A stretch of DNA of 64,000 bases from Acidobacteriota bacterium (GTDB lineage Bacteria > Acidobacteriota > Terriglobia > UBA7540). The position numbers and the translations under genes were made by a program. The stretch's first letter is position 1, and each line of letters opens with the position of its first letter. Shown here one piece after another: positions 1 to 64,000 of this stretch. The notes below the pieces were generated by a model. The model saw only the letters and a program-made list of their open reading frames with translations, had not been told where the DNA came from and made no database searches. The stretch lies in contig QHZN01000079.1 of NCBI GenBank assembly GCA_003225365.1, forward strand, positions 2,459-66,458, in the 5' to 3' direction.

Positions 1-1
1 C

Positions 2-406
2 AGCAACGGCTGCTTCGACCTGCTCCATCCGGGCCACACGCGGTACTTGGCGGAAGCGAAGAAGCTGGGCGATGTGCTCGTGGTGGCGGTCAATAGCGAT
101 CGAAGCGTGGGGGAGCTCAAAGGCCCCGGACGGCCGGTTCAAACCGAACGTGAGCGCGCGGAAATCCTCGCCGCCTTGGCCGCCGTGGACGTTGTCACTA
201 TCTTTGACGACCGAACGCCGCGCGCGCTGATCGCCCGAATGCTGCCCGACGTGCTGGTCAAGGGAGGCGACTGGGCGATCAGTGAAATCATTGGGCGAGA
301 GGAAGTGTTGGCGGCCGGAGGCCGGGTTGTCGGCATAGCGCTTTCGCCTGGCTTTTCCTCTTCCCGTCTGATTGAAACTGTTGTTGAAAGGTTCGAAAGC
401 TCTTGA
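2..406 (+). CDS. D-beta-D-heptose 1-phosphate adenylyltransferase (RfaE domain II / HldC-like cytidylyltransferase); 5' end cut by window edge
   Basis: Translation from nt 2 reads [33 protein letters not shown]..., carrying the CFDxxHxGH nucleotidyltransferase motif. The C-terminal VKGGDW block is typical of RfaE-II. Confidence 0.8.
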
Positions 407-3400
407 GTTCGATGCCGCGACTCTCTTCCCTGCTCAATCCTGTCCGCGAAGCGCCGCCTTTGCGCGAGGTTCGGTCCGCGCTGAGCGTTCGAGGCGCACC
501 GATGTGCCTCGGGGGCTTGACCCGCACGGCCAAGGCGCTGATCGTAGCCTCGCTCGGACACGAGCTGGGCTGCCCGATCATCGTTCTCACCTCCGACAAC
601 GAGACCGCGGACCGCCTGTGTTCTGCCACTCGAACTTTTCTTCATTGGCTTGAACCGGAAATCCCGGCGGATGCCGTCGCTTCCTTGCCCGCTTACGACT
701 GCTCGCCTTACGAAAGCCGCTCGCCACATGCGGAGATTGCGGAACGCCGCGCCGTAGCTTTGTGGGGTATCGCGCGGGGCTCGGTTAAGGTCGTAATTTC
801 TCCGCTTCCAGCCGCCCTCGGGCGATTCCGGGAGAGCGCGTACTATGGCTCGCTCGCCGTGGACCTGAAAGTGGGTGACGAGGTGCCCCTCGAAGACTTG
901 GTTTCCCACCTGAACGACGTGGGTTACGAGAACTCCGAGCCGGTCTCGACGGTCGGTCAGTTCTCGTTGCGAGGAGGCATCCTCGACGTTTGCCCACCTT
1001 CCGGCGCGCCGGCGCGGATGGAATTTTTCGGCGACAGACTCGAATCCCTGCGGACTTTCAACTTGAATACCCAGCGCTCTGAAAGGCCTTTGGATCGCGC
1101 ACGGATTCTCCCGCTGATGGAGCACAAACGGACCCCGCAACTTTTTGCCCAATTGATCGAACGGCTTAAGGAGCGAAGCGCCAAGCCTGCGCAGGCAGGC
1201 CGGGAGCCCGATTGGACGCCCGAGTATGCCGGCGCCTTTCCAGGCTGGGAGTTCTACGTCTCTCTGGCGGAGCCGCATCGAAAGGCCCTCTTCGGGCTTT
1301 TCGAGCGGCCATGCCTTGTCTGGGAGGAGCCCGCCGAACGGTTTCAGCAGCTTCGAAGCTGGCGGCAGAATCTGGAGGGGCAATACGAAGAAGTTCGTGA
1401 CGCCGTCCCGGCTCGGCCCCGGCCGGAGGAAATCTTTTTGACAGAGGAGGAATTTGCGATTTCAAATCGAAACGCCGCCTCGTTGTGGTTGCGAGAACTT
1501 CCCTTCGACGCCGCGCCACGCTCCGCCGCAACCGACCTGCCTGCGCAGGCAGACCCGGCGTCGGCAGGAGATAGCCCAGCCTCGTCGGGCCTCGCGAGCG
1601 GCGCGGGGAGAGAATTCGTTTTCGCCTCGCAACCCACGCCGAAGTTTCACGGGGGGCTGAAGCGGCTGATCGAGGAGATCCGAAGCCGCTATGAACGCGG
1701 CGAGCAGTTGATCTTGGTTCTACCCAGCGCCGGAAAGCTCGGCCGTATGTCGGAGGTTCTGACGGACTACCAGCTTCCCTTCGAGGTGGCGGGGGGGGCG
1801 GAGCCTTCCGAATCTCCCGGCGCGCCCGTTGTGGCGCCAAGGAGGCCGGTGGCACTCGTCCGCGGGGAGATTGACGACGGCGTGATTTTCCCCGAGTTCG
1901 GCCTTACGATCTTCACGGACGCGGATCTGTTCGGGGCCGCGCCCCGTGCCGCCCGCGGCGAGCGGCCGCTTGCCGCGAGTTTCCTCTCCGATCTCAACGA
2001 CCTCAAGGTAGGCGACTACGTTGTTCACGTGGACCACGGCATCGGCCTCTACAGAGGTCTGAGGCAAATCGAGGCCGAGGGCCGGCAACGCGATTTTATG
2101 TTCCTGACTTATCAGGAGGACGCGAAGCTTTACGTCCCGCTCGAGCGGCTGGACCTGGTCGAGAAGTACCGCTCGGGCGACGGCGCCAAGCCCCGGCTCG
2201 ACCGGCTGGGCGGCGCCACTTGGGCGCGGACGAAAACGCGTGTCAAGCGCGCGCTGCGGGATATGGCTCAGGAGCTCCTCGGCCTCTATGCCGAACGGAA
2301 GATGCACGGAGGCCACGCCTTCAGCCCTGACACGCCTTGGCAGAAAGAATTCGAACAAGCCTTCGAATTCGAATTGACGCCGGACCAAACGGCCGCGCTG
2401 GCTGAAATCCGCAAAGACCTCGAAAGCCCGGAGCCCATGGACCGTCTGGTCTGCGGCGACGTCGGTTATGGGAAGACGGAACTTGCCATGCGCGCGACCT
2501 TCAAAGTAGTCCAGGACTCGAAACAAGTGGCCGTGCTCGCGCCGACGACGGTGCTGGCGTTCCAGCACTTCAACACCTTTCGCCAGCGCATGTCGGTTTT
2601 CCCCGTCGCCATCGAAATGCTCAGCCGCTTCCGCAGCGCCGCCGCGCAGAAGCGGATTCTCGCCGACACCGAAGCCGGCCGCGTGGATATTCTGGTGGGT
2701 ACGCACCGGATGCTCTCGAACGACGTGCGTTTCCGCGACCTCGGCCTGCTCATTGTGGATGAAGAGCAGCGTTTCGGTGTGGCGGCCAAAGAGCGGCTCA
2801 AAAAGCTCAAGGCGCAAGTGGACTTGTTGACGCTGACCGCGACGCCGATCCCGCGCACGCTCCACATGTCGCTCGGCGGGCTGCGCGACTTGTCAGTGAT
2901 TGAAACGCCGCCGCTCGGCCGCCTGGCGATTCAGACGCTCGTCGCGCCCTTCTCCGACGCCCTCGTGCAGTCGGCGATCCTCCAGGAGATGAACCGGCAA
3001 GGCCAGGCCTTTTTCGTTCACAACCGCGTCGAGTCCATCTTCGGAATGGCGGCGCTCCTCCAGCGGCTGGTGCCGACGGCGCGTATCGGTGTGGCGCACG
3101 GCCAGATGAGCGAAAAGGAATTGGAAAAAGTGATGCTCAAGTTCATGGAGGGCGCCTACGACGTGCTGGCGGCCACCGCGCTCATCGAGAACGGCCTCGA
3201 CATCCCGCGCGCGAACACTATTCTGATCAACCACGCCGACCGCTTCGGGCTCGCCGACCTCTACCAGCTCCGCGGGCGCGTAGGGCGCTCCGACCGCCCC
3301 GCGTACGCCTATCTTCTGGTCCCCTCGGAGGAGTCCCTGACTCCCACGGCGCGCCGGCGCTTGGCCGCGCTCAAAGAATTTTCGGAGCTGGGTTCCGGGC

Positions 3401-3987
3401 TGCGCCTGGCGGCGCTCGACCTCGAACTGCGAGGAGCGGGCAACGTGCTTGGCGCCGAGCAGTCGGGCCACTTGAATGCGGTGGGCATTGAACTTTATCT
3501 GGAAATGCTGGAGGAAACGGTGGCGGAACTGCGCGGCGCCGCCCCTCGGCTCGAGGTCCGCACTTCGCTCAACCTCGGCCTCGACATCAAAATTCCGGTG
3601 AGCTACATCGCCGACGAACGGCAGCGGCTGCTCATGTACAAGCGCATTTCGAGCCTGGCGACAGCCGACGAGCGGGCCGAAATCGAAGCGGAGCTTGCCG
3701 ACCGCTTCGGCCCCGTTCCGCCTTCGGTGGCAAACCTGCTCAATTACGCCCAATTGAAGTCCACAGCCGAGACGCTGATGGTTCAGTCGGTGGAACGCAA
3801 GGCCGACGAAGTCTGGATGCGCTTCCACGAGCAGTCTCCGCTCAGCCCCGAAAAACTGACGCGTTTTCTCCGCCGGCATCAGGGAGCCAGCTTCCGGCCC
3901 GACGGGACCCTGCGCATTCGCATAACGGCGTCGGAAAGCCTGCTCCCGGCGGGAATCGAAAACGCCTTGCGAGAACTCCGCGGTTAG
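403..3987 (+). CDS. mfd: Transcription-repair coupling factor Mfd
   Basis: 1194-aa ORF with a CarD/TRCF-type block ([14 protein letters not shown]) and SF2 helicase motifs GDVGYGKTE and DEEQRFG. The C-terminal TRG-like region is present. The ATGA overlap with the upstream gene suggests translational coupling. Confidence 0.95.
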
Positions 3988-4091
3988 CTTTAAGATGGAA
4001 TTACGGCTGCTAGTTCGGCACGCGAACCCGCGCCGCAAAGGAGGACATCGCTCTGGAGGGCAATATCATCAAGAGTGGCAAATTCGAAGGA

Positions 4092-5114
4092 ATGATAAAA
4101 CCGGCGGCGATGCTGGCCGCAGCCTTGACGGGAATGCTCTTCGCGGCGGGACCGGCCGGCGCGCGACGCGTGGTTGTGGAGAGGATCATCGCGCGCGTCA
4201 ACGCCAACATCGTCACGCAACGGCAATACGAACGCGAGCTGGAGAAACTCCGCGCGAAGCTGGCGGAGAAGTATTCCGGGGACGAGCTCGAAAAGCAGTT
4301 GCGGGAGCAGAGCCGTAACCAGTTGCGGGATTTGATTGACGAGGACCTCATGGTCCAAAAGGCCAAAGACCTCGACATCAACGTGGACGCCGAGGTGGTC
4401 AAGAAACTGGACGAGATCCGCAAGAGTTTCGGCTTCGCGACGCAGGAAGACCTCCAAAACACGGTCGAGAAGCAAGGGCAGATCTGGGAAGACTTCGTGG
4501 ACGGTTTTAAACGGCAATTGTTGATGCGCGAAGTCATTGGTCGTGAAGTCGGCCGCACCATCATCGTATCGCGCGAAGACGCACGAAAATACTTCGAGCA
4601 GCATAAAGACCAGTTCGCCCACGCGCCCGGAGTCCACTTGGCGGAAATCCTGATCTTGACCGAAAAGCACCCCCTGGACGCCTCCCAGCGCGCTGATGCG
4701 TCCCTTGCGGAAGTCAAGGCCGGCCAACGCTGGGAGGACGTAGTGAAGAAGTATTCCGACGATCCAGGCGACCAACGGGACGGCGACATAGGCTTTATGG
4801 AAGAAGGGACTCTCGCTTCCGGCATCGCCCAGGCCATTGCCAAGGTGGACTCGGGGGAGACGACCAGCGTTATCCCGACCAAGCAGGGATTCCTGATCCT
4901 GAAGGTGCTGGAGCGCCGCAGCGCCGGCCCTGCCAAATTTGAGGAAGTGGACCAGCAGGTGGAAGAATTCCTTTACGACCAGAAGATGCAGCCGGCTCTC
5001 CGCAAGTACCTCCAGGAGCTGCGCAAACAGAGTTACATCTACATCGCCTCGGGTTACATTGACACGGGCGCGGAGCCCTACGCGGAAACCGGATCCACCA
5101 AGACCGGCCAATGA
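4092..5114 (+). CDS. SurA-like periplasmic chaperone / PpiC-type peptidyl-prolyl isomerase
   Basis: N-terminal signal-like segment (MIKPAAMLAAALTGMLFAAGPAGA), a SurA N-domain-like helical region, and a parvulin-like block (VHLAEILIL...GDIGFMEEGTL...GFLILKV). Confidence 0.8.
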   Translation: MIKPAAMLAAALTGMLFAAGPAGARRVVVERIIARVNANIVTQRQYERELEKLRAKLAEKYSGDELEKQLREQSRNQLRDLIDEDLMVQKAKDLDINVDAEVVKKLDEIRKSFGFATQEDLQNTVEKQGQIWEDFVDGFKRQLLMREVIGREVGRTIIVSREDARKYFEQHKDQFAHAPGVHLAEILILTEKHPLDASQRADASLAEVKAGQRWEDVVKKYSDDPGDQRDGDIGFMEEGTLASGIAQAIAKVDSGETTSVIPTKQGFLILKVLERRSAGPAKFEEVDQQVEEFLYDQKMQPALRKYLQELRKQSYIYIASGYIDTGAEPYAETGSTKTGQ

Positions 5115-6076
5115 AGCGCCTTTCCGTCTCTGAGCTCGCGCCCGAAAGCCCCGTCCAGAGCCAATTCCTGGTCCAATCCAAGGAGCGCAAGATCTCGTCG
5201 AACGGCAGCGCCTATCTCGACCTCGAGCTGCGCGACGCGACCGGAGCCATCAAGGCAAAGGTTTGGGATGCCGACCGTCTGCGCGTCGATTTCGAGCCGG
5301 GCGAAGTCGTGCGGGTGGAAGGCCGCGTGGATACTTACAAAGGCGCGCCGCAAATCATCATACGCGCCATCTCGCGCTGCCGAACCGAAGAGGTGAACCT
5401 GCTGGATTTTATGCCCCACAGCCTCGAGGACCCGGAGGCAATGTTCGCGCGCCTTCTCGAGCGGCTCCGGCGGATGCCCGAAGGGCCGCTCAGAAAACTC
5501 CTGCTTGCGGTGGCGGAGGATGACGGCATCGCTCCGAGGCTCAAGCTCGCTCCCGCGGCGACCGCGCTTCACCACGCTTATCTCGGCGGCCTGCTCGAAC
5601 ACGTTTTGTCGTTGGTCGAGCTCGGCGACCGAGTGTGCGACCACTACCCCTGGCTCGACCGCGAACTCGTAGTCGCCGGCCTGGTGCTCCACGATATCGG
5701 AAAGATTGAGGAGCTCGAATACGCGGGCGCATTCCGCTACACCAATCGTGGACAACTGGTGGGCCACATCGTTCTGTCGCTCGAAATCGTCCGCGCGAAG
5801 GCCGCTGCCATCGCAAGCTTCCCAGCCGGCTTGCAGGACCAAATCGAGCACATCCTGCTTTCGCATCATGGCAAACTCGAGTTCGGGTCCCCGAAGGAGC
5901 CGGCATTTCCCGAGGCGCTGGCCGTGCATTACCTCGACGATTTGGATTCAAAGCTCCAGAGCATGCGCGCGCAATACGCCGCCGACTTCGGCCGCCCAGG
6001 GGATTGGACCTCGCGCAACCGCGCGCTCGGTCGCGAACTGTTCAAGCGTCCGACGAAAGGCGGCGGGAAGGAGTAA
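5111..6076 (+). CDS. YhaM-like OB-fold + HD-domain 3'-5' exoribonuclease/phosphohydrolase
   Basis: N-terminal OB-fold-like region (YLDLELRDATGAIKAKVWD...VVRVEGRVDTYKG) is followed by HD-domain motifs (HHAYLGGLLEHVL, LHDIGK, LLSHHGKLEFGSP). The start overlaps the surA-like stop (ATGA). Confidence 0.8.
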   Translation: MKRLSVSELAPESPVQSQFLVQSKERKISSNGSAYLDLELRDATGAIKAKVWDADRLRVDFEPGEVVRVEGRVDTYKGAPQIIIRAISRCRTEEVNLLDFMPHSLEDPEAMFARLLERLRRMPEGPLRKLLLAVAEDDGIAPRLKLAPAATALHHAYLGGLLEHVLSLVELGDRVCDHYPWLDRELVVAGLVLHDIGKIEELEYAGAFRYTNRGQLVGHIVLSLEIVRAKAAAIASFPAGLQDQIEHILLSHHGKLEFGSPKEPAFPEALAVHYLDDLDSKLQSMRAQYAADFGRPGDWTSRNRALGRELFKRPTKGGGKE

Positions 6077-6166
6077 GGAACGCTTTCGCCGGAGCGTCTG
6101 ACGCGCTTCGCCAAAGACTCCGGCGCCAGCGGGACGCCGCCCGGCCCCTGGGAAGCCTAACATCCG

Positions 6167-6583
6167 ATGCGCTCCCGCACCTCGACCCCGCCTCCGGAGC
6201 TTCCACCCCTGGAGCAGGAGTGCATGAAAGTGCTTTGGTCCCGAGGCCAAGGAACAGTGCACGACGTTCGCGCCGAGCTTTTTCCCCGGCGCCCGCTCGC
6301 CTACACGACCGTTGAAACGCTGCTCCAGCGGCTGACGCAGAAAGGTGTCCTGACGCGTGAAAAGCGTGGGCGGCGCCACCTTTACCGGCCGCTGGTGCCG
6401 GCTGAGCTGTTTTGCGAGCGGGCCATTGACCGCGTAGCCCGAGACTTCTTCGGCGGCTCGCGCGACCAACTGCGCCTGCACTTGGGGCGAATGCCCGAGG
6501 GCGGTCTTGGAAACGCCCCTTCGCCGCTCGGCGCACGCGTCCGCCCGCGGCCCAGGCCTCAGCCCCAAGGGGACTCGAACTGA
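6167..6583 (+). CDS. BlaI/MecI/CopY-family winged-helix transcriptional repressor
   Basis: LEQECMKVLWSRGQGTVHDVRAEL...YTTVETLLQRLTQKGVLTREKRGRRHLYRPLV matches the penicillinase-repressor fold pattern. The C-terminal tail is Pro/Arg-rich and low in complexity. Confidence 0.75.
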   Translation: MRSRTSTPPPELPPLEQECMKVLWSRGQGTVHDVRAELFPRRPLAYTTVETLLQRLTQKGVLTREKRGRRHLYRPLVPAELFCERAIDRVARDFFGGSRDQLRLHLGRMPEGGLGNAPSPLGARVRPRPRPQPQGDSN

Positions 6584-7035
6584 TGAGCGAAATGTTCCAA
6601 TCGGCGATTCAACGCCTCATCCCTCACCGCTATCCATTCCTGCTCGTGGATCGCGTCACCGAATTCGTTCCCGGCAAACACATAGCGGGCACGAAAACTA
6701 TCACCGCCAACGAGCCCGCCTGCCTCGGCTTCGACGAGGAGGCTCCGATGGTCCCGGGGACACTGCTCATCGAAATGGTGGCGCAGCTCGGCGCCATCCT
6801 GGTTCTGGAGCGGCCGAACATGCAGGACAAAATCGCCGTCATCCTGCAAATCCCCTCCGCGGCAATGACCAAGCCGGTGCGCGTCGGAGATAAACTCGAA
6901 CTTCGCGCGGAGGTGCTCAAGTTGAAGGAGTCGCTCGGCGAACTCATCGGCCGCGCTACGGTCGGTGGCGAGCTGGTCGCCGAAGGCCAGATGCGCTTTG
7001 CTATCACAGACGCGAAATCCATTCTCCCCCGCTGA
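6583..7035 (+). CDS. FabZ-like hotdog-fold protein (3-hydroxyacyl-ACP dehydratase family) lacking the canonical GHFP histidine
   Basis: LIPHRYPFLLVDRV...TKTITANEP...MVPGTLLIEMVAQLG matches FabZ. The usual F-x-GHFP block is replaced by CLGFDEEAP. The start codon overlaps the blaI-like stop (TGATG). Confidence 0.75.
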   Translation: MSEMFQSAIQRLIPHRYPFLLVDRVTEFVPGKHIAGTKTITANEPACLGFDEEAPMVPGTLLIEMVAQLGAILVLERPNMQDKIAVILQIPSAAMTKPVRVGDKLELRAEVLKLKESLGELIGRATVGGELVAEGQMRFAITDAKSILPR

Positions 7036-7262
7036 GAAACCGCGCGACGGCCTAGCCTTTTCCGCGCTGGCAGGTGTCTGGATTCCCTTCCCGGTCGTCG
7101 TACCTGCGGAGGAGGGGGCCCACTGGGGTTTCACTGCAGCAGGAACCCACTGCCACGGGCGCCAATTTCGGGAAGCTAGCGAAGGTTAAGCTCGAGCCCT
7201 CACGACCCGGACCTGCGCACCGGTTGCTAAACCCGCCGTTTTCCTGCCACAATAGAGCGAGC

Positions 7263-8273
7263 ATGCCGTTTGAAGAACTGAGCATACGCAAGGTGACCCT
7301 CCGCCCCGCGCACATCCTTGCGCCGATGGCCGGAATTACGGACACGGTGTTTCGCCGTTTCATCAAGCGGCTGGGTGGCTGCGGGCTGATCATGACGGAG
7401 TTCGTCTCGAGCGAAGGCATGCTTCGCCGGAACCTCAAATCCGAGCGGTTTCTTTACTACACGGAGGAGGAGCGGCCGATCTCGGCGCAGATTTTCGGCG
7501 CCGAACCCGCGCACCTGGCCGAAGCCGCGCGGATGATCGAGGACCTAGGGTTTGACATGGTGGATTTGAACCTCGGGTGCCCCGCGAAAAAAGTGGTCAA
7601 GTGCGGCGGCTCGGGGCTACTGAGGGACTTGCCGCTTCTCGGGCGAATCTTCCATGGAATCCGTGGTGCGGTGAAAATTCCCTTCACGGTCAAGATTCGT
7701 TCCGGCTGGAGTGACGAGGAAATCGTCGCCGTCGAGGTGGCGAAGCTCGCCGAGGACTCCGGCGTCGAAGCCATCGCGGTCCACCCGCGCACGCGCCTCC
7801 AGGGTTTCAGCGGCCGAGCGCGTTGGGAACTCATCCGCGAGGTCAAGCAGAGCGTCGGAATCCCGGTGATCGGCAACGGCGACGTCCACAAGCCCGAAGA
7901 TGCGCGGGCGCTCTTCGACCAGACCGGCTGCGACGCGGTCATGATTGGCCGGGCCGCGCCCACCAACCCCTGGATGTTTCGCCAGTTGGCGGATTATTTT
8001 TCCGCCGGCCATTACACGGAGCCGACCGACGCCGACCGCTATAGGTTGATCCGGACGTATTATCAGATGCTTGCCGAAGAGGAGATTCCTGGCGCCATCG
8101 GTAAGATGAAACAGTTCGCTAGTTGGTTCACGCACGGCGTTCGGAACGGGGCCGATTTACGGCGGCGAGTGCAAAGCGCCAACCACCCCCGCGAAGTAAT
8201 CACCCTGGTGGATGATTTCTTCGCCGGGCCCGTGACTTCGCCGCCGCTCGCCGAATTCCCCGCGCCACTATAG
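7263..8273 (+). CDS. tRNA-dihydrouridine synthase (DusB-like)
   Basis: LAPMAGITDTVFRRFIKRLGG...DLNLGCPAKKVVK...VKIRSGW...AIAVHPRTR...VIGNGDV are Dus family motifs. I chose the internal ATG at 7263 because homology begins there. Confidence 0.9.
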   Translation: MPFEELSIRKVTLRPAHILAPMAGITDTVFRRFIKRLGGCGLIMTEFVSSEGMLRRNLKSERFLYYTEEERPISAQIFGAEPAHLAEAARMIEDLGFDMVDLNLGCPAKKVVKCGGSGLLRDLPLLGRIFHGIRGAVKIPFTVKIRSGWSDEEIVAVEVAKLAEDSGVEAIAVHPRTRLQGFSGRARWELIREVKQSVGIPVIGNGDVHKPEDARALFDQTGCDAVMIGRAAPTNPWMFRQLADYFSAGHYTEPTDADRYRLIRTYYQMLAEEEIPGAIGKMKQFASWFTHGVRNGADLRRRVQSANHPREVITLVDDFFAGPVTSPPLAEFPAPL

Positions 8274-8295
8274 GCCTGAAAAGAGCAGGGTCCTC

Positions 8296-8625
8296 ATGGA
8301 ACAGCGCGCTCAGCGGCGCACCAAAGCAATGATTCCCGTGCGCCTCAGTGGCACGGACGCTCGGGGAGAGATTTTTGAAGAAACCTTGGAGGCCCAAGAC
8401 GTGAGCCGCCGCGGGCTTTCCGTACTCACCCGCCGCGACCTGGCCGTTTCAAGTACCATCAGCATCGTTATCCCGGGCCGCGGCCGCTTTCAGCCGGGTC
8501 AAGGCCCTTCGGATTTTTTGGTAGACGCCACCGTCGTCCGAGTAGAGAAATCCGGCGACCTCAACCGCATCGCTCTGCGCTTTGTTGGCGCAACGCTCGC
8601 CACCTATTCCGCTGAAACAGTTTGA
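8296..8625 (+). CDS. PilZ-domain protein
   Basis: 109-aa ORF with an RxxxR-like motif (QRRTKAMIPVRL) and a D-x-S-x-x-G motif (DVSRRGLSV), the arrangement typical of PilZ c-di-GMP binding domains. Confidence 0.65.
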   Translation: MEQRAQRRTKAMIPVRLSGTDARGEIFEETLEAQDVSRRGLSVLTRRDLAVSSTISIVIPGRGRFQPGQGPSDFLVDATVVRVEKSGDLNRIALRFVGATLATYSAETV

Positions 8626-8691
8626 GCTCCCCGGATGCTCGGCGTTGCGGCAGGCGGGCAGCGTGTCCGTGCCACTCCGTGACTTTTCCAG

Positions 8692-9576
8692 TCACTTCTG
8701 AAGGCCTTTCTCGAATTGCCACTGACGGTAGGCTTCGCTTTTGGAGATGCCGAGAGAGCGCGCCACGGCCTTGAGAGCCGCTCGTTCGCTGAGCCCCTCT
8801 TCCGCCATGGCTCGTTCGATGGCTTCGCGAACGGAGCCCTGAGCCTCAGGCCGGGCACGTTCGGTTCCGCTGCGGTCGGGGCCGACGAGGACGGTCAGTT
8901 CGCCCTTGACGGGCTTGGCCTTCAGGCGCGCGAGGACTTCCCCGATCCCCCCTCGTAGGAACTCCTCGTAAGTCTTGGTCACTTCGCGCGCCACCGTCGC
9001 AGGCCGCTCGCCCAGCACCGCCAAAACGTCCCTGAGCATTTCGAGTACGCGGTGTGGCGCCTCGTAAAAGATTAGCGTCCCTCCCGCGCGCTTCAGCGTT
9101 TCGAGGGCTTTTCGCCGCGGGCTGCTCTTTCGCGGCAGGAACCCCGCAAAGTGAAATTCGTCCACGGGCAGCCCGGCCGCGGAGAGTGCCGCGACAAACG
9201 CGGTCACGCCAGGCACGGGAATCACGGGGATGCCGTGCCTTACGGCCAGGTGCACCAGCCGGTACCCGGGGTCGGAGATGCCCGGCATGCCGGCGTCTGA
9301 AACCAGGGCGATATGCGAACCTTCCTCCAATTGCAGGACGAGCTCGGGGGCGCGCGTCATCTCGTTGTGCTCGTGGTAGCTTACGGTCGGCGTGCGAATC
9401 GAGTACCGCTGCAAGAGCCGCCCGGTGCGCCGCGTGTCCTCGCAGGCGATGAGATCCACTCCTTTGAGCGTGCTGACGGCCCGGAAAGTTATGTCCTCTA
9501 GGTTGCCGATGGGCGTGCCGACAACATATAACTTGCCGAGCGACTCCGATGAGCGCGTTTGACTGGGTGCCAACAT
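8692..9576 (-). CDS. rsmI: 16S rRNA (cytidine1402-2'-O)-methyltransferase RsmI
   Basis: LYVVGTPIGNLEDITFRAVSTLKGVDLIACEDTRRTGRLLQRY plus SDAGMPGISDPGYRLV are tetrapyrrole-methylase-fold RsmI signatures. Confidence 0.9.
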   Translation of the reverse strand: MLAPSQTRSSESLGKLYVVGTPIGNLEDITFRAVSTLKGVDLIACEDTRRTGRLLQRYSIRTPTVSYHEHNEMTRAPELVLQLEEGSHIALVSDAGMPGISDPGYRLVHLAVRHGIPVIPVPGVTAFVAALSAAGLPVDEFHFAGFLPRKSSPRRKALETLKRAGGTLIFYEAPHRVLEMLRDVLAVLGERPATVAREVTKTYEEFLRGGIGEVLARLKAKPVKGELTVLVGPDRSGTERARPEAQGSVREAIERAMAEEGLSERAALKAVARSLGISKSEAYRQWQFEKGLQK

Positions 9577-9703
9577 TGAAAATCCATTGTGAAGTCTATC
9601 AGTTCACTAATGGCCTTGCCAAGCCGCGAAGGTCCGGTCGCCCGGCTTTGTCGTCGTCTCACGTACTTGGTATAATCTTTAGAGGGGTTCGAGAGGAGGG
9701 CGC

Positions 9704-10009
9704 TTGCCGTTATACGAATATCGCTGCCGGAAGTGCGGGGCGCAGTTCGAGAACATCCAGAAGTTCTCCGACCCCATTTTGACCAAGTGCAAACAGTGCG
9801 GCGGCGAGCTCGAGCGACTGCTCTCTTCGCCCGCCATTCAGTTCAAGGGCACCGGCTGGTACGTCACCGACTATGCAAAGAAGTCGAGTGACGGCGGCGA
9901 AAAGAAAACCGAGCCCCCCGCAGTATTAGAATCGAAATCGGAAACCAAGAAATCCTCCGAGCCCGCCCCTCCGGCGAAAGCGGTTGAGCCAAAACGTTCG
10001 AAGAAGTAG
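9704..10009 (+). CDS. FmdB-family zinc-ribbon protein
   Basis: (TTG)PLYEYRCRKCGAQFE...TKCKQCGGEL carries two CxxC pairs. The C-terminal tail is Lys/Ser/Pro-rich. Confidence 0.8.
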   Translation: MPLYEYRCRKCGAQFENIQKFSDPILTKCKQCGGELERLLSSPAIQFKGTGWYVTDYAKKSSDGGEKKTEPPAVLESKSETKKSSEPAPPAKAVEPKRSKK

Positions 10010-10031
10010 GGGCGATTCATGAATCGCCCCT
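10008..10031. terminator. Perfect 24-nt palindrome immediately after the FmdB-like stop; possible terminator hairpin
   Basis: AGGGGCGATTCATGAATCGCCCCT forms an 11-bp stem. There is no clear U-tract, so factor-independent termination is uncertain. Confidence 0.4.
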
Positions 10032-10268
10032 ACTCGAAGACGACCGCCAAACGCCGCCAGGTCCACTTCAACTGCGGCGGCAAAAAAATCGCCGAGGCCG
10101 CAACCGCCATCAAGAACCACAGCGTGAGGCTCACCTCACAAGGCGTCGAATCCGGGCGGTCATTTAATTGCCCGCGTAAAAAGGGGTGGGCACATGGGTC
10201 CGCCCCTGCTCAAACCGAGCCTGCGATGGGAGACATGACCGCTATGACAGGGTTCCTCGGCCAGCGCC

Positions 10269-11144
10269 CTAAAGCTTGAGGGATTTCAGGTATTTCCTAA
10301 AGGGCTTTCCGAGGTCCGCACGCTTAAGCGCGAATTCCACTGTGGCTTTGAGGAAACCCAGCTTGTCGCCTGCGTCGTACCGTTTGCCCTCGAAGAGGTA
10401 GCCATACACGGTTTCTCTGCCGAGCAGGCTGCGAAGCGCGTCGGTCAACTGTATCTCGCCTCCCGTCCCCGGGTGAGTGGCCTCCAGCTCCTGGAAGACG
10501 GCGGGGGTAAGGATGTACCGCCCGATGATCGCCAGGTCCGAAGGGGCTTTCTCGGGGCTCGGCTTTTCGACCATATCCAGGATGCGGAAGAGTCGCCCGC
10601 GCCAGGTGCCGCCTCGGACCACCTCGGCTCGGATGACGCCGTAGCTTGAAACTTCGTGGCGGCTCACGCGCTGGATGGCGATGACGCTCGCTCCGAAATG
10701 CTCGTAAACATCCATCATTTGTCCGAGGCAAGGCCTTTCACTCTCGATGACGTCGTCGGAGAGCGCGACGGCGAAAGGCTCCTCGCCGACGGCGGGCTTC
10801 GCGGTCAGGATGGCGTGGCCCAGGCCGCGCGCCTCCGCCTGGCGGACATAAATTACTTCGCGCAAACCAGAAATCGCGTGCAGCTCGCGGCGAAGGTCGT
10901 GCTTCCCCCGCCCCGCAAGCTCGTGCTCGAGCTCGAAGGAGACGTCAAAATGGTTCTCGATGGCGGACTTCCCGCGGCCGGTCACAAACACCACCATGGG
11001 GATGCCCGCGCGAGCCACTTCCTCGACGGCATATTGAACCAGGGGCTTGTCAACGATCGGCAGCATTTCCTTGGGTTGCGCCTTGGTGGCGGGCAAGAAT
11101 CGCGTGCCTAGTCCGGCGACAGGAAGAACCGCTTTGCGAATCAT
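10269..11144 (-). CDS. galU: UTP--glucose-1-phosphate uridylyltransferase
   Basis: MIRKAVLPVAGLGTRFLPATKAQPKEMLPIVDKPLVQYAVEE plus VEKP are GalU signatures. The ATG at 11144 has GAAAGG upstream; the longer ORF extension shows no homology. Confidence 0.9.
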   Translation of the reverse strand: MIRKAVLPVAGLGTRFLPATKAQPKEMLPIVDKPLVQYAVEEVARAGIPMVVFVTGRGKSAIENHFDVSFELEHELAGRGKHDLRRELHAISGLREVIYVRQAEARGLGHAILTAKPAVGEEPFAVALSDDVIESERPCLGQMMDVYEHFGASVIAIQRVSRHEVSSYGVIRAEVVRGGTWRGRLFRILDMVEKPSPEKAPSDLAIIGRYILTPAVFQELEATHPGTGGEIQLTDALRSLLGRETVYGYLFEGKRYDAGDKLGFLKATVEFALKRADLGKPFRKYLKSLKL

Positions 11145-11227
11145 CGTGTGACCTTTCCGCTCGAGAACAGCGCCATGGGATTCGAAGACCAATTTCCTGG
11201 CTATGCTAACATAGCCCAAGACCGGAT

Positions 11228-12355
11228 ATGCGAGTCCTCGGCATCGAAACGAGCTGCGACGAGACGGCGGCCGCCGTGGTCGAAAACGGCGAGCGGATTC
11301 TTTCGAACGTCGTCGCCTCGCAAGTGCGCATGCACGAGAAATACGGCGGCGTGGTGCCGGAACTCGCCTCGCGCGAGCACCTGAAAAGGATCGTGCCAGT
11401 GGTACGCGAAGCCTGCGAGCGCGCGGCGTTGGGATGGGAGGGGATTGACGGCATCGCCGTGACCGAAGGCCCAGGCCTCGTGGGCTCGCTTCTGGTCGGC
11501 GTGGTTTACGGCAAGGCGTTGGCGCGAGCGCTCTCGAAGCCCCTGGTCGGGGTGAATCACCTCGAAGGGCACGTCCACTCCGTGTTGCTTTATAACAAAG
11601 CCGAGCGCGCCGAGGGCGCAGCCCTCCTCGAAGCTGTTCTGCCCGCAGTGGCGCTGATTGTTTCCGGCGGGCACACCTGCCTCGTCCACGTCCATTCGAC
11701 GGCTTCGGATGGCAACCAGGCTTTCTCGTATCGCCGCCTCGGGCAGACGCGCGATGACGCCGCGGGGGAGGCCTTCGATAAAGTCGCCAAGCTCCTCGCG
11801 CTCGGCTACCCAGGCGGTCCGGTCATTGACCGCTTGGCGCGGCACGGCGACGCGGCTCGAGTGGAGTTCGGGAAAGTCAAGATGAAGGGGAATCCCTTCG
11901 ACTTCAGCTTTTCCGGGCTCAAGACGGCGGTGCTCTACCGCGTGCGCGGCACCCCGCTTGCGGACGAAGCCGCCGCCCGGCGCTCGCGCCGCGAAGCGGC
12001 CGGTCCTCTCGCATTCGAGGAGGTGCGGAAGCTCTGCTCGCCCCCCACGCTCGATCTCGTCGCGGGTTTCCAGGAAGCCGTTGTCAATGATTTGGTCGGG
12101 CGTGCGTTCGCCGCCGCGGAATCGGAGCGCGTCCAGACGATTTTCGTCTCGGGCGGCGTGGCGGCGAACTCGCGCCTTCGCGAACGGTTTGCGGCCAGGG
12201 CGGAAAGGGGCGGCTACACAATCCATTTCCCTTCCCCGGCACTGTGCACCGACAACGCCGCGATGATCGCCGCGGCGGGCTACTTCAAGTTACAGAACAG
12301 CGAACGCGCCGGCCCCACTCTTACTGCGCATGCTTCCCTGCCCCTTGGCACCTGA
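11228..12355 (+). CDS. tsaD: tRNA N6-adenosine threonylcarbamoyltransferase TsaD
   Basis: MRVLGIETSCDETAAAVV...NHLEGH...GEAFDKVAKLL..GYPGGP...SGGVAAN are Kae1/TsaD motifs. Confidence 0.95.
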   Translation: MRVLGIETSCDETAAAVVENGERILSNVVASQVRMHEKYGGVVPELASREHLKRIVPVVREACERAALGWEGIDGIAVTEGPGLVGSLLVGVVYGKALARALSKPLVGVNHLEGHVHSVLLYNKAERAEGAALLEAVLPAVALIVSGGHTCLVHVHSTASDGNQAFSYRRLGQTRDDAAGEAFDKVAKLLALGYPGGPVIDRLARHGDAARVEFGKVKMKGNPFDFSFSGLKTAVLYRVRGTPLADEAAARRSRREAAGPLAFEEVRKLCSPPTLDLVAGFQEAVVNDLVGRAFAAAESERVQTIFVSGGVAANSRLRERFAARAERGGYTIHFPSPALCTDNAAMIAAAGYFKLQNSERAGPTLTAHASLPLGT

Positions 12356-12585
12356 GGCTCACTTCGCCGCCTCCCAAAACATTTAGCCACGCCCCAACAG
12401 CTTCCGCTAGTGTCGTTCCAACTTAAATGCTTAAGACATGAAAGTCGGTGCCGACCTAAAAATCGATATTTCGCAAAGCGAAAAACATGGCGCTGATAGT
12501 TGGAACGGCACTAGAATTGCCGCCTCTGGCGGCAGGCTCGACGACTCCGACCCTCGGCGTGAGGAGTAGCCGCGCGAAGAAATCC

Positions 12586-14697
12586 ATGCGCCTGGGCGTT
12601 GATACCGGCGGAACGTTTACCGATTGCGTCGCCATAGTCGGCGGAATAGTCCGCGTCGCCAAAGTGTTCTCCACACCAGGGGATCCGGGGCGCGGGATTT
12701 TGGAAGGGATGCAAGCTCTCAGCCGCGCCGGAGGGCGGATTCGAACGGGGCCGCTCGAGATCATCCACGGCACCACGGTGGGGACGAACACCTTGCTCGA
12801 GCGCAGCGGGGCGCGGGTCGCCCTGGTGACTTCGGCCGGCTTCGAAGATCTCATCGAAATCGGCCGGCAAAACCGCCCGAAACTTTACGATTTGTGCGGG
12901 CGACGGGATCCGCCGCTGGTTCCCCGCGCCCTGCGCTGGGGCATCGCGGAGCGGACCGTCGCAGGCGGCCGGATTCTCAAGCGTCCCGAGCTGGGCGCGG
13001 TTCGGCGCCTGGCGCGCGCCATCGAGAGGGCCCGCGCTGAGTCCCTCGCCATCTGCTTCCTGTTTTCGTTCGCCAACCCGGAAAATGAACGCTGCGTCGC
13101 CCGCGTTCTCGGCCGGCTCAGGCTTCCGATTTCTGTCTCGTCTGAAATCCTTCCCGAATTCCGCGAATACGAGCGCCTATCAACCGTGGTAGTGAATGCC
13201 TACCTGGCGCCGCGATTGGGCAGTTATTTTGAAGGCCTGCGGAAATGGTTCGAAATGCCCGCGAGACCACGCGACGGCGCTGGCGGGCTCTCAAAGGGCC
13301 TGCGGGGCTCTGTACCGTATGGTACGCGGCGGGGCAAGCTATTCGTCATGCAGTCGAGTGGAGGCATCACCGCGGCTGGCCGGGCGGCGCGCGAGCCCGT
13401 GCGGACGATCCTCTCCGGCCCGGCGGGCGGCGTGGTCGCGGCGCGGAAGCTCGGCGAACTCGTGGGCGTCGAAAAAGCCATCAGCTTCGACATGGGTGGC
13501 ACCTCCACTGATGTTTGCCTGCTTCCGGCTGCCACAACCCGCGAAACGCTCGTTGCCGGAGTGCCCGTCGCCGTACCCGTGCTCGATATCCACACGGTCG
13601 GCGCAGGCGGCGGGTCTGTGGCGCGCATGGATGCGGGCGGCGCACTGCGTGTCGGGCCGGAAAGCGCTGGCGCCAGCCCCGGGCCCGCCTGCTACGGGCG
13701 CGGCGGGACGCGGCCAACTACCACCGACGCCCACCTCATCCTCGGCAGGCTTGACCCTGATTTTTTTCTCGGCGGGCAATTTCGCCTCGACCGGAAGGCG
13801 GCCGAACAGACTTTTGCATACTTCATGACTCACTCCAGGGACTCGGGATCCGGTGCGCGCTTCAAGGATTCATTCGAGCTTGCGCGCGGAATCATCAAAG
13901 TTTCGAACGCCACCATGGAGCGCGCGCTGCGCGTGATTTCGGTCGAGCGTGGACACGATCCGCGCGACTTCAGTCTGATTTGCTTCGGAGGCGCGGGCGG
14001 CCTACACGCGGCAGACCTCGCGCGCGGGCTCGGCCTTCGCGGCGTTATCGTGCCTCGCCAGCCGGGCGCGTTTTCGGCGCTCGGCATTTTGTGCTCCGAC
14101 ATCATCCGCGACGTTTCCGAATCCCTGCTCGTCCGTGTCCCGGAGAGGCCCGCGGCCCAGTTTGCGGCTTTTTTCTCCGCGCTCGTGCGCCGGTTTGAGC
14201 GGCTCGAAGCCAGAGCGCGGCGGGAGCTTGCGGCAGACTGCTTCCACGCCGCGTCGGCAATCTCCGAGCGGCGGCTCGAGATCCGCTACGTCGGCCAGTC
14301 CTACGAGCTTTCGGTGCCTTTCACCCCGAACTTCGAGAGGCGCTTTCAAGCCGAACACGAACGCGCGCATGGATACTTCCACGTGGGCCGCGCAATCGAG
14401 ATCGTCAACCTCCGCGCGAGGCTCGCGATTCCGGTCGCGCAGCCAGCGATGCGCCGGGCAGCGTTGAAACCTGCGAAGCGCACGCCGCCAAAGCCCTTGC
14501 GTGTGAAACCCGTGTGGTTCGAATCCGGCGTTCTGCCTACTCTGTTCTTCGAGCGCGATTCACTCCCGGCAGGTGTCATGGTGAAAGGCCCGGCCGTGGT
14601 GGTCGAGTACAGCGCCACGACCGTTGTTCCGCCCGATTTCACCTGCCACGTGGACCGCTACCTAAACCTGCGACTGGAGTGCGCCGTTGAACATTGA
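12586..14697 (+). CDS. Hydantoinase/oxoprolinase family protein, A subunit (HyuA-like)
   Basis: MRLGVDTGGTFTDCV at the N-terminus, with FDMGGTSTDV and HTVGAGGGS blocks. I chose the start at ATG 12586, where homology begins. Confidence 0.85.
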   Translation: MRLGVDTGGTFTDCVAIVGGIVRVAKVFSTPGDPGRGILEGMQALSRAGGRIRTGPLEIIHGTTVGTNTLLERSGARVALVTSAGFEDLIEIGRQNRPKLYDLCGRRDPPLVPRALRWGIAERTVAGGRILKRPELGAVRRLARAIERARAESLAICFLFSFANPENERCVARVLGRLRLPISVSSEILPEFREYERLSTVVVNAYLAPRLGSYFEGLRKWFEMPARPRDGAGGLSKGLRGSVPYGTRRGKLFVMQSSGGITAAGRAAREPVRTILSGPAGGVVAARKLGELVGVEKAISFDMGGTSTDVCLLPAATTRETLVAGVPVAVPVLDIHTVGAGGGSVARMDAGGALRVGPESAGASPGPACYGRGGTRPTTTDAHLILGRLDPDFFLGGQFRLDRKAAEQTFAYFMTHSRDSGSGARFKDSFELARGIIKVSNATMERALRVISVERGHDPRDFSLICFGGAGGLHAADLARGLGLRGVIVPRQPGAFSALGILCSDIIRDVSESLLVRVPERPAAQFAAFFSALVRRFERLEARARRELAADCFHAASAISERRLEIRYVGQSYELSVPFTPNFERRFQAEHERAHGYFHVGRAIEIVNLRARLAIPVAQPAMRRAALKPAKRTPPKPLRVKPVWFESGVLPTLFFERDSLPAGVMVKGPAVVVEYSATTVVPPDFTCHVDRYLNLRLECAVEH

Positions 14698-16339
14698 CGC
14701 CGCGGAACTCGAGATTTTCAAAAACCTTTTGCACTCCGTCGCCGAGGAGATGGGCGCGGCGCTCCGGCGCTCCGCCTTCTCCGCAAACATCAAAGAGCGG
14801 CGCGACTACTCCTGTGCGGTCTTCGACGGCCGCGGGCGGGCCGTGGCCATGGGCGACCACATGCCGGTGCATTTGGGCTCGATGCCGATGTCGGTCGAGG
14901 CTGCGCGCGCCGCGCTGGCGCTTGAGGCAGGCGATATCGCCATGCTGAACGATCCCTACTCCGGTGGGACCCATTTGCCCGACATCACGCTGGTGATGCC
15001 TGTCGCCGATGGTGACGGGGGGGTGTCGCACCCGCATTCAGGGCGAAGCGGCCGGGTTCGCCCGCTCTTCTACGTCGCAAACCGGGCGCATCACGCCGAC
15101 GTCGGCGGCGCGACGCCCGCTTCCATGGGGCTAAGCCGCGAGGTTTTTGAAGAAGGCTTGCGTATTCCGCCCGTCCGCCTCGCCCGCGGCGGCCGCATCG
15201 AGCCGGACGTCATGGCACTGCTCCTCGCCAACGTGCGAACGCCCGAGGAGCGTCAAGGCGATTTAAACGCGCAGGTCGCGGCCGCAAAGCTTGGCGAGCG
15301 CCGGCTGCGGGAGATCGTCTCGAAATATGGAGCGCGCAAGGTAGAGTTCTATCTGGATGCGCTCCAACGCTACTCCGCGGCGCTGATGAAGAAGGCGCTT
15401 CGAGGCATTCCGGACGGGACTTATGGAGCTGAGGATTTTCTGGACGACGACGGCTTCGGCCGAGGACCAATCCCCTTGCGCGTCGCCATCCGGATCCGGC
15501 GCGGGCTGGCGCAGGTGGATTTTGCAGGGACCTCCCCCGCCGTGTGCGGCAACCTGAACGCGGTGCTCGCGGTGACGACCTCGGCTGTGTTTTACGTTTT
15601 CCGGTGCCTCCTCGGGGAAGATGTTCCCGCGTGCGCAGGCCTGATGGAACCGATTGAAGTCCGCGCGCCCGAGGGGTCGGTGGTCAACGCCCGGCCGCCC
15701 GCCGCCGTTGCCGCCGGAAACGTGGAGACCTCGCAGCGAATTGTGGACGTGTTGCTTCGGGCCCTCGCCAAAGCCCTTCCAGACCGTATTCCCGCGGCGA
15801 GTTCCGGTACGATGAACAATCTTTCATTCGGCGGCGTTCACCCCGCGCTCGGTTCTCCGTTCACCTATTATGAAACCATCGCCGGCGGCATGGGCGCCGG
15901 GCCCCAAGGCGACGGCTTGAGCGGAGTCCACACACACATGACGAATTCGCTCAATACGCCCGTCGAGGCGCTGGAATCGGCTTTTCCCGTGCGGGTGCGG
16001 CGTTATTCCCTGCGGCGTGCTTCGGGCGGGCGAGGGCGCCACCGCGGCGGCGACGGCATCATCCGCGAAATTGAGTTCCTTGCCGATGTCCGTGGGAGTA
16101 TTCTATCCGACCGGCGCCGCTTCGGACCGTACGGACTGGCCGGTGGCGAGAGAGGCCGGCCCGGCAACAATATTTTGATTCTGCCCGGACGAAGGAGAGT
16201 GAAACTGGCCGGAAAAACTCTCTTCGAGGCCCCGGCGGGAAGCATCCTGCGCATCGAATCTCCCGGGGGAGGCGGCTGGGGAAAGGCAGAGCAGAAATCA
16301 GAAACTAGAAATCAGAACAAGTTGACGGTCGAAGGTTGA
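14687..16339 (+). CDS. Hydantoinase B/oxoprolinase family protein (HyuB-like)
   Basis: LEIFKNLLHSVAEEMGAALRRSAFSANIKERRDYSCAVFD...LNDPY.GGTHLPD are HyuB signatures. The TTG start overlaps the hyuA-like stop. The last ~15 codons are encoded by the heptad repeat arm. Confidence 0.85.
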   Translation: MNIDAAELEIFKNLLHSVAEEMGAALRRSAFSANIKERRDYSCAVFDGRGRAVAMGDHMPVHLGSMPMSVEAARAALALEAGDIAMLNDPYSGGTHLPDITLVMPVADGDGGVSHPHSGRSGRVRPLFYVANRAHHADVGGATPASMGLSREVFEEGLRIPPVRLARGGRIEPDVMALLLANVRTPEERQGDLNAQVAAAKLGERRLREIVSKYGARKVEFYLDALQRYSAALMKKALRGIPDGTYGAEDFLDDDGFGRGPIPLRVAIRIRRGLAQVDFAGTSPAVCGNLNAVLAVTTSAVFYVFRCLLGEDVPACAGLMEPIEVRAPEGSVVNARPPAAVAAGNVETSQRIVDVLLRALAKALPDRIPAASSGTMNNLSFGGVHPALGSPFTYYETIAGGMGAGPQGDGLSGVHTHMTNSLNTPVEALESAFPVRVRRYSLRRASGGRGRHRGGDGIIREIEFLADVRGSILSDRRRFGPYGLAGGERGRPGNNILILPGRRRVKLAGKTLFEAPAGSILRIESPGGGGWGKAEQKSETRNQNKLTVEG

Positions 16340-16450
16340 AGGTAAGAACTTTTTGATCTTTGACTTTCGGCCTGTTTTGACTCCCGCGTTCTGGCTTCTG
16401 ACTTCTGGGTCCTGCCTTCTGATTTCTAGTTTCTGATTTCTGATTTTTAG
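16285..16450. repeat. Palindromic array of degenerate heptads (CAGAAAN / TTCTGAN), including a perfect 26-bp inverted repeat
   Basis: CAGAAATCAGAAACTAGAAATCAGAA (16292..16317) is the exact reverse complement of 16417..16442. The flanking sequence keeps 7-nt periodicity, e.g. TTCTGGC TTCTGAC TTCTGGG TCCTGCC TTCTGAT TTCTAGT TTCTGAT. Confidence 0.85.
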
Positions 16451-16463
16451 TGGAGGAGGCCCC

Positions 16464-17435
16464 ATGGATTCTGTTGATCGTCGAAGCTTTATCAAGACCG
16501 TGGCCGGCGCGGCGGCGCTAGCCGCGGGGGATTTCGACGCGCGCGCGGCGGAATCCGGTGGCCCGGTGTTTCTTTCCACCTGGGAGCACGGCAAGCCGGC
16601 GAACGACCGCGCCGCGGAAGTCTTTAAGTCGGGCGCGAGCCTCCTCGACGCCATCGAAAAAGGCATCAATGTCCCCGAAAACGACCCCAACGTCATGAGC
16701 GTCGGCTATGGCGGCCTGCCGAACGAAGAAGGCATGGTCGAGCTCGACGCCGCCATCATGGACGGCACGCGGCATCGCGCGGGCGCCGTGGCCTCGCTGC
16801 ACAACATCAAGAACCCGATTTCGGTGGCGCGGCAAGTCCTCGAAAAGACGAAACACACGACGATGGCCGGCGAAGGGGCGTTCCGCTTCGCGCTCCGGAC
16901 AGGATTCAAACCCGAGCAACTGCTGACGCCCGAAAGCCTGAAACGCTGGCTGGAATGGAAAGCCAAGCCCGAGCGCGAAACATTCTGGCTCAGCGCGTCC
17001 AATCACGACACGATCGGGATGGTGGGCACGGACGGACGCGGGCACGTGGTCTCGGGCTGCTCGACCTCAGGCTTGGCGTGGAAGATTCCGGGGCGTGTGG
17101 GCGACTCACCGCTGGTCGGCTGCGGAGTCTATGCGGATGACAACGTCGGCGCAGCAAGCGCCACCGGCGACGGCGACTTGATGACGAACTACTGCACCAG
17201 CATCTCCATCGTCCATTACATGGCCCGCGGCATGTCGCCCCAGGACGCTTGCGCCGCGCTCCTCCAGCACGTGGCCGACAGCGATCCCGCCAACCGCGCG
17301 GGGTTCGTCTGCGTCATCGCAATTAGTAATAAGGGCGAGGTGGGCGCGGCATCGATGAACTCCAAGTTTCGCTTGAAGTACGCGCTGTGGCGCGACGGCC
17401 AGAGCCAGTTGCTGGATTCGGTTGTGCTGTATTGA
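16464..17435 (+). CDS. Glycosylasparaginase / isoaspartyl peptidase family Ntn-hydrolase with Tat-type signal
   Basis: RRSFIKTVAGAAALAA is a twin-arginine signal. The NHDTIGMVGTD autoprocessing Thr block and GAASATGDGD block are typical of the asparaginase-2 family. Confidence 0.85.
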   Translation: MDSVDRRSFIKTVAGAAALAAGDFDARAAESGGPVFLSTWEHGKPANDRAAEVFKSGASLLDAIEKGINVPENDPNVMSVGYGGLPNEEGMVELDAAIMDGTRHRAGAVASLHNIKNPISVARQVLEKTKHTTMAGEGAFRFALRTGFKPEQLLTPESLKRWLEWKAKPERETFWLSASNHDTIGMVGTDGRGHVVSGCSTSGLAWKIPGRVGDSPLVGCGVYADDNVGAASATGDGDLMTNYCTSISIVHYMARGMSPQDACAALLQHVADSDPANRAGFVCVIAISNKGEVGAASMNSKFRLKYALWRDGQSQLLDSVVLY

Positions 17436-17470
17436 TCCTCAATATCCGCACATTTCGCTGCGCTCGATTA

Positions 17471-17566
17471 GTCATTCTGGTCCCGCGAAGCGGGAGAAGA
17501 ATCCCTCGTTTCTGTATCGACGCAAACAAGGGATGTTTCTCCCTGACTGCGCGATCAGCATGACAG
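17471..17566. repeat. Copy of the short dispersed hairpin repeat (GTCATTCTG..GAAGAATCC type)
   Basis: GTCATTCTGGTCCCGCGAAGCGGGAGAAGAATCCC, followed later by TCAGCATGACA. The same motifs occur in the elements at 35823, 53715, 53995 and 63268. Confidence 0.55.
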
Positions 17567-17583
17567 CGTAGGCCGCCCCGGCC

Positions 17584-20500
17584 TCACCGAAATTGGGGGT
17601 TCCGAGATGTAGTCGGCAGGAACATCCACGCCAGAACCGCAGCCACCAGCATCGCAAGAGCGACGCCGTTCCAGCGGTAGAACGGCGCCGGATCAGAAAA
17701 CAGGTTAACCATTGGGCCGACCGCGGGCGCGCAAAAAGCCGCCGCAAGGTAGGCCAAAATATTGTCGCGGAAAAAGATTGAAACGATCGCCACGCCCCCG
17801 AGCAGGCTTAGGGCGGACGCCCCCCATTTCAGGAAAAACTCCGCCGCGGAATGCGAACCCGTGGGGCCGAGCGCGACGAGAAAGACCAGCGCCAAAGGCA
17901 GCAGCCACCAGGGCCGCCCTTTTATCCCGCTGCGCACGATGTAGATCACGATTCCGATAATTGCAGGATAGAGAAACCCCAACTCCAGGCATGCGAGGAA
18001 GAACGACCCGCCCGGGAAGACGCCGTCGAGGCCTCCGGGCAGAATGGCGACGTTGATCGGCGCGAAGGTGTGAAAATGGTCGGCGACCCGTGTGCTGAGC
18101 CGGCCGAAAGCCGCTGCCGACGCCAAAAACAGCGCGACCGAAACCAGCGCGTCTCGCCTCCAGGTGCGACGAGCCGGGCCCTGGAAGATGCGCCATGCCG
18201 CCGGGTAAAGGCTTGTCGCGAGGCCCACCACGAGCCATACCAGAACTGAGCCAATCAGTGGAAACAAAAACAGCGCCACCGCAATGAGCACCCGAAAAGA
18301 TCCCAGCGGAATCGAGGTTTGGTAGAGGCGATCCAGAGTGGGTGTCTGATTGAGTTCGGAAAGGAGCACCACCACGAAGAAGACCGAGGCCAGGATCAAG
18401 GACCGCCGCCAGCGGATGGCGCCGGCGCGGACTTGCTTCACAAACACGGCAAGCATGGCGGCGAGTATGACGCTGCCACAAATAATTCCGAGACCGATCA
18501 TGACCCAGTTGAAAAGCGACCTGGCCGTACGCTCGCGAGTCCATTCTTCAGGAAGCTTGAAATAGGAGTTGAAGCCCACGACCTGGCCGCCGGCGATTTC
18601 AACCTCCAAGCGGTGCTTCGCGTCGCCGACGTTTAGTGGGTCACCCGGCTTCGCCTGCCAACGGACGTCGTAATGCTGGAGCTTTTCGGGCTTCGTCGCG
18701 TCGAGCCCTTGCAATTCGAATTTCGAAAGGTCGTAACCCTTCTGACTGAGAAAAGTTTCGGAGAGCGCCTTCGCCGCGTCGGAACCAATCTCCGGCCCGG
18801 CCATGCTTTCATCCATTTGGTGCTGGAAGGAGAATACCTGCCCGGTGTCGGCGTCGATCTTAACCTGGTATTCCTCTTTCTCCATGGGGCGGAAATAACG
18901 GGCGTTCCAAAGCAGAATCTTCGACGCCTGGCGATAGATCCGGTCGGCTTCCTCAACGCTCCGGCGCTCCAGGAGATACCGGAGTGAAAGGGCGTCGGCG
19001 TTTTCCTCGAGCCAAGCCGCTCGGCGGAATTTCGTTGGATCAATCTGCCGAGCCTTAAAGAAATCGTCCGAAAGGCGCAAGGCCCCCGCCCGCGTCGTGC
19101 GCAACTTGATGCCTTTGCCGAATTCGTACACGGGAATGAACGCCACGGCGGCCAGAACGACTGTCAAAAGAACTGCCCCCCAAAGTCGTGAAGCCGGCAA
19201 GGGCTGATAGGCAAGCGGAGCTTCGGCCTCAGCCGGGCGCTCCTCCGCAAGGCGTCGCGCGGAGCCCGCGCTCGCGTTGGTCAAAGCCGCTTCGTCCGCG
19301 AACGTTCCCGTCCGCAAATAGGCGACGAGCGCCACACCCAGCGGGACGAGCATGACGCCCGCCGTCACTGCGCCAGAAACCATCAAGTAACTGTTCCCGG
19401 AGCGCAAGAGCAAAAAAGCTGTGTAGAGCGCGTCCACGGAAAAGTGCCAGATCATCGTGGCAATGATGCCGAAGCGCATCATAACAACGCCGATCAGGAT
19501 GCCGCCGAGGCCCACTTCCAGCCCGCGGATGAAGAACGGCTGATTGGGGTAGGCCGAGTGCAAGAACGACCACATGAATGCCGCGAGGACCACGCGTAGC
19601 CACCGCGTGCGCGTCAGCCGGCTCAAGAACGGGATGGCAAAGGCGCGGAACTGGGTCTCTTCCGACACCGCGGGCACGAATCCCATGAAGAGCACCCACA
19701 CCCACGGCCAGCGTGTGTTCAGGAGATCCGAGTACTGGATGTCAGCGGGCGCCCAAGCGCCGAGCCGGTTGGCGATCAGGTAGAAAATCGTTTGGTAGGC
19801 GAAGAAGAAGAACGTCATAGTGATGCCGACCACGTTGGCGATGAAAAACGAGCGCGTGCGCACACCTTGCCAGGTGAACGCCTTGCGGATGGACTGCAGG
19901 CGCGGGAAATGCTCTCGGTAGTAAGGCTCGGAGCTTCCCACCAGTATAAAAATCCCCACGCCGACAGCGAGCGACCAAACTACGCTGCGGACGAAATACC
20001 CGGCGAGAAAGCTCGAGTAAGCGTCGCGCGTGTCGTAGCCGAACTGGGCGAGGGAGAAATCGTTTAGTTGTCCGAGAAAATAGAGGACGGCGGCAACCAG
20101 GCCGAACGCTGCAGCCATTAGGATGGGGGCGTCGCGGTCGCGCAGGCGAAGGATGAGGATGCCAACCATAGCGATGCTCAACAGAGTCCAAAAGACCTGG
20201 GCGACCGTTTGCGCCACGTCGTTTCTCGAGCGCAGGTCCTCGTAGTCGCGCGTCCATTTCTCGGGGATTTCCAGGAATTCGCCGTAGCCGCCCACGCGGT
20301 CGCCGTCCACTCCCACTTGAACGCGCCCGCTCGCCTCCCCGAGAGCCATGTCCCTCTGCTTCCAGGTGAACGTGTAATCGGTGCGGGCCTTGCGCTTCTC
20401 GGTCTTGGTTTCGACAAAGTCGAGATCGGAAAGCGCGCGGTGCACGGCGTCGCCCAGGAATTTTTCCGCCAGGGCGCGCGCGGCGGCTTCGTCCAGGCTC

Positions 20501-20925
20501 GCTCCCGGGGCGTCCTCCGGAATTTGGTGGTCGTAGCCGACGATCTGGCCGCTCGGGGACACATCCACACGGTATTCTTCGATCTGCTGCGGCCTGAACC
20601 AGCGGTTCGACCACCGCCACAAATGCAGGGGGCCGTTGGTCAGAGCGTCGAGCCGCTCCAGTCCCTCGGTGCGCTCGAGGTAGACCTTCGCCTGGTCGTC
20701 GTAATCGAAAATGCTGGCGTGGCGGTAACCCGCCAGACTCGCGCCCCGATCGGCGAGAAAACGGAGAGCCAGCGGCTTGGAATCGTCGCGGTTGACGCGA
20801 AAGACAATCGAAGCTTCCGGGAAAGCCCGCCGAAAGTACTTGATGCCGAGGGCCACCGAGGCCGCAGCGATGAGCAGCCCTGCTCCGATGATCCTGAATT
20901 CGCGCGCGGAAAGTTTAATCGGCAT
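17584..20925 (-). CDS. Large polytopic membrane protein with CPBP (CAAX/Abi-type) intramembrane glutamic protease domain; internally duplicated
   Basis: CPBP motifs are SEETQFR (EExxxR), FMWSFLHSAY (FxxxH) and WHFSVDALY (HxxxD). Two similar extracytoplasmic modules (..WFRPQQIEEYRVDVSPSGQIVGYDHQ.. and ..YFRPMEKEEYQVKIDADTGQVFSFQHQ..) are each followed by a multi-TM bundle. I chose the start at ATG 20925 to avoid overlapping the GNAT gene. Confidence 0.75.
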   Translation of the reverse strand: MPIKLSAREFRIIGAGLLIAAASVALGIKYFRRAFPEASIVFRVNRDDSKPLALRFLADRGASLAGYRHASIFDYDDQAKVYLERTEGLERLDALTNGPLHLWRWSNRWFRPQQIEEYRVDVSPSGQIVGYDHQIPEDAPGASLDEAAARALAEKFLGDAVHRALSDLDFVETKTEKRKARTDYTFTWKQRDMALGEASGRVQVGVDGDRVGGYGEFLEIPEKWTRDYEDLRSRNDVAQTVAQVFWTLLSIAMVGILILRLRDRDAPILMAAAFGLVAAVLYFLGQLNDFSLAQFGYDTRDAYSSFLAGYFVRSVVWSLAVGVGIFILVGSSEPYYREHFPRLQSIRKAFTWQGVRTRSFFIANVVGITMTFFFFAYQTIFYLIANRLGAWAPADIQYSDLLNTRWPWVWVLFMGFVPAVSEETQFRAFAIPFLSRLTRTRWLRVVLAAFMWSFLHSAYPNQPFFIRGLEVGLGGILIGVVMMRFGIIATMIWHFSVDALYTAFLLLRSGNSYLMVSGAVTAGVMLVPLGVALVAYLRTGTFADEAALTNASAGSARRLAEERPAEAEAPLAYQPLPASRLWGAVLLTVVLAAVAFIPVYEFGKGIKLRTTRAGALRLSDDFFKARQIDPTKFRRAAWLEENADALSLRYLLERRSVEEADRIYRQASKILLWNARYFRPMEKEEYQVKIDADTGQVFSFQHQMDESMAGPEIGSDAAKALSETFLSQKGYDLSKFELQGLDATKPEKLQHYDVRWQAKPGDPLNVGDAKHRLEVEIAGGQVVGFNSYFKLPEEWTRERTARSLFNWVMIGLGIICGSVILAAMLAVFVKQVRAGAIRWRRSLILASVFFVVVLLSELNQTPTLDRLYQTSIPLGSFRVLIAVALFLFPLIGSVLVWLVVGLATSLYPAAWRIFQGPARRTWRRDALVSVALFLASAAAFGRLSTRVADHFHTFAPINVAILPGGLDGVFPGGSFFLACLELGFLYPAIIGIVIYIVRSGIKGRPWWLLPLALVFLVALGPTGSHSAAEFFLKWGASALSLLGGVAIVSIFFRDNILAYLAAAFCAPAVGPMVNLFSDPAPFYRWNGVALAMLVAAVLAWMFLPTTSRNPQFR

Positions 20926-20987
20926 GGAGGCTTTCGATTGGCGAACTGGACCCGCGACGAGATGGGGGGCGGAGTGCCGCTCCCTTG

Positions 20988-21464
20988 TCACCGCGCTCGG
21001 CGAGACCACCCCTCGGGCGCCGATCCGAGCCATTTAACCATAACCCAGGCGGCTTGGCCGGGGGAATAATAATCCGGGATGTGCTCGACTTTGGTGTAAT
21101 CGCGCGCTTCGTAGAACTCCTGCGCGGCAAGGTTGTCCTCCGCAGTCTCCAGGTACAGGAGGCGGCAGCGCTCCCGGCGCGCCCAGGATTCGGCCGCCTC
21201 CATCAGGGCGCCGCCGATGCCGATGCGCCGCCGCCCCTCGACGACGTCCACGGTGATGATGTGCGCCACGCCATGCGGCTGGAGGTCCGCCACGACGAAG
21301 CCCGCAATCTCGCCCTGCTCTTCCGCCACCCAGGTTCGTGCGTTCTTCATGTGAATGAACCGACCCAGCTCATCCCGAGAATATGAAATCCCCGGCGGAA
21401 AACACGTCTGGTCAATTTGGTGGAGTTTGGGCAGGTCGGAACGCCGGTAGGGGCGAACCCTCAT
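20988..21464 (-). CDS. GNAT-family N-acetyltransferase (RimI-like)
   Basis: The IAGFVV...HIITVDVVEGRRRIGIGGALM...LYLETAEDNLAAQEFYEARDY pattern matches the acetyl-CoA-binding motif A (R-x-x-G-x-G/A). Confidence 0.75.
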   Translation of the reverse strand: MRVRPYRRSDLPKLHQIDQTCFPPGISYSRDELGRFIHMKNARTWVAEEQGEIAGFVVADLQPHGVAHIITVDVVEGRRRIGIGGALMEAAESWARRERCRLLYLETAEDNLAAQEFYEARDYTKVEHIPDYYSPGQAAWVMVKWLGSAPEGWSRRAR

Positions 21465-21533
21465 CGGAGGCGAGGCCCGTGCCCCCAACGGCAATCCGAA
21501 GCAAGGCATCGACAACCCGTGTGCGCGGATTGT

Positions 21534-22532
21534 TTACAAAAGCCCCGTTTCATGAAACCAACCTTCGGTGCGACTCATTCCTTCCCGCAAGTCGATGCGC
21601 GGATGGTGGCCGAGCGTTTCCTCGATGTGCGTCTGGTGATAAACCGCCCGGGCGGCCAGGAACCCCAACGCTTCCGCCGGGACGCGCGAGCTTTCGCGGT
21701 TCACCGCCGCGAGCAAGTTGCGGTAGCGCGCCCAAATCTTCGCCCCCAGAAGCGAGACCGATGGCAGCTTCTTGACAATTCCCGCCATGCGCGCGTACGC
21801 CATGAAGAACTCGCACCAGGTGACGGCGCCGTCGTTCACGATGAAGGCGTCACTCGCGGCGGCGTTACTTTGGAGCGCCAGAACCACGGCGTCCACAAGG
21901 TTATCGATATAGACGTAGTTAAGCAGCCCCTGCCCTTCCTCGACTAGAAAAAATTTCCCCTTCTTGATGCGCTTGAGCGGAATGACGCTCCAGTGGGTCG
22001 AGCCCGGCCCGTAAACCGCCGAGGGGCGGAGGATGATCACCGGCAGGCCACGCTCGCGGCTGTAACGCTCGACGGCAACCTCTGCGTCATATTTCGAGGC
22101 GGCGTAAGGGTCGCCGCTTGTCCCGCGAGGGGACCTGTCGGTGATTTCGCCTTCGGCGGGCATGCCGAAGACTGCTATGCTCGACAAGTGAACAACCCGA
22201 CGGACTCCGGCGCGCGCGGCCGCCCAAAGAAGGTTCTCCGTCCCACGGCAATTGGACTGGGCGAAAGTTTCCCGCTTTGGAACAGAGGACACCTGCGCCG
22301 CCGCGTGAACCACCGCCTCCGTCCCCTCGACGGCTCGCTCGAGGGAGGCCATATCGCCAAGGTCGCCCTCAACGGCTCCCGCGCCCAGCTTCACGAGCTC
22401 ATTCGCCTTTCGCGCGTCGCGGGCGAGCATCCGCACGGCGGCGCACTCCCGGCCAAGCAATCGTCGGGTGATGTGACCGCCGATGAAACCCGTCGAGCCA
22501 GTCACCAGAATCTTTTGCCCGGAAAGTTCCAT
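21534..22532 (-). CDS. NAD-dependent epimerase/dehydratase (extended SDR)
   Basis: KILVTGSTGFIGGHITRRL is the Rossmann GxxGxxG motif. YAASKYDAE carries the YxxxK catalytic motif. Confidence 0.85.
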   Translation of the reverse strand: MELSGQKILVTGSTGFIGGHITRRLLGRECAAVRMLARDARKANELVKLGAGAVEGDLGDMASLERAVEGTEAVVHAAAQVSSVPKRETFAQSNCRGTENLLWAAARAGVRRVVHLSSIAVFGMPAEGEITDRSPRGTSGDPYAASKYDAEVAVERYSRERGLPVIILRPSAVYGPGSTHWSVIPLKRIKKGKFFLVEEGQGLLNYVYIDNLVDAVVLALQSNAAASDAFIVNDGAVTWCEFFMAYARMAGIVKKLPSVSLLGAKIWARYRNLLAAVNRESSRVPAEALGFLAARAVYHQTHIEETLGHHPRIDLREGMSRTEGWFHETGLL

Positions 22533-22566
22533 GGGATGAAAAGACCGCCCGCGGCGCCAACCCAGT

Positions 22567-23697
22567 TCAGCAACACGAGGCCACCAAGGCGTCTATCTCC
22601 GCTTCGGTATTGTACAGGTACGGCGAAACGCGAATCATATCGTGCCGCAGGCTCACGGCGAAATTCTCGGCCCTAAGCCGCTCGTGAAGCTTTCGCGTAG
22701 CAACGGGGGAAGCCGCCACGAAACTCAAGATTGTGGACTGATGCTCGGGCTGGGCGGCCGCCGACAACCGAAAGCCCCGCGCGAGCAGGCCCTCCGCCAA
22801 GCGGTCGAGCAAACGGCGGCAATGCGCCGTCACGGTTTTCACGCCGGCCTTCTCAATAAACTCGAGCGACCCTCGAAGGGCGTAAAGGTTCAGAAAATTC
22901 GCCGTGTTCGGGACATCGAATATTTCCGCCCTGCGCGGCAAGCGGAACTCGTCCACGGGCAGCGCATCAAAGTCCGCGCTGCCTTCGACGGTGAGCCAGT
23001 TGACGGTACCGAGGTCCAGCCGGTCGCGGAGCTCCGGACGAAAATAAGCAAACCCTGTCGCGTAAGGGCCGAGCAGCCATTTGTACGCGGCGACCACAAC
23101 AACGTCCACCGGGAGCTGTTTGACGTCCATTTCCATCGCCCCCACGCCCTGCGTCGCGTCCACAACAAACACGGCGCCAGAGCGGTGCGCGAGCTCGCCG
23201 AAAGCAGCCAGGTCAATGCGCGCGCCGGTCGTGTAGCTCACCCAATCGAGCGCCAAGACCTTGGTCCGCGGCGCGAGGAGCGGGGCAACGTCGCCGGGCC
23301 GAAGGCTTCCGGCCGACGGCCTCGCTACCCTCACCTCCACGCCAAGCCGGCGGAGGTGAAGCCAGGTGAAGAGGTTCGAGGGAAAGTTCGCGCTGGCGAT
23401 CACCACTTCGTCCCCCGCCTGGAGCTCCAGCCCGTTCGCGACCACCGCGATTCCTTGCGTGGCGCTGTTCGTGAGCGCGATGTCGTCGGGGGAGGCGCCT
23501 ACGAGCGTGGCGAGTCGGCCCCTCACCGACGCGGTGATGTCGAAAAAATGGCGCGCCTCGAGCCGCGAGGGGTTCTTTTTCAGCTCGATTGACTGCTCAA
23601 TGCCTGCCACCGCCAAACGGGGGAAGGGGCCGTGGTAAGCACAGTCGAGGAAGGTGCAGGGGGCAAAGTCAAAAAACTCCCGGCGGTAGTCGGTCAT
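22567..23697 (-). CDS. Class V aminotransferase / cysteine-desulfurase-fold PLP enzyme
   Basis: The length and block order match class V enzymes (..ALTNSATQGI.., FVVDATQGVG, AAYKWLLGPYATGF with the PLP lysine). Substrate is not inferable. Confidence 0.8.
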   Translation of the reverse strand: MTDYRREFFDFAPCTFLDCAYHGPFPRLAVAGIEQSIELKKNPSRLEARHFFDITASVRGRLATLVGASPDDIALTNSATQGIAVVANGLELQAGDEVVIASANFPSNLFTWLHLRRLGVEVRVARPSAGSLRPGDVAPLLAPRTKVLALDWVSYTTGARIDLAAFGELAHRSGAVFVVDATQGVGAMEMDVKQLPVDVVVVAAYKWLLGPYATGFAYFRPELRDRLDLGTVNWLTVEGSADFDALPVDEFRLPRRAEIFDVPNTANFLNLYALRGSLEFIEKAGVKTVTAHCRRLLDRLAEGLLARGFRLSAAAQPEHQSTILSFVAASPVATRKLHERLRAENFAVSLRHDMIRVSPYLYNTEAEIDALVASCC

Positions 23698-23715
23698 AGA
23701 GGTCCGGGGAGGCGC

Positions 23716-24222
23716 CTACTTCCGCTCCGCTTCTTCCACGCTGTCCATGAGATGCTTCAGGACCGCGAACGCCGTTGTATTCACCGCATCGCCGAGCGGA
23801 GGGGGATTATAAGGCTGGTGGATGATGTCTTGCCAGATGGGCGAACCGGTCCGCCGGTCGGAAATAAAGATCTCCGTGTGCACGGTCTTGAGGCGGTGAG
23901 AGTCGAAGCAAGTGCCCCGTAGCACCGCGTCCGCGTCGGTGCGTTTGTCGGTAAGCCGGAAGCGCCCCGCCTTCGCAAATGCATCCACCAACTTGTCGCT
24001 CAGATGGTTGTCAATCCGCTCGACGTAAAGCGCCTGGACGCGCAGAAGCCTGCGTGCGTCGTTGGTGGTTGAGTTGTGCGGGCCGTAAAGGGATGGCGCG
24101 CCTCCGGGCTCGGGGCCGAGCGTGGGGCGGGCCGGGGGTTTCTCGGGGGCCTTGTTGTCCTGCGCGGATCCCGCACTCCCTGGACCCAGCAAGGCCGCGA
24201 GAATCAGAATCCGAAGCTTCAT
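23716..24222 (-). CDS. Hypothetical secreted protein
   Basis: ATG 24222 is preceded by GAGGAA. The N-terminus is signal-peptide-like (MKLRILILAALLGPGSAGSAQ). Third-position GC is high. I recognise no family. Confidence 0.55.
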   Translation of the reverse strand: MKLRILILAALLGPGSAGSAQDNKAPEKPPARPTLGPEPGGAPSLYGPHNSTTNDARRLLRVQALYVERIDNHLSDKLVDAFAKAGRFRLTDKRTDADAVLRGTCFDSHRLKTVHTEIFISDRRTGSPIWQDIIHQPYNPPPLGDAVNTTAFAVLKHLMDSVEEAERK

Positions 24223-24462
24223 GCCGGCTTCCTCACTGCACCGAACCCTCAAAGCGGCTTCAGCACGTTTCGGTCCGAGGTTGCCGCGAATTCCGCGGGC
24301 CAATCATCTGGCCAGGATAGTGAGCCCCACAAACAGAAGGCCCTGGCACGGCTCTCCAGGACGAACTGGAGGAGTCGTCCACCACCGTTCCGCCTGGACA
24401 GTGCCGGCGCCCTTTGCTCAACGCGTCCGCCATTTCAGTGGACCCGCGGAGCACCGGAAGGG

Positions 24463-24771
24463 CTATCGCTTGGCCTTCATCACCCTCATCTGGTCTTTCA
24501 TCGCCTGTCGTTCGTCTCTTTGCTTTTCCTTAAGCTGGCGCTTCTCGCGTCCCATCTGGTGTTTCACCTCGATCCGCTGGGCGCGCGGGATATTCGTCCT
24601 CCGCATGCTGTGCTTTTGCGCCGCTTGCCTGGACTTCAGTGCCCGCCACTCTGCCTTTTGGCGGGTCTTCAATTGTTGCATTGCGGAAGGCTGGACTTGA
24701 AACGCGACCAGCCCCGACGGGGATAGGAGTAGCCCCCACCCGATGCCTAGCGTCAACAAAACTCTTCGCAT
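24463..24771 (-). CDS. Small secreted Lys/Arg/Gln-rich protein (102 aa), hypothetical
   Basis: ATG 24771 is preceded by GGAGG. A signal peptide (MRRVLLTLGIGWGLLLSPSGLVA) is followed by a highly charged helical-looking region (QKAEWRALKSRQAAQK...KRQLKEKQRDERQAMKDQ). This loosely resembles Spy/CpxP-like periplasmic proteins. Confidence 0.5.
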   Translation of the reverse strand: MRRVLLTLGIGWGLLLSPSGLVAFQVQPSAMQQLKTRQKAEWRALKSRQAAQKHSMRRTNIPRAQRIEVKHQMGREKRQLKEKQRDERQAMKDQMRVMKAKR

Positions 24772-24946
24772 CTCGCCTCCGGGCGGCCGGATTCGCCGCC
24801 GAATCAGGATTTCGATTCGAACCCGCTTGCGGGACCTTCTCCCAGGGGCGATTGTAGCGAGAACCGGATACGAGTACAACCCAAACCGGTCGCAGGTTTT
24901 TTGCCAATCCCGGGACCGCTGAAATTCCGCAGGCTTGGCGAAACGG

Positions 24947-25933
24947 CTAATAAGACCGTGGCACGGTTTTTTCAAGCGGCGACGAGCCCCGGCTTGTCGC
25001 ATGCCCCGAGGGCGGCAACACCAAAAGAAAGGTTTTTCGAATCGGACGGCCCTGGCCGTCCTCGAGAGGATAATCCGGCGAGGCGTTCGGGACGGCTCGG
25101 AGCGTGAAAAACGAATCATCGGCCGTCGCGGCCTCCCAGTGTGACAGGATGGAAGCCTGAATCGGCTTCCACCACGGATGGACTGCGAGCGGGCCATTCT
25201 CGGCGAAGAGGAATTCTTCCATGACGGCCTCGGAATTTCTATTCGTGTTGGCTGTATCGTTTCTCACGCTCACGAATTCGTAGAGGTTCGGGAAACCGAA
25301 TGCGTTGAGCGCGGGAGACAGGCGGTAGATTCGGCCCTTGAGGCGCAACCGGTCGCCGGGCAGCCAGACGTCGGCCAACGGCACCCCCGTTGGCAACCAA
25401 ACCACCGCATGATAGAGCGTAACTTTGGCTGTGGCGGGCCTGTTCGGAAGAGGTTCGTCCTCGACGCGCGTCTCCCCGGTCGCCTCGACAATCAGCGTCA
25501 CCCGGTCCCCGGTGAGTGCGACGGTTCCTGCCCTGAGCAGGGTTAGGATGCTGAAGACACACAGCGCGATGAGCACTCCGCTCACGTAGAGCGCGTGGCG
25601 CATCTCAGGCGGCTCGCCTGAGCCCTTCTTCTGCCTCGCAAAAGTAACCATCGGAAGCGCGATGGCACAGGCTGCCACCACCGCGCGTGAAGGGCGGTCC
25701 CACACCTGCATGTTTCTCGAGAACAGAAAATCGAAAAATCCAAAGCCAAGAAAAGCGGCGGCGACGAGCGCCCGGAATCCCATCACGACGGCGGGGCGAG
25801 CATGGTCAATCACCAGGAGGACCAGTGCGCGCATCGCCAGCCCGGCGAATAGCCCCAGCGTCAGCGCCAAGCTCAGATTCAACAGGAAAATCTGCAAGCC
25901 CGCGATGTGGCCCTTCTCAATCCCCAAGTCCAT
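24947..25933 (-). CDS. Hypothetical membrane protein (about 4 N-terminal TM segments plus a soluble C-terminal domain)
   Basis: 328-aa ORF with hydrophobic N-terminal segments and coding-like codon usage. I recognise no family. Confidence 0.55.
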   Translation of the reverse strand: MDLGIEKGHIAGLQIFLLNLSLALTLGLFAGLAMRALVLLVIDHARPAVVMGFRALVAAAFLGFGFFDFLFSRNMQVWDRPSRAVVAACAIALPMVTFARQKKGSGEPPEMRHALYVSGVLIALCVFSILTLLRAGTVALTGDRVTLIVEATGETRVEDEPLPNRPATAKVTLYHAVVWLPTGVPLADVWLPGDRLRLKGRIYRLSPALNAFGFPNLYEFVSVRNDTANTNRNSEAVMEEFLFAENGPLAVHPWWKPIQASILSHWEAATADDSFFTLRAVPNASPDYPLEDGQGRPIRKTFLLVLPPSGHATSRGSSPLEKTVPRSY

Positions 25934-26051
25934 CCGGAGATTCTAATCCAAACGGAAGGACTTGCGTTAAGGCGAGCGAGCCCGAATTCGCGCGGGTGGC
26001 GCACACATGACGTGTTGAAAGTATGAAAAAAATGGGGGCGCAACCAAAAGG

Positions 26052-26180
26052 TCTCGCGCCAAGGCGCCGTTCGACAGGCTCACGGCCCTGAGCGAAGTCG
26101 AAGGGCAAAGCCGCAAAGGCCCGCAGAGAAATCAAAGGGGTTCGACTTTGTTTCTTTGTGCCTCAGCGCCTTGGCGAGAG
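26052..26180. repeat. Palindromic intergenic element containing the CTGAGCGAAGTCGAAGGGC-type motif
   Basis: Inverted ends TCTCGCGCCAAGGCGC (26052..26067) and GCGCCTTGGCGAGA (26166..26179). The internal motif GGCTCACGGCCCTGAGCGAAGTCGAAGGGC is repeat-like. Confidence 0.4.
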
Positions 26181-26349
26181 GCTGCTGATTTTTTCACAGC
26201 TTCGTTGTGCCATGTGTGCGTCCCTTTGAGCCATAATCCCGGCGCGCGGCGCCGGCGTCGCTGTCGCCGGCTCAAGGACCGGCATTTCATCATTGCCGGA
26301 ATCGAGCGCCCTGATCGCACGCCCCGATGCATCGGGGTATGCGCCGCTG

Positions 26350-27633
26350 CTAGCGGAGGAATCCACGGAAGCGCGCGGGTGAGACGGCAAAGCCCGGAAA
26401 TACGGGCGAGGTGTTTCGAGCGCCCAAATGGCGGACGAGCACTTCCGCGAACACGTCGCGAAAATCGCTGGTGAGCGCGACGTCGCGGCCTTCGTTGAGC
26501 TGCTCGGGCCGAAGCCCCGGCCAGCGGCCGTAAACCTTCCCGCCTTTCACTGGTCCCCCCAACGCAAACATCACGCTGGCATGGCCGTGGTCGGTGCCGC
26601 GGTTGCCGTTCTCGCGCGCCGTGCGGCCAAACTCGGTCATGCTCAAGACGCAAATATCCGCCATGCGTTCTCCCATGTCGCGGTGGAAGGCGGCGAGCGC
26701 CTCGCCGAATTCCTGGAGGCGGCCGGCGAGTTGGCCTTCGACGCCGCCTTCATTAACGTGATTATCCCAACCGCCGACTTCGGCGAACGCGACCTCGAGG
26801 CCGACGCCGGCCTTGATCAATTGCGCGATTTGCTGGAGGTTTCGGCCGAGCTGCCCGCGCGGGTATTCGGCGCCGTTTGAGGGCTGGTAATTCTCGAGCC
26901 CGACGTGCTCGAGCGTCGTGGCCGCTTCGATCATCTCACGCGCCGCGCGAGCGAAGAGCGGATCGGAGGTGGAGGCGTACATCGCTTCGACGGTTCCGCC
27001 GAGGGCCCCGCCTTTTCCGCCGGGAAGGTGAAACGCGCGCAGGTCGTCGAGCGCCAGAGCGGGCGCCGGGCCGGCGAGCATCCTCGGCATGCGCGGCGCG
27101 AACGCCACGGCGCGAAACGGCGAGGTCTCATCTCGCGGCGCGGGATCCGCCGACAGATAGCGGTTGAGCCAGCCATCCTCGGTGGCCTTCTTGCCTGGCG
27201 TCGCCGATTCCATGTAATCCTGCGCGTCGAAGTGTGAACGAGTGTTATCGGGCGAGCCGGCTGCGTGGATGATGGCAAGCTGACGGTTGTCGAAGAGCGG
27301 CTTGAGGGCAGCGAGCTTAGGGTGCAGGCCGAAGAAGCCGTCCAGGTCAATTGCCGCCCCGGCTCCGGGACCGCCCTCAGGCATGGTGGCGCTCGGCCTC
27401 GGGACGGCGATGGTCGGGCGCAGGGAGTAATAGTCCGGCTCGCCGTAAGGCACCACGATGTTCAGACCGTCCGCGGCGCCGCGCTGAAAAATGGCAACTA
27501 AGATTTTCTTTTGCGCGCTCGATGCTGGTTGCCCCATCGCAAACGCCGTGCGCCTGAGGAAACTCGGGACGAACCCGATGCCGAACAGGCTTAGCCCCGC
27601 GGATTTGATGAAATAGCGGCGGGATAGAGGCAT
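26350..27633 (-). CDS. DUF1501-family (sulfatase-fold) protein with Tat signal
   Basis: MPLSRRYFIKSAGLSLFGIG is a twin-arginine signal. GGWDNHVNEG and TEFGRTARENGNRGTDHGHA blocks are typical of DUF1501. Confidence 0.85.
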   Translation of the reverse strand: MPLSRRYFIKSAGLSLFGIGFVPSFLRRTAFAMGQPASSAQKKILVAIFQRGAADGLNIVVPYGEPDYYSLRPTIAVPRPSATMPEGGPGAGAAIDLDGFFGLHPKLAALKPLFDNRQLAIIHAAGSPDNTRSHFDAQDYMESATPGKKATEDGWLNRYLSADPAPRDETSPFRAVAFAPRMPRMLAGPAPALALDDLRAFHLPGGKGGALGGTVEAMYASTSDPLFARAAREMIEAATTLEHVGLENYQPSNGAEYPRGQLGRNLQQIAQLIKAGVGLEVAFAEVGGWDNHVNEGGVEGQLAGRLQEFGEALAAFHRDMGERMADICVLSMTEFGRTARENGNRGTDHGHASVMFALGGPVKGGKVYGRWPGLRPEQLNEGRDVALTSDFRDVFAEVLVRHLGARNTSPVFPGFAVSPARFRGFLR

Positions 27634-27660
27634 GACAATCCTCCACCGAGTTGGGGTTTA

Positions 27661-27744
27661 GTTCTGAGTTCTGAGTTTTGTGCCCTCAGTCCTCAGTTGT
27701 CACTTCTGACTCCTGACTTCTTGCTCGCCACTTGCCACTGTTCT
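27661..27744. repeat. Degenerate heptad array (GTTCTGA GTTCTGA ... CTTCTGA CTCCTGA CTTCTTG ...)
   Basis: About 12 consecutive 7-nt units fill the DUF1800-DUF1501 intergenic space. The first 15 nt match the 56650 array in 14 of 15 positions. Confidence 0.75.
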
Positions 27745-27746
27745 TC

Positions 27747-29588
27747 TCACCGTCTTTGAAATTCCGGTGAAGCCATGACCATGCCCGCCATCAACGCTAT
27801 CTCGCGCGGTGTCTCGTGCCGGATTGAGCTCGCACCGCTCCCCTCGCCGACTTTGGCGAGGATTGCCTTCCGGGTTGGGCCCGAAAGCTCGCCGCCGACA
27901 AGCCGGCGCGCGAGGTTATCAAGGACGGATTCCTCGGGCGCGTTCGCATCGGCACCCATCGCCCGGTTCCAGTCAATTGCAGTGCCCTGAATTCGATTGG
28001 CGGCAAGCCCTGCGGCAAAGTTGATGCGCGTGAGGAGCGAGCCAGGATTGATCCAGGTGCTTGCGCGGTCGGGGAATCCAGTGGGCGCCTGGAACTGGAA
28101 CATTGGCTGGCCCATGCGGGCGATCATCTGAAGCGTCGGAACGCCCGCGTCGGTCTGGCCGTCGAGCGCCCGCAGCGAGCTCGCCACCAGTTCAAGGGGT
28201 GACTTCACTTTCGAGCGGAAAGCCGCCTGGGAATAAAACTCGGGAGACGTGAGAATCACCTTGAGCACGGCGCGGATATCACCGCCAGACTTGAGAAAGG
28301 TTTGGCTGGCGCGCTCCACAAGTTCCGGCGGAGGGTCGTCGGCGACGAAGCGGCGGCAGAGCTTCAACGAGATAAAGTGCGCGGTCGCGGGATGATGCGC
28401 TAAGATGTGAAGCACCTTCGTGCCGTCCTCAATGCCGTGGCCGGACTTGAGCTTGTGATCCAGAACCACCTTTGACCCGAAATCGTGCATCTGGGGCCTG
28501 AAGACATAGCCCCCACCCTGCCGCGGGCGGTCAATCGTCCAGCCGGTCAGGCAGCGTGCCAATTCGATCACATCCTTCTGTGTGTAGCCGCCCTCGACGC
28601 CCAGCGTGTGCAGTTCCATCAATTCGCGCGCGTAGTTCTCATTCAACCCGCGGCTGGTTTTCTTCGCATGTCCGGCGCGCGGGGCTGAGAGCGGTGGGCG
28701 GCTGGTCCGCGGCGCGAACATTCTCGGGCGCGGGTAGCCGAATAGTCCGTAGTAATGCCGACGCGCGCGACGGCGGCCAGCCGACGGGTTCCGATAGGGA
28801 TGTTGCTGGGGATAGTCTTTCGGCGAGGCGCTCATCCAGTTGTCCAGGTAAAAAAGCATCGCCGGACTCTTGGCCGTTGCCGCGAGCAGGTCCTCGAACT
28901 TCCCGAGCGCGCGGGGCCGAATAGTGTCGCGCTCGAAGGATGTCGTCAGCCAAGCGTCCGCGCCCTTGGGGGCGAAAATATTGAAGTGGTTCATCCAGAA
29001 CTGGACCATGATTTCCTGAAGTTGCCGCCTGCTGTAAACCGCCCGCAAGACCTCTTCCTGGGCCAGCTCCATGATGACGCGCCGCGGCCCTTCGACTTCC
29101 ATCGCGCCAGGCTTTGGGGCCTGCATGGACATTGTAGGCGTCGCACGGTTGCCCTTTGCGGAGGGTTGCTCGCGCTTGGCCTGGGTCCCTTGCTTCGGCG
29201 GCGGGTAGTTCTCAACCAGTTCCTCGGGGGACATCTGGAGCGTCGGGAGCGCAGCCACTTTCGCCTCCACGGCCGCGTCGTCAAGCCGTTCAGGATGCAA
29301 CTGCTCGTCGAGAAAGGCGGCAAGCCCCATCCCGCGGAGACGCTCCAGGTCGCCGGGCCGCGCCCCGAAGGTGATTCGATCCAAGAGCTGCAACGCCTTT
29401 TGGTCGTCGTTCAGTGGCTCACTCCAGCCCGCTTCTTCGCGCAATGGGGCGGACGCCTTCTTCACGGCGAGAAGCGAACCGCTGAACGGCTGAATGATGA
29501 GAGAGGCCGCCAAAAAGCCAATAACCCATGCGGCGAAAAGCTCCCGCACCTCCCGAACCGCCTTCCTCGCTGGGTTTAAGCTGAACAT
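27747..29588 (-). CDS. DUF1800-family protein
   Basis: About 613 aa, located directly upstream of the DUF1501 gene, which is the usual pairing. Conserved-looking blocks include LLDRITFGARPGD, NYARELMELHTLGV and YTQKDV. ATG 29588 is preferred over GTG 29606. Confidence 0.8.
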   Translation of the reverse strand: MFSLNPARKAVREVRELFAAWVIGFLAASLIIQPFSGSLLAVKKASAPLREEAGWSEPLNDDQKALQLLDRITFGARPGDLERLRGMGLAAFLDEQLHPERLDDAAVEAKVAALPTLQMSPEELVENYPPPKQGTQAKREQPSAKGNRATPTMSMQAPKPGAMEVEGPRRVIMELAQEEVLRAVYSRRQLQEIMVQFWMNHFNIFAPKGADAWLTTSFERDTIRPRALGKFEDLLAATAKSPAMLFYLDNWMSASPKDYPQQHPYRNPSAGRRRARRHYYGLFGYPRPRMFAPRTSRPPLSAPRAGHAKKTSRGLNENYARELMELHTLGVEGGYTQKDVIELARCLTGWTIDRPRQGGGYVFRPQMHDFGSKVVLDHKLKSGHGIEDGTKVLHILAHHPATAHFISLKLCRRFVADDPPPELVERASQTFLKSGGDIRAVLKVILTSPEFYSQAAFRSKVKSPLELVASSLRALDGQTDAGVPTLQMIARMGQPMFQFQAPTGFPDRASTWINPGSLLTRINFAAGLAANRIQGTAIDWNRAMGADANAPEESVLDNLARRLVGGELSGPTRKAILAKVGEGSGASSIRHETPREIALMAGMVMASPEFQRR

Positions 29589-29763
29589 GCGTCCGCCCCG
29601 TGTCACTTTAGCGCGCCTTACCCATTCTAAACCCCCACGGCCCGCGAAAGCTCCGCCGCCGTTCGCGGCGCCGGCTCACAAGATTACAGTCCCAGCCATT
29701 ATATCCATCTTCGCCCACGACATCGTCGCCTCAAGTATTTACATACTATTGAAGAGTACGATT

Positions 29764-30516
29764 TCAAGCAGGCTTTCGGAGTTCCGCTTGCCATCGGTGG
29801 CTCACGACGGACGTGAATACAACGAGAGGATAAAGCTCGCGGAAGATCTTCGACACCTCGCCGGCGAAAGCCGGAGAGGCGAGGAATGGGGTTTCTGGCT
29901 CGAAAACCTTGCGAACGATCCAGGCCTGGAGCGACTGCCAGTCCTCGACGTGCTTGGGAAGTCCTGCGTGGAGTGTCCACTCGCTCTTTTCCGTGCGATG
30001 CCAGTAGGTCTCGTAGCGGCGTCGTGGCAGGATTTTTCCGACGAGCTTGTTAAGAAGCGCGCCACGGGTTTCAAGGCGCTTGCGAAAAACGGTTTTGAGC
30101 CGAGAAGTGTCGGACCGGCCGCCGTCGCCGTAAATCGAGAAGCCCACGGTCACGCATTCGGCGCAGAGGCCGACGTAAAGGCGCCCGGCATCGCCCCGCT
30201 CGCCGCGGCGGTCGAAGACGTAAAGGTAATAATTCGGCTTGTAAGGACTCTTGTCTTTGCTGAAACGGATGTCGCGGTTAATGCGCGAGAAGTTTCGGTT
30301 GGTCTTCCCGGCGGTCTCGAAGTTCGGATTGAGCTCGAGAAGAAACGGCTCAAGCTCGGCGAGCAGGGCTCGAAATGCGCCGGCCACGTGCGCGTCATAG
30401 CGGGGGCGGTTCAGGTCGAACCATGGTTTGTTATTATTCTCGGCGAGCTCCCGGAAAAATCCGAAGGATTCCACCGTAAATCCCCGAAACCCGCCTTCTA
30501 TGCGCATCTCGGCCAT
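29764..30516 (-). CDS. DUF2461 (TIGR02453) family protein
   Basis: FTVESFGFFRELAENNNKPWFDLNRPRYDAHV...SRINRDIRFSKDKSPYK is the characteristic N-terminal pattern of this family. Confidence 0.8.
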   Translation of the reverse strand: MAEMRIEGGFRGFTVESFGFFRELAENNNKPWFDLNRPRYDAHVAGAFRALLAELEPFLLELNPNFETAGKTNRNFSRINRDIRFSKDKSPYKPNYYLYVFDRRGERGDAGRLYVGLCAECVTVGFSIYGDGGRSDTSRLKTVFRKRLETRGALLNKLVGKILPRRRYETYWHRTEKSEWTLHAGLPKHVEDWQSLQAWIVRKVFEPETPFLASPAFAGEVSKIFRELYPLVVFTSVVSHRWQAELRKPA

Positions 30517-30748
30517 CGGCTCCGAACCTCTCGATAATAATACAGAGCCGAACCTGATTTCGTGTTATTTCGCGCCCTGATCGAAAAAAGGTTGCGCCAG
30601 CATCGCCACACGATTGAAAGGTGGTGGACGGTCTCGAAAGTTGGGGCGGCACTAGACATCCGCGGCCCAGTGAGTCATATTGTTGGCCGCGGGGCCTGCC
30701 GGCTCAATCGAGGTGGTCGGAGTCGGCGATTATTTCCTTGGGGGAGCC

Positions 30749-31815
30749 ATGCCCGGACTGAAAGAAAAACTCGCGGCCGAGATTCCAGCGCTTCGCGCGG
30801 AAGTCCATCAATTGTTGAAGGACCACGGGAGCGCAGTGATCTCGGAGGTGACGGTCGCGCAAGCGTTTGGCGGCATGCGTGGAGTGAAGGGTCTGGTATG
30901 CGACACCTCGGTGGTGGACCCCGAGAAAGGCGTCATCATCCGCGGTATGCCGGTCGCCGAACTCGTCGGCCGGCTGCCCGAAGAGGTCTTCCATCTGATG
31001 GTGACGGGCGAGCTTCCCGACGGCGAGTTGCTGGCTTCCCTTCAGAATGACCTCAGCCGCCGCGCCCACGTGCCAGAATACATCTGGGATGTTTTGCGGG
31101 CCATGCCCCGCGACTCCCATCCCATGGCGATGTTTGCGGCGGCGATACTTGTGATGGAGCGGGAGTCAGAATTCCGGCGCCGCTACGCGGAGGGCATTCC
31201 CAAAGACGAATTTTGGGTCCCGACCCTCGAGGACTCACTGCAATTGCTCGCTAAACCCCCGGCCATCGCGGCGGGGATTTACCGCCTCCGCTTTCGCAAA
31301 GGCGAGCCGATCCTTTCCGAATCCACGCTCGATTGGGGCGCCGACTATGCCCGCATGCTGGGGTTGCCGGACCCCGCGGGCGCGACGATCAGCTTCGGCA
31401 ATTCGTATTGGAAACGCTCAGGGATGGGCGCCTTGTCCCCGGCTATGGACACGCCGTCCTGCGGGTCACTGACCCGCGGTTTACACCCATCCACGAGTTT
31501 GGTGCCCGAGTCGCTGCGCAAGACGAGGTGTTCCGAATCGTCGATCGCCTTGCGGCAATCGTTCCATCCGTCCTCAAGGAGCAAAGCAAGGTCAAAGACC
31601 CGTGGCCGAATGTGGACGCCGTTTCAGGAGCGTTGCTCTACCATTTTGGCCTCACGGAGTTCGATTATTACACCGTACTATTCGGCGTTTCCCGCGCACT
31701 CGGTATGTCGGCACAGCTTATTATTAATCGCGCCCTCGGGACTCCAATCACCCGCCCAAAGTCCGTCAGCACCAATTGGATAAAAGCGAAGGTGAGCTCG
31801 CTCACCCCGGCCTGA
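30749..31815 (+). pseudogene. gltA: Citrate synthase (eukaryotic-like/type I) with an internal deletion of about 75-80 codons and a frameshift
   Basis: Frame 1 matches up to ...DWGADYARMLGLPDP. Homology then resumes in frame 2 at DDQLRQFVLETLRDGRLVPGYGHAVLRVTDPRF...DPWPNVDAVSG...YYTVLFGVSRALG...RPKSVST. The block that normally lies between them (..LH.DHEGGN..GPLHGLAN.., with one catalytic His) is absent. Confidence 0.8.
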
Positions 31816-32010
31816 GCCCGAAATCTCCCCTATAGCACTTAAAGGCTACAACTAACGGGCCATTGCTCTCCCTCATATGTCTTGCTAATTTGCATATTTG
31901 GGGGTCATATGCTTTGCGGCTCTGGAAACACTGAATTCATCTACATACTACGACCTAGGGTATTTCACTTAAATGAGCATATTCTTGCACGATTGCAGAT
32001 GAATTATTTT

Positions 32011-32061
32011 GCCGATTTGGTCTAGTGGATAGATCCAGAGTCGGTTCGATCCTTGCTGGCA
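32011..32061 (+). other. tRNA-like fragment (acceptor, D-arm and T-arm-like parts; no anticodon arm)
   Basis: GCCGATTTGGTCTAGTGGATAGATCCAGAGTCGGTTCGATCCTTGCTGGCA contains a D-arm (GGTC-TAGTGGATA-GATC) and a T-loop (GG-TTCGATC-C). It is too short and too mismatched to be a functional tRNA. Confidence 0.3.
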
Positions 32062-32358
32062 TTGCCCTTCTGACACCCAACACATTGAAAGCCCGAGAGA
32101 TGGAGCAATAGGGATGGTTCTCACCGATCCGAACCTAGATTGGGTTCGAGGGTTTGCTTGGAAGTTAACTTGCTCCTCAATAGGCGAGGCGAAAGCTAGT
32201 CATGATTCTTCGAAAGGGCATGCTCCCGTCATTTCCGAATTACAGGAATCCAGAAAAAGAGGTTCCCAGTTCGAGGGTTTGTTTTTGGCAAATAAATTGA
32301 CTTTCAAAGCGTCTGTCCAGACACCTAAAAAAAATCAGTCATCAGGAGGAGTGTAGCC

Positions 32359-33615
32359 ATGAAGAAGTGGGCTCTTTTACCGCTAGTAACAGGATTGGTA
32401 GTTCTCGGCGCCTCGCTGAGTTTTGCGCAGAGTCAAACCTCGCGGCGCGGCGTCGTCGTTGTTCCCTACTCGACCCAGGAGATGCCCTGGGACGTGGGGT
32501 TCCGGGCACATACGAACCACTTGATCATGGTGCGACCTGATTTCATAGGTACCTCCCCATGGGGTGAGACACCGGGCTCGCTCTCCTGCGTCTACCAGAC
32601 TGTTTCCGGGAACCCGGGCTGCGCTGTCAGCTCCAGCAAGACCGTGGCGACGGGCGGCTCAGGCATCATCGCTATAGTGGACGCGTACGATTACGTGACT
32701 GCGGCGAGCGACTTCGGCGTGTTTTCGGGCCAGTTCGGCTTACCGACGGGAAACACCTGCAACGGGGGCAAGCCGTGCTTCAGCGTGGTTTACGCATCAG
32801 GAAGAAAACCCAGGGCGAACTGCGGTTGGGCGCAGGAAGCGGCGCTCGACATCGAGTGGTCGCACGCCATGGCTCCGAATGCTCAGATTGTGCTCGTCGA
32901 GGCCGCTTCGAACAGCTTCGCAAATCTGTACGCAGCCGTGGATAAAGCCAGTTGCATCGTCAGCACGGGCAACATTAGCAGCAGTTGCGGCGGTTCCGGC
33001 ACCAATTCGGGCGAAGTCTCGATGAGCTGGGGCGGCAGCGAGTCCTCGGGTGAGTTGTCGGCCGATTCCCACTTCACCACCCCGGGGGTTGTTTATTTCG
33101 CCTCCAGCGGCGACACGGGCGGGAAAGTCATTTACCCATCGGCTTCGCCGAACGTCGTGTCCGCAGGCGGAACCTCTGTCAATCGCGACGGTTCTGGAAA
33201 CTTTACTGGCGAGTCAGCATGGAGCAGCGGCGGCGGCGGGCCCAGCCAGTATGAGTCGCGCCCCGGCTACCAAGATGCGGTCATTAGCATGGTCGGCAGC
33301 AAGCGTGGCACACCGGACTTCTCCTTCGATTCCGATCCCACCACCGGCGTTTCAGTGTATGACACCACGTCCTGCCAGGGCTTGAGCGGCTGGCTGGTCT
33401 TCGGCGGAACCAGCGTCGCCTCGCCAGCGCTTTCCGGCATTGTCAATCTCGCGGGGCACTCCTATTCCGGCACGACCGAGCAGAGTACGATTTACAGCAA
33501 CCTCGGCACGAAGAATTTCCTCGACATCACATCGGGGTCGAACGGATACTCCGCCCTCACCGGCTGGGATTTCGCCACCGGCGTGGGCAGCAATGTGGGC
33601 TTGATCGCTAAGTAG
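32359..33615 (+). CDS. Secreted sedolisin-like (S53) serine-carboxyl peptidase, no classical prodomain (paralog 1)
   Basis: Signal peptide MKKWALLPLVTGLVVLGASLSFA. S53 motifs are IAIVDAYD, QEAALDIEW (E..D pair), VSMSWGGSE, ASSGDTGG and GGTSVASP (catalytic Ser). A strong RBS (AGGAGGAG) lies upstream. Confidence 0.85.
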   Translation: MKKWALLPLVTGLVVLGASLSFAQSQTSRRGVVVVPYSTQEMPWDVGFRAHTNHLIMVRPDFIGTSPWGETPGSLSCVYQTVSGNPGCAVSSSKTVATGGSGIIAIVDAYDYVTAASDFGVFSGQFGLPTGNTCNGGKPCFSVVYASGRKPRANCGWAQEAALDIEWSHAMAPNAQIVLVEAASNSFANLYAAVDKASCIVSTGNISSSCGGSGTNSGEVSMSWGGSESSGELSADSHFTTPGVVYFASSGDTGGKVIYPSASPNVVSAGGTSVNRDGSGNFTGESAWSSGGGGPSQYESRPGYQDAVISMVGSKRGTPDFSFDSDPTTGVSVYDTTSCQGLSGWLVFGGTSVASPALSGIVNLAGHSYSGTTEQSTIYSNLGTKNFLDITSGSNGYSALTGWDFATGVGSNVGLIAK

Positions 33616-33642
33616 CTATCAGTCCGAACCGAGCCTCTTAGT

Positions 33643-33672
33643 GGGCCTTTCTGCGGAAAGGCCCTTTTCGTT
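33643..33672 (+). terminator. Rho-independent terminator after S53 paralog 1
   Basis: GGGCCTTTCTGCGGAAAGGCCC hairpin followed by TTTTCGTTT. Confidence 0.75.
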
Positions 33673-33801
33673 TAGGCGATTCCAGGTCCGCTCGGAAGGT
33701 CAGCTCACGTCTTAATTAATCGCGACCTCGTGAAGCGCACTGCTAAGTCCTTCAGCACCAATTGTATAAAGATGGGGACGCGCTCTCTCACGCCGGCTTG
33801 A
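33672..33801 (+). pseudogene. Relic of a citrate synthase 3' end (duplicated fragment)
   Basis: 33701..33801 aligns by eye with 31714..31815. For example, CAGCTCACGTCTTAATTAATCGCGACCTCG pairs with CAGCTTATTATTAATCGCGCCCTCGG, and TTCAGCACCAATTGTATAAAG pairs with GTCAGCACCAATTGGATAAAAG. The translated tail ..FSTNCIK..SLTPA* matches ..VSTNWIK..SLTPA*. Confidence 0.7.
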
Positions 33802-34004
33802 ACGGAAAACTGTCGAATGGCACCAAAGGGCTATTGCCCCCTTTTCCCACCGTGTGCTAACTTGCAGGCTCTGACGATCTCTTCAAGTCATCTGGTTACC
33901 AAAGGTAGTCGCCTTTTCAGGGAATTGCTTTTGCCAAATCCGCGGAAGCTTCTAACGTTCGGCTCAATACCTAAGAAAAACAAGTCACCAGGAGGGGTAT
34001 AACA

Positions 34005-35246
34005 ATGAAGGAGCGGACTCTTTTCCCGTTGTTAGCGGTATTTGTACTTCTCAGCGCTTCGCTGACTTTCGCTCAAACAGCAGGATCGCAGCACGGCGTC
34101 GTTGTCGTTCCCTACTCGACCCAGGAGATGCCGTGGGACGCAGGGTTCCGAGCCCACACGAACCATTTGATTATGGTTCGGCCGGATTTTACGGGGACAA
34201 GCCCATCGGGTGAGACACCCGGGTCGCTTTCTTGCGTTTACCAAACCGTCTCCGGACCCTCGGGATGCCCGATTAGTACCAGCACCACCGTGGCGACGGG
34301 CGGCTCAGGCATCATCGCCATCGTGGATGCCTTCGATTACCCGACCGCGGCCAGCGACTTTGTGACGTTTTCAGGCAAGTTTGGTTTGCCGACGGGAAAC
34401 AACTGCAACGGCGGCAAGCCGTGCTTCAGAGTGGTTTACGCATCAGGAACGCAACCCCGGGCGAACTGCGGTTGGGCGCAGGAAGCCGCGCTCGATATCG
34501 AATGGGCGCACGCCATGGCCCCGAATGCACAAATTGTTCTTGTCGAAGCAGCTTCGAACAGCTTTTCGAACCTTTTTGCGGCCGTGGATGTGGCCACCGG
34601 TATCGTGACCAGCGGCGGGGGTTCCGGTGAAGTCTCCATGAGCTGGGGCGGCAGCGAGTTCTCGGGCGAGTCGTCGAACGACTCCCATTTCGCCACCACG
34701 GGCGTTGTTTATTTCGCTTCGAGTGGCGATTCGGGCGGGAAGGTCATTTACCCATCCGCCGCGCCAAACGTCATCTCCGCCGGCGGAACCACGGTCAATC
34801 GCACTTCGGGAAACTTCACTGGCGAGTCGGCGTGGGGGAGTGGCGGGGGCGGGCCGAGTGCGGACGAAGCCGAGCCCAGTTACCAGTCTGTGGTAACCAC
34901 GGTCAACCTCAACGGAGCGCGGGGAACGCCGGACTTCTCATTCGATTCCGATCCCAACACCGGCGTTTCCGTGTATGACAGCACGCGTTGCCAGGGCTTC
35001 AGCGGCTGGCTGGTGTTTGGCGGTACCAGCGTCGCCTCGCCGTCGCTCTCCGGCATCGTCAATCTGGCCCACTACACTCATCCGACGACGACCGAGGAGC
35101 ACGCGCTCATCTATGGCACCTACAACAGCTCGAACTACTCGACGGATATCTTCGACATCAAGGCCGGGTCGAACGGGTTCGGCGCCCTCACGGGCTGGGA
35201 CTTCGCCACCGGTGTCGGCAGCAACAAAGGGTTGTCGGGTAAGTAA
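34005..35246 (+). CDS. Secreted sedolisin-like (S53) serine-carboxyl peptidase, no classical prodomain (paralog 2)
   Basis: By eye about 75-80% identical to paralog 1. It carries the same motifs (IAIVDAFD, QEAALDIEW, VSMSWGGSE, ASSGDSGG, GGTSVASP) and has a signal peptide and a conserved RBS region. Confidence 0.85.
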   Translation: MKERTLFPLLAVFVLLSASLTFAQTAGSQHGVVVVPYSTQEMPWDAGFRAHTNHLIMVRPDFTGTSPSGETPGSLSCVYQTVSGPSGCPISTSTTVATGGSGIIAIVDAFDYPTAASDFVTFSGKFGLPTGNNCNGGKPCFRVVYASGTQPRANCGWAQEAALDIEWAHAMAPNAQIVLVEAASNSFSNLFAAVDVATGIVTSGGGSGEVSMSWGGSEFSGESSNDSHFATTGVVYFASSGDSGGKVIYPSAAPNVISAGGTTVNRTSGNFTGESAWGSGGGGPSADEAEPSYQSVVTTVNLNGARGTPDFSFDSDPNTGVSVYDSTRCQGFSGWLVFGGTSVASPSLSGIVNLAHYTHPTTTEEHALIYGTYNSSNYSTDIFDIKAGSNGFGALTGWDFATGVGSNKGLSGK

Positions 35247-35273
35247 TACGGTTTCCTGACCTGCTTTTCCCAA

Positions 35274-35300
35274 GGGCCTTCCCACGTGGAAGGCCCTTTT
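35274..35300. terminator. Rho-independent terminator after S53 paralog 2 (convergent with the DinB-like gene)
   Basis: GGGCCTTCCCACGTGGAAGGCCC hairpin followed by TTTTCAT. Confidence 0.7.
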
Positions 35301-35304
35301 CATA

Positions 35305-35778
35305 TTACCGAGCCGTGGCCCGCTGGCGGACGTAAACAATGTAGTCGGTCGTGGCGGGCTTGCCGCCCGATTGCCGCACTGCCGCGGCTACCTGGCCGCG
35401 ATGATAAGCGGAATGGGCGATGAGGTGCACCAAGACGTCCCGGATGGGCGTGCGAAACTCCGCGCCTTTGGTGTTCTTATAAACAAGGTCGGAAGCCATT
35501 TTTTCGGGGGTCAAGCGAACGAGCAAGTCCCGCCAGCCCTGGCGCAGCTCCGAGAGCGCCCCTTCTGCTTCCACGAGCGATACCTCCGGCCAGGGATGGG
35601 CCTGCGCGGCTTCCGGGCTCCGGAAGCGGGAGAACCAGATCCTCTGCGCGCCCACGATGTGGGCGAAGAGCCGCCGCGCCTGGCCGTCCGAGCCGGCGAC
35701 CGACTGGATACTTTTTAGCGCCTCGCGGTTCGCCCAGTCGTCGTATGCAAAAAGGTCTTGAAGATAATTGATGTCCAT
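35305..35778 (-). CDS. DinB-family (four-helix bundle) protein
   Basis: LFAYDDWANREAL...HIVGAQRIWFSR...LIAHSAYHRGQV is the DinB/YfiT-like His-triad pattern. Confidence 0.8.
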   Translation of the reverse strand: MDINYLQDLFAYDDWANREALKSIQSVAGSDGQARRLFAHIVGAQRIWFSRFRSPEAAQAHPWPEVSLVEAEGALSELRQGWRDLLVRLTPEKMASDLVYKNTKGAEFRTPIRDVLVHLIAHSAYHRGQVAAAVRQSGGKPATTDYIVYVRQRATAR

Positions 35779-35822
35779 GGACTCCTCTGTTTTCGCTGGA
35801 CTTCGACTCTCGAAGAGCAGAT

Positions 35823-35882
35823 CTTTCGCGGAGTTTACCCAGAGCGGGAATGCAGGGATTCTTCGCTTCGCTCAGAATGACA
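35823..35882. repeat. Partial copy of the MITE-like element core
   Basis: CTTTCGCGGAGTTTACCCAGAGCGGGAATGCAGGGATTCTTCGCTTCGCTCAGAATGACA closely matches 53809..53868 of the 53715 element. Confidence 0.65.
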
Positions 35883-35909
35883 GCGCCACAAGAGTTGCCT
35901 GTCATCCCG

Positions 35910-38624
35910 TCAACCGTGCTCCTTCGCCTCTTTCCAGTTCTGCCCTGACCCGAGATCCACCCGCAACGGGACCTTCAAGGGGAAAACGCCTTCCATTTCT
36001 ACCCGCACAATTTCGCGCGCGCGGTCAAGTTCGGCTTCCGGCGCCTCGAACACCAGCTCGTCGTGCACGGTCAGAATCATCCGCGTCTGCATGGTTTCGG
36101 AGGCCAGCCGCGCGTGCGCCTTCACCATCGCGAGCTTCAGCAAATCCGCGGCCGTGCCTTGGAGCGGCGTGTTCATCGCCTCGCGCTCGGCGCGGTTGCG
36201 CGACGGCACGTCCTGGCTGTTGATCTCCGGTATGGGTCGCAGGCGGCCAAAGAGCGTGCGCACGCGCCCGGTCCGCCGCGCTTCTTCCACCTGCGCCTCA
36301 ATGAACTCTTTGACTCTCCGGTAACGGTCGAAATAGGCGTCAATGTAGCGCTGCGCCTCGGTCTTCGACGTGCCGGTGCGTTCGGCGAGCCCGAACGAGC
36401 TGAGCCCGTAGATGACGCCGTAATTGATGGCCTTCGCCATGCGCCGGTGCTCGTGGGTTTGCAGCGCCGCAGGGACGGCGAAAAGCTCCTCCGCGGTCCG
36501 CGAATGGATGTCTTCGCCGCGCTCGAAAGCCCCGATGAGCAGCGGGTCTTCGGACATGTGGGCGAGCACGCGCAACTCGATCTGCGAGTAGTCGGCGGAG
36601 ACCAGCCGCCAGCCCTCCGCGGCGACAAAAGCCGAGCGAATGCGCAGGCCGAATTCATCGCCGATGGGAATGTTTTGAAGGTTCGGGTTTGAGGACGAAA
36701 GCCGGCCCGTGCGCGACCCCATGGCGTCGAAACTGGTGTGCAGCCGCCCCGTCCGGGCATCCAGATATTTCGGCAGCGCGTCAATGTAGGTGGACTTCAG
36801 CTTGGCGCGGGTCCGGTACTCCAGGATTCGCCGCGGCAGGTCGTGGCTTTCGGCGAGCGCTTCGAGGACGGAGGCTTCCGTGGAATACTGGCCGCTTTTT
36901 TTGAGCTTCCTTCCGCCCGGTAGCTTTAGTCTTCCAAACAGCACTTCGCCGAGCTGCTTCGGTGAGTCAATGTCGAAGGGGCCGCCCGCGAGGCTGTAAA
37001 TTTCACCCGTCAGCCGGGCGAGCTCGCGCTCGAACTCCCCCGACATTTCGGCGAGAATGGGTGGATCGAGCCGCACACCTGCCGCTTCCATGTCGGCAAG
37101 GACAGGCGCGAGGGGCAATTCGATTTCGTCGTAAAGCTTTTTCAATCCTTGCTGGACAACCTCGGGAAGGAGCAATGCCGCAAGCTCGCGCGTCGCTTCC
37201 GCAGCGCCACCCAGCCCGTTCGGAAGCTTCCTCCCCAGCCGCCGCAGCGCAACATCTTCGAGCGAGTGACCCGAAGCCAGCGGGTCGAGTAAGCCGGCGT
37301 AAAGCATCGTGTCGTCGCGGACGCCTCCGAGCGCCAAGCCAAGTTTCGCCAACTGCAGCCTCAGTTGCTTTGAGTCGTGAACCGCCTTGGGTGGTTCTGG
37401 AGACCGAAGTACCGGTGCCAGCGAGCGCTCCAGGACCTTGGTTTGTTCCGCCGCTGGCGCTTCCACGCTTGCAGTCCGCCGGCCGTCCGCAAGGCCGAAC
37501 CCGCGGAGCGCATCGCCGAAACCTTCCCCGGCCTGCCCGGGATCCTCCCCAGACTCGACGCCAAAAGCCACCGCGAGTGGCGCCTTCGGATCGAGGCTGG
37601 CCAGCCAGGCCTCGAGCTCCTCAGGGGTTCGAACCTGAGTCTCCTCCACGCCTTTGGGGACATGGACCTCCGGAGCCCGCTCCAAAAACTCCCGCAGCAT
37701 GGAGGAGAAACCGAGCTCCTGACAGAGAGCGCGAAGCTCTTCAAGCTGCCAGGGCGCGGGGCGCAATTCCTCGAGCTTCACTTCGAGCGGCACATCCGTG
37801 CGAATGCGCGCCAGCTCTTTGCTCAGCAGCGCTTCCGCGCGAAAATCCCGGAGCGCCTCGCGATAGCTCGCCTTCTTGATGCGTTTTTCGTCTTGCCAGC
37901 CATCGAGGGCTTTCTCGGCCGAACCGAACTCCCGGATAATTTCCGTCGCTCCCTTGGGGCCGATGTAGCTGCGCTTCTTTTCGCCTTCGGCGGGCTTCTG
38001 CTCCTGCCCTGGCAAGGGACGCGCGCCGGGGATGTTGTCGCTCGGGTCGCCGGTGAGCGCCAGCCAGTCCACGACTTGTTCCGGCCCCACGCCCAGGATT
38101 TCCTTCACCTCTTCCGGCCCGCAGACCTTTTCCCCATCGCCCGCACCCCGCGCCGGCTTGACCACTCTCACGTGGTCATCCACCAACTGAAATAGGTCTT
38201 CGTCGCCCGATACGATGACCGCGTCGAGGCCGCGCGATTGTCCAAACTTCACCAGCGTGCCGATTACGTCGTCGGCTTCAAAACCCTCTCGCTCAGCGAG
38301 CGGCATTCCGAGCGCCGTGCAGAATCGGCGGACGTATGGCAGCTCGACGGCCAAATCTTCCGGGAACGCCGGCCGGTTGGCTTTATAAGCCTGAAAGAGC
38401 TGGTCGCGAAACGTAGGCGCGGCGAGGTCGAAGGCCACAGCAACGTAATCCGGCTGATGTGTCCTGAGCAGCTTCAGGAGCGTCCGCACAAAAATGTAAA
38501 TCGCTTTCGTGGGCATGCCGGAAGGAGAAACCAATGGGGTTTGCATTGGCGCGTAGAAGGCCCGGAAGACGAGCGACATGGCGTCAATCAGGAACAGCTT
38601 TTCTTTTCGAAGCGGTTCCGGCAT
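35910..38624 (-). CDS. polA: DNA polymerase I
   Basis: 5'-nuclease domain (LFLIDAMSLVFRAFYA), an exonuclease-like middle domain, and polymerase motifs (DYSQIELRVLAH, RRMAKAINYGVIYG, VHDELVFE). ATG 38624 is chosen because homology begins there. Confidence 0.95.
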   Translation of the reverse strand: MPEPLRKEKLFLIDAMSLVFRAFYAPMQTPLVSPSGMPTKAIYIFVRTLLKLLRTHQPDYVAVAFDLAAPTFRDQLFQAYKANRPAFPEDLAVELPYVRRFCTALGMPLAEREGFEADDVIGTLVKFGQSRGLDAVIVSGDEDLFQLVDDHVRVVKPARGAGDGEKVCGPEEVKEILGVGPEQVVDWLALTGDPSDNIPGARPLPGQEQKPAEGEKKRSYIGPKGATEIIREFGSAEKALDGWQDEKRIKKASYREALRDFRAEALLSKELARIRTDVPLEVKLEELRPAPWQLEELRALCQELGFSSMLREFLERAPEVHVPKGVEETQVRTPEELEAWLASLDPKAPLAVAFGVESGEDPGQAGEGFGDALRGFGLADGRRTASVEAPAAEQTKVLERSLAPVLRSPEPPKAVHDSKQLRLQLAKLGLALGGVRDDTMLYAGLLDPLASGHSLEDVALRRLGRKLPNGLGGAAEATRELAALLLPEVVQQGLKKLYDEIELPLAPVLADMEAAGVRLDPPILAEMSGEFERELARLTGEIYSLAGGPFDIDSPKQLGEVLFGRLKLPGGRKLKKSGQYSTEASVLEALAESHDLPRRILEYRTRAKLKSTYIDALPKYLDARTGRLHTSFDAMGSRTGRLSSSNPNLQNIPIGDEFGLRIRSAFVAAEGWRLVSADYSQIELRVLAHMSEDPLLIGAFERGEDIHSRTAEELFAVPAALQTHEHRRMAKAINYGVIYGLSSFGLAERTGTSKTEAQRYIDAYFDRYRRVKEFIEAQVEEARRTGRVRTLFGRLRPIPEINSQDVPSRNRAEREAMNTPLQGTAADLLKLAMVKAHARLASETMQTRMILTVHDELVFEAPEAELDRAREIVRVEMEGVFPLKVPLRVDLGSGQNWKEAKEHG

Positions 38625-38834
38625 CGGACTCCGAAATCCCTCCACCAGGGCGCTCCATTGTACACGAGGCTCGCCAGAGCTGCTAACCGCCGCGTGACCA
38701 GGATGCCACAGTGTTGTTGTGCTTTTGCCACACAACGGGATGTTGCCTTCGTTTTTGCCCCTGTATCCGATTGACAACATGCCTGTTATAGATTCCTGAA
38801 TTGGAGCTAGAAATGCCGTATATTAAATTGACGC

Positions 38835-39686
38835 ATGATTGAAGATCTCTACCACCAACAAACTCTTGCCGCGACAGCCGGTCTTTCCGGCATCGGCCTG
38901 CACACCGGCGTCAATGTCAACCTCCACCTTCTGCCTGCCCCCACGAATACTGGAATCGTTTTCCGTCGCGTAGATTTAGACGCTTTTCCCATCGAAGCGT
39001 TGGCAAGAAATGTGGCGCGGGTCAGCTACGCGACCAGCTTGATGAAAAAGGGCGTGCTGATTTCGACGATCGAGCACCTGCTTTCCGCCTTGGCGGCAAT
39101 GGGAGTGGATAACGTCTACGTGGACATCGATAATCTGGAATTGCCGATCATGGACGGCAGTGCGCTGCCCTTTTATCGGCTTCTCCGCGGCGTGGGCGTC
39201 CGCCGCCAGCGGGCTTGGCGGACTTACGCGCGAATCCTCAAACCCGTGGAGGTCGAGGACGGCGCCAAGCGCATCGCGGTCTATCCGGCCGAACCCTTTC
39301 AGGTCCATTACCGGATTTCATTTCCTCATCCGCTCATTGGGGAACAAGAGTTAGGCTACCACGCCGACGAATCGAGCTACGAAACCCAGATCGCGCCCGC
39401 GCGGACGTTTGGATTTATCGAAGAAGTGGAGGTCCTGCGTCGGAGCGGCCTCGTGCGCGGCGGGTCGCTCGAAAATGCCATTGTCTTGACGCGCGACGGG
39501 CTGTTGAACCCGGAAGGCCTCCGCTATCCAAACGAATTCTGCCGGCACAAAGTCCTCGATCTCATCGGCGACCTGTCGCTTCTTGGGCATCGCCTTATCG
39601 GCAAGGTGGTGGTACATTCTGGCCAACCGTGCCGGACCTTGGCTTCTCCATTCCCGAGCGCTTCAACGTGGCGGAATTTTTTGTAA
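38835..39686 (+). CDS. lpxC: UDP-3-O-acyl-GlcNAc deacetylase LpxC; C-terminal homology ends abruptly, so possibly truncated or inactive
   Basis: GIGLHTG, TIEHLLSAL, ELPIMDGSA, ARTFGF and HKVLDLIGDL are LpxC motifs. After ..GKVVVHSG the expected catalytic His (KSGHALN block) is Gln at 39624..39626, and the remaining 20 aa show no LpxC similarity. Confidence 0.8.
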   Translation: MIEDLYHQQTLAATAGLSGIGLHTGVNVNLHLLPAPTNTGIVFRRVDLDAFPIEALARNVARVSYATSLMKKGVLISTIEHLLSALAAMGVDNVYVDIDNLELPIMDGSALPFYRLLRGVGVRRQRAWRTYARILKPVEVEDGAKRIAVYPAEPFQVHYRISFPHPLIGEQELGYHADESSYETQIAPARTFGFIEEVEVLRRSGLVRGGSLENAIVLTRDGLLNPEGLRYPNEFCRHKVLDLIGDLSLLGHRLIGKVVVHSGQPCRTLASPFPSASTWRNFL

Positions 39687-41200
39687 ACAGGAACTTGGCG
39701 GAAGGCCGGGGCGCTCAAGTCGCTCTGATTTGCGGCGGTCGCCAAATCACTTACGGACAAATCGCCCAAGAAGTGGACCAAGCAGCGAATGCGTTTTCCG
39801 CCGTCGGCATTCAGCCCGCCGACCGGGTCTTTTTGCTGCTCCTCGATTCGCCCGCCTTTGTTTCGGCCTTCTGGGGCGCCACCAAGATCGGGGCAGTCCC
39901 GATTCCGGCCAACACGCTGCTTGGAGCGGAAGAGCTCGAGTTCATGTGGAAAGACAGCCGCGCGCGCTGCCTGGTTGTGGACGCGAGCTTGCTGGAGAGA
40001 GTCCGGCCGATCCTGGCCTGTCAGCCGACAGACAGGAGCGACGGCCCCGTAACCACTTACGTCGCGGGCGGAACGGGCAGCGCGGAAGGCGTGCTGAACT
40101 TCGAGCAGGAACTCGCGCGCCAGCCGCGCCAAGCCGAAACGGCGCGGACTCATCGCGACGACCCGGCGTTTTGGCTCTACACTTCGGGCAGTACGGGCCG
40201 CCCCAAAGCCGCCATCCACCTTCATCGCGATTGTGTCTATTGTTATGAGCTCTACGCCAAGAGAGTCTTAAAAATCAGCTCGAGCGACCGCACGTTTTCA
40301 ACCTCAAAACTCTTCTTTGCCTATGGCCTTGGGAACGCGTTGTATTTCCCGTTTGGGGCGGGCGCCAGCACCGTGTTGCTGGCCGAGAAACCCACACCCG
40401 AAAGGGTTTTCGAAACCCTGACCCGGCATCGGCCGACGATATTTTTCGCGGTGCCTTCCGTTTACGCAGCGCTTGTAGATTCTGCGGAGGTGCCGGAGGG
40501 CGCATTCAATTCTGTCCGTTGCGCTGTGTCAGCCGGAGAAGCCCTGCCCGCGCCGATCTGGGAGCGTTGCCGGGCTCGCTTTGGCCTCTCGATTCTCGAC
40601 GGCATCGGCTCGACGGAGATGCTGCACATGTTCATTTCGAATCGCCTCGATGATATGGTCCCGGGCTCGAGCGGGACGCCCGTGCCCGGTTACCAGGCGA
40701 AGATTGTGGACGAACTAGGGCGCGAGACCGCCCCGGGACAAATCGGCGAGCTCATGGTTCGCGGGGAGAGCGCGGCGGCGGGCTATTGGGAGCGCCCGGA
40801 GCTGACCGCGGCGACTTTTCAAGGCGAATGGACAGCCACGGGTGACAAATATTATCGGGACGCGCGCGGCTACTACTGGTACTCGGGACGCAGCGACGAC
40901 ATGATGAAGGTCAGCGGGATGTGGGTCTCGCCCTTGGAAGTCGAATCGGCGATGCTCGCCCATCCTGCGGTGGCAGAGTGCGCCGTCGTGGGGGTGGTCG
41001 ATAGTTCAGGGCTTGTGAAACCGAAGGCCTTCTTCGTTGCGAAAACTGGGGCGCCACCTGGCGAGTTGGAAGCCGAGCTAGAGGATTTCTTGCGCATGCG
41101 CCTTCCCCATTACAAACTCCCCAAATGGCTGGTGCGCGTCAATTCCCTGCCGCGAACGGCCACCGGAAAAGTTCAACGGTTCAAACTTCGCGGCCTCTGA
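39629..41200 (+). CDS. Benzoate/4-hydroxybenzoate-CoA ligase-family AMP-dependent synthetase
   Basis: IPERFNVAEFFVNRNLAEGRG N-terminus, the AMP-binding motif YTSGSTGRPKA, and the GDKYYRD..GYYWYSGRSDDMMKVSG block. GTG 39629 is the first plausible start; the upstream part of the 661-aa ORF overlaps lpxC and shows no homology. Confidence 0.8.
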   Translation: MPDLGFSIPERFNVAEFFVNRNLAEGRGAQVALICGGRQITYGQIAQEVDQAANAFSAVGIQPADRVFLLLLDSPAFVSAFWGATKIGAVPIPANTLLGAEELEFMWKDSRARCLVVDASLLERVRPILACQPTDRSDGPVTTYVAGGTGSAEGVLNFEQELARQPRQAETARTHRDDPAFWLYTSGSTGRPKAAIHLHRDCVYCYELYAKRVLKISSSDRTFSTSKLFFAYGLGNALYFPFGAGASTVLLAEKPTPERVFETLTRHRPTIFFAVPSVYAALVDSAEVPEGAFNSVRCAVSAGEALPAPIWERCRARFGLSILDGIGSTEMLHMFISNRLDDMVPGSSGTPVPGYQAKIVDELGRETAPGQIGELMVRGESAAAGYWERPELTAATFQGEWTATGDKYYRDARGYYWYSGRSDDMMKVSGMWVSPLEVESAMLAHPAVAECAVVGVVDSSGLVKPKAFFVAKTGAPPGELEAELEDFLRMRLPHYKLPKWLVRVNSLPRTATGKVQRFKLRGL

Positions 41201-41289
41201 GGCGGCGGCCGACGCGCGTACGGACGCCTCGCCTATCAGCGGGAAAAGATGGCGCTCGCAACCAGGAAGGTAAGGAGGGCAGCAGCCTG

Positions 41290-41862
41290 TCACCACCACG
41301 CTCCTGGCCTCTTCCACCACCGCTTTGTGAACTCGACGTGCATCCAAATAACAGGCAGAGCGACTACAAAGTTGGCCCAGGACCTGTGAGTGAAGCCGAG
41401 CACCACGAGGCCAGTTAGGCAGACGAAAGCGAAAATCTGCGACAAGATAGCCGATCCCACGATGTGATGCCTTGAGTCTTGGTGGTAGCTTAGCATGCCT
41501 ATTCTCCACCCTGCGAGAGAGGCCGCAGTTGGGTACTGGGTCTCCAACAGGTCGATCATCCGCCCCTGGGTGAACACGAGTACGACGGCGGTGATGAGAA
41601 AAACGCCTTCAAGGACTTTCCACAGGCTGTTCAATCTGAGGAAGGCAATATGGCCCGGCCGGAACCGGCGAGATCGCCAGTACAGCCTAGTCGCCCCGAG
41701 CCTATAGCCAAATAGAATGACCGTCCCGCCCGCAAACCCCCGCCAACGAAGCGAGGGCATCCAGGTCGCGGGTCCGTACTCCGCGTAGGCAAGAATCGCC
41801 GCTACCACGGCAATAGCGAAAAGAAACTCGAAGACCCCCTCCCCAATCCGCCGACCGCTCAT
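41290..41862 (-). CDS. Hypothetical membrane protein (about 5 TM segments)
   Basis: 190-aa hydrophobic ORF. Its start overlaps the pepN stop by 4 nt (ATGA), which suggests co-translation. I recognise no family. Confidence 0.55.
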   Translation of the reverse strand: MSGRRIGEGVFEFLFAIAVVAAILAYAEYGPATWMPSLRWRGFAGGTVILFGYRLGATRLYWRSRRFRPGHIAFLRLNSLWKVLEGVFLITAVVLVFTQGRMIDLLETQYPTAASLAGWRIGMLSYHQDSRHHIVGSAILSQIFAFVCLTGLVVLGFTHRSWANFVVALPVIWMHVEFTKRWWKRPGAWW

Positions 41863-44546
41863 CTGGACTCTCCCGACCTTGCCGCATAGTTCTGCAAGAA
41901 CTCAGCCACGCTGGGTGCCTGGGCCTTCTTATAGGCGACGCACAGGTCGATCCCTTCTAGGACCTGGGCCAGGATCCGCGGTCCTCCCGTATACTTGGTG
42001 GAACGCCCCTCAAAGAAGCTCTGGACATCCTGGCGATGCTGGGGGTCGCAATAGCCCGCGGCGACGTAAGGCAGGAACGCACCCGTGTCGGTCGGGAGCT
42101 TCGCCACAAGCGCGTCCCAGTTCTCCTTCACGAAGCTGTAAGCAAGGTCTCGCGTCTTTGGCGACTGAGACACGCCGAACAGTATGTTCAGCGACTGGCG
42201 ATTATCGAACTCGTCCGTCAACACGATCGGCATCGCCGCGGTGGCGATATCCGGCTCTGGGAGCAGGCCCAGGCTGAAGAGCAGGGTGCCGCGGAAGTCT
42301 TCATTTTTCTCCTGGCGCGCGGCAAGGCGCATGCGATCGAAAAGCTGGCGGTCTCCGTGGCGGGCCGCTGTGGTGAGCACAACGCCCACCATGTCCGGCC
42401 GGACCGCCTTGTGATCCCCGAGCCACGCCATCGCCAGCTTCTCAGCCTCCGCGATCGCCTGTGGGTCTTCGGCCTGGTTGGCGAGGACGCCCTCGAGCGA
42501 GGGGCGAAGGAGGCGGCTGTCATCGCTTTCGCCCGGTTTCGACGCCCAGCCGAGGTTGCGCGCCCGCGCGCCGTAAACGTCCACTAGATACTGCCGATAG
42601 CGGGGCAGCAGGCCCGGCTCCACAAGGTTGTCCCCGAGTCCTGTGGTGATCTCCATCGTCTTGGTGACCACCTGCCGGGCAGAGTCCTGAGCGAGGGCGG
42701 GGGCGAGCCCGAGCGCCCGGCCCAGAGGCATCTTGCCGCTTCGCGTAAGGGCATAAATGTCGCCGATCAGGGAGACTTTCTCCGCCAGAGGGAGTTCGTG
42801 GCCGCCGTCCTTCAGGAGACTCCCGAGCAAATCGTTTTGGTAAAGCACCCGGTAGTACCCGTCGGCGTCAGCGTTGGCGTCGAGCCACCCCGGGCAGCCT
42901 GTGGCCTTCGTTAGCGCCATCTCGTTTGACTGCTCCCCGAGCAACACGCACTGCCGCGCCTTGCCGGAGCCCGAGGCGTAACGCACGCAGACAGGTACCC
43001 TCCAGAGTTCAGGCACCGCTCCGGAGGAGCCGAGTGGCAGGAATCGCTGTTGGGTCAGGTCGAGCTTGGCGTCGCCACCCTGGCAGTCGAGCGCCGCCGT
43101 CACCAAGGGAACGCCGGGCTGGTCGAGGAAACTGGAAAACGCCGAGGCGATGGCGCTGTCGTTGCCGGCGAGCGCTGCTAGGAACTGGGCCGACGTCGCG
43201 CTTCCCCAGGAGTACTCCTTGAGGTAGCGTTGAATGCCCTCGCGGAACTTCGCCGGGCCCATGTAAGACTCGAACATGTTGAGGAGCGCGGAGCCCTTAC
43301 TGTAAGTAATGCCGTCGAAAGCGTTGGCGATGTCGTCGTTTGACTCAATGGGCTGCCGCACCCGGCGCGCGCTCACTAAAGCATCGTTCTCCATCGCGCC
43401 CTGGGAGGCATTCAGTTCGGAGATATTCATGTTCCACTCGGGGTGGTACTCATTGACGATCTTGTTCGCCATCCAAGAGGCAAAACCTTCGTTCAGCCAG
43501 ATATCGTCCCACCAAGCCGTGGTAACGAGATCGCCGAACCACTGATGCGCCAGCTCGTGAGCGGCCACGCTCACCCACTCCCGCTGGCGGTTCAGAGTAT
43601 CGTTTTCCGGCTTGACCGCGATGATCGATGCGCCGTATGTAACCAGACCCGGATGCTCCATGGCGTAGCCGGCCAGCGGAATCGCCACCTCGTCGAGCTT
43701 GTCGTAGGGGTAAGGGATGCCGAAGTACTTTTCGAGCAGATTCACGATGTCGGGAGTGGTTTGGGCGGCGTACTTCGCCTCGGCCGCCCGCTCGTGCGGC
43801 ACCACAATACGAACCTTGGTGTGCTTCTCGCCCGCGGTGCCGGCATCCACGATGTCCTCGTTGCCGACCGTAAGCGCCACCAGATAACTAGGCAATGGCG
43901 GGGTTTCCACAAACTTCGCGGTTTTCATGCCATTGCCCGTCTCGGTTTCAGAAAGGGCGGGCGTGTTGGAAAGCGCCACTTGGTCTTTCTTCACGTGCAG
44001 TGTCAACTGCCAGGGGACCTTGTAGGCGGGCTCATCGAAACACGGGTATGCCCGCCGCGCCCCGATGTTCTCAAACTGCGAATAGACGTACCACTCGCCG
44101 CCATCCTTCACCTGGAAGATGCCCTGCATGTCCTTGCGACTGATCTCGCCCTGATAGGAGACGTGCAGCCGGGCAGCGCCGGGGCCTACTGGGTGCGCGA
44201 ACGCAAATCCGACGTAGTCCTTCGGGGTGGGAATCACCTCGACGGCAACCTCTTGGCCGGCGGAGGACAGGGAGGCGACCTTTACCGCGATCTTATCCGC
44301 ATTCAGCCAAAGAATCGGGGTTGATTGCTTGAAGTTCAGGTCGATGTCGATGGCGCCTGTGAATGTGTCGCGATCTGGCACGATAGTGAGATCGACAGCG
44401 TACCGCACTGGACCGGCCACTTCGGAAGGCAAACGGAACTTTGGAGGAGCGGGTGCGTTGCCCGCCCAGACAGGGAGCGCCGCCAGCATGCCCAAAGCGA
44501 GAGCCATCGTCAGCCTCGCGAGACTGCGCGTGGAAGCCCGTTTCAT
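41859..44546 (-). CDS. pepN: M1-family aminopeptidase N-like metallopeptidase, secreted
   Basis: HELAHQWFGDLVTTAWWDDIWLNEGFASW carries HExxH-x18-E, and a GAMEN motif is present. ATG 44546 is preceded by GGAGGA and followed by a signal peptide (MKRASTRSLARLTMALALGMLAALPVWA). Confidence 0.9.
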   Translation of the reverse strand: MKRASTRSLARLTMALALGMLAALPVWAGNAPAPPKFRLPSEVAGPVRYAVDLTIVPDRDTFTGAIDIDLNFKQSTPILWLNADKIAVKVASLSSAGQEVAVEVIPTPKDYVGFAFAHPVGPGAARLHVSYQGEISRKDMQGIFQVKDGGEWYVYSQFENIGARRAYPCFDEPAYKVPWQLTLHVKKDQVALSNTPALSETETGNGMKTAKFVETPPLPSYLVALTVGNEDIVDAGTAGEKHTKVRIVVPHERAAEAKYAAQTTPDIVNLLEKYFGIPYPYDKLDEVAIPLAGYAMEHPGLVTYGASIIAVKPENDTLNRQREWVSVAAHELAHQWFGDLVTTAWWDDIWLNEGFASWMANKIVNEYHPEWNMNISELNASQGAMENDALVSARRVRQPIESNDDIANAFDGITYSKGSALLNMFESYMGPAKFREGIQRYLKEYSWGSATSAQFLAALAGNDSAIASAFSSFLDQPGVPLVTAALDCQGGDAKLDLTQQRFLPLGSSGAVPELWRVPVCVRYASGSGKARQCVLLGEQSNEMALTKATGCPGWLDANADADGYYRVLYQNDLLGSLLKDGGHELPLAEKVSLIGDIYALTRSGKMPLGRALGLAPALAQDSARQVVTKTMEITTGLGDNLVEPGLLPRYRQYLVDVYGARARNLGWASKPGESDDSRLLRPSLEGVLANQAEDPQAIAEAEKLAMAWLGDHKAVRPDMVGVVLTTAARHGDRQLFDRMRLAARQEKNEDFRGTLLFSLGLLPEPDIATAAMPIVLTDEFDNRQSLNILFGVSQSPKTRDLAYSFVKENWDALVAKLPTDTGAFLPYVAAGYCDPQHRQDVQSFFEGRSTKYTGGPRILAQVLEGIDLCVAYKKAQAPSVAEFLQNYAARSGESR

Positions 44547-44862
44547 GATTCCTCCTCTTCGGTGCGTCGGCGGTTTGCTGTGGCGCTTCTGGCTGCCGAT
44601 AGCCCAAAAAAGCTGGTCGCCCTCGACGGCCGGCCTGGCTACGGCATAAAACACAGGACGCTCGCCGGCATCACACAAGCCCGCCACATCCAGAAAACTA
44701 TACGCCTTTTCCAGCGGGGAAATTGCCAGGATCCCGGTCTGCTTTGTCCACTCGAGACGCGCTCAGGCGGTGCTTTGCTTTGAAAGAGACCCCTGCCACC
44801 GCTTCATCTGCTATACTTTCCGACGGGCGAATTGAGCCGGGTTTGGCCCGCGCCATCCCTTT

Positions 44863-45936
44863 ATGTCTGTGGCCGATACAGAAAAAGAACTGAAAGGCGG
44901 TCTGCGCTACGGCCCCTATGTCACCCTCGACGAAATCCGGGGACTCGCCGCCGAGATGACTTGGAAATGCGGCGTCGTCAACATTCCGTTCGGCGGCGCC
45001 AAAGGCGGCGTCATCTGCGATCCCGAAAAACTTTCGACTGGCGAGCTGGAGCGGATCACGCGACGGTACACGGCGGAAATCCTCGACTACATCGGCCCGG
45101 AGCGCGACGTCCCCGCCCCGGACATGAACACCAACGAGCAGACGATGGCCTGGATCATGGACACCTACTCCATGCACGTCCGGCACACGGTGACGGCGAG
45201 CGTGACGGGAAAGCCGCTCGACCTCGGAGGCTCGCGCGGCCGCCGCGAGGCGACCGGGCGCGGGTGCATGATCGTCTGCGACCAAGCCCTCAAACGCTTC
45301 GGGCGCGACCGGCAATCCACGCGCGTCATCGTCCAGGGATGCGGAAACGTGGGCTCGCAGGCGGCGCGGCTGATGCACGAGGCCGGCTATAAGATCGTCG
45401 GCGTTGCAGACATCCACGGCGGCGTATTGAACACGCACGGGCTTGGTATCCCCGCCTTGCTCGAATACGTCAAGGAAAACAAGACGGTCAAAGGCTTTCC
45501 GGAGGGCGACCCGACGAACGCTCAGGAGATTCTCGAGCAGGATTGCGAAATCCTGCTGCCCGCGGCGATAGAAAGCGTCATCAACAGCAAGAACGCGGCG
45601 CGCATCAGGGCGCGGATCTTGGTCGAAGGAGCGAACAGTCCCACTACGCCTCCCGCCGACGACATCCTTTTCGAGCGCGGCGTCTTTGTCGTGCCCGACA
45701 TCCTGGCCAACGCCGGCGGCGTCACCGTCTCCTACTTCGAATGGGTCCAAGACCGGCAAGGCTACTTCTGGCCGGAAGGCATCGTCAACGATCGGCTCAA
45801 GCAGATCATGGTCGCGGCCTTCAACGATGTCGTCCAGTACGGCGAAAAGCACAACGTCAATAACCGTATCGCGGCCTATATGCTGGCCATAGACCGCGTC
45901 GCGTTTTCGGTGAAGCTGCGCGGGATTTACGCATAA
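44863..45936 (+). CDS. gdh: Glutamate dehydrogenase paralog lacking about 55-60 N-terminal residues (short form or 5'-truncated pseudogene)
   Basis: The ORF starts at ..[14 protein letters not shown].. and continues with [31 protein letters not shown] and [12 protein letters not shown]. An in-frame stop lies 30 nt upstream, and no GDH-like sequence is present in any upstream frame. Confidence 0.7.
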
Positions 45937-45988
45937 AGGTTCCGAGGCCTACGCCCGGAAACTCCCGCTCGGTCAAAAAGGATGCCCC

Positions 45989-46165
45989 ATGGATCAAGCC
46001 GACAACGAAAATCCCTCCAAGCGAGCGAACATTCTCCGCCGAGTACTGGACTGGGTTAACTGGGACGAAATCGTGGACCTCGGCGACCTGATCATTTTCG
46101 GACCCCACACTGAAACCCTTAAGTGTACCCTTCGTGCATTCAATGGAAAGGCGTATGCCGACTGA
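45989..46165 (+). CDS. Small hypothetical ORF (58 aa) overlapping the DUF433 start
   Basis: MDQADNENPSKRANILRRVLDWVNWDEIVDLGDLIIFGPHTETLKCTLRAFNGKAYAD. It is below the ORF-track length cutoff and overlaps the next gene by 11 nt. I recognise no family, so this is weak. Confidence 0.25.
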   Translation: MDQADNENPSKRANILRRVLDWVNWDEIVDLGDLIIFGPHTETLKCTLRAFNGKAYAD

Positions 46166-46379
46166 CTGGAAAAAGTACATCACCAGCGATCCGCAATTCC
46201 TGCGTGGGAAGCCACGAATCAAGGGCACTCGAAGTCCCGTAAGCCTGGTGCTGGGATACCTCGCAGCCGGAAAAGACGCCGACGAGGTCATCGCCGAGTT
46301 TCCCGACCTGACCAAGGCTCAGTTCGCGGCTTGCCTGGACTATGCCCGTGACCTCTCCGAGTTCGAGGCCGCGATCTGA
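46155..46379 (+). CDS. DUF433-domain protein (antitoxin-like), orphan
   Basis: ITSDPQFLRGKPRIKGTRSPVSLVLGYLAAGKDADEVIAEFPDLTKAQFAACLDYA matches the DUF433 pattern. No DUF5615/PIN-like partner lies downstream. Confidence 0.75.
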   Translation: MPTDWKKYITSDPQFLRGKPRIKGTRSPVSLVLGYLAAGKDADEVIAEFPDLTKAQFAACLDYARDLSEFEAAI

Positions 46380-46414
46380 GCCCTCGCCTATGCCCGCGAA
46401 CGATGGCGCCGCCG

Positions 46415-46669
46415 CTACAATCCACTCCATTCATTAACGGTGACGGCGCGGCTTAAAATGCCTTCCACCTCGCGAAGCGGGATGCGGAGCTGCGGGACGG
46501 AATATTCAGGATTGGTCGGGATCGCGAGGCGCTTCTGGCCGAATACCATGAACTGATGTCGGCCCCCAGAAAACGGACCGTCGAAACCCAGCCCACGGAG
46601 CCGCGGTATGAAGTCGCCGCGTTTACACGGTGTCCACCGGCTCACGCGCGGGCTCCCGGTTGAGGTCAA
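46415..46669 (-). CDS. hicA: HicA-family toxin (start uncertain: TTG 46669 or GTG 46645)
   Basis: ..LRGLGFDGPFSGGRHQFMVFGQKRLAIP.NP.. resembles the HicA subfamily block LGFEGPYSGGKHQFM. It overlaps the end of hicB. Confidence 0.7.
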   Translation of the reverse strand: MTSTGSPRVSRWTPCKRGDFIPRLRGLGFDGPFSGGRHQFMVFGQKRLAIPTNPEYSVPQLRIPLREVEGILSRAVTVNEWSGL

Positions 46670-46895
46670 TGCCGCTGAGGACGGGCAATGGATGCTTCAG
46701 CCGAAGCCCCAGCAGCACCCAGTCCTCGAGAGTCGAGCGCAACTCTTCTTCACATTCCTTGAGAGAAATGCCAAAGGCAGCGACACCATGACAGTTCGGT
46801 ATTCGCCCGGCAAATGTGCCGTCTTCGAGCTTGTCGAAGGCGGCATCGCTCATGGCCGCATTCAAGTAGTCGCTCAAAACGTAGCGTATGCCCAA
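46623..46895 (-). CDS. hicB: HicB-family antitoxin
   Basis: (TTG)GIRYVLSDYLNAAMSDAAFDKLEDGTFAGRIPNCHGVAAFGISLKECEEELRSTLEDWVLLGLRLKHPLPVLSGIDLN is the typical HicB/UPF0150 pattern. GGAGG lies 6 nt upstream of TTG 46895. Confidence 0.75.
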   Translation of the reverse strand: MGIRYVLSDYLNAAMSDAAFDKLEDGTFAGRIPNCHGVAAFGISLKECEEELRSTLEDWVLLGLRLKHPLPVLSGIDLNREPAREPVDTV

Positions 46896-47105
46896 CACAC
46901 ACCTCCAGCCCTGCTTCCGATTATAGCGCAGGATTTCCCGCGGTGGGCGTGACCGTTCAGGGGGACCGCAAACCAATGAATGCGACAAGAAACTCGACAA
47001 GTTCAGCCAATTGCCTCCTCTCCTTCGGCGCGTTAGACTATGCCGGCTGCCGGGTCCTGCCCGCCTTCTTTCGAGGGTGGCTCAGGGTCAGGAAAAGGGG
47101 GGGAA

Positions 47106-48328
47106 ATGCCTGTTCAAACGAAAGAAAAGAACGCGCATGAGGTGGCACTGGAAAACTTTGATATGGCGGCAGATGCGCTCGACCTGAGCAACGATATGCG
47201 GGCTATGATCAAGTATCCAGAAAGGGCGCTACAAGTCGGCTTGCCCGTGCGTATGGATGATGGGCATATCGCTCACTTCGACGGTTTCAGGGTACAGCAC
47301 AACACGGCTCGCGGACCGGCCAAAGGCGGAATTCGCTATCATCCGAACGTCACTAAAGAGGAGGTCATGGCTCTGGCCACCTGGATGACCTGGAAGTGCG
47401 CGGTCGTCAATATACCTTTTGGGGGCGGGAAAGGCGGAGTGTGCTGCAATCCGAAGGAAATGTCGAACGGGGAAATTGAACACCTCACAAGGCGCTACGC
47501 CGCTTCCATCTTGCCGCTCATCGGCCCGCAACAGGACATCCCGGCTCCGGATGTTTACACCAACTCCCAGATCATGGCCTGGATCATGGACACCTACAGC
47601 ATGACCAAGGGGTATTCCGTCCCGGGAGTGGTGACCGGGAAACCCATCAGCCTAGGGGGATCGCTTGGGCGGAGCGAAGCGACCGGACGAGGCGTGTTCA
47701 ATACCATTGAATCCGCCCTGGAACATCTGCGCCTCGCCCTGAAGGGAGCGCGGGTCGCGGTGCAGGGTTTCGGCAATGCGGGGTCCGTGGCGGCACAAAT
47801 GCTCGAAAACCACGAAGCCCGTGTCATCAGCGTGAGCGATTCTCGAAACTAAACCAACACAAAGAACGGACCGGCTCCGTTGCGGGGTTCCCTGGCTCCG
47901 AGCCGATCCGACCCGAGGAGTTGCTCTCGCTCGCATGCGAAATCCTCATCCCGGCGGCTCTGGAAAACACCGTTCACGGAGGAAACGCAGGGCGCGTCCA
48001 GGCGAAGCTGGTCGCCGAAGCGGCCAACGGACCACTCACACCGGAAGCAGATAGAATTTTGGAAGCGAAAGAAACCTTCATTATTCCCGACATTCTCTGT
48101 AACGCCGGCGGGGTGACCGTGTCTTACTTCGAATGGGTGCAGGACGAGCAGCACATGTTCTGGGAGGCACAGGACGTTTACAACCGCTTGGAGCGGGTTA
48201 TGAACGTCGCCTTCAAGGAAGTGCTGCGAATTCACATTGAACAAAAAGTGGGGATGCGCACAGCGGCCAATATGCTGGGCATCGGACGCGTCGCCGAAGC
48301 CACGAAAGCTCGCGGCCTTTATCCCTGA
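47106..48328 (+). pseudogene. gdh: Glutamate dehydrogenase with a small internal deletion and frameshift
   Basis: Frame A (47106..47852) reads ..[62 protein letters not shown] and ends at TAA 47850. GDH homology resumes in another frame at ..[52 protein letters not shown]... About 15 codons expected between VSDS and LxxHK are missing. Confidence 0.8.
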
Positions 48329-48560
48329 GGTCATCCCCGCGCGCTGCTCCATTCTTCGGAGGGACTCGCTGCCTCTTTCGGGTGAAGGCTGTGCTCGCAC
48401 CCCCCCGGGCAAGACTCGGCCGGCGAACGCTGGGCGCCGAACGTCGGCCGCGCTTACGCGCCGACTGCCTTGACAAGGCGGAACGGCCCCATTACCGTTG
48501 AGGCGGCCCATTTTGTGGCCTTGCATAGAGCAAGGCGCGGTTGCGAAGGAGAAACCCAAA

Positions 48561-49463
48561 ATGCCGGATGTTGACGGCGCCAGCGATACGAAGGATTTCC
48601 ACTTGGAGGTGCCGGCGAGGAACGAAGCGTTCTTTCTGAAAGGCTCAGGGGCGCTCGGCTGGGGCCTTCAAAACCGCCTGGCGCGCATTTTCAATCCGGT
48701 GTCCGGACGCACCGTGATGCTGGCGTTCGACCACGGCTATTTCCAGGGGCCGACGACGGGCCTGGAACGCATGGACATCACTATTGTCCCGCTGGTTCCT
48801 TATGCCGACGCGCTGATGTTGACGCGCGGCGCGCTGCGAAGCTCGATTCCGTCAGCGGCGCCGAATGCCTTGGTTTTAAGAGCCAGCGGCGGGCCGAGCA
48901 TTCTGAAGGAACTTTCGAACGAGCAGATCGCCATGGACATCGAGGACGCGATTCGGCTGAACGCCTCGGCGCTGGCCGTCCAGGTGTTCATCGGCGGCGA
49001 GTGCGAATCGCAGTCCGTGCACAACCTCACGCGTTTGGTGGACCTCGGCAACCGCTACGGCTTGGCGGTGCTAGGCGTGACAGCGGTCGGCAAGAACATG
49101 ACTCGCGACGCAAAGTACCTGCGACTCGCCTGCCGTATTTCGGCCGAGCTCGGCGCGCATTTCGTCAAAACTTACTACGTCTCCGAAGGATTCGAGACGG
49201 TGACGGCGTCATGCCCCGTGCCGGTGGTCATGGCGGGCGGCAAAAAGCTGCCCGAGCTTGAAGCGCTGACGATGGCCCACCGAGCCGTCGAGGAAGGCGC
49301 CGCCGGCGTGGACATGGGGCGAAATATCTTCCAATCGGAAGCGCCCGTGGCGATGATCCAGGCGGTCCGTAAAGTGGTTCACGAGCGCCTGAAGCCCCAA
49401 CACGCCTACGATTTTTTCCAAACGCTTCGGCGCGAGGCCAAGGCCGAGGTCTTTGCGAAGTAG
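48561..49463 (+). CDS. LsrF/DhnA-family class I aldolase (LsrF-like)
   Basis: Long near-identical blocks to E. coli LsrF as I recall it: [37 protein letters not shown] (Schiff-base Lys region), [15 protein letters not shown] and [14 protein letters not shown] 48561 has AAGGAG upstream. Confidence 0.85.
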
Positions 49464-49474
49464 CGGGCCCGACG

Positions 49475-50209
49475 ATGCCCGGAACCCCCACCGTTCAATG
49501 GCTGCGCGACCTCAGTCCCACGCTTAGCGTCGGGATTGTGAGCGCGGATTTGTCGGCGCTCAGCGACGAGCTCCGGCTGCTCGAGCGGGCGGGCGCGCAC
49601 CTCGCCCATGTGGACGTCATGGATGGCTGCTTTTGCCCCATGATGACCGTCGGTCCGCCCGTTATCCGCGCTCTCAAGACGCCGCTCTTCAAAGACCTCC
49701 ACCTGATGATCCAGGAGCCGTCCGAAAAAGTGGCGGAATTTGTGGCCTCGGGCGCGGATATCGTTACCGTGCATGTCGAAGCCGGCCCGCACATTCACCG
49801 CACGCTCCAGCAGATGCGCTCGATGACCAACGTCAACGATCCCGAGCGGGGCTTGGTGCGCGGCGTGGCGCTTAACCCCGGGACGCCCCTCGACTCGCTC
49901 GAGCCCCTCTGGGAGGAACTCGATCTGGTCCTGGTCCTGGCCGTAAATCCAGGATGGAAGGGACAGGAGTTTATTCCCTCCACTTGGCGACGCGTCGAGA
50001 CCGTAAAGGGGCGGATCAAGACCTTGGGGCTCGGCACGTTGGTCGCCCTCGACGGCGGCGTCACCCGCCAAAACATCAGCGCGGCCGCTGCGAGCGGGGC
50101 GGATATTATTGTGAGCGGAGGCGCCGTCTTCGACGGCAAAAACGCGCAGCAGAATGCGGAATTCATGCTCGATGCCGTGAGGTCGGTCGCAAAAGCCAAA
50201 TGGCAATGA
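49475..50209 (+). CDS. Ribulose-phosphate 3-epimerase-family protein
   Basis: HVDVMDGCFCP, HLMI, TVHVEA, LVLAVNPGWKGQEF and ALDGGV are the Rpe/AlsE-type barrel motifs. Confidence 0.85.
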   Translation: MPGTPTVQWLRDLSPTLSVGIVSADLSALSDELRLLERAGAHLAHVDVMDGCFCPMMTVGPPVIRALKTPLFKDLHLMIQEPSEKVAEFVASGADIVTVHVEAGPHIHRTLQQMRSMTNVNDPERGLVRGVALNPGTPLDSLEPLWEELDLVLVLAVNPGWKGQEFIPSTWRRVETVKGRIKTLGLGTLVALDGGVTRQNISAAAASGADIIVSGGAVFDGKNAQQNAEFMLDAVRSVAKAKWQ

Positions 50210-50299
50210 CCTCCGCCGCCGAACGACGCCCGGACTGAATGAACCGGGGGTCGTCGGAATGTCATTCCTTTCTACTCTTTCAACAATCCTTTAGCCCTT

Positions 50300-52408
50300 A
50301 TGCAAAGCCGGTGGTCGGAAACAGAAGCTGCGAAATTTGTGCGGAAACACGCGAAAGCGTCAAGCGAAGACTTGGCGCTTCGGACGTACTCCGCGCGCTT
50401 GCTCGGAGCCGAACCGGGACTGGTCCTTCACGGCGGAGGGAACACTTCCCTCAAGAGCGAGGTCCCCGATATCTTTGCCCAGAATCGTCCGGTGATTTAC
50501 GTCAAAGCCTCGGGACTTGACCTTGCCGCCATCGAGCCCGCGGGTCACACAGCTCTTGACCTCGAATACCTGCGGAGGCTCGGTGCGCTTCCCTCGCTTA
50601 CCGACGCCGCCATGGTCAACGAGTTTCGCACTCATTTGGTGAGGGCAGCGGCGGCAACGCCTTCCATAGAGACCCTGGTTCACGCCTTCCTCCCACCCCG
50701 CTTTATTGACCATACTCACGCCGACGCCATCCTTGCGCTGACCAATCAACCGAGCGGGCTGAAAATCGCCGCGGAAGCTCTCGGCGACGAAGTCATCGTG
50801 CTGGATTACGTGACGCCGGGTTTTGAGCTGGCGAAAGCCTCCGCAGCGGCGTTCGGAGCGCAGCCGACGGCGCGAGGCATGGTCTGGGTGCGCCACGGGC
50901 TGGTCACCTGGGGCGGGACCGCGCGAGAATCCTATGAAGCAACCATCGCCCTGATCACGCGCGCCGAAGAGTACATCGCCCGGAGATCGAAACGCTCTCT
51001 GGTGGTTTCAGCCTCGACTGCGGTCGAGACGGCGCGAAAGCGTTGGTCGGTGGTGGCCCCCATCGCCCGCGGACTGCTGGCCCGCGCCACCGGCGAGGCG
51101 GATTGCCCGCACGCCCGCGTCATTCTGCGGCCGCTCATCAACCGCGAGGTGCTGGATTTTGTGGATTCCACGTCCGCCCGCGATTTGGCCCTTACGCCGC
51201 CACTAACCTCCGACCATCTTATTCGCACCAAACCCTGGCCACTTTGGCTCGACTCGCCCCACTTTGACGACGCGGAGAAACTGCGGACCGAGCTTGCGGA
51301 AGCGATTCGGTGTTATGCGACCAACTATCAGGCCTACTTCGCGCGGCAGCGATCGCGGCTGCCCGCCGGTGTCGAGCCATTTGACCCGGACCCGCGCGTG
51401 TTGCTGATCCCGGGCCTGGGAGCGTTATGCGCGGGGAAGGACGCCGTTGCCGCCGGTATCGTTCGCGACATCACAGCGCACACGCTCGCGGCTAAGGCCC
51501 GGATCTATGCGATGGGGTCTTACCAGGGTCTCGACGAAGCGGAATTGTTCGACATGGAGTACCGTAGCCTCCAGCACGCGAAGCTCACGCGCGGCGACGA
51601 AAAGGCGCTGGCTCGGGAAGTGGCGTTGGTAACGGGCGCGGCGGGTGCCATTGGGTCGGCCATTTGCGAAGAGCTCCTCTCCAATGGCTGTCACGTCGCC
51701 GCCACCGACCTCCCGGGCGCGGCGCTCGACAGCTTGGTCGAGGATTTAAGCGCGGTTTACGATCAGCGTATTGTCGGGACCCCGCTCGATGTCACCGACC
51801 CGCAGTTCGTCGCCGCCGGATTCGAGGCCGTCATTCAAGAATGGGGAGGAGTAGATTTGGTGGTTATCAACGCCGGAATCGCTCATATTTCGGCGATCGC
51901 GGACTTGAGCCTGGAAACGTTCCGCAAGCTCGAGCGCGTCAACCAGGAAGGAACCCTGCTGATGCTTCGAGAAGCCGCGCGGCACTTCCGGGCGCAGGGA
52001 ACGGGCGGCGACATCATTCTGATTTCCACGAAGAATGTCGCTGCGCCAAGCGCCCATTTCGCCGCCTACAGCGCCACCAAAGCCGCCGCACACCAACTGG
52101 CTCGCATCGCGAGCCTTGAACTGGCCGAGCTCGGCGTGCGCGTCAATATGATCGCCCCGGACGCCATCTTTTCCCACGGCGCGCGCAAGTCGGGGCTGTG
52201 GGCTGAAGTCGGCCCCGACCGCATGAAGGCGCGCGGCATGAATGAAAAGGAGCTCGAGGAGTACTACAAGAATCGCAACCTTCTGAAGATTCAGATTACG
52301 GCCCGGCACGTCGGCCGCGCCGTGGTTTTTTTCGCCACGCGTCAGACGCCCACAACCGGCGCCACGCTCCCTGTGGACGGCGGGCTGCCAGACGCCGCGC
52401 CGCGTTGA
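50300..52408 (+). CDS. Bifunctional class II aldolase / short-chain dehydrogenase (rhamnulose-1-phosphate aldolase/alcohol dehydrogenase-like)
   Basis: The N-terminal W.E.EA..F......EDLALRTYSARLLG...LVLHGGGNTS pattern is typical of this fusion family. The C-terminal SDR part has VTGAAGAIG and YSATKAA (YxxxK). Confidence 0.9.
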   Translation: MQSRWSETEAAKFVRKHAKASSEDLALRTYSARLLGAEPGLVLHGGGNTSLKSEVPDIFAQNRPVIYVKASGLDLAAIEPAGHTALDLEYLRRLGALPSLTDAAMVNEFRTHLVRAAAATPSIETLVHAFLPPRFIDHTHADAILALTNQPSGLKIAAEALGDEVIVLDYVTPGFELAKASAAAFGAQPTARGMVWVRHGLVTWGGTARESYEATIALITRAEEYIARRSKRSLVVSASTAVETARKRWSVVAPIARGLLARATGEADCPHARVILRPLINREVLDFVDSTSARDLALTPPLTSDHLIRTKPWPLWLDSPHFDDAEKLRTELAEAIRCYATNYQAYFARQRSRLPAGVEPFDPDPRVLLIPGLGALCAGKDAVAAGIVRDITAHTLAAKARIYAMGSYQGLDEAELFDMEYRSLQHAKLTRGDEKALAREVALVTGAAGAIGSAICEELLSNGCHVAATDLPGAALDSLVEDLSAVYDQRIVGTPLDVTDPQFVAAGFEAVIQEWGGVDLVVINAGIAHISAIADLSLETFRKLERVNQEGTLLMLREAARHFRAQGTGGDIILISTKNVAAPSAHFAAYSATKAAAHQLARIASLELAELGVRVNMIAPDAIFSHGARKSGLWAEVGPDRMKARGMNEKELEEYYKNRNLLKIQITARHVGRAVVFFATRQTPTTGATLPVDGGLPDAAPR

Positions 52409-52459
52409 GCGCCACGTCTTCCCAGCGTCATTCACCCGGTCGTGTTAGAATCGCTCTCA

Positions 52460-53044
52460 ATGGCGACCGCGCTTAGGACACCCGCTCGGATACTTGGAAT
52501 CGACCCCGGCCTCGACATCACTGGCTACGGCGTTGTGGAATGCCGCAACGCGGACGTGCGGCTGGTCGAAGCGGGCATCATTCGGCCGGCACGGCGGTCC
52601 GGCGACGGGCTGCCCTCGCGCCTGCGAACGCTCTTCGACGGGGTCCGGGAAGTGATCCGGGAATTCGAGCCGCGAGCGCTCTGCCTCGAGGAAGTTTACT
52701 CGCATGCCTCCTTCCCACGCACTTCGATTCTCATGGGCCACGCGCGCGGAGTCATTTGCCTCGCCGCCGAGCTCGAAGACATTCCGGTGATCGACCTTTC
52801 CGCGAAGAGGATCAAGAAGGCGTTGACGGGCAACGGCAATGCCTCGAAGGCGCAAGTCCAGCGGGCGATTCAAAACACTTTTTCGCTCGTGCGTTTTCCG
52901 CAGCCGCCCGATGTGGCGGACGCCCTGGCCGCGGCCGTTTGCTTCATCCAACACTGGCAGCGGTCGGGAAACGGCGAGAGAGTTCGGAGGCGCGCGTCGC
53001 CTGCCCCTCGATTGCCCACCAAATCCGGAGGAATAAGGGAGTGA
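52460..53044 (+). CDS. ruvC: Holliday junction resolvase RuvC
   Basis: RILGIDPGLDITGYGVVE...LCLEEVY...AKRIKKALTGNGNASKAQVQ...PDVADALAAAVC are RuvC motifs. Confidence 0.9.
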   Translation: MATALRTPARILGIDPGLDITGYGVVECRNADVRLVEAGIIRPARRSGDGLPSRLRTLFDGVREVIREFEPRALCLEEVYSHASFPRTSILMGHARGVICLAAELEDIPVIDLSAKRIKKALTGNGNASKAQVQRAIQNTFSLVRFPQPPDVADALAAAVCFIQHWQRSGNGERVRRRASPAPRLPTKSGGIRE

Positions 53045-53718
53045 TTTCCGAAATCACCGGCGAAGTCCTCTACGATCGAATCCGGCGGAACTCCCTGCTC
53101 CTGCGCGTGGATTCGATCTGTTACGAAGTGCTGGTGCCCTCCGGCATCGCCTCGAGGCTGCGTACCGCCGCAGAAACCGAGCGGCCGAACCCCGCGACGT
53201 TTTACACGATTCATTATATTGACGGAGGGCTGGGGGGCGGACACTTGACCCCGAGGCTCGTCGGTTTTCTCGAGCCGCTCGACCGCGAGTTTTTCGAGGC
53301 TTTTACGACCGTTCCCGGCGTGGGGTTCATGAAGGCATTAAAATGCTTGGTGAAGCCATTGAGCGAGATTGCGTTAGCAATCGAGCGCGGTGACACCGCG
53401 TTTCTCGAAGAGCTTCCCTTCATTGGCGCGAAGACGGCCGAGCGCATTGTAACGGAGCTGCGCGGCAAAATGACCAAGTTCGCCCTGGCGCGCTCGGTCC
53501 AGCCCCTGGCGCTCGAGAAAGAATCGGCCGCGGAATTGAAGGAAGAGGCGCTCGCGGTACTCGAGCAACTCGAATACTCCCGGCCCGAAGCGCGCCGGAT
53601 GGTCGAGGAGATTTTCGCCAAGCACAAGGGCATCCGCTCCACGGAAGATTTCTTACGGCGAGTCTTCGAAAAACGGCAGGAGCGGAACGCCGACGCGCTG
53701 GCGGAAGCCAAGCCCTAA
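53041..53718 (+). CDS. ruvA: Holliday junction DNA helicase subunit RuvA
   Basis: (GTG)ISEITGEV...YEVLVP..., the HhH region FEAFTTVPGVGFMKALKCL...LPFIGAKTAERIV, and a C-terminal domain III. The GTG start overlaps the ruvC stop (GTGA). Confidence 0.85.
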   Translation: MISEITGEVLYDRIRRNSLLLRVDSICYEVLVPSGIASRLRTAAETERPNPATFYTIHYIDGGLGGGHLTPRLVGFLEPLDREFFEAFTTVPGVGFMKALKCLVKPLSEIALAIERGDTAFLEELPFIGAKTAERIVTELRGKMTKFALARSVQPLALEKESAAELKEEALAVLEQLEYSRPEARRMVEEIFAKHKGIRSTEDFLRRVFEKRQERNADALAEAKP

Positions 53719-53940
53719 GAGGCTGATGAAAAATTGTCTTATGTTGTCATTCTGAGCGAAGCGAAGAATCTATGTTGTTCATTTCAAACCACTGCGAGAT
53801 GCTTCGCGGAGTCTACCCTGAGCGCGGAATGAAAGGGATTCTTCGCTTCGCTCAGAATGACAACCAGCGAAGAGCCTGCCCTGAGCAGAGCGAAGGGGCT
53901 CAGCATGACATTTCGGCCCGTTTTTCATCAGTCTGCTAAG
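53715..53940 (+). mobile_element. MITE-like non-autonomous element, copy 1 (between ruvA and ruvB)
   Basis: Imperfect terminal inverted repeats CTAAGAGGCTGATGAAAAA ... TTTTTCATCAGTCTGCTAAG. An internal 25-bp inverted repeat pairs GTCATTCTGAGCGAAGCGAAGAATC (53746..53770) with its complement at 53838..53862. A second copy lies at 63268..63490 in the opposite orientation. Confidence 0.75.
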
Positions 53941-54077
53941 GCACCGCCCGCAGGCGGATTTCGATCCGGGAGACGGAGAACTCTTGCGAGGGTGTCATCC
54001 TGATCCCACAGTCGCGGGAGTAGGATCTGCTTTACGACAGACGACCTAGCAGATTCCTCGTCGATCCGCCAATCGGA

Positions 54078-55154
54078 ATGGCGGACCTCCTCGGAATGAC
54101 ACCGGGGAGAGGTTTTCATCAGACGGCTATGAGACAGCGCCTCGTATCCCCAAGCCTGATTTCCAAGGAAGAGGAGAGCTACAACGTTACCCTGCGCCCT
54201 CCGACTCTCGCGGAATACGTCGGGCAGCGGGAAGTCGTTGAGAAGCTTTCCATTGCGCTCGAAGCCGCGCGCCGGCGCCAGGAGCCCCTCGAGCACGCTT
54301 TGTTCTACGGCCCGCCCGGGCTCGGCAAGACGACGCTCGCCAACATCATCGCCAAGGAAATGGCGACGAAAATTACCACCACCTCCGGCCCCGCGCTCGA
54401 ACGCACCGGCGACCTGATGGGCATTCTCACCAACCTCGCCGAGGGCGATATCCTTTTCATTGACGAGATTCATCGCCTGCCCGCCAACATCGAGGAATTC
54501 CTTTACCCCGCGATGGAAGACTTCCGTGTGGATTTCGTCGTGGACAAGGGCATGTTCGCGAAAACCATCAACGTGCCGCTCAAGCGGTTCACGCTGATCG
54601 GCGCCACGACCCGCGCCGGAAGCCTCTCCTCGCCGTTGCGCAACCGGTTTGGCCTGTTTTATCACCTGGATTTCTATGCCGTCGAACACCTGCGCGAAAT
54701 CGTGCTACGCTCCGCGAAAATCCTCGTCACCCCGATTGACGAAACCGGAGCAGGCGAAATTGCCCGCCGCGCCCGCGGCACGCCCCGCATCGCGAATCGC
54801 CTCTTGCGCCGAGTCCGCGATTTCGCCCAGGTCAAATCCGTGCCCGCCATCTCGGCCGAAGTCGCCCGCCAGGCGCTGGCGCTCGAAGGCGTGGACGAAG
54901 AGGGGTTCGACGACCTCGACCGCAACTTCCTGCTCACCATCGTCCGACAATACAACGGTGGCCCCGTCGGGGTCGAGGCGCTCTCGGCCACGCTCAATGA
55001 GGAAGTCGAGACCCTGGTGGATATGGTCGAGCCATACCTGTTGCAGCAGGGATTTATCAGCCGAACCAAGAGCGGCCGCCGGGCCAACGAGCCGGCCTAC
55101 AAGCACCTGAAGCAGGCGGTCCCGGCGGGTGGAACTGCCAAGCTTTTTGAATGA
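54078..55154 (+). CDS. ruvB: Holliday junction DNA helicase RuvB
   Basis: LRPPTLAEYVGQ, the Walker A motif GPPGLGKTTLA, ILFIDEIHRL and GATTRAG.L..PL..RF. The start is uncertain (ATG 54078 or 54129). Confidence 0.95.
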   Translation: MADLLGMTPGRGFHQTAMRQRLVSPSLISKEEESYNVTLRPPTLAEYVGQREVVEKLSIALEAARRRQEPLEHALFYGPPGLGKTTLANIIAKEMATKITTTSGPALERTGDLMGILTNLAEGDILFIDEIHRLPANIEEFLYPAMEDFRVDFVVDKGMFAKTINVPLKRFTLIGATTRAGSLSSPLRNRFGLFYHLDFYAVEHLREIVLRSAKILVTPIDETGAGEIARRARGTPRIANRLLRRVRDFAQVKSVPAISAEVARQALALEGVDEEGFDDLDRNFLLTIVRQYNGGPVGVEALSATLNEEVETLVDMVEPYLLQQGFISRTKSGRRANEPAYKHLKQAVPAGGTAKLFE

Positions 55155-55207
55155 AAACGCGATCGAGCAGCGCCGAAGCACCTCGGAACTCGCGTCCGGC
55201 CACCGGG

Positions 55208-55702
55208 ATGAAGACGGTTTATCTCTCCTTGGGGTCAAACTTGGGAGACCGCGCAGCGCATTTAGAAGAGGCGATCCGGAGGCTTCCCGATGTGGGCGTC
55301 GTGGTGCGACGGGTCTCGTCGTTTTACAAGACCGAACCCGTCGAGGTTCGCTCGCAGCCGTGGTTCGTTAACTGTGTTGTCGAAGCCGCCACCGAACTAA
55401 TGCCCACGCGTCTGCTCGGCGCGCTCAAGTCGCTTGAACGAACCCTGGGGCGGCAGCCGGGGACTCCGAAGGGCCCGCGTCCGATTGACATTGACATCCT
55501 GCTTTACGAGAATGTTGTCGTACAGTCCCCGGAACTGGAAATCCCTCATTCGCGGCTGGCGGAAAGGCGATTCGTGCTGGCCCCGCTCACGGAGCTCGCT
55601 CCTGAGGCGCGCCACCCGGTCACCGAGCGCACGGTGCTCGAAATGCTTCATGAAACGCCGGATGCGAGCGCCGTCGTCCGCATGAAAGATTGCCGGGAGT
55701 GA
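55208..55702 (+). CDS. folK: 2-amino-4-hydroxy-6-hydroxymethyldihydropteridine pyrophosphokinase
   Basis: VYLSLGSNLGDR...SSFYKTEPV...RPIDIDILLY...IPH.RL.ER.FVL.PL are the HPPK signature blocks. Confidence 0.9.
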   Translation: MKTVYLSLGSNLGDRAAHLEEAIRRLPDVGVVVRRVSSFYKTEPVEVRSQPWFVNCVVEAATELMPTRLLGALKSLERTLGRQPGTPKGPRPIDIDILLYENVVVQSPELEIPHSRLAERRFVLAPLTELAPEARHPVTERTVLEMLHETPDASAVVRMKDCRE

Positions 55703-56460
55703 CCGAGGATTCAGGCGCAGGGGGGTGGCTGGCGAACCTGCTTGGAAAGCCGGCTGGAATCTTCCGACCACCCGAACCTACGCCGGAGCACGCCGTGCCC
55801 AATCCGCCGTCGTTCGAGCCGCCGCGGCTGATCGCAGTCGAAGGCCCTATCCGCGTCGGTAAGACCAGCCTCGCCGACATCCTGGCCGACCGCCTCCACG
55901 CCGAGCGCCTGCGCGACGTCGAGGACAATCCCTTTCTTGGGCCCTTTTATAATGAGAAGCGGGGCGCGGCATTTCAGGCCCAGCTCTATTTTCTGGTCGA
56001 GCGCTTCAACCAGTGGCGCGCTCTGGATGTCGCGTCATCGTCGAGACAAACGATCGTCAGCGATTACCTTTTCGAAAGAGACAAGATTTTTGCGTACCTC
56101 AATTTGAGTGACGCCGAACTCCGGCTCTACGACGAGCTTTACCGTCTTCTCGCTGAACAAGCTCCCGTCCCCGATTTAGTGATATACTTGCAAGCGAAGC
56201 CGGAGGTCTTGCGAAAACGCATCGCGAAAAAGAACGCGGCGATGGAAAGCCGGATCTCCAGGGAATATTTGGAAGAAGTCGTGAAGGCTTACGAACACTT
56301 CTTCTTCCATTACAGGTCCTCTGACCTGCTGGTGGTTGAGACGTCTGAGATCGACTTTGTCGACCGGAACGAAGACTTAGATCAACTGCTCGCGCGATTG
56401 AGCCAGCCGGTCAAAGGTACGCAGTATTTTTTGCCGCTTGGATCCGCGTCCGCGGACTGA
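55690..56460 (+). CDS. Deoxynucleoside kinase family protein (start uncertain)
   Basis: IAVEGPIRVGKTSLADIL is the P-loop. NPFL..FY, QLYFLVERF and the VSDYLFERDKIFA blocks are typical of the dNK/dCK/dGK family. The TTG start overlaps the folK end. Confidence 0.8.
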   Translation: MPGVTEDSGAGGWLANLLGKPAGIFRPPEPTPEHAVPNPPSFEPPRLIAVEGPIRVGKTSLADILADRLHAERLRDVEDNPFLGPFYNEKRGAAFQAQLYFLVERFNQWRALDVASSSRQTIVSDYLFERDKIFAYLNLSDAELRLYDELYRLLAEQAPVPDLVIYLQAKPEVLRKRIAKKNAAMESRISREYLEEVVKAYEHFFFHYRSSDLLVVETSEIDFVDRNEDLDQLLARLSQPVKGTQYFLPLGSASAD

Positions 56461-56649
56461 GACGGACGGCGAAGAGCGCCACAGCCCCTGCACGGAAGTT
56501 CGCGGCGGGCTGACATTGGAGCGCCGACGGCCCTCTCTGTCCCGGCGGCCCCGAAAAGGGGCGGCAAGCGCCGATCCGACGGAGGGGGTCTTTCGTTTTA
56601 ATTGCGCGGCTACGAAGGGCACCGCCGCATACCCCAGGGAAAGATGTCG

Positions 56650-56733
56650 GTTCTGAGTTGTGAGGACCGAGTCGTAAGTTCCGAGTTCGTGTTCTCCCCT
56701 TCTGGCTTCTGACTTCTGGCTTCTGATTTCTGC
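56650..56733. repeat. Degenerate heptad array directly upstream of panB
   Basis: GTTCTGA GTTGTGA ... CTTCTGG CTTCTGA CTTCTGG CTTCTGA TTTCTGC. The 20-mer TTCTGGCTTCTGACTTCTGG (56700..56719) is identical to 16389..16408. Confidence 0.8.
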
Positions 56734-56749
56734 TAATCGAGGTGATGCC

Positions 56750-57619
56750 ATGGACCGAAATGAAGCCGTGAGCAAGATCACCATCCCAGGGATTCTGGAG
56801 CGTAAACTACGAGGCGACAGGCTGGCTTGCCTGACCGCCTACGATTACCCTACGGCGCGCCTGGTGGACGAGGCCGGCGTGGACATCATTCTGGTCGGGG
56901 ACTCCCTCGGCGAAGTCGTACTGGGTTACGACTCGACAATTTCTGTGACCGTGGATGAAATCCTGCACCACCTGCGCGCTGTCCGGCGTGGCGTGCGGCG
57001 CGCTCTGCTGGTTGCCGATCTCCCCTATGGCAGCTACCACGTCGGGCGCGAGGAAGCCCTTCGCGTCGCCGTCCAGTACCTCAAGGAAGGCGGGGCGGAA
57101 GCAGTGAAGCTTGAAGGGGGCCGCAAGCGCAGCGCGCTTATCCGGTGTCTGGTGCGGGAAGAGATCCCCGTCATGGGCCATATCGGGTTGACGCCGCAAT
57201 CCATTCATGCCCTCGGAGGCCATCGCGTTCAGGGGAGGACGCTCGAGTCGGCCGGGGAGATCCTTGCCGACGCGCAGGCGGTCGAAGATGCTGGCGCCTT
57301 CGCGCTGGTCCTGGAAGGAATTCCGCGCGAGCTTGCCGGCATCATCACGCGGCGGCTTCGCATTCCGACCATCGGCATCGGAGCCGGGCCCGACTGCGAC
57401 GCGCAGATTCTGGTGCTTCACGACGTCATCGGACTCACGTTCGGCCCGGCGGCCAAATTCGTCCGGAGGTACGCCGATGCCCACGAGGTCTTGCGGACGG
57501 CATGCTCGAGATACCGCGAGGACGTGGCACTCGGCCGGTACCCGAGCGACCAGGAGTCATACCACTGGCCCGCTAGCCTGCGCGAGCACTTCGAGAAGGA
57601 AGCCTCGCGCCTCGCGTGA
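56750..57619 (+). CDS. panB: 3-methyl-2-oxobutanoate hydroxymethyltransferase
   Basis: LTAYDYPTARL...ILVGDSLG.V..GY.ST..VT.DE...H...V.R, KLEGG and MGHIGLTPQS are PanB motifs. Confidence 0.95.
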   Translation: MDRNEAVSKITIPGILERKLRGDRLACLTAYDYPTARLVDEAGVDIILVGDSLGEVVLGYDSTISVTVDEILHHLRAVRRGVRRALLVADLPYGSYHVGREEALRVAVQYLKEGGAEAVKLEGGRKRSALIRCLVREEIPVMGHIGLTPQSIHALGGHRVQGRTLESAGEILADAQAVEDAGAFALVLEGIPRELAGIITRRLRIPTIGIGAGPDCDAQILVLHDVIGLTFGPAAKFVRRYADAHEVLRTACSRYREDVALGRYPSDQESYHWPASLREHFEKEASRLA

Positions 57620-57724
57620 AGGCGCCGGACGCAAAGCCGACTTGGCTCCCCTTATGAGCGCCCGCAAAGGTTTCGGGCTTGCCTGCCGCCCGCATTTGGC
57701 CCAAAATCGCGGGGAAGGGATCGC

Positions 57725-59263
57725 ATGCGGGTTGTCAAATCCATTTCGGAAATCCACAGCCTTGCGCGCGACGCACACGCACGGGGGCGATCCTTGGCAC
57801 TGGTCCCCACGATGGGCGCGTTGCACGAAGGCCACTTCTCACTCATCCGCCAAGCCAAACGGCAATGCGATGTCGTCGTGGTCTCGATTTTCGTCAACCC
57901 CAAACAGTTCAACTCTCCCGAGGACCTCACCGATTACCCTCGAGACCTGAACCGTGACCTGGAACTCCTGGAGCCCTTGCGAATTGACGCAGTCTTTGCC
58001 CCCAGCGAAATGGAAATGTATCCGGAGGGATTCTCGACCGGGGTCGTCCCCGGGGAGGTCGCGAAGCCGCTCGAGGGAGAGTTTCGCCCCGGTTACTTTG
58101 CCGGCGTCGCCACGGTGGTATTGGAGTTGTTGAATATCATCAGGCCGGATCTCGCCTACTTCGGCCAGAAAGATTTCCAGCAAACGCTCGTCGTCCGCCG
58201 CATGGTCGAGGACTTGAACCTGGACGTGCGGCTGGTGATATGCCCCACTATGCGCGAAGCGGACGGCCTGGCTTTCAGCTCCCGCAACTCGCGGCTGAAT
58301 CCCGAGGAGCGGAAAGCGGCGACGGTGCTCTACCGGAGCCTCTGCCGCGCCGAAAAATTGGCGCACGGAGGCGAAAGCCTCGCCTCGAAGCTCCTCAAAG
58401 CAATTCGTGAGGTTTTCGCCGGCGAGCCCCTCGCTCGGCTCGAATACGCCGCCGTGGTCGAACCGCAAAATCTGAAGCCGGCCAAGCGCGTGATCTCCGG
58501 GTGCGTGGCCCTCGTCGCCGCGCGGGTGGGAGCCGTACGTTTGATTGACAACCTCATCCTCGGGCCGCTCGGCGCGGCTCCGGAAATGCTTCTTCAACTC
58601 GCGCTCACCTCCTGGCCCATCCTGGATGCCGGAGGCTTGATCCCCGGATTCGAGACCGAAACCACCCGCGTGAAGATTGCGGCTTGCCGCGAGTGCGCCG
58701 CAATCCCCACCATTCTTCTTCCCCCCCGGGAATTCCTGTCCGGCTACGTCAAGATGTATTATCCGGACCGGGGGGCTCCGCGCATCGCCGTCATCGGCCG
58801 CGACGCACCGCTCAGTCCGAGCACCTTCCTTTACCGCCAGCCGGAAACGGGGAACCGATTCGTGGCGGGGCTTTTCGACCTGTTGGGTGTCAAGAGCTTC
58901 ACAGAATTCAAGCAGCGATTTGTGCTGACGGACGCCCTCCGCTGCCATTCCACTGCGCCGCACGTCGCCGAAAAAGGGCTGGCCTACTGTTCGCACCACT
59001 TGCGCGCCGAGCTGAAACTTTTCCCGAACCTCCATACGTTCGTCGTGCTCGGCGACGACGCTTACCTCCAGTTCCAGCGCCACCTGCTCGAGCGCGGCCC
59101 GGGCGGCTTCAAGCCCTTAGACGAGCTGCTCCAGCCGCAGGGCTGGGCGCGCGAGGAGGTGCGCATCCCCACGCTCACCGCGCGACTCCTGAAGGTCTTC
59201 TATTGTTACCATCCGACCTTCGGCTACAAGCGCAGCCCTTCCATCGCTCCGTTCCTCGCCTGA
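57725..59263 (+). CDS. panC: Pantoate--beta-alanine ligase fused to a C-terminal UDG-superfamily-like (family-4-type Fe-S) domain
   Basis: The PanC part covers aa 1 to about 280 (VPTMGALHEGH, SIFVNP.QF, YFGQKDFQQ, SSRN, ..RLIDN). The ORF continues without a stop for about 230 aa and carries C-x2-C, IGRDAP, FVAGLFDLLG, TDALRCH, YCSHHL, VVLGDDA and YHPTF. Confidence 0.85.
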   Translation: MRVVKSISEIHSLARDAHARGRSLALVPTMGALHEGHFSLIRQAKRQCDVVVVSIFVNPKQFNSPEDLTDYPRDLNRDLELLEPLRIDAVFAPSEMEMYPEGFSTGVVPGEVAKPLEGEFRPGYFAGVATVVLELLNIIRPDLAYFGQKDFQQTLVVRRMVEDLNLDVRLVICPTMREADGLAFSSRNSRLNPEERKAATVLYRSLCRAEKLAHGGESLASKLLKAIREVFAGEPLARLEYAAVVEPQNLKPAKRVISGCVALVAARVGAVRLIDNLILGPLGAAPEMLLQLALTSWPILDAGGLIPGFETETTRVKIAACRECAAIPTILLPPREFLSGYVKMYYPDRGAPRIAVIGRDAPLSPSTFLYRQPETGNRFVAGLFDLLGVKSFTEFKQRFVLTDALRCHSTAPHVAEKGLAYCSHHLRAELKLFPNLHTFVVLGDDAYLQFQRHLLERGPGGFKPLDELLQPQGWAREEVRIPTLTARLLKVFYCYHPTFGYKRSPSIAPFLA

Positions 59264-59341
59264 TGCCGCGTTGCGCCGTCATCTTTGCCCTGCGGATGCT
59301 CATTAATCTCACGCAGGCCACGACGCCCGAGCTCTTTCAGC

Positions 59342-61207
59342 CTAATTCGCCGCGACGGGGAGCTCGATACTCGACGCCAGCCGCTTCGAGCGGTAGATGC
59401 GCTCTGTGGCAGGTTGATAGTCGGCGTCCGTGGCCTCGAAAATGTTCGGCACGAACTTTTGGGGATTGCGGTCGATCAGCGGGAACCATGTGCTCTGGAC
59501 TTGGACCATGATCCGGTGGCCCCTCAAGAATGTGTGGTTATTGGTGTGGAGATCAATACGGTATTCGAGCGGCAGATTTGGCGGAATTGGTACCGCCTTC
59601 TCGAAGCTCTTGCGGAAACGCCCCCGGAACACCTCGTCGGCGATGATGAGTTCGTAGCCGGCCAGGGGCATCCCCGCAGCGCAGTTGCACTCTTCGGGCT
59701 TGGCGACGAGCTTCGAGTCCTCGGGGTACACATCAATGAGCTTGACGATCCAGTCGCTGTCCGTGCCGGAGGTCGAAGCGAACACGTCGGCGACGATGTC
59801 ACCGGTGGCCGTCAGGTCCGCCGCGAGCGCGTCGGTCTGGTAACTCAGCACGTCGGGGCGATGCTCCACGAAGCGCTGATCTTCCACCAGCCACAGCGGC
59901 CACTCCGGCCCGGGGTATGTCGGCGTGATGGGCCGGTGGCGATAGGGAATCGGATGAGCAGGGTCGGAGACGTAACTGTCAAATGCGCTCCCCGCCTCGA
60001 CCGGCGCGTCGAATGCGAGTTTGTTTCCCGAGCGGAAATAGAGATTCTTCGTGGTGATTCCCTGGCGCGGCGGCCATGCGTTGTAAGACGCCCACTGGTT
60101 CGTCCCGGTCTGGAACGTCAGCGCCTTCGGCTGCTTCAGTTCGCCTTTGTCCTTCAACCAATAGTCGAACCAAGGGTTGCTGATTTTTTCGTGGTAGTCG
60201 CGGCAGGTGTCTTCGCCGAAATCAATCGTCCCCAAGGCATGGCAGTGCGGGCGCGACCACTGCCCGTGATTCCAAGGGCCGGCGACGAAATAGTTCAGAT
60301 GCCGGTTGTCGCCCTTCTCCATCAACTCGAAGATTTTCTGTGGGCCGTAAAAATCTTCTTGATCCCACCAGCCCGCAACGTTGAGCGTGGGTACGGTTGT
60401 CTCCTTCAAGAACGAGAAGAAGGCCTGTTTCCGCCAATATTCATCGCGGTTAGGGTGCCGGACGAAATCGTTCCAGGTGGGAAGCCGACCGTGAAAGTAA
60501 AGCCGGTTGACGTTCGACAGGGCGCCCAGATTCAAGTACCAGTCGTAAGTGTCGTAGCGATCGAATGCAAAGTGTGTATCGGCTTCCTTCGCGGATTCGA
60601 GCAACGCGGCGTATTCGAACCCGTAGCTAAGGCGGAAGGCGCCGTTGTGGTGAAAATCGTCCCCGAGAAACATGTCGGCGGGCGAGGCGCCTTCAATGGC
60701 AGCCTTGAGCGCGGGGTGAGGATCCACCAGCGCCATCACCACCGTCCATCCCAGGTAAGAAACGCCGAACATCCCTACGCGGCGGTTGTTGTTCGGCAGG
60801 TTTTTCACCAGCCAATCAATCGTGTCGTAGGCGTCCGAGCTTTCGTCTACCGCCTTCCCATCGCTGCGGTCGCGCGGCGGGCGCTGCATGACGAACTCGC
60901 CTTCGGACTTGAAGCGTCCGCGCAGATTCTGGAACACCACAATGTCGTCGGTGCCGGCCGGGCAGCATTCATCCGGCACGCCATACGGCCCGCGCGTGAA
61001 TAGTATAGGCAGCGGCACACTCTGGTCCTTGGGCGTGAAGACCACCGTTTGGAGGCGCACTCCGTCGCGCATCGGGACCATGACTTCCGCGCGCGTGAAG
61101 TTAGGCGGCGGTGGCTGCTGGGCGGCCCAGTTATGGCTCAGGAAGGCCGCGCCCGCTGTCGCAGCCACGGCCGCGGCGATCCATCGCTTGCTGTGGAGAA
61201 TCTTCAA
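59342..61207 (-). CDS. CocE/NonD-family (S15 X-Pro dipeptidyl-peptidase-like) hydrolase, secreted
   Basis: RDGVRLQTVVFTP...PILFTRGPYG..., the nucleophile block GMFGVSYLGW, and a C-terminal beta-sandwich region. TTG 61207 has GAGGGG upstream and is followed by a signal peptide (KILHSKRWIAAAVAATAGAAFLS). The longer ORF extension overlaps bcp. Confidence 0.85.
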   Translation of the reverse strand: MKILHSKRWIAAAVAATAGAAFLSHNWAAQQPPPPNFTRAEVMVPMRDGVRLQTVVFTPKDQSVPLPILFTRGPYGVPDECCPAGTDDIVVFQNLRGRFKSEGEFVMQRPPRDRSDGKAVDESSDAYDTIDWLVKNLPNNNRRVGMFGVSYLGWTVVMALVDPHPALKAAIEGASPADMFLGDDFHHNGAFRLSYGFEYAALLESAKEADTHFAFDRYDTYDWYLNLGALSNVNRLYFHGRLPTWNDFVRHPNRDEYWRKQAFFSFLKETTVPTLNVAGWWDQEDFYGPQKIFELMEKGDNRHLNYFVAGPWNHGQWSRPHCHALGTIDFGEDTCRDYHEKISNPWFDYWLKDKGELKQPKALTFQTGTNQWASYNAWPPRQGITTKNLYFRSGNKLAFDAPVEAGSAFDSYVSDPAHPIPYRHRPITPTYPGPEWPLWLVEDQRFVEHRPDVLSYQTDALAADLTATGDIVADVFASTSGTDSDWIVKLIDVYPEDSKLVAKPEECNCAAGMPLAGYELIIADEVFRGRFRKSFEKAVPIPPNLPLEYRIDLHTNNHTFLRGHRIMVQVQSTWFPLIDRNPQKFVPNIFEATDADYQPATERIYRSKRLASSIELPVAAN

Positions 61208-61217
61208 TAGACACCCC

Positions 61218-61676
61218 TCAGGGCTTAAGTGCCTGGAGCACTTCGCGAATGTGGCCGTCCACTCTGACCTTCGGAAATATGCGCACGATGCGCCCGTCGG
61301 CGTCCAGGATATATGTCGTTCGCACGATCCCCATTTTCTTGACACCGTACATGTTCTTTTCCTGCCAGACGCCGTAAGCCTCGAGGGCTTTGTGCGAGGG
61401 GTCGCCGGCCAGCGGGAAATTGAGCTGGTATTTGTCACGGAACTTGGCGAGCTCTTCCACGGAGTCGGCACTTATGCCGAGCACGCTTGCGCCAAGCTTT
61501 TCCATTTCCTTATGGGCGTCCCGAAACTCGGTCGCCTCAGCGGTTCAACCCGGCGTGTCCGCCTTTGGGAAAAAGTAGAGCACCAGTTTCTTTCCCCGAA
61601 AATCTTTGAGGGAGACATTGCGGCCAGAGTCCGCGGGCAGCGAAAAATCGGGAGCAGCATCTCCTGGATTCAGCAT
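61218..61676 (-). CDS. bcp: Bcp/PrxQ-type peroxiredoxin with in-frame TGA (61545..61547) at the peroxidatic Cys position; candidate selenoprotein
   Basis: The minus-strand translation MLNPGDAAPDFSLPADSGRNVSLKDFRGKKLVLYFFPKADTPG-U-TAEATEFRDAHKEMEKLGASVLGISADS...YGVWQEK...ILDADGRI aligns along its full length with Bcp (YFYPKxxTPGCTxxACxxRD). Both halves are in the same frame. Confidence 0.75.
61515..61536 (-). promoter_or_regulatory. SECIS-like hairpin downstream of the in-frame UGA of bcp
   Basis: The mRNA reads UGA-ACCGCUGA-GGCG-A-CCG-AGUUU-CGG-GA-CGCC. This gives a 4-bp lower stem, an internal loop, a 3-bp upper stem and an apical loop containing G, about 17 nt from the UGA. Confidence 0.5.
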
Positions 61677-61756
61677 CGAAGCTTGACCCCTAAATGTAAA
61701 ATTGCCGTGCTCCCGATAGAAACGGGGGAGATCCCGCCCGGCACTACGCGAGCGCG

Positions 61757-63232
61757 CTACGAACCGAGCTCTTTCTTTAAAATTTCCTGGACAAGCTGCG
61801 GGTTTGCCCTGCCGCCCGTGGCCTTCATTACTTGGCCGACGAACCAGCCGAGCAGGGCCGCCTTGCCGCCGCGGTACTGTTCGACCTGCTTTGGATTCGC
61901 CGCCATGATCTCGCGCCCCACGGCGGCGATTTTTTCCGGGTCGCTGATCTGTTCAAAGCCCTTGCCGGCAACAATTTCACTCGCGGCACGCCCGGTCGAA
62001 AACATCTCGGCGAGGATGTCCTTTCCCATTTTGCCGGAGAGGGTGCCTTTGGCGACCAGCGCCAACAACTCCGCCAGTCGCTCCGGCGAAACGGGGGATT
62101 CCGCGATTTCCTTTCCCGCCTCCTTGAGCAGGTGGGAAAGCTCGCTCAAAATCCAGTTGGCGGAAAGCTTCGGCTCACCCGCTCGCCTGACCGCTTCTTC
62201 GAAGTAGTCCGCGAGCGCCTTCGAGGAGGTCAGTTGCGCGGCGTCGTAATCTCCCAGCCCATATTGGTCGACGAAGCGAGCCCTTTTCGCCTCAGGCAAC
62301 TCCGGCATCGAACGCCGGACTTCTTCCTTCCACTCCTCGCTAATGACCAGCGGCAGCAGGTCGGGCTCCGGGAAATACCGGTAGTCGTGCGCGAATTCTT
62401 TCGAGCGCATGCCGTAGGTGCGCTGCTCGCGGCTGTCCCAAAGGCGCGTCTCTTGCAGGATTTCACCACCCTCTTCGAGCACCCCGATTTGCCGCTCGAT
62501 TTCGTGCGCCAGCGCCTTTTGGAGAAACTTGAAAGAGTTCAAGTTCTTGACTTCGGTCTTCGTCCCAAAGGCGGTTCGGCCCGCGCGGCGCACGCTGACG
62601 TTCGCGTCGCAACGCAGGCTCCCCTCTTCCATGTTGCAATTCGAAACTTCCAAGTAAAGCATCAGCGTCTTCAAGCGAGTCAGGTAGTCGTAGGCTTCCT
62701 CGGGCGTCCGAAGGTCCGGCTCGCTCACGATCTCAATCAGCGGGACGCCGGAGCGGTTGAGGTCAATATAAGATTTGCGGTCGGAATCCGGAAAGCCCTC
62801 ATGGAGAGACTTGCCTGCGTCTTCCTCCAGGTGAACGCGCGTCACACCAATGCGCTTGGCCTTCCCGGCCACTTCAATGTCCAGCCAGCCGGCGCTCGCC
62901 AGCGGCTCGTCGTACTGCGAGATTTGATAGCCCTTCGGCAAGTCGGGGTAAAAATAATTCTTGCGCGCGAAGCGTGAGCGCGGGTGGACCGCGCAATTCA
63001 GCGCCAGCGCCGCCTTCATCGCCATGGTCACCGCCTCGCGGTTCAGGACCGGAAGCGCCCCGGGCAGGCCCAGGCAGACGGGGCAAGTGTTGGAGTTCGG
63101 CGGGTCACCGAAACGAGTCGAGCAAGAGCAGAAGATCTTTGACCGGGTCAGGAGCTGGACGTGAACTTCCAGGCCGATCACTGCTTCGTATCGGGCGAGA
63201 ACCTCGGGAGAGATCGCAGTTAAGCTCAACAT
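61757..63232 (-). CDS. gatB: Asp-tRNA(Asn)/Glu-tRNA(Gln) amidotransferase subunit B
   Basis: YEAVIGLEVHVQL.T.SK.FC.C...PN...CPVCLGLPG.LP..N plus the C-terminal YqeY-like tail (GWFVGQVMK.T.G.ANP). ATG 63232 is preferred over TTG 63250. Confidence 0.95.
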   Translation of the reverse strand: MLSLTAISPEVLARYEAVIGLEVHVQLLTRSKIFCSCSTRFGDPPNSNTCPVCLGLPGALPVLNREAVTMAMKAALALNCAVHPRSRFARKNYFYPDLPKGYQISQYDEPLASAGWLDIEVAGKAKRIGVTRVHLEEDAGKSLHEGFPDSDRKSYIDLNRSGVPLIEIVSEPDLRTPEEAYDYLTRLKTLMLYLEVSNCNMEEGSLRCDANVSVRRAGRTAFGTKTEVKNLNSFKFLQKALAHEIERQIGVLEEGGEILQETRLWDSREQRTYGMRSKEFAHDYRYFPEPDLLPLVISEEWKEEVRRSMPELPEAKRARFVDQYGLGDYDAAQLTSSKALADYFEEAVRRAGEPKLSANWILSELSHLLKEAGKEIAESPVSPERLAELLALVAKGTLSGKMGKDILAEMFSTGRAASEIVAGKGFEQISDPEKIAAVGREIMAANPKQVEQYRGGKAALLGWFVGQVMKATGGRANPQLVQEILKKELGS

Positions 63233-63267
63233 CGTACCGCTGCCTTTCAAAACCGTTTATCAAGCTC

Positions 63268-63490
63268 TTTAGCAGGCTGATGAAAAACGGGCCGAAATGT
63301 CATGCTGAGCCCCTTCGCTCTACTCAGGGCAGGCTCTTCGCTTGTCATTCTGAGCGCAGCGAAGAATCCCTTTCATTCCACACTCAGGGTAGACTCCGCG
63401 AAGCATCTCGCACTGGTATAAAATCAACAATATAGATTCTTCGCTTCGCTCAGAATGACAACATGAGACGATTTTTCATCAGCCTCCTAG
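63268..63490 (-). mobile_element. MITE-like non-autonomous element, copy 2 (inverted relative to copy 1)
   Basis: CTTTAGCAGGCTGATGAAAAACGGGCCGAAATGTCATGCTGAGCCCCTTCGCTCT... matches the reverse complement of the right end of copy 1. ...GATTCTTCGCTTCGCTCAGAATGACAACATGAGACGATTTTTCATCAGCCTCCTAG matches the reverse complement of its left end. Confidence 0.75.
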
Positions 63491-63664
63491 TGTTTCTCGG
63501 CTCGGAATAGTGGCCGATTGCCTTATTTCCGCGCCACCCCATACTACCTATTCTTTCCGCGCCAGCGTCAGGCGGCCCGCATTGACTTCTCGGGCCGAAT
63601 TCGAGTCTACGGAGCAAGATTTTGTTTGTCAAATTTGTCGCGAACGTGAACAATAGGCGCGGCG

Positions 63665-64000
63665 ATGAAGTTGCAAGCTGCGTTGCTGACACTGACGAGC
63701 GTCTGCCTGCTGCTGCCGGCCGAGGCGGCGAAGAAGCCGGTGCAAACCGGATGGGGTTATGCCGGCCGCGGGCCGGTCGACGTTTTCGAAGGCCTTTCCT
63801 TGCATCCCAAGCTGGTGCGGAAACTTGGCCGAGGCGCGCTCCTGGCGGTTTATGGAGAAAAGGAGAGGGACGAAAAGCATTGGTCCGAGGTGATGGCAAT
63901 CAAGCCTGCGACTCTGGAAGAAACGCTCGCCTGGGTGGAATCGAGCCGGCTGAAATTCTTCGACACCCATCGCTTCCCTGCCAATGAAGACCTGTTCATG
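63665..64000 (+). CDS. Hypothetical secreted protein; 3' end cut by window edge
   Basis: ATG 63665 opens a frame that stays open to the window end and so is not in the ORF track. It begins MKLQAALLTLTSVCLLLPAEAAKKPVQTGWGYAGRGPVDVFEG..., which is signal-peptide-like, and third-position GC is high. Confidence 0.5.
   Translation, partial: MKLQAALLTLTSVCLLLPAEAAKKPVQTGWGYAGRGPVDVFEGLSLHPKLVRKLGRGALLAVYGEKERDEKHWSEVMAIKPATLEETLAWVESSRLKFFDTHRFPANEDLFM

Follow-up and report, generated by a model that had tools for sequence, protein, structure and literature searches.

Pantothenate synthetase fused in frame to a predicted domain of the uracil-DNA glycosylase superfamily in Terriglobia

Why does a gene for an enzyme of vitamin biosynthesis continue past the end of that enzyme, and what does the additional part encode? 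The question is raised by the panC gene of a soil acidobacterium, coding for pantoate--beta-alanine ligase (pantothenate synthetase, PanC), where positions 57725..59263 on the forward strand of the window (the whole stretch of 64,000 nucleotides analyzed here) appear in the ORF listing as a single ORF of 512 codons with an ATG start. A sequence-only reading of this DNA had noticed that the panC frame runs about 230 codons beyond the PanC end, placed near residue 278, and had described the extension as a family-4-like, Fe-S uracil-DNA glycosylase (UDG) fold. We counted 233 codons without a stop, and the boundary is where that reading had put it, with Pfam PF02569 ending at residue 278 and TIGR00018 at residue 279. 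The product consists of two modules connected by a linker, PanC (residues 1 to 279) and, from about residue 317 to 512, a predicted UDG-superfamily domain. The main features are the following.

56750..57619, forward strand: panB (ketopantoate hydroxymethyltransferase; Pfam PF02548, E value 2.8e-106), directly upstream of panC
57725..58561, forward strand: PanC (pantoate--beta-alanine ligase) module, residues 1-279; PF02569, TIGR00018, active-site motifs intact
58562..58672, forward strand: linker, residues 280-316; a conserved amphipathic helix, then a variable, low-confidence loop
58673..59260, forward strand: predicted UDG-superfamily alpha/beta domain, residues 317-512; domain model, Foldseek, Pfam UDG in 19 of 22 members, hhalign

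The gene order ruvB-folK-dNK-panB-panC::UDG-like is conserved, and we found it also in loci L001 and L002. Separate expression of the C-terminal domain was considered and discarded, as a promoter and terminator scan gave no signal at the junction between PanC and the extension and Met288 is not conserved. At Rfam gathering thresholds, no RNA element was found within the window.

The first module shows all the expected features of its family. PF02569 covers residues 3 to 278 (profile positions 2 to 268 of 268, E value 1.6e-101), and the TIGR00018 equivalog covers residues 1 to 279 with 309.5 bits (cut-off, 212.75). The motifs H34-x-G-H37, G147-Q-K-D150, and S185-S-R-N188, whose residues we take to have catalytic roles, are all present; among 103 homologues, H34, H37, G147-Q-K-D150, S185, and R187 never vary, and conservation is 90% or more at S186 and N188. 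Judged by its sequence, the N-terminal module is an ordinary, complete, and intact pantothenate synthetase.

The fusion is real and old and comes from neither a frameshift nor an assembly artifact, because PanC and the extension form one continuous frame, with no stop after PanC, in each of the 64 species loci whose upstream DNA is intact. That the long ORF would result from an overlooked stop, a frameshift, or the chimeric assembly of panC with a separate downstream udg gene has next to no credibility left: the entries that might suggest it, in which databases hold the C-terminal part alone as a "uracil-DNA glycosylase family protein" (P0037, P0040, and P0041), sit inside continuous ORFs of 514 to 518 amino acids, the 64 in-frame loci are independent, the identical 512-amino-acid protein was read on 11 contigs (the 8 places shown being 8 different samples), and the only broken locus, L070, is also frameshifted inside PanC itself. 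Candidates for stand-alone homologues disappeared in the same way. The loci of P0037 and P0041 hold continuous fused ORFs of 514 and 518 amino acids, respectively, with no separate panC called, and the starts of P0040, P0044, and P0045 are internal Met residues of the same alignment.

Both halves evolve alike. With a dN/dS of 0.22 in the extension and 0.21 in PanC, both are under the same purifying selection, and mean pairwise identity is 62% in the domain and 67% in PanC. The extension is carried by 70 loci from species-representative genomes (43 to 89% identity), full-length proteins of about 512 amino acids make up at least 120 clusters at 90% identity, and the fusion is common in soil and peat Terriglobia. 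An exhaustive phmmer search of 1.84 billion representative proteins returned 24 matches, all of them members of the fused family or fragments of these, and a profile searched against 5.8 billion proteins (E value of up to 10) returned 39, family members only, with no bridge to canonical UDGs. Neither search found the domain without PanC, so that at the level of sequence no relatives could be detected beyond the fused Terriglobia clade. We take the fusion to be a single ancestral event in a Terriglobia lineage, inherited vertically since then. Full-length fusion proteins are named only "pantoate--beta-alanine ligase" in the databases, and more than 100 database clusters labeled as PanC only, or as a truncated UDG family protein, are really a two-domain protein. 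Our literature searches combining PanC or pantothenate synthetase with UDG found no paper describing the fusion.

The UDG fold proposed for the extension agrees with both profile and structure searches. The AF2 model of the domain (pLDDT, 82.5; pTM, 0.81) has flanking helices around four parallel strands (residues 354 to 358, 399 to 403, 438 to 442, and 488 to 494). UDGs lead the Foldseek list for this model in the PDB, with 2D3Y first (22% identity; TM score, 0.50 to 0.52), followed by 1UI0, at a probability of 1.0. All of the best 15 PDB matches belong to the UDG superfamily, with moderate TM scores of 0.4 to 0.5 and E values of about 2e-3; 2D3Y, 1UI0/1UI1, BdiUNG, vaccinia D4, TDG, and UdgX are among the best matches. 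In a viral structure library the best matches are likewise UDG-like domains. Pfam PF03167 gives the window domain 21.1 bits (E value, 3.6e-4), below the gathering score of 24.3, but matches 19 of 22 members of the fusion family at an E value of 0.01 or less (best, 5.3e-9). No match to the C-terminal domain was found in NCBIfam, nor any in PADLOC and PHROGs, and a single-sequence phmmer search of the domain against the PDB gave only a spurious match to MBD3 (E value, 1.2). Because of the Pfam matches in 19 of 22 members, the structure matches in the PDB with UDGs first, and four cysteines that align with [4Fe-4S] ligands, the C-terminal extension is, on profile and model evidence, a member of the UDG superfamily.

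Its position within the superfamily is only partly the one first proposed. A UDG fold with the Fe-S cysteine pattern stands, but the nearest solved relative is the family 5 protein UdgB (2D3Y) and not a family 4 enzyme. A family profile searched against the PDB with hmmsearch matched only 2D3Y (E value, 0.0077), in an alignment spanning both C-terminal cysteines, and hhalign aligned 149 columns with 2D3Y (E value, 3.4e-5; probability, 72%), including the CxxC, motif A, strand 2, and both later cysteines. This kinship is itself weak, as the hhalign and hmmsearch signals to 2D3Y are no better than is usual for the distance between families. Membership in family 4 was rejected, as hhalign against 1UI0 is not significant (E value, 0.19), the family 4 definition of motif A fails, and the uracil-reading Asn is replaced. 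The C-terminal module therefore belongs to the [4Fe-4S]-bearing branch of the UDG superfamily but has diverged, fits no defined family, and is best named as a separate, PanC-bound Fe-S clade.

The sequence elements behind this assignment are located as follows.

58685..58696, forward strand: C321-R-E-C324, first two putative [4Fe-4S] ligands; family motif C-R-[DEN]-C-A-A, aligned with C13/C16 of 2D3Y and of 1UI0
58796..58810, forward strand: motif-A equivalent G358-R-D-A-P362, loop after strand 1; aligned with GEGPG of 1UI0 and GLAPG of 2D3Y
58925..58948, forward strand: strand 2 and third Cys, L-T-D403-A-L-R-C407-H408; in the alignment, D403 stands at N80 of 1UI0 and at an Ala of 2D3Y
58988..58990, forward strand: C422, fourth putative [4Fe-4S] ligand; x14 after C407, as C115-x14-C130 in 2D3Y
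59210..59242, forward strand: motif-B equivalent H496-P-T-F-G-Y-K-R-S-P-S506, loop after strand 4; aligned with HPAYLLRNPS of 1UI0

All the strings quoted by the sequence-only reading are found where it had located them (C321-R-E-C324, IAVIGRDAP at 354 to 362, FVAGLFDLLG at 379 to 388, VLTDALRC407H, YC422SHHL, FVVLGDDA, and YCYHPTF at 493 to 499), and the cysteine spacing C-x2-C-x82-C-x14-C is correct. One of its equivalences has to be given up. FVAGLFDLLG had been compared with PFVGxAGxLL, and in the alignment to solved UDGs F379 falls on the helix that follows the stacking Phe of "RPF," not on that Phe. In YCYHPTF, which it had placed at motif B, H496-P497 are invariant, and the conserved H496-P497-T498 aligns with HPA of 1UI0.

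Each of the 103 full-length homologues has all four cysteines, C321, C324, C407, and C422. In hhalign they pair with C13/C16/C115/C130 of 2D3Y and, with one register offset, with C13/C16/C84/C100 of 1UI0; to judge from these alignments, the four would coordinate a structural [4Fe-4S] cluster like that of families 4 and 5. Together with the cysteines, the most conserved positions of the domain are D360, D403, H408, H496-P497, and Y370. Among the 103 close homologues, motif A has R359 in 103, D360 in 100, and P362 in 103, with Ala or Ser at the fourth position; across the species loci the third position is Cys in 14, which form a subclade, His in 1, and Gly in 1. Position 403 is Asp in 95 of the 103 close full-length homologues, His in 7, and Gln in 1, and D403, C407, and H408 occur in every species locus tabulated. 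After the invariant His-Pro of motif B, Y501, R503, S504, P505, and S506 each occur in at least 90% of the 103 homologues.

The domain core is basic, with a median pI of 8.8 (9.4 for the core in the window protein), compared to 9.06 for TthUDGA. The loop after strand 3, which in family 1 contacts a DNA phosphate, is acidic here (E/D444 and D445). We considered an unusually acidic pocket with D360, D403, E444, and D445 as a possible site for a metal or another cation and rejected it; D445 co-varies with R359 across the species loci (R to G together with D to Y), and a salt bridge is therefore more likely. The linker contains a helix at residues 286 to 295, with the motif GPxGxxPEMLLQLALT, that is predicted in the full-length model and is of low confidence when the domain is modeled without PanC; L289, L290, Q291, A293, and L294 are each shared by at least 90% of the 103 homologues. 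The loop that follows has a pLDDT below 50 at residues 298 to 302 in the full-length model, where it looks flexible.

Our best explanation of the domain, to which we would give a probability of roughly 45%, is that of a DNA glycosylase-type module with a specificity other than uracil, acting independently of PanC. The domain would bind nucleic acid, as UDG-fold proteins do, and a base would be flipped into the pocket at the C-terminal edge of the four-stranded sheet, where it may be cleaved or tightly held. Asp360, at the third position of motif A, and His496 of motif B would be the likely catalytic residues; UDG families 1 to 3 carry a catalytic Asp or Asn at that third position. Uracil excision had already been called doubtful because motif A is atypical, and this caution holds. 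N80 of 1UI0, in the segment ITN at the end of strand 2, is the uracil-reading Asn of family 4, and as its place is taken here by Asp403, the target is probably not uracil. It would more likely be a base with hydrogen-bond donors or a positive charge, for example a cytosine-type base or one aminated or alkylated in another way. The fusion would then provide co-expression rather than a shared chemical step.

This glycosylase-type reading agrees with the catalytic-type positions being the most conserved, with the basic pI, with the flexible-looking linker, and with the altered specificity that an Asn-to-Asp exchange at the equivalent site confers on family 1 UNG. Against it, the motif definitions of families 4 and 5 both fail to describe the domain, the window protein is under the Pfam gathering score with a structural TM score of only about 0.5, and the Asp at the third position of motif A is replaced in some species loci. 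The acidic E/D444 and D445 after strand 3 also count against it, although D445 may simply pair with R359. Furthermore, UDGs are monomeric and PanC dimeric, and the absence of the domain apart from PanC in both large protein searches is surprising for a self-sufficient repair enzyme and points to a possible functional dependence on PanC.

That same dependence is what a different explanation, which we consider unlikely, would account for, namely, that the UDG pocket has been re-used for a free small molecule tied to pantothenate or coenzyme A (CoA) metabolism, the domain being a regulatory or auxiliary module of PanC. The ligand could be a pyrimidine base or a cytosine or uridine nucleotide, which would echo the cyanobacterial fusion of PanC with cytidylate kinase (NF010004), where PanC is already joined to an enzyme of cytidine nucleotides. 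An obligate fusion with no stand-alone relatives in the databases searched would fit such a role, as would a conserved linker helix, a domain that, as a change of function would predict, is far diverged from the UDGs that act on DNA, and a full-length model whose pTM of 0.72 is above our rough estimate for two freely oriented domains. However, we know of no member of the UDG superfamily with a substrate other than nucleic acid. The domain is also as basic as the DNA-binding UDGs, its motif-B loop keeps the Tyr, the Arg, and the Ser-Pro-Ser and resembles a DNA-intercalation loop, residues 298 to 302 of the linker are predicted to be disordered, and nothing in the sequence suggests a pantothenate-related ligand. 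Asp403 speaks for the small molecule again, as in UNG the change from Asn to Asp reportedly gives cytosine recognition (PMC3989344).

Equally doubtful is a catalytically dead Fe-S module with a UDG fold, which either binds lesions or DNA without excision, like UdgX, or serves as a redox- or iron-sensing or structural appendage of PanC. Motif A is off every catalytic consensus, with D, C, H, or G at its third position, and the residues D75 and N120 of family 5, which we take to be catalytic, are without conserved counterparts in the alignment. UdgX itself is an Fe-S protein with a UDG fold that binds without turnover (PMC4787834). Yet D360 (100 of 103), D403, and H496 are very strongly conserved, the domain has the same dN/dS as PanC, and family 5 enzymes are active although they have no polar residue in motif A (PMC4787834).

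The most far-reaching proposal is that the UDG fold has been recruited outside DNA repair, with the Fe-S domain binding or hydrolyzing a free pyrimidine or a cytosine-type nucleotide, or sensing redox state or iron, and, through its attachment to PanC, controlling or feeding pantothenate and CoA synthesis; we regard it as quite improbable. If the domain does serve PanC, it would give the UDG fold its first metabolic, non-DNA use and CoA synthesis a new control point, and it would be a second, independent link between PanC and cytidine nucleotides after the cyanobacterial PanC-CMK fusion. If it is a glycosylase, it would represent a new Fe-S UDG family that combines a family 5-like scaffold with a family 1-like Asp in motif A and a natural Asp at the base-reading site, the very change that engineers introduce so that UNG excises cytosine. 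Such a natural enzyme could reveal a new lesion specificity and be of interest for glycosylase base editors.

Among the known systems, family 5 UdgB of Thermus thermophilus (TTUDGB, 2D3Y) is the closest. Both proteins have the alpha/beta UDG fold and the pattern C-x2-C...C-x14-C, a long insert between the CxxC and motif A, and a strand-2 segment of the type "LT.A.RC." The domain differs in motif A, where GRDAP stands against the family 5 GLAPA (aligned residue by residue with GLAPG of 2D3Y, it has Arg and Asp for Leu and Ala), and in motif B, where HPT(F/Y)GYKRSPS stands against HPSPLN with the His-Pro kept, 2D3Y itself having YHVSRQN. Asp403 and H408 are each found at an Ala of family 5, D75 and N120 lack conserved counterparts, an additional insert lies at about residues 455 to 473, and the domain is always fused to PanC. 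HMMER makes no connection between the two at the scale of the large databases.

Family 4 UdgA of T. thermophilus (TTUDGA, 1UI0/1UI1) shares the fold, the Fe-S cysteine pattern, an N-terminal helix ending in the CxxC, and a His-Pro with a basic, Ser/Pro-rich loop after it (HPAYLLRNPS compared to HPTFGYKRSPS in the domain); the remainder differs. The domain lacks GE(A/G)PG and has Arg359 at the position of the catalytic Glu, Asn80 of 1UI0 corresponds to Asp403, and the last pair of cysteines is separated by x14 instead of x15. For the motif definitions and the Fe-S status of both families we followed PMC4787834, in which motif A is GE(A/G)PG in family 4 and GLAPA, with no polar residue, in family 5.

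Family 1 UNG (motif A, GQDPY) resembles the domain in having an Asp at the third position (G-x-D) and a His in motif B, and its Asn-to-Asp variants have, like Asp403, an Asp at the base-reading position. In human UNG, the Asn-to-Asp variant N204D reportedly excises cytosine. For E. coli UNG, N123D is reported to switch the specificity from uracil to cytosine (PMC3989344). Family 1 differs from the domain in lacking an Fe-S cluster and in its natural Asn, and beyond the fold there is no detectable sequence similarity.

Two other fusions are comparable in architecture. The cyanobacterial bifunctional PanC/(d)CMP kinase (NF010004) also joins PanC to a C-terminal, nucleotide-related domain in about 510 amino acids, but there the additional domain is a P-loop cytidylate kinase and not a UDG fold; the window protein scores 293.6 bits against the cut-off of 524 and aligns only with the PanC half (profile positions 3 to 281 of 514). 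The UDG-like domains fused to family A DNA polymerases (SPO1-type, UdgX relatives, 9QHS), which were structural neighbors of the domain in the viral library, are also family 4-like UDGs attached to a larger enzyme. In these phage and bacterial fusions the functional link is obvious because the partner is a DNA enzyme, whereas here it is a ligase of vitamin biosynthesis.

The gene under study and two of its neighbors lie as follows:

54078..56460, plus strand: unit of ruvB, folK and a deoxynucleoside kinase (dNK) gene, just upstream of panB and panC::extension
57725..59263, plus strand: panC::extension, a single 512-aa ORF
61676..61218, minus strand: Bcp/PrxQ peroxiredoxin gene, with an in-frame TGA (61545..61547) at the peroxidatic Cys

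The panC::extension gene joins an intact PanC covalently to a conserved, selected, Fe-S-type domain of the uracil-DNA glycosylase (UDG) superfamily. The ORF listing of the window gives it as one frame with an ATG start, and the raw window sequence has no stop codon between the end of PanC and the extension. The PanC half matches the entire Pfam PF02569 profile at aa 3 to 278 (E 1.6e-101) and TIGR00018 at aa 1 to 279 (309.5 bits versus a cutoff of 212.75), so PanC ends where the sequence-only reading had placed its C terminus; the motif strings quoted there, and C321, C324, C407 and C422 with spacings of x2, x82 and x14, were likewise all found in the sequence. The full-length model (pLDDT 88.8, pTM 0.72) runs from PanC through a conserved helix (286-295) and a loop of low confidence (298-302) to the UDG-like domain. 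The helix probably packs on PanC, as it is modeled at higher confidence with PanC than without it.

The fusion is genuine, ancient and obligate. Scanning GTDB with one genome for each species yielded 70 loci, each checked by script for frame continuity from PanC into the extension. PanC residues ~1 to 280 and the extension share one open frame, with no stop after PanC, in all 64 loci with upstream DNA present, the others being cut by contig ends or, in locus L070, frameshifted (one of its frameshifts lies within PanC). The full-length query recovered ~512-aa proteins that fall into at least 120 clusters at 90% identity and whose source names are only "pantoate--beta-alanine ligase," and the extension alone recovered 49 proteins (47 to 65% identity), many with a PanC tail; the named sources of these 49 are all Terriglobia or Acidobacteriota MAGs, and the remainder are metagenomic. 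Two apparently stand-alone homologs on long contigs, P0041 and P0037, read on in the same frame through PanC as ORFs of 518 aa and 514 aa, and neither locus has a panC gene called separately. Eleven contigs carry the identical protein; the 8 occurrences listed come from as many different metagenome samples. These data contradict the reading of the long ORF as an artifact, which retains practically no probability.

PanC and the extension are under similar constraint, with mean pairwise identities among 103 full-length homologs of 67% (PanC), 63% (linker) and 62% (extension), and dN/dS values against the closest relative of 0.21 for PanC and 0.22 for the extension. At the junction, a promoter scan found no promoter-like site and the alignment of homologs no conserved start codon. 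That closest relative, locus L003 (DASWCI010000191.1, 2805 bp; extension 89% identical), is binned as Gemmatimonadaceae; as the contig is only 2.8 kb and the other 69 loci are all Terriglobia or Acidobacteriota, it is probably mis-binned.

About 68 species-level genomes carry the domain. HMMER over 1.84 billion cluster representatives gave 24 matches, all family members or fragments, and a profile run against 5.8 billion proteins (E ≤ 10) found no relatives beyond the family, so the domain occurs only as the PanC C terminus in one acidobacterial lineage. NCBIfam, PADLOC and PHROGs gave no match. Databases label these proteins as PanC only or shorten them to "uracil-DNA glycosylase family protein." At loci L001 (JARRJI010000080.1, 4001..4531) and L002 (JBOGJT010000113.1, 4001..4717), both from public MAG records, public annotation under that name covers only the C-terminal 176 and 238 aa and leaves panC uncalled, while the DNA holds continuous ORFs of 518 and 514 aa, which looks like systematic mis-annotation of the fusion in public records.

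The window, L001 and L002 all have the gene order ruvB-folK-dNK-panB-panC::extension, and gatB lies close by in the window and in L001. In the upstream unit, stop and start codons overlap from ruvB to folK (HPPK) and from folK to the dNK gene (55151/55154 and 55690/55702), suggestive of translational coupling. On the other side, the peroxiredoxin has its TGA exactly at the peroxidatic Cys codon (YFFPKADTPG-TGA-TAEA), so the ORF listing gives only its C-terminal 95 aa. Of 47 related loci, 45 have TGA at this codon in the homolog beside the fusion and the other 2 have TGC (Cys). A conserved hairpin, CCAGTTC-N15-GAACTGG in most loci, lies ~17 nt past it, and Rfam gave no match. From these features, the gene probably encodes a selenocysteine peroxiredoxin and carries a bacterial SECIS element. 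The mechanical ORF of the S15 X-Pro dipeptidyl-peptidase (59342..61471, minus strand; 709 aa) overlaps this gene, and its true start lies further downstream, since on identical contigs the gene is called at 621 or 576 aa. Elsewhere in the window, a glutamate/leucine dehydrogenase gene falls into two ORFs that lie in different frames (47040..47852 and 47921..48328, plus strand), with ~40 profile positions absent at the break (~47850-47920); it is a frameshift/deletion pseudogene or an assembly error.

Membership of the extension in the UDG superfamily, and its UDG fold, are well supported by several results together. Pfam UDG (PF03167) scores the window domain at 21.1 bits (E 3.6e-4), under the gathering score of 24.3, and matches 19 of the 22 family members tested (best E 5.3e-9). 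The sole match of the family profile among PDB sequences was 2D3Y, the Thermus thermophilus family 5 UDG (E 0.0077, over the segment with the last two Cys). With hhalign, 2D3Y aligned over 149 columns (probability 72%, E 3.4e-5), taking in the CxxC, motif A, strand 2 and both later Cys; the family 4 enzyme 1UI0 gave E 0.19 with the same motif register (both aligned sequences are 100% identical to the PDB chains). The AF2 model of the domain (pLDDT 82.5, pTM 0.81) retrieved from the PDB with Foldseek, in order, 2D3Y, 1UI0/1UI1, BdiUNG, 3IKB, vaccinia D4 and TDG, with UdgX at rank 25 (top matches at probability ~1.0, TM 0.4-0.5), and from a viral library both UDG-like proteins and phage DNA polymerases, the latter through their UDG-like N-terminal domains (best E 5.3e-5). 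The proposed UDG fold is thus supported; the closest solved relative is family 5, and the domain is nearer to it than to family 4 while fitting neither definition.

The most conserved residues of the domain lie at canonical UDG active-site positions. Both family 4 (motif A GE(A/G)PG, motif B HPAAVL) and family 5 (GLAPA, HPSPLN) contain 4Fe-4S clusters (PMC4787834). The four Cys, invariant in 103/103 homologs, align with C13/C16/C115/C130 of 2D3Y and C13/C16/C84/C100 of 1UI0; the spacing had been equated with family 4, yet its last interval, x14, is that of family 5. Motif A, G358-R-D-A/S-P362 (R and P in 103/103, D in 100/103), matches GEGPG of 1UI0 and GLAPG of 2D3Y one to one, so its Arg occupies the position of the family 4 catalytic Glu; it follows neither family consensus and is atypical, as first noted. 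In a divergent subclade, the Asp is replaced by Cys in 14 species loci, His in 1 and Gly in 1. Replacement of R359 by Gly covaries with D445 to Tyr, which suggests a salt bridge linking the loops that follow strands 1 and 3. H408, directly after the third Cys, is invariant, as are H496 and P497 of motif B, which continues T-x-G-Y-K-R-S-P-S and aligns with HPAYLLRNPS of 1UI0. The alignment gives no support for FVAGLF as the counterpart of the family 4 stacking "PF," as it matches F379 to the helix that follows.

The best explanation, to which we give a probability of about 0.45, is that the domain retains a base-flipping action on nucleic acid. In this reading, catalysis would fall to the pair Asp360 and His496, the four Cys would coordinate a structural [4Fe-4S] cluster, and Asp403 would move recognition from uracil to a base offering hydrogen-bond donors or positive charge; the fusion may be a retained ancestral one, giving coexpression. 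A module serving PanC, whether by binding a small molecule or in a regulatory or auxiliary role, would fit the obligate fusion, the extreme divergence of the domain and the PanC-CMK precedent, but the loops are basic and UDG-like and we know of no precedent for a non-DNA UDG, so we consider it unlikely. Equally doubtful is a noncatalytic Fe-S module with a binding, redox or structural role.

What is new is an Fe-S clade of the UDG superfamily that diverges in its motifs and whose fusion partner we found nowhere described; our literature search found no paper linking PanC with a UDG domain. Family 2 has GINPG as motif A. Families 1 and 3 have GQDPY and GMNPG (PMC4787834). The third position is Asp in the PanC-fused family, as in family 1, and Asn in families 2 and 3. 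The domain is basic (core median pI 8.8, 9.4 in the window), which likens it to TthUDGA (9.06). Strand 2 ends in ITN in family 4, where N80 is the uracil-reading Asn according to the 1UI1 literature, in LTA in family 5 and in L-T-D403 in the PanC-fused family, with Asp403 in every species locus tabulated (Asp 95, His 7 and Gln 1 in the 103 close homologs). The N204D variant of UNG, also an Asn-to-Asp change, reportedly excises cytosine. Excision of cytosine by an engineered Asn-to-Asp UNG variant is reported in PMC3989344.

Follow-up and report, generated by a model that had tools for sequence, protein, structure and literature searches.

Peroxiredoxins of the COG1225/Bcp type, in which the active-site motif reads TxxU, constitute an established family of bacterial selenoproteins (PMC1088965, PMC1794560, PMC9312934, PMC13188914). 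In 2005, 43 genes of Sec-containing peroxiredoxins (Sec-Prx) were reported in the Sargasso Sea data (PMC1088965), and 12 were listed in complete genomes in 2006 (PMC1794560). The protein WP_011365628.1 serves as the Sec-Prx reference in the reviews of 2022 and 2026 (PMC9312934, PMC13188914), and its sequence is given in the supplement of PMC12013277. The SECIS stem-loop located directly past the UGA and bearing a G in its small apical loop is a bacterial feature (PMC1088965). As for the direction of evolution, the events that Zhang et al. inferred for Prx in 2006 were all Cys-to-Sec (PMC1794560, Table 1). PrxU of Eubacterium acidaminophilum is described in PMC13188914, with reference to Sohling et al. 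2001, as a biochemically characterised Sec-peroxiredoxin.

The gene considered here, bcp (prxQ), is located in a window of 64,000 nucleotides, which is the whole stretch of DNA that was analysed, and belongs to this selenoprotein family, long known in bacteria. The first-pass annotation, made from the nucleotide sequence of the window, had described Sec-containing Prx-type proteins as known from a few anaerobes and from metagenomes; they are no such rarity, the family having been a standard bacterial one since 2004-2006 (PMC1088965, PMC1794560, PMC9312934). The window Bcp aligns with WP_011365628.1 at 43% identity over 148 residues (E 1e-43), U falling on U. Both are single-domain Bcp-type peroxiredoxins of about 150 residues with the context YF[FY]PKxxTPGUTxEA, both are free of Cys and would be 1-Sec enzymes, and in both the SECIS is expected in the coding sequence just past the UGA. 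At position +5 after the UGA, neither protein has Cys: the window protein carries Thr, the reference and most orthologs Asn. What sets the window member apart from the reference is its origin in soil Terriglobia and the fixed arrangement of gatB and bcp.

The Cys-containing Bcp/PrxQ proteins (NF006960; structure 5enu; Bcp of Xanthomonas campestris, 5iph/3gkk) share with the window protein the fold, the PxxxTxxC motif and the conserved Arg, but the window protein has the predicted Sec in place of the peroxidatic Cys and lacks the resolving Cys of the C-x4-C motif. PrxU is likewise a peroxidase of the thioredoxin fold with Sec at the peroxidatic position; however, it represents a different Prx subfamily and is longer (about 230 residues). 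In contrast to the record of Cys-to-Sec events only, the Terriglobia clade described below looks mostly Sec, with repeated change to Cys. The possible novelty of the window gene may lie in the lineage, in the fixed gatB-bcp arrangement and in the predominance of Sec with repeated reversion to Cys; the understanding of how selenoproteins work is unchanged by it.

A full-length bcp gene with TGA at the peroxidatic codon

The bcp gene occupies positions 61676..61218 of the minus strand and comprises 152 codons from the ATG at 61676, followed by the terminal TGA stop at 61220..61218. It contains a single internal in-frame TGA, codon 44, at 61547..61545 (minus strand). A mechanical list of open reading frames splits the gene, within one frame, into a 43-aa ORF (61545..61676) and a 95-aa ORF (61218..61505).

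When Cys was put at codon 44, the Pfam profile AhpC-TSA (PF00578) matched residues 4-131 with an E-value of 2.5e-42, unbroken across the TGA and covering profile positions 1-122 of 124. With the same substitution, the protein scored 155.9 bits against the cut-off of 140 for NCBIfam NF006960, the Bcp equivalog of thioredoxin-dependent thiol peroxidase. Alignments with solved Bcp structures (5enu, 5iph and others) placed codon 44 on the peroxidatic Cys of the ..YF[FY]PKxxTPGCT.. block; the match to 5enu covered residues 8-150 of the window protein (E 3e-35). Translation, Pfam, NCBIfam and structure alignments thus bear out the earlier proposal that the TGA falls on the peroxidatic Cys of Bcp and that the frame continues into the 95-aa ORF. 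At the level of sequence comparison, it is confirmed that the window gene encodes a full-length Bcp/PrxQ peroxiredoxin with TGA at the peroxidatic Cys of PxxxTxxC.

Narrower and neighbouring groups were also compared. The protein scored 150 against a cut-off of 260 for the Deinococcus-type PrxQ (NF053650), which places it outside that narrower group, and 54.5 bits against 270 for PrxU (NF040737). The thiol peroxidase Prx-SUH (NF045827), which carries CxxU, gave 25.9 bits against 298, the window motif being TxxU. The Prx-like thiol:disulfide oxidoreductase selenoproteins (UxxC/UxxU) were rejected as well: the window U is followed by T-A-E, with no Cys at +3.

The active-site residues are Pro37, Thr41, the predicted Sec44 and Arg119, the motif reading P37-K-A-D-T41-P-G-U44. 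The protein contains no Cys at all, and Thr occupies position +5 after the TGA, in agreement with the first-pass view of a 1-Sec enzyme with Thr at the resolving position. Without any Cys, there is no resolving residue and an intramolecular disulfide cycle is impossible. Thiol-dependent peroxidase activity is predicted from the family.

As had been anticipated for a gene prone to be mis-annotated as a truncated bcp, public gene calls render it as fragments of 43 aa and 95 aa, and the 95-residue C-terminal fragment is recorded in 52 blocks of public assemblies. All full-length database relatives that were inspected are Cys forms. Owing to this fragmentation, protein catalogues and metabolic reconstructions lack the main Bcp of a common soil Acidobacteria group. 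The gene also suggests a selenium dependence of the housekeeping peroxide defence in abundant soil bacteria.

Conservation of the TGA and TGA/Cys alternation among orthologs

An ortholog scan with one genome per species yielded 80 loci, mostly from Terriglobia/Acidobacteriota metagenome-assembled genomes (MAGs). Close orthologs (n = 74, at 66-85% protein identity, from different Terriglobia genomes) carry TGA at codon 44 in 62 cases and TGC or TGT in 12, so that, with the window, 63 TGA genes stand against 12 Cys genes in a set of 75. Five distant relatives (four of the Pirellula group and one of Acidobacteriaceae) have TGC together with the C-x4-C motif, and L075, the sixth remaining locus, yielded no motif. 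The earlier expectation of a U/C column in alignments with homologs is borne out: Cys stands in this column in the 12 orthologs and in the outgroups, and U of the window aligns with U of WP_011365628.1. Alternation of Sec and Cys at a redox-active residue is the classical signature of a selenoprotein.

The close orthologs are otherwise open and collinear, with no extra stops or frameshifts. Among the TGA forms, dN/dS amounted to 0.116 upstream of the TGA (codons 2-43) and 0.131 downstream of it (codons 60-149), which indicates that both flanks of the TGA are maintained as protein. A blind search for TGA/Cys pairs in 605 kb, comprising the window and the related loci, revealed the bcp family as the sole recurrent case. 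A scan of coding potential for other genes with in-frame TGA in the window gave antisense shadow ORFs only, the filter being so insensitive that bcp itself was missed.

In a neighbour-joining tree of the proteins, built with the Sec and SECIS codons excluded, Cys forms appear at several separate positions inside the TGA-dominated clade, and parsimony requires at least seven Sec/Cys state changes, outgroups counted; the tree is based on 134 residues, has no support values and is indicative only. In L035, a Terriglobia MAG locus, codon 44 is TGT (positions 3130-3132), and all six core pairs of the hairpin described in the next section (6/6) are retained along with the frozen flanking sequence in the 45 nt downstream. 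Judging by these sequence features, L035 looks like a recent Sec-to-Cys change with a relic SECIS. It is suggested that the Sec form is the majority and possibly the ancestral state in a large clade of soil Terriglobia, Cys having arisen several times. Taken together, the 63 Sec and 12 Cys forms, among them an apparently fresh Sec-to-Cys convert that keeps its SECIS, make up a natural series useful for studies of Sec/Cys exchange and SECIS decay.

RNA signal downstream of the UGA and readings of the codon

The candidate core of the SECIS element is a hairpin (hairpin A) at 61515..61536 of the minus strand, found in the minimum free energy (MFE) fold of the window and by comparative pairing. 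It reads GGCG-A-CCGA-(GUU)-UCGG-GA-CGCC. The outer stem pairs 61536..61533 with 61518..61515, the inner stem pairs 61531..61528 with 61524..61521, and the apical loop GUU (61527..61525) lies 17 nt past the UGA. Taken alone, hairpin A of the window does not exceed shuffled sequence in stability (z = -0.68), and only the comparative data give it significance. In the ortholog alignment A1, where column n corresponds to window position 61551 minus n, the six core pairs are paired in 92.7% of cells over 62 TGA sequences, and compensatory changes occur at two pairs, 20-30 (A-U / C-G / G-U) and 18-33 (G-C / A-U / G-U). The observed pairing was matched by only one of 500 shuffles. The window, L001 and a subclade of 13-15 members share two extra pairs that close the GUU triloop, and A23-G24-U25-U26 (A1 columns) are invariant. 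Retention of the core pairs drops to 69% of cells in the Terriglobia Cys forms and to 40% in the outgroups. The covariation is thin, the hairpin region being almost invariant. A candidate SECIS-like structure is preferentially kept in the orthologs that carry the TGA, a point that the first-pass annotation had raised.

Synonymous change is suppressed in codons 46-58 (61503..61541, minus strand), a segment that contains hairpin A and the 3' arm of a second helix (helix B, see below). In this segment, the synonymous entropy of the TGA forms falls to 0.41-0.5 bits, compared with 1.0-1.8 elsewhere in the gene, while the Cys forms show 0.8-1.0. For codons 45-59, dS (Nei-Gojobori) amounts to 0.62 in the TGA forms, whose remaining codons give about 1.7, and to 1.48 in the Cys forms. 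A constraint that acts on the RNA, adjoins the UGA and is found in the UGA forms only matches the prediction for a bacterial SECIS.

Helix B (CCAGUUC/GAACUGG, 7 bp) joins A1 columns 21-27 with 43-49, corresponding to 61530..61524 and 61508..61502 in the window. It buries GUU and is mutually exclusive with hairpin A, and RNAfold favoured it in 40 of the 62 orthologs. Helix B has one compensatory pair, which is not above shuffles, is retained at 88% in the Cys forms and contains two mismatches in the window; its 3' arm also lies within the zone of frozen synonymous sites. The RNAalifold consensus, in which GAAC of UGAAC pairs with GUUC, was rejected: it shows no covariation, has an energy of -1.8 kcal/mol and has zero probability in single-sequence folds. 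No match to Rfam was obtained either for the whole window at the gathering threshold or for 61150..61800 at E up to 10. Coverage of bacterial SECIS elements by Rfam is not to be expected.

The folding and comparative data argue that hairpin A is most likely the conserved SECIS core, a candidate with which helix B competes in most orthologs. The hairpin that had been proposed at 61536..61515 stands as regards its presence in the MFE fold, its pairing in the TGA forms and its decay in the Cys forms; the preference for helix B in 40 of 62 orthologs goes against it.

According to the proposed scheme, which is modelled on established bacterial Sec decoding, translation would start at ATG 61676, and at the UGA 61547..61545 a SECIS in the ~45 coding nucleotides that follow would recruit SelB and Sec-tRNA(Sec). 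The core of the element would most likely be the hairpin 61536..61515 with its invariant apex A-G-U-U. Sec would be inserted instead of termination, and the chain would extend to the TGA stop at 61220..61218. The predicted product has 152 residues and a Pro-Thr-Sec-Arg peroxidase site and lacks the resolving Cys, so, by analogy with the family, direct recycling of the selenenic acid formed on reduction of a peroxide would fall to an external thiol partner, for instance thioredoxin.

Recoding of the window TGA to Sec, or at least recoding that depends on SelB and a SECIS, is considered highly probable, and the other explanations were weighed against the same data. A lone sequence with an in-frame stop would fit a bcp pseudogene with a nonsense mutation at the catalytic codon, and a disrupted glutamate dehydrogenase gene elsewhere in the window demonstrates that damaged genes or assembly faults do occur. 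However, the TGA is common to 63 genes at 66-85% protein identity with no further stops or frameshifts, dN/dS is ~0.12 on either side, extra synonymous constraint is found just downstream, and the divergence among the loci excludes copies of a single contaminant. A nonsense allele would not last across such divergence; the pseudogene is refuted in this way and retains only a minute likelihood, and the first-pass preference for recoding over a dead gene is upheld by the 62 of 74 orthologs with TGA and by the purifying selection on both flanks. A genuinely split gene, with separate 43-residue and 95-residue products or with a functional C-terminal part alone, has in its favour that gene callers give exactly 43-aa and 95-aa ORFs and that the window has an ATG at codon 58. 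But this ATG was found in no other TGA form scored, the first in-frame ATG past the TGA being mostly at codon 68 in the orthologs and, in many of them, only at codon 97, 109 or beyond, so there is no conserved downstream start; moreover, the catalytic residue would belong to neither piece and purifying selection acts on the first 43 codons as on the remainder. Such a split is hardly credible. The same can be said of a sequencing or assembly error, or of a genetic code with sense TGA, for which nothing beyond the bare possibility speaks. All 459 of 459 bases, TGA included, are identical in five independently assembled ENA metagenome contigs, which settles the earlier concern about a consensus error, and the TGA recurs in 62 other genomes. 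TGA is also the commonest stop in the window, terminating 28 of its 49 called genes, bcp among them, which contradicts an alternative code.

The identity of the inserted residue was weighed separately, because the comparative data reveal recoding and an RNA signal and do not tell which residue enters. The UGA might be read as an amino acid other than Sec, namely as Cys by a tRNA-Sec-shaped tRNA-Cys together with SelB, or by near-cognate read-through. Decoding of UGA to Cys by an unconventional tRNA-Cys acting with SelB is attributed to Vargas-Rodriguez et al. 2018 in PMC13582414. Nevertheless, the family is the catalogued Sec-Prx with an identical TxxU context, the Sec/Cys alternation at the redox-active residue carries the selenoprotein signature, and no such tRNA was found in the window, though the window holds no tRNA whatever. 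Given also its low prior, decoding to a residue other than Sec is very unlikely. A further, unlikely idea is that across the Terriglobia bcp clade the UGA and the SECIS sometimes direct Cys insertion via a tRNA-Sec-like tRNA-Cys and SelB, or that hairpin A and helix B act as a switch by which read-through is adjusted, perhaps to selenium supply. Such a switch would account for the synonymous freeze, which extends over both arms to codon 58.

Search for the Sec machinery, gene neighbourhood and other features of the window

The preferred reading, decoding of the UGA as Sec, presupposes the Sec machinery in the host. No SelA, SelB or SelD was found among the 49 Pfam-annotated genes of the 64-kb window, and ARAGORN predicted no tRNA, tRNA-Sec included, either in the window itself or in any of 60 related loci. 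Neither selA, selB, selD nor tRNA-Sec was detected in ~540 kb of related flanks. A tblastn search of the window and all loci with Treponema SelD and the Occallatibacter selenoproteins returned one weak match, in L016; it was rejected as SelD, the protein being ThiL-like. The class V aminotransferase at 22567..23697, which had been mentioned as a possible Sec/Cys lyase, was also dismissed: it scored 78 versus 525 for SclA and 111 versus 475 for the SufS family, below every NCBIfam cut-off, and is located 38 kb away from bcp.

Sec decoding in the window is supported at class level, the Sec trait being on record for Terriglobia. Three selenoproteins are described for the Sec user Occallatibacter riparius (Acidobacteriota; PMC12013277), and Solibacter usitatus possesses SelA, SelB and two Sec-FdhA (PMC1794560 supplement). 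With SelA of Solibacter as the query, at least 8000 clusters were obtained at E < 1e-30, the named ones being Acidobacteriia or Bryobacteraceae MAGs. Among the matches listed, the SelA proteins are Bryobacteraceae-like with at least 71% identity, and none is tied to a bcp-carrying bin.

The gene directly upstream of bcp is gatB (61757..63250, minus strand; Pfam GatB_N and GatB_Yqey), which in public calls begins six codons later and encodes 491 aa. Of the 80 related loci, 68 likewise have gatB upstream and in the same orientation as bcp, and gatB and bcp are possibly co-transcribed. A consensus scan of the 80-nt gatB-bcp spacer revealed no sigma-70-like promoter. A putative ribosome-binding site, AGGGG, can be read at 61687..61691 (minus strand), 10 nt upstream of ATG 61676. 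On the other side, a gene for an S15-family X-Pro dipeptidyl peptidase (59342..61207, minus strand; Pfam Peptidase_S15 and PepX_C) starts 10 nt past the bcp stop. The peptidase occurs in just 4 of the 80 related loci and is not a conserved neighbour.

Several other features of the window deserve mention. The panC gene (57725..59263) encodes 512 residues, of which residues 3-278 form the pantoate-beta-alanine ligase domain; the C-terminal ~230 residues have no Pfam match at 1e-5, and the protein may be a fusion with an uncharacterised domain. The region 44863..48328 contains two glutamate dehydrogenase (ELFV) genes placed around a small toxin-antitoxin-like pair, which consists of DUF433 (46134..46379, plus strand) and a UPF0150/HicB-like gene (46623..47000, minus strand). 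The first gdh (44863..45936) is likely truncated at the 5' end, its profile match beginning from position 35. The second is split between two frames, 47040..47852 and 47921..48328, and the profile match lacks ~40 positions in the gap; a frameshifted pseudogene, a rearrangement and an assembly fault are all conceivable.

Of the 357 positions in the citrate synthase profile, the ORF at 30680..31783 matches the first 165 and no more, and the ORFs at 32359..33615 and 34005..35246 have no Pfam match and a low coding score. The GC content of 30680..35246 is 0.57-0.58, compared with the window mean of 0.62, and this region may be foreign or degraded. Finally, an adjacent pair of DUF1501 (sulfatase-like) and DUF1800 genes is located at 26350..29606 on the minus strand, a pairing typical of Planctomycetes and Acidobacteria.
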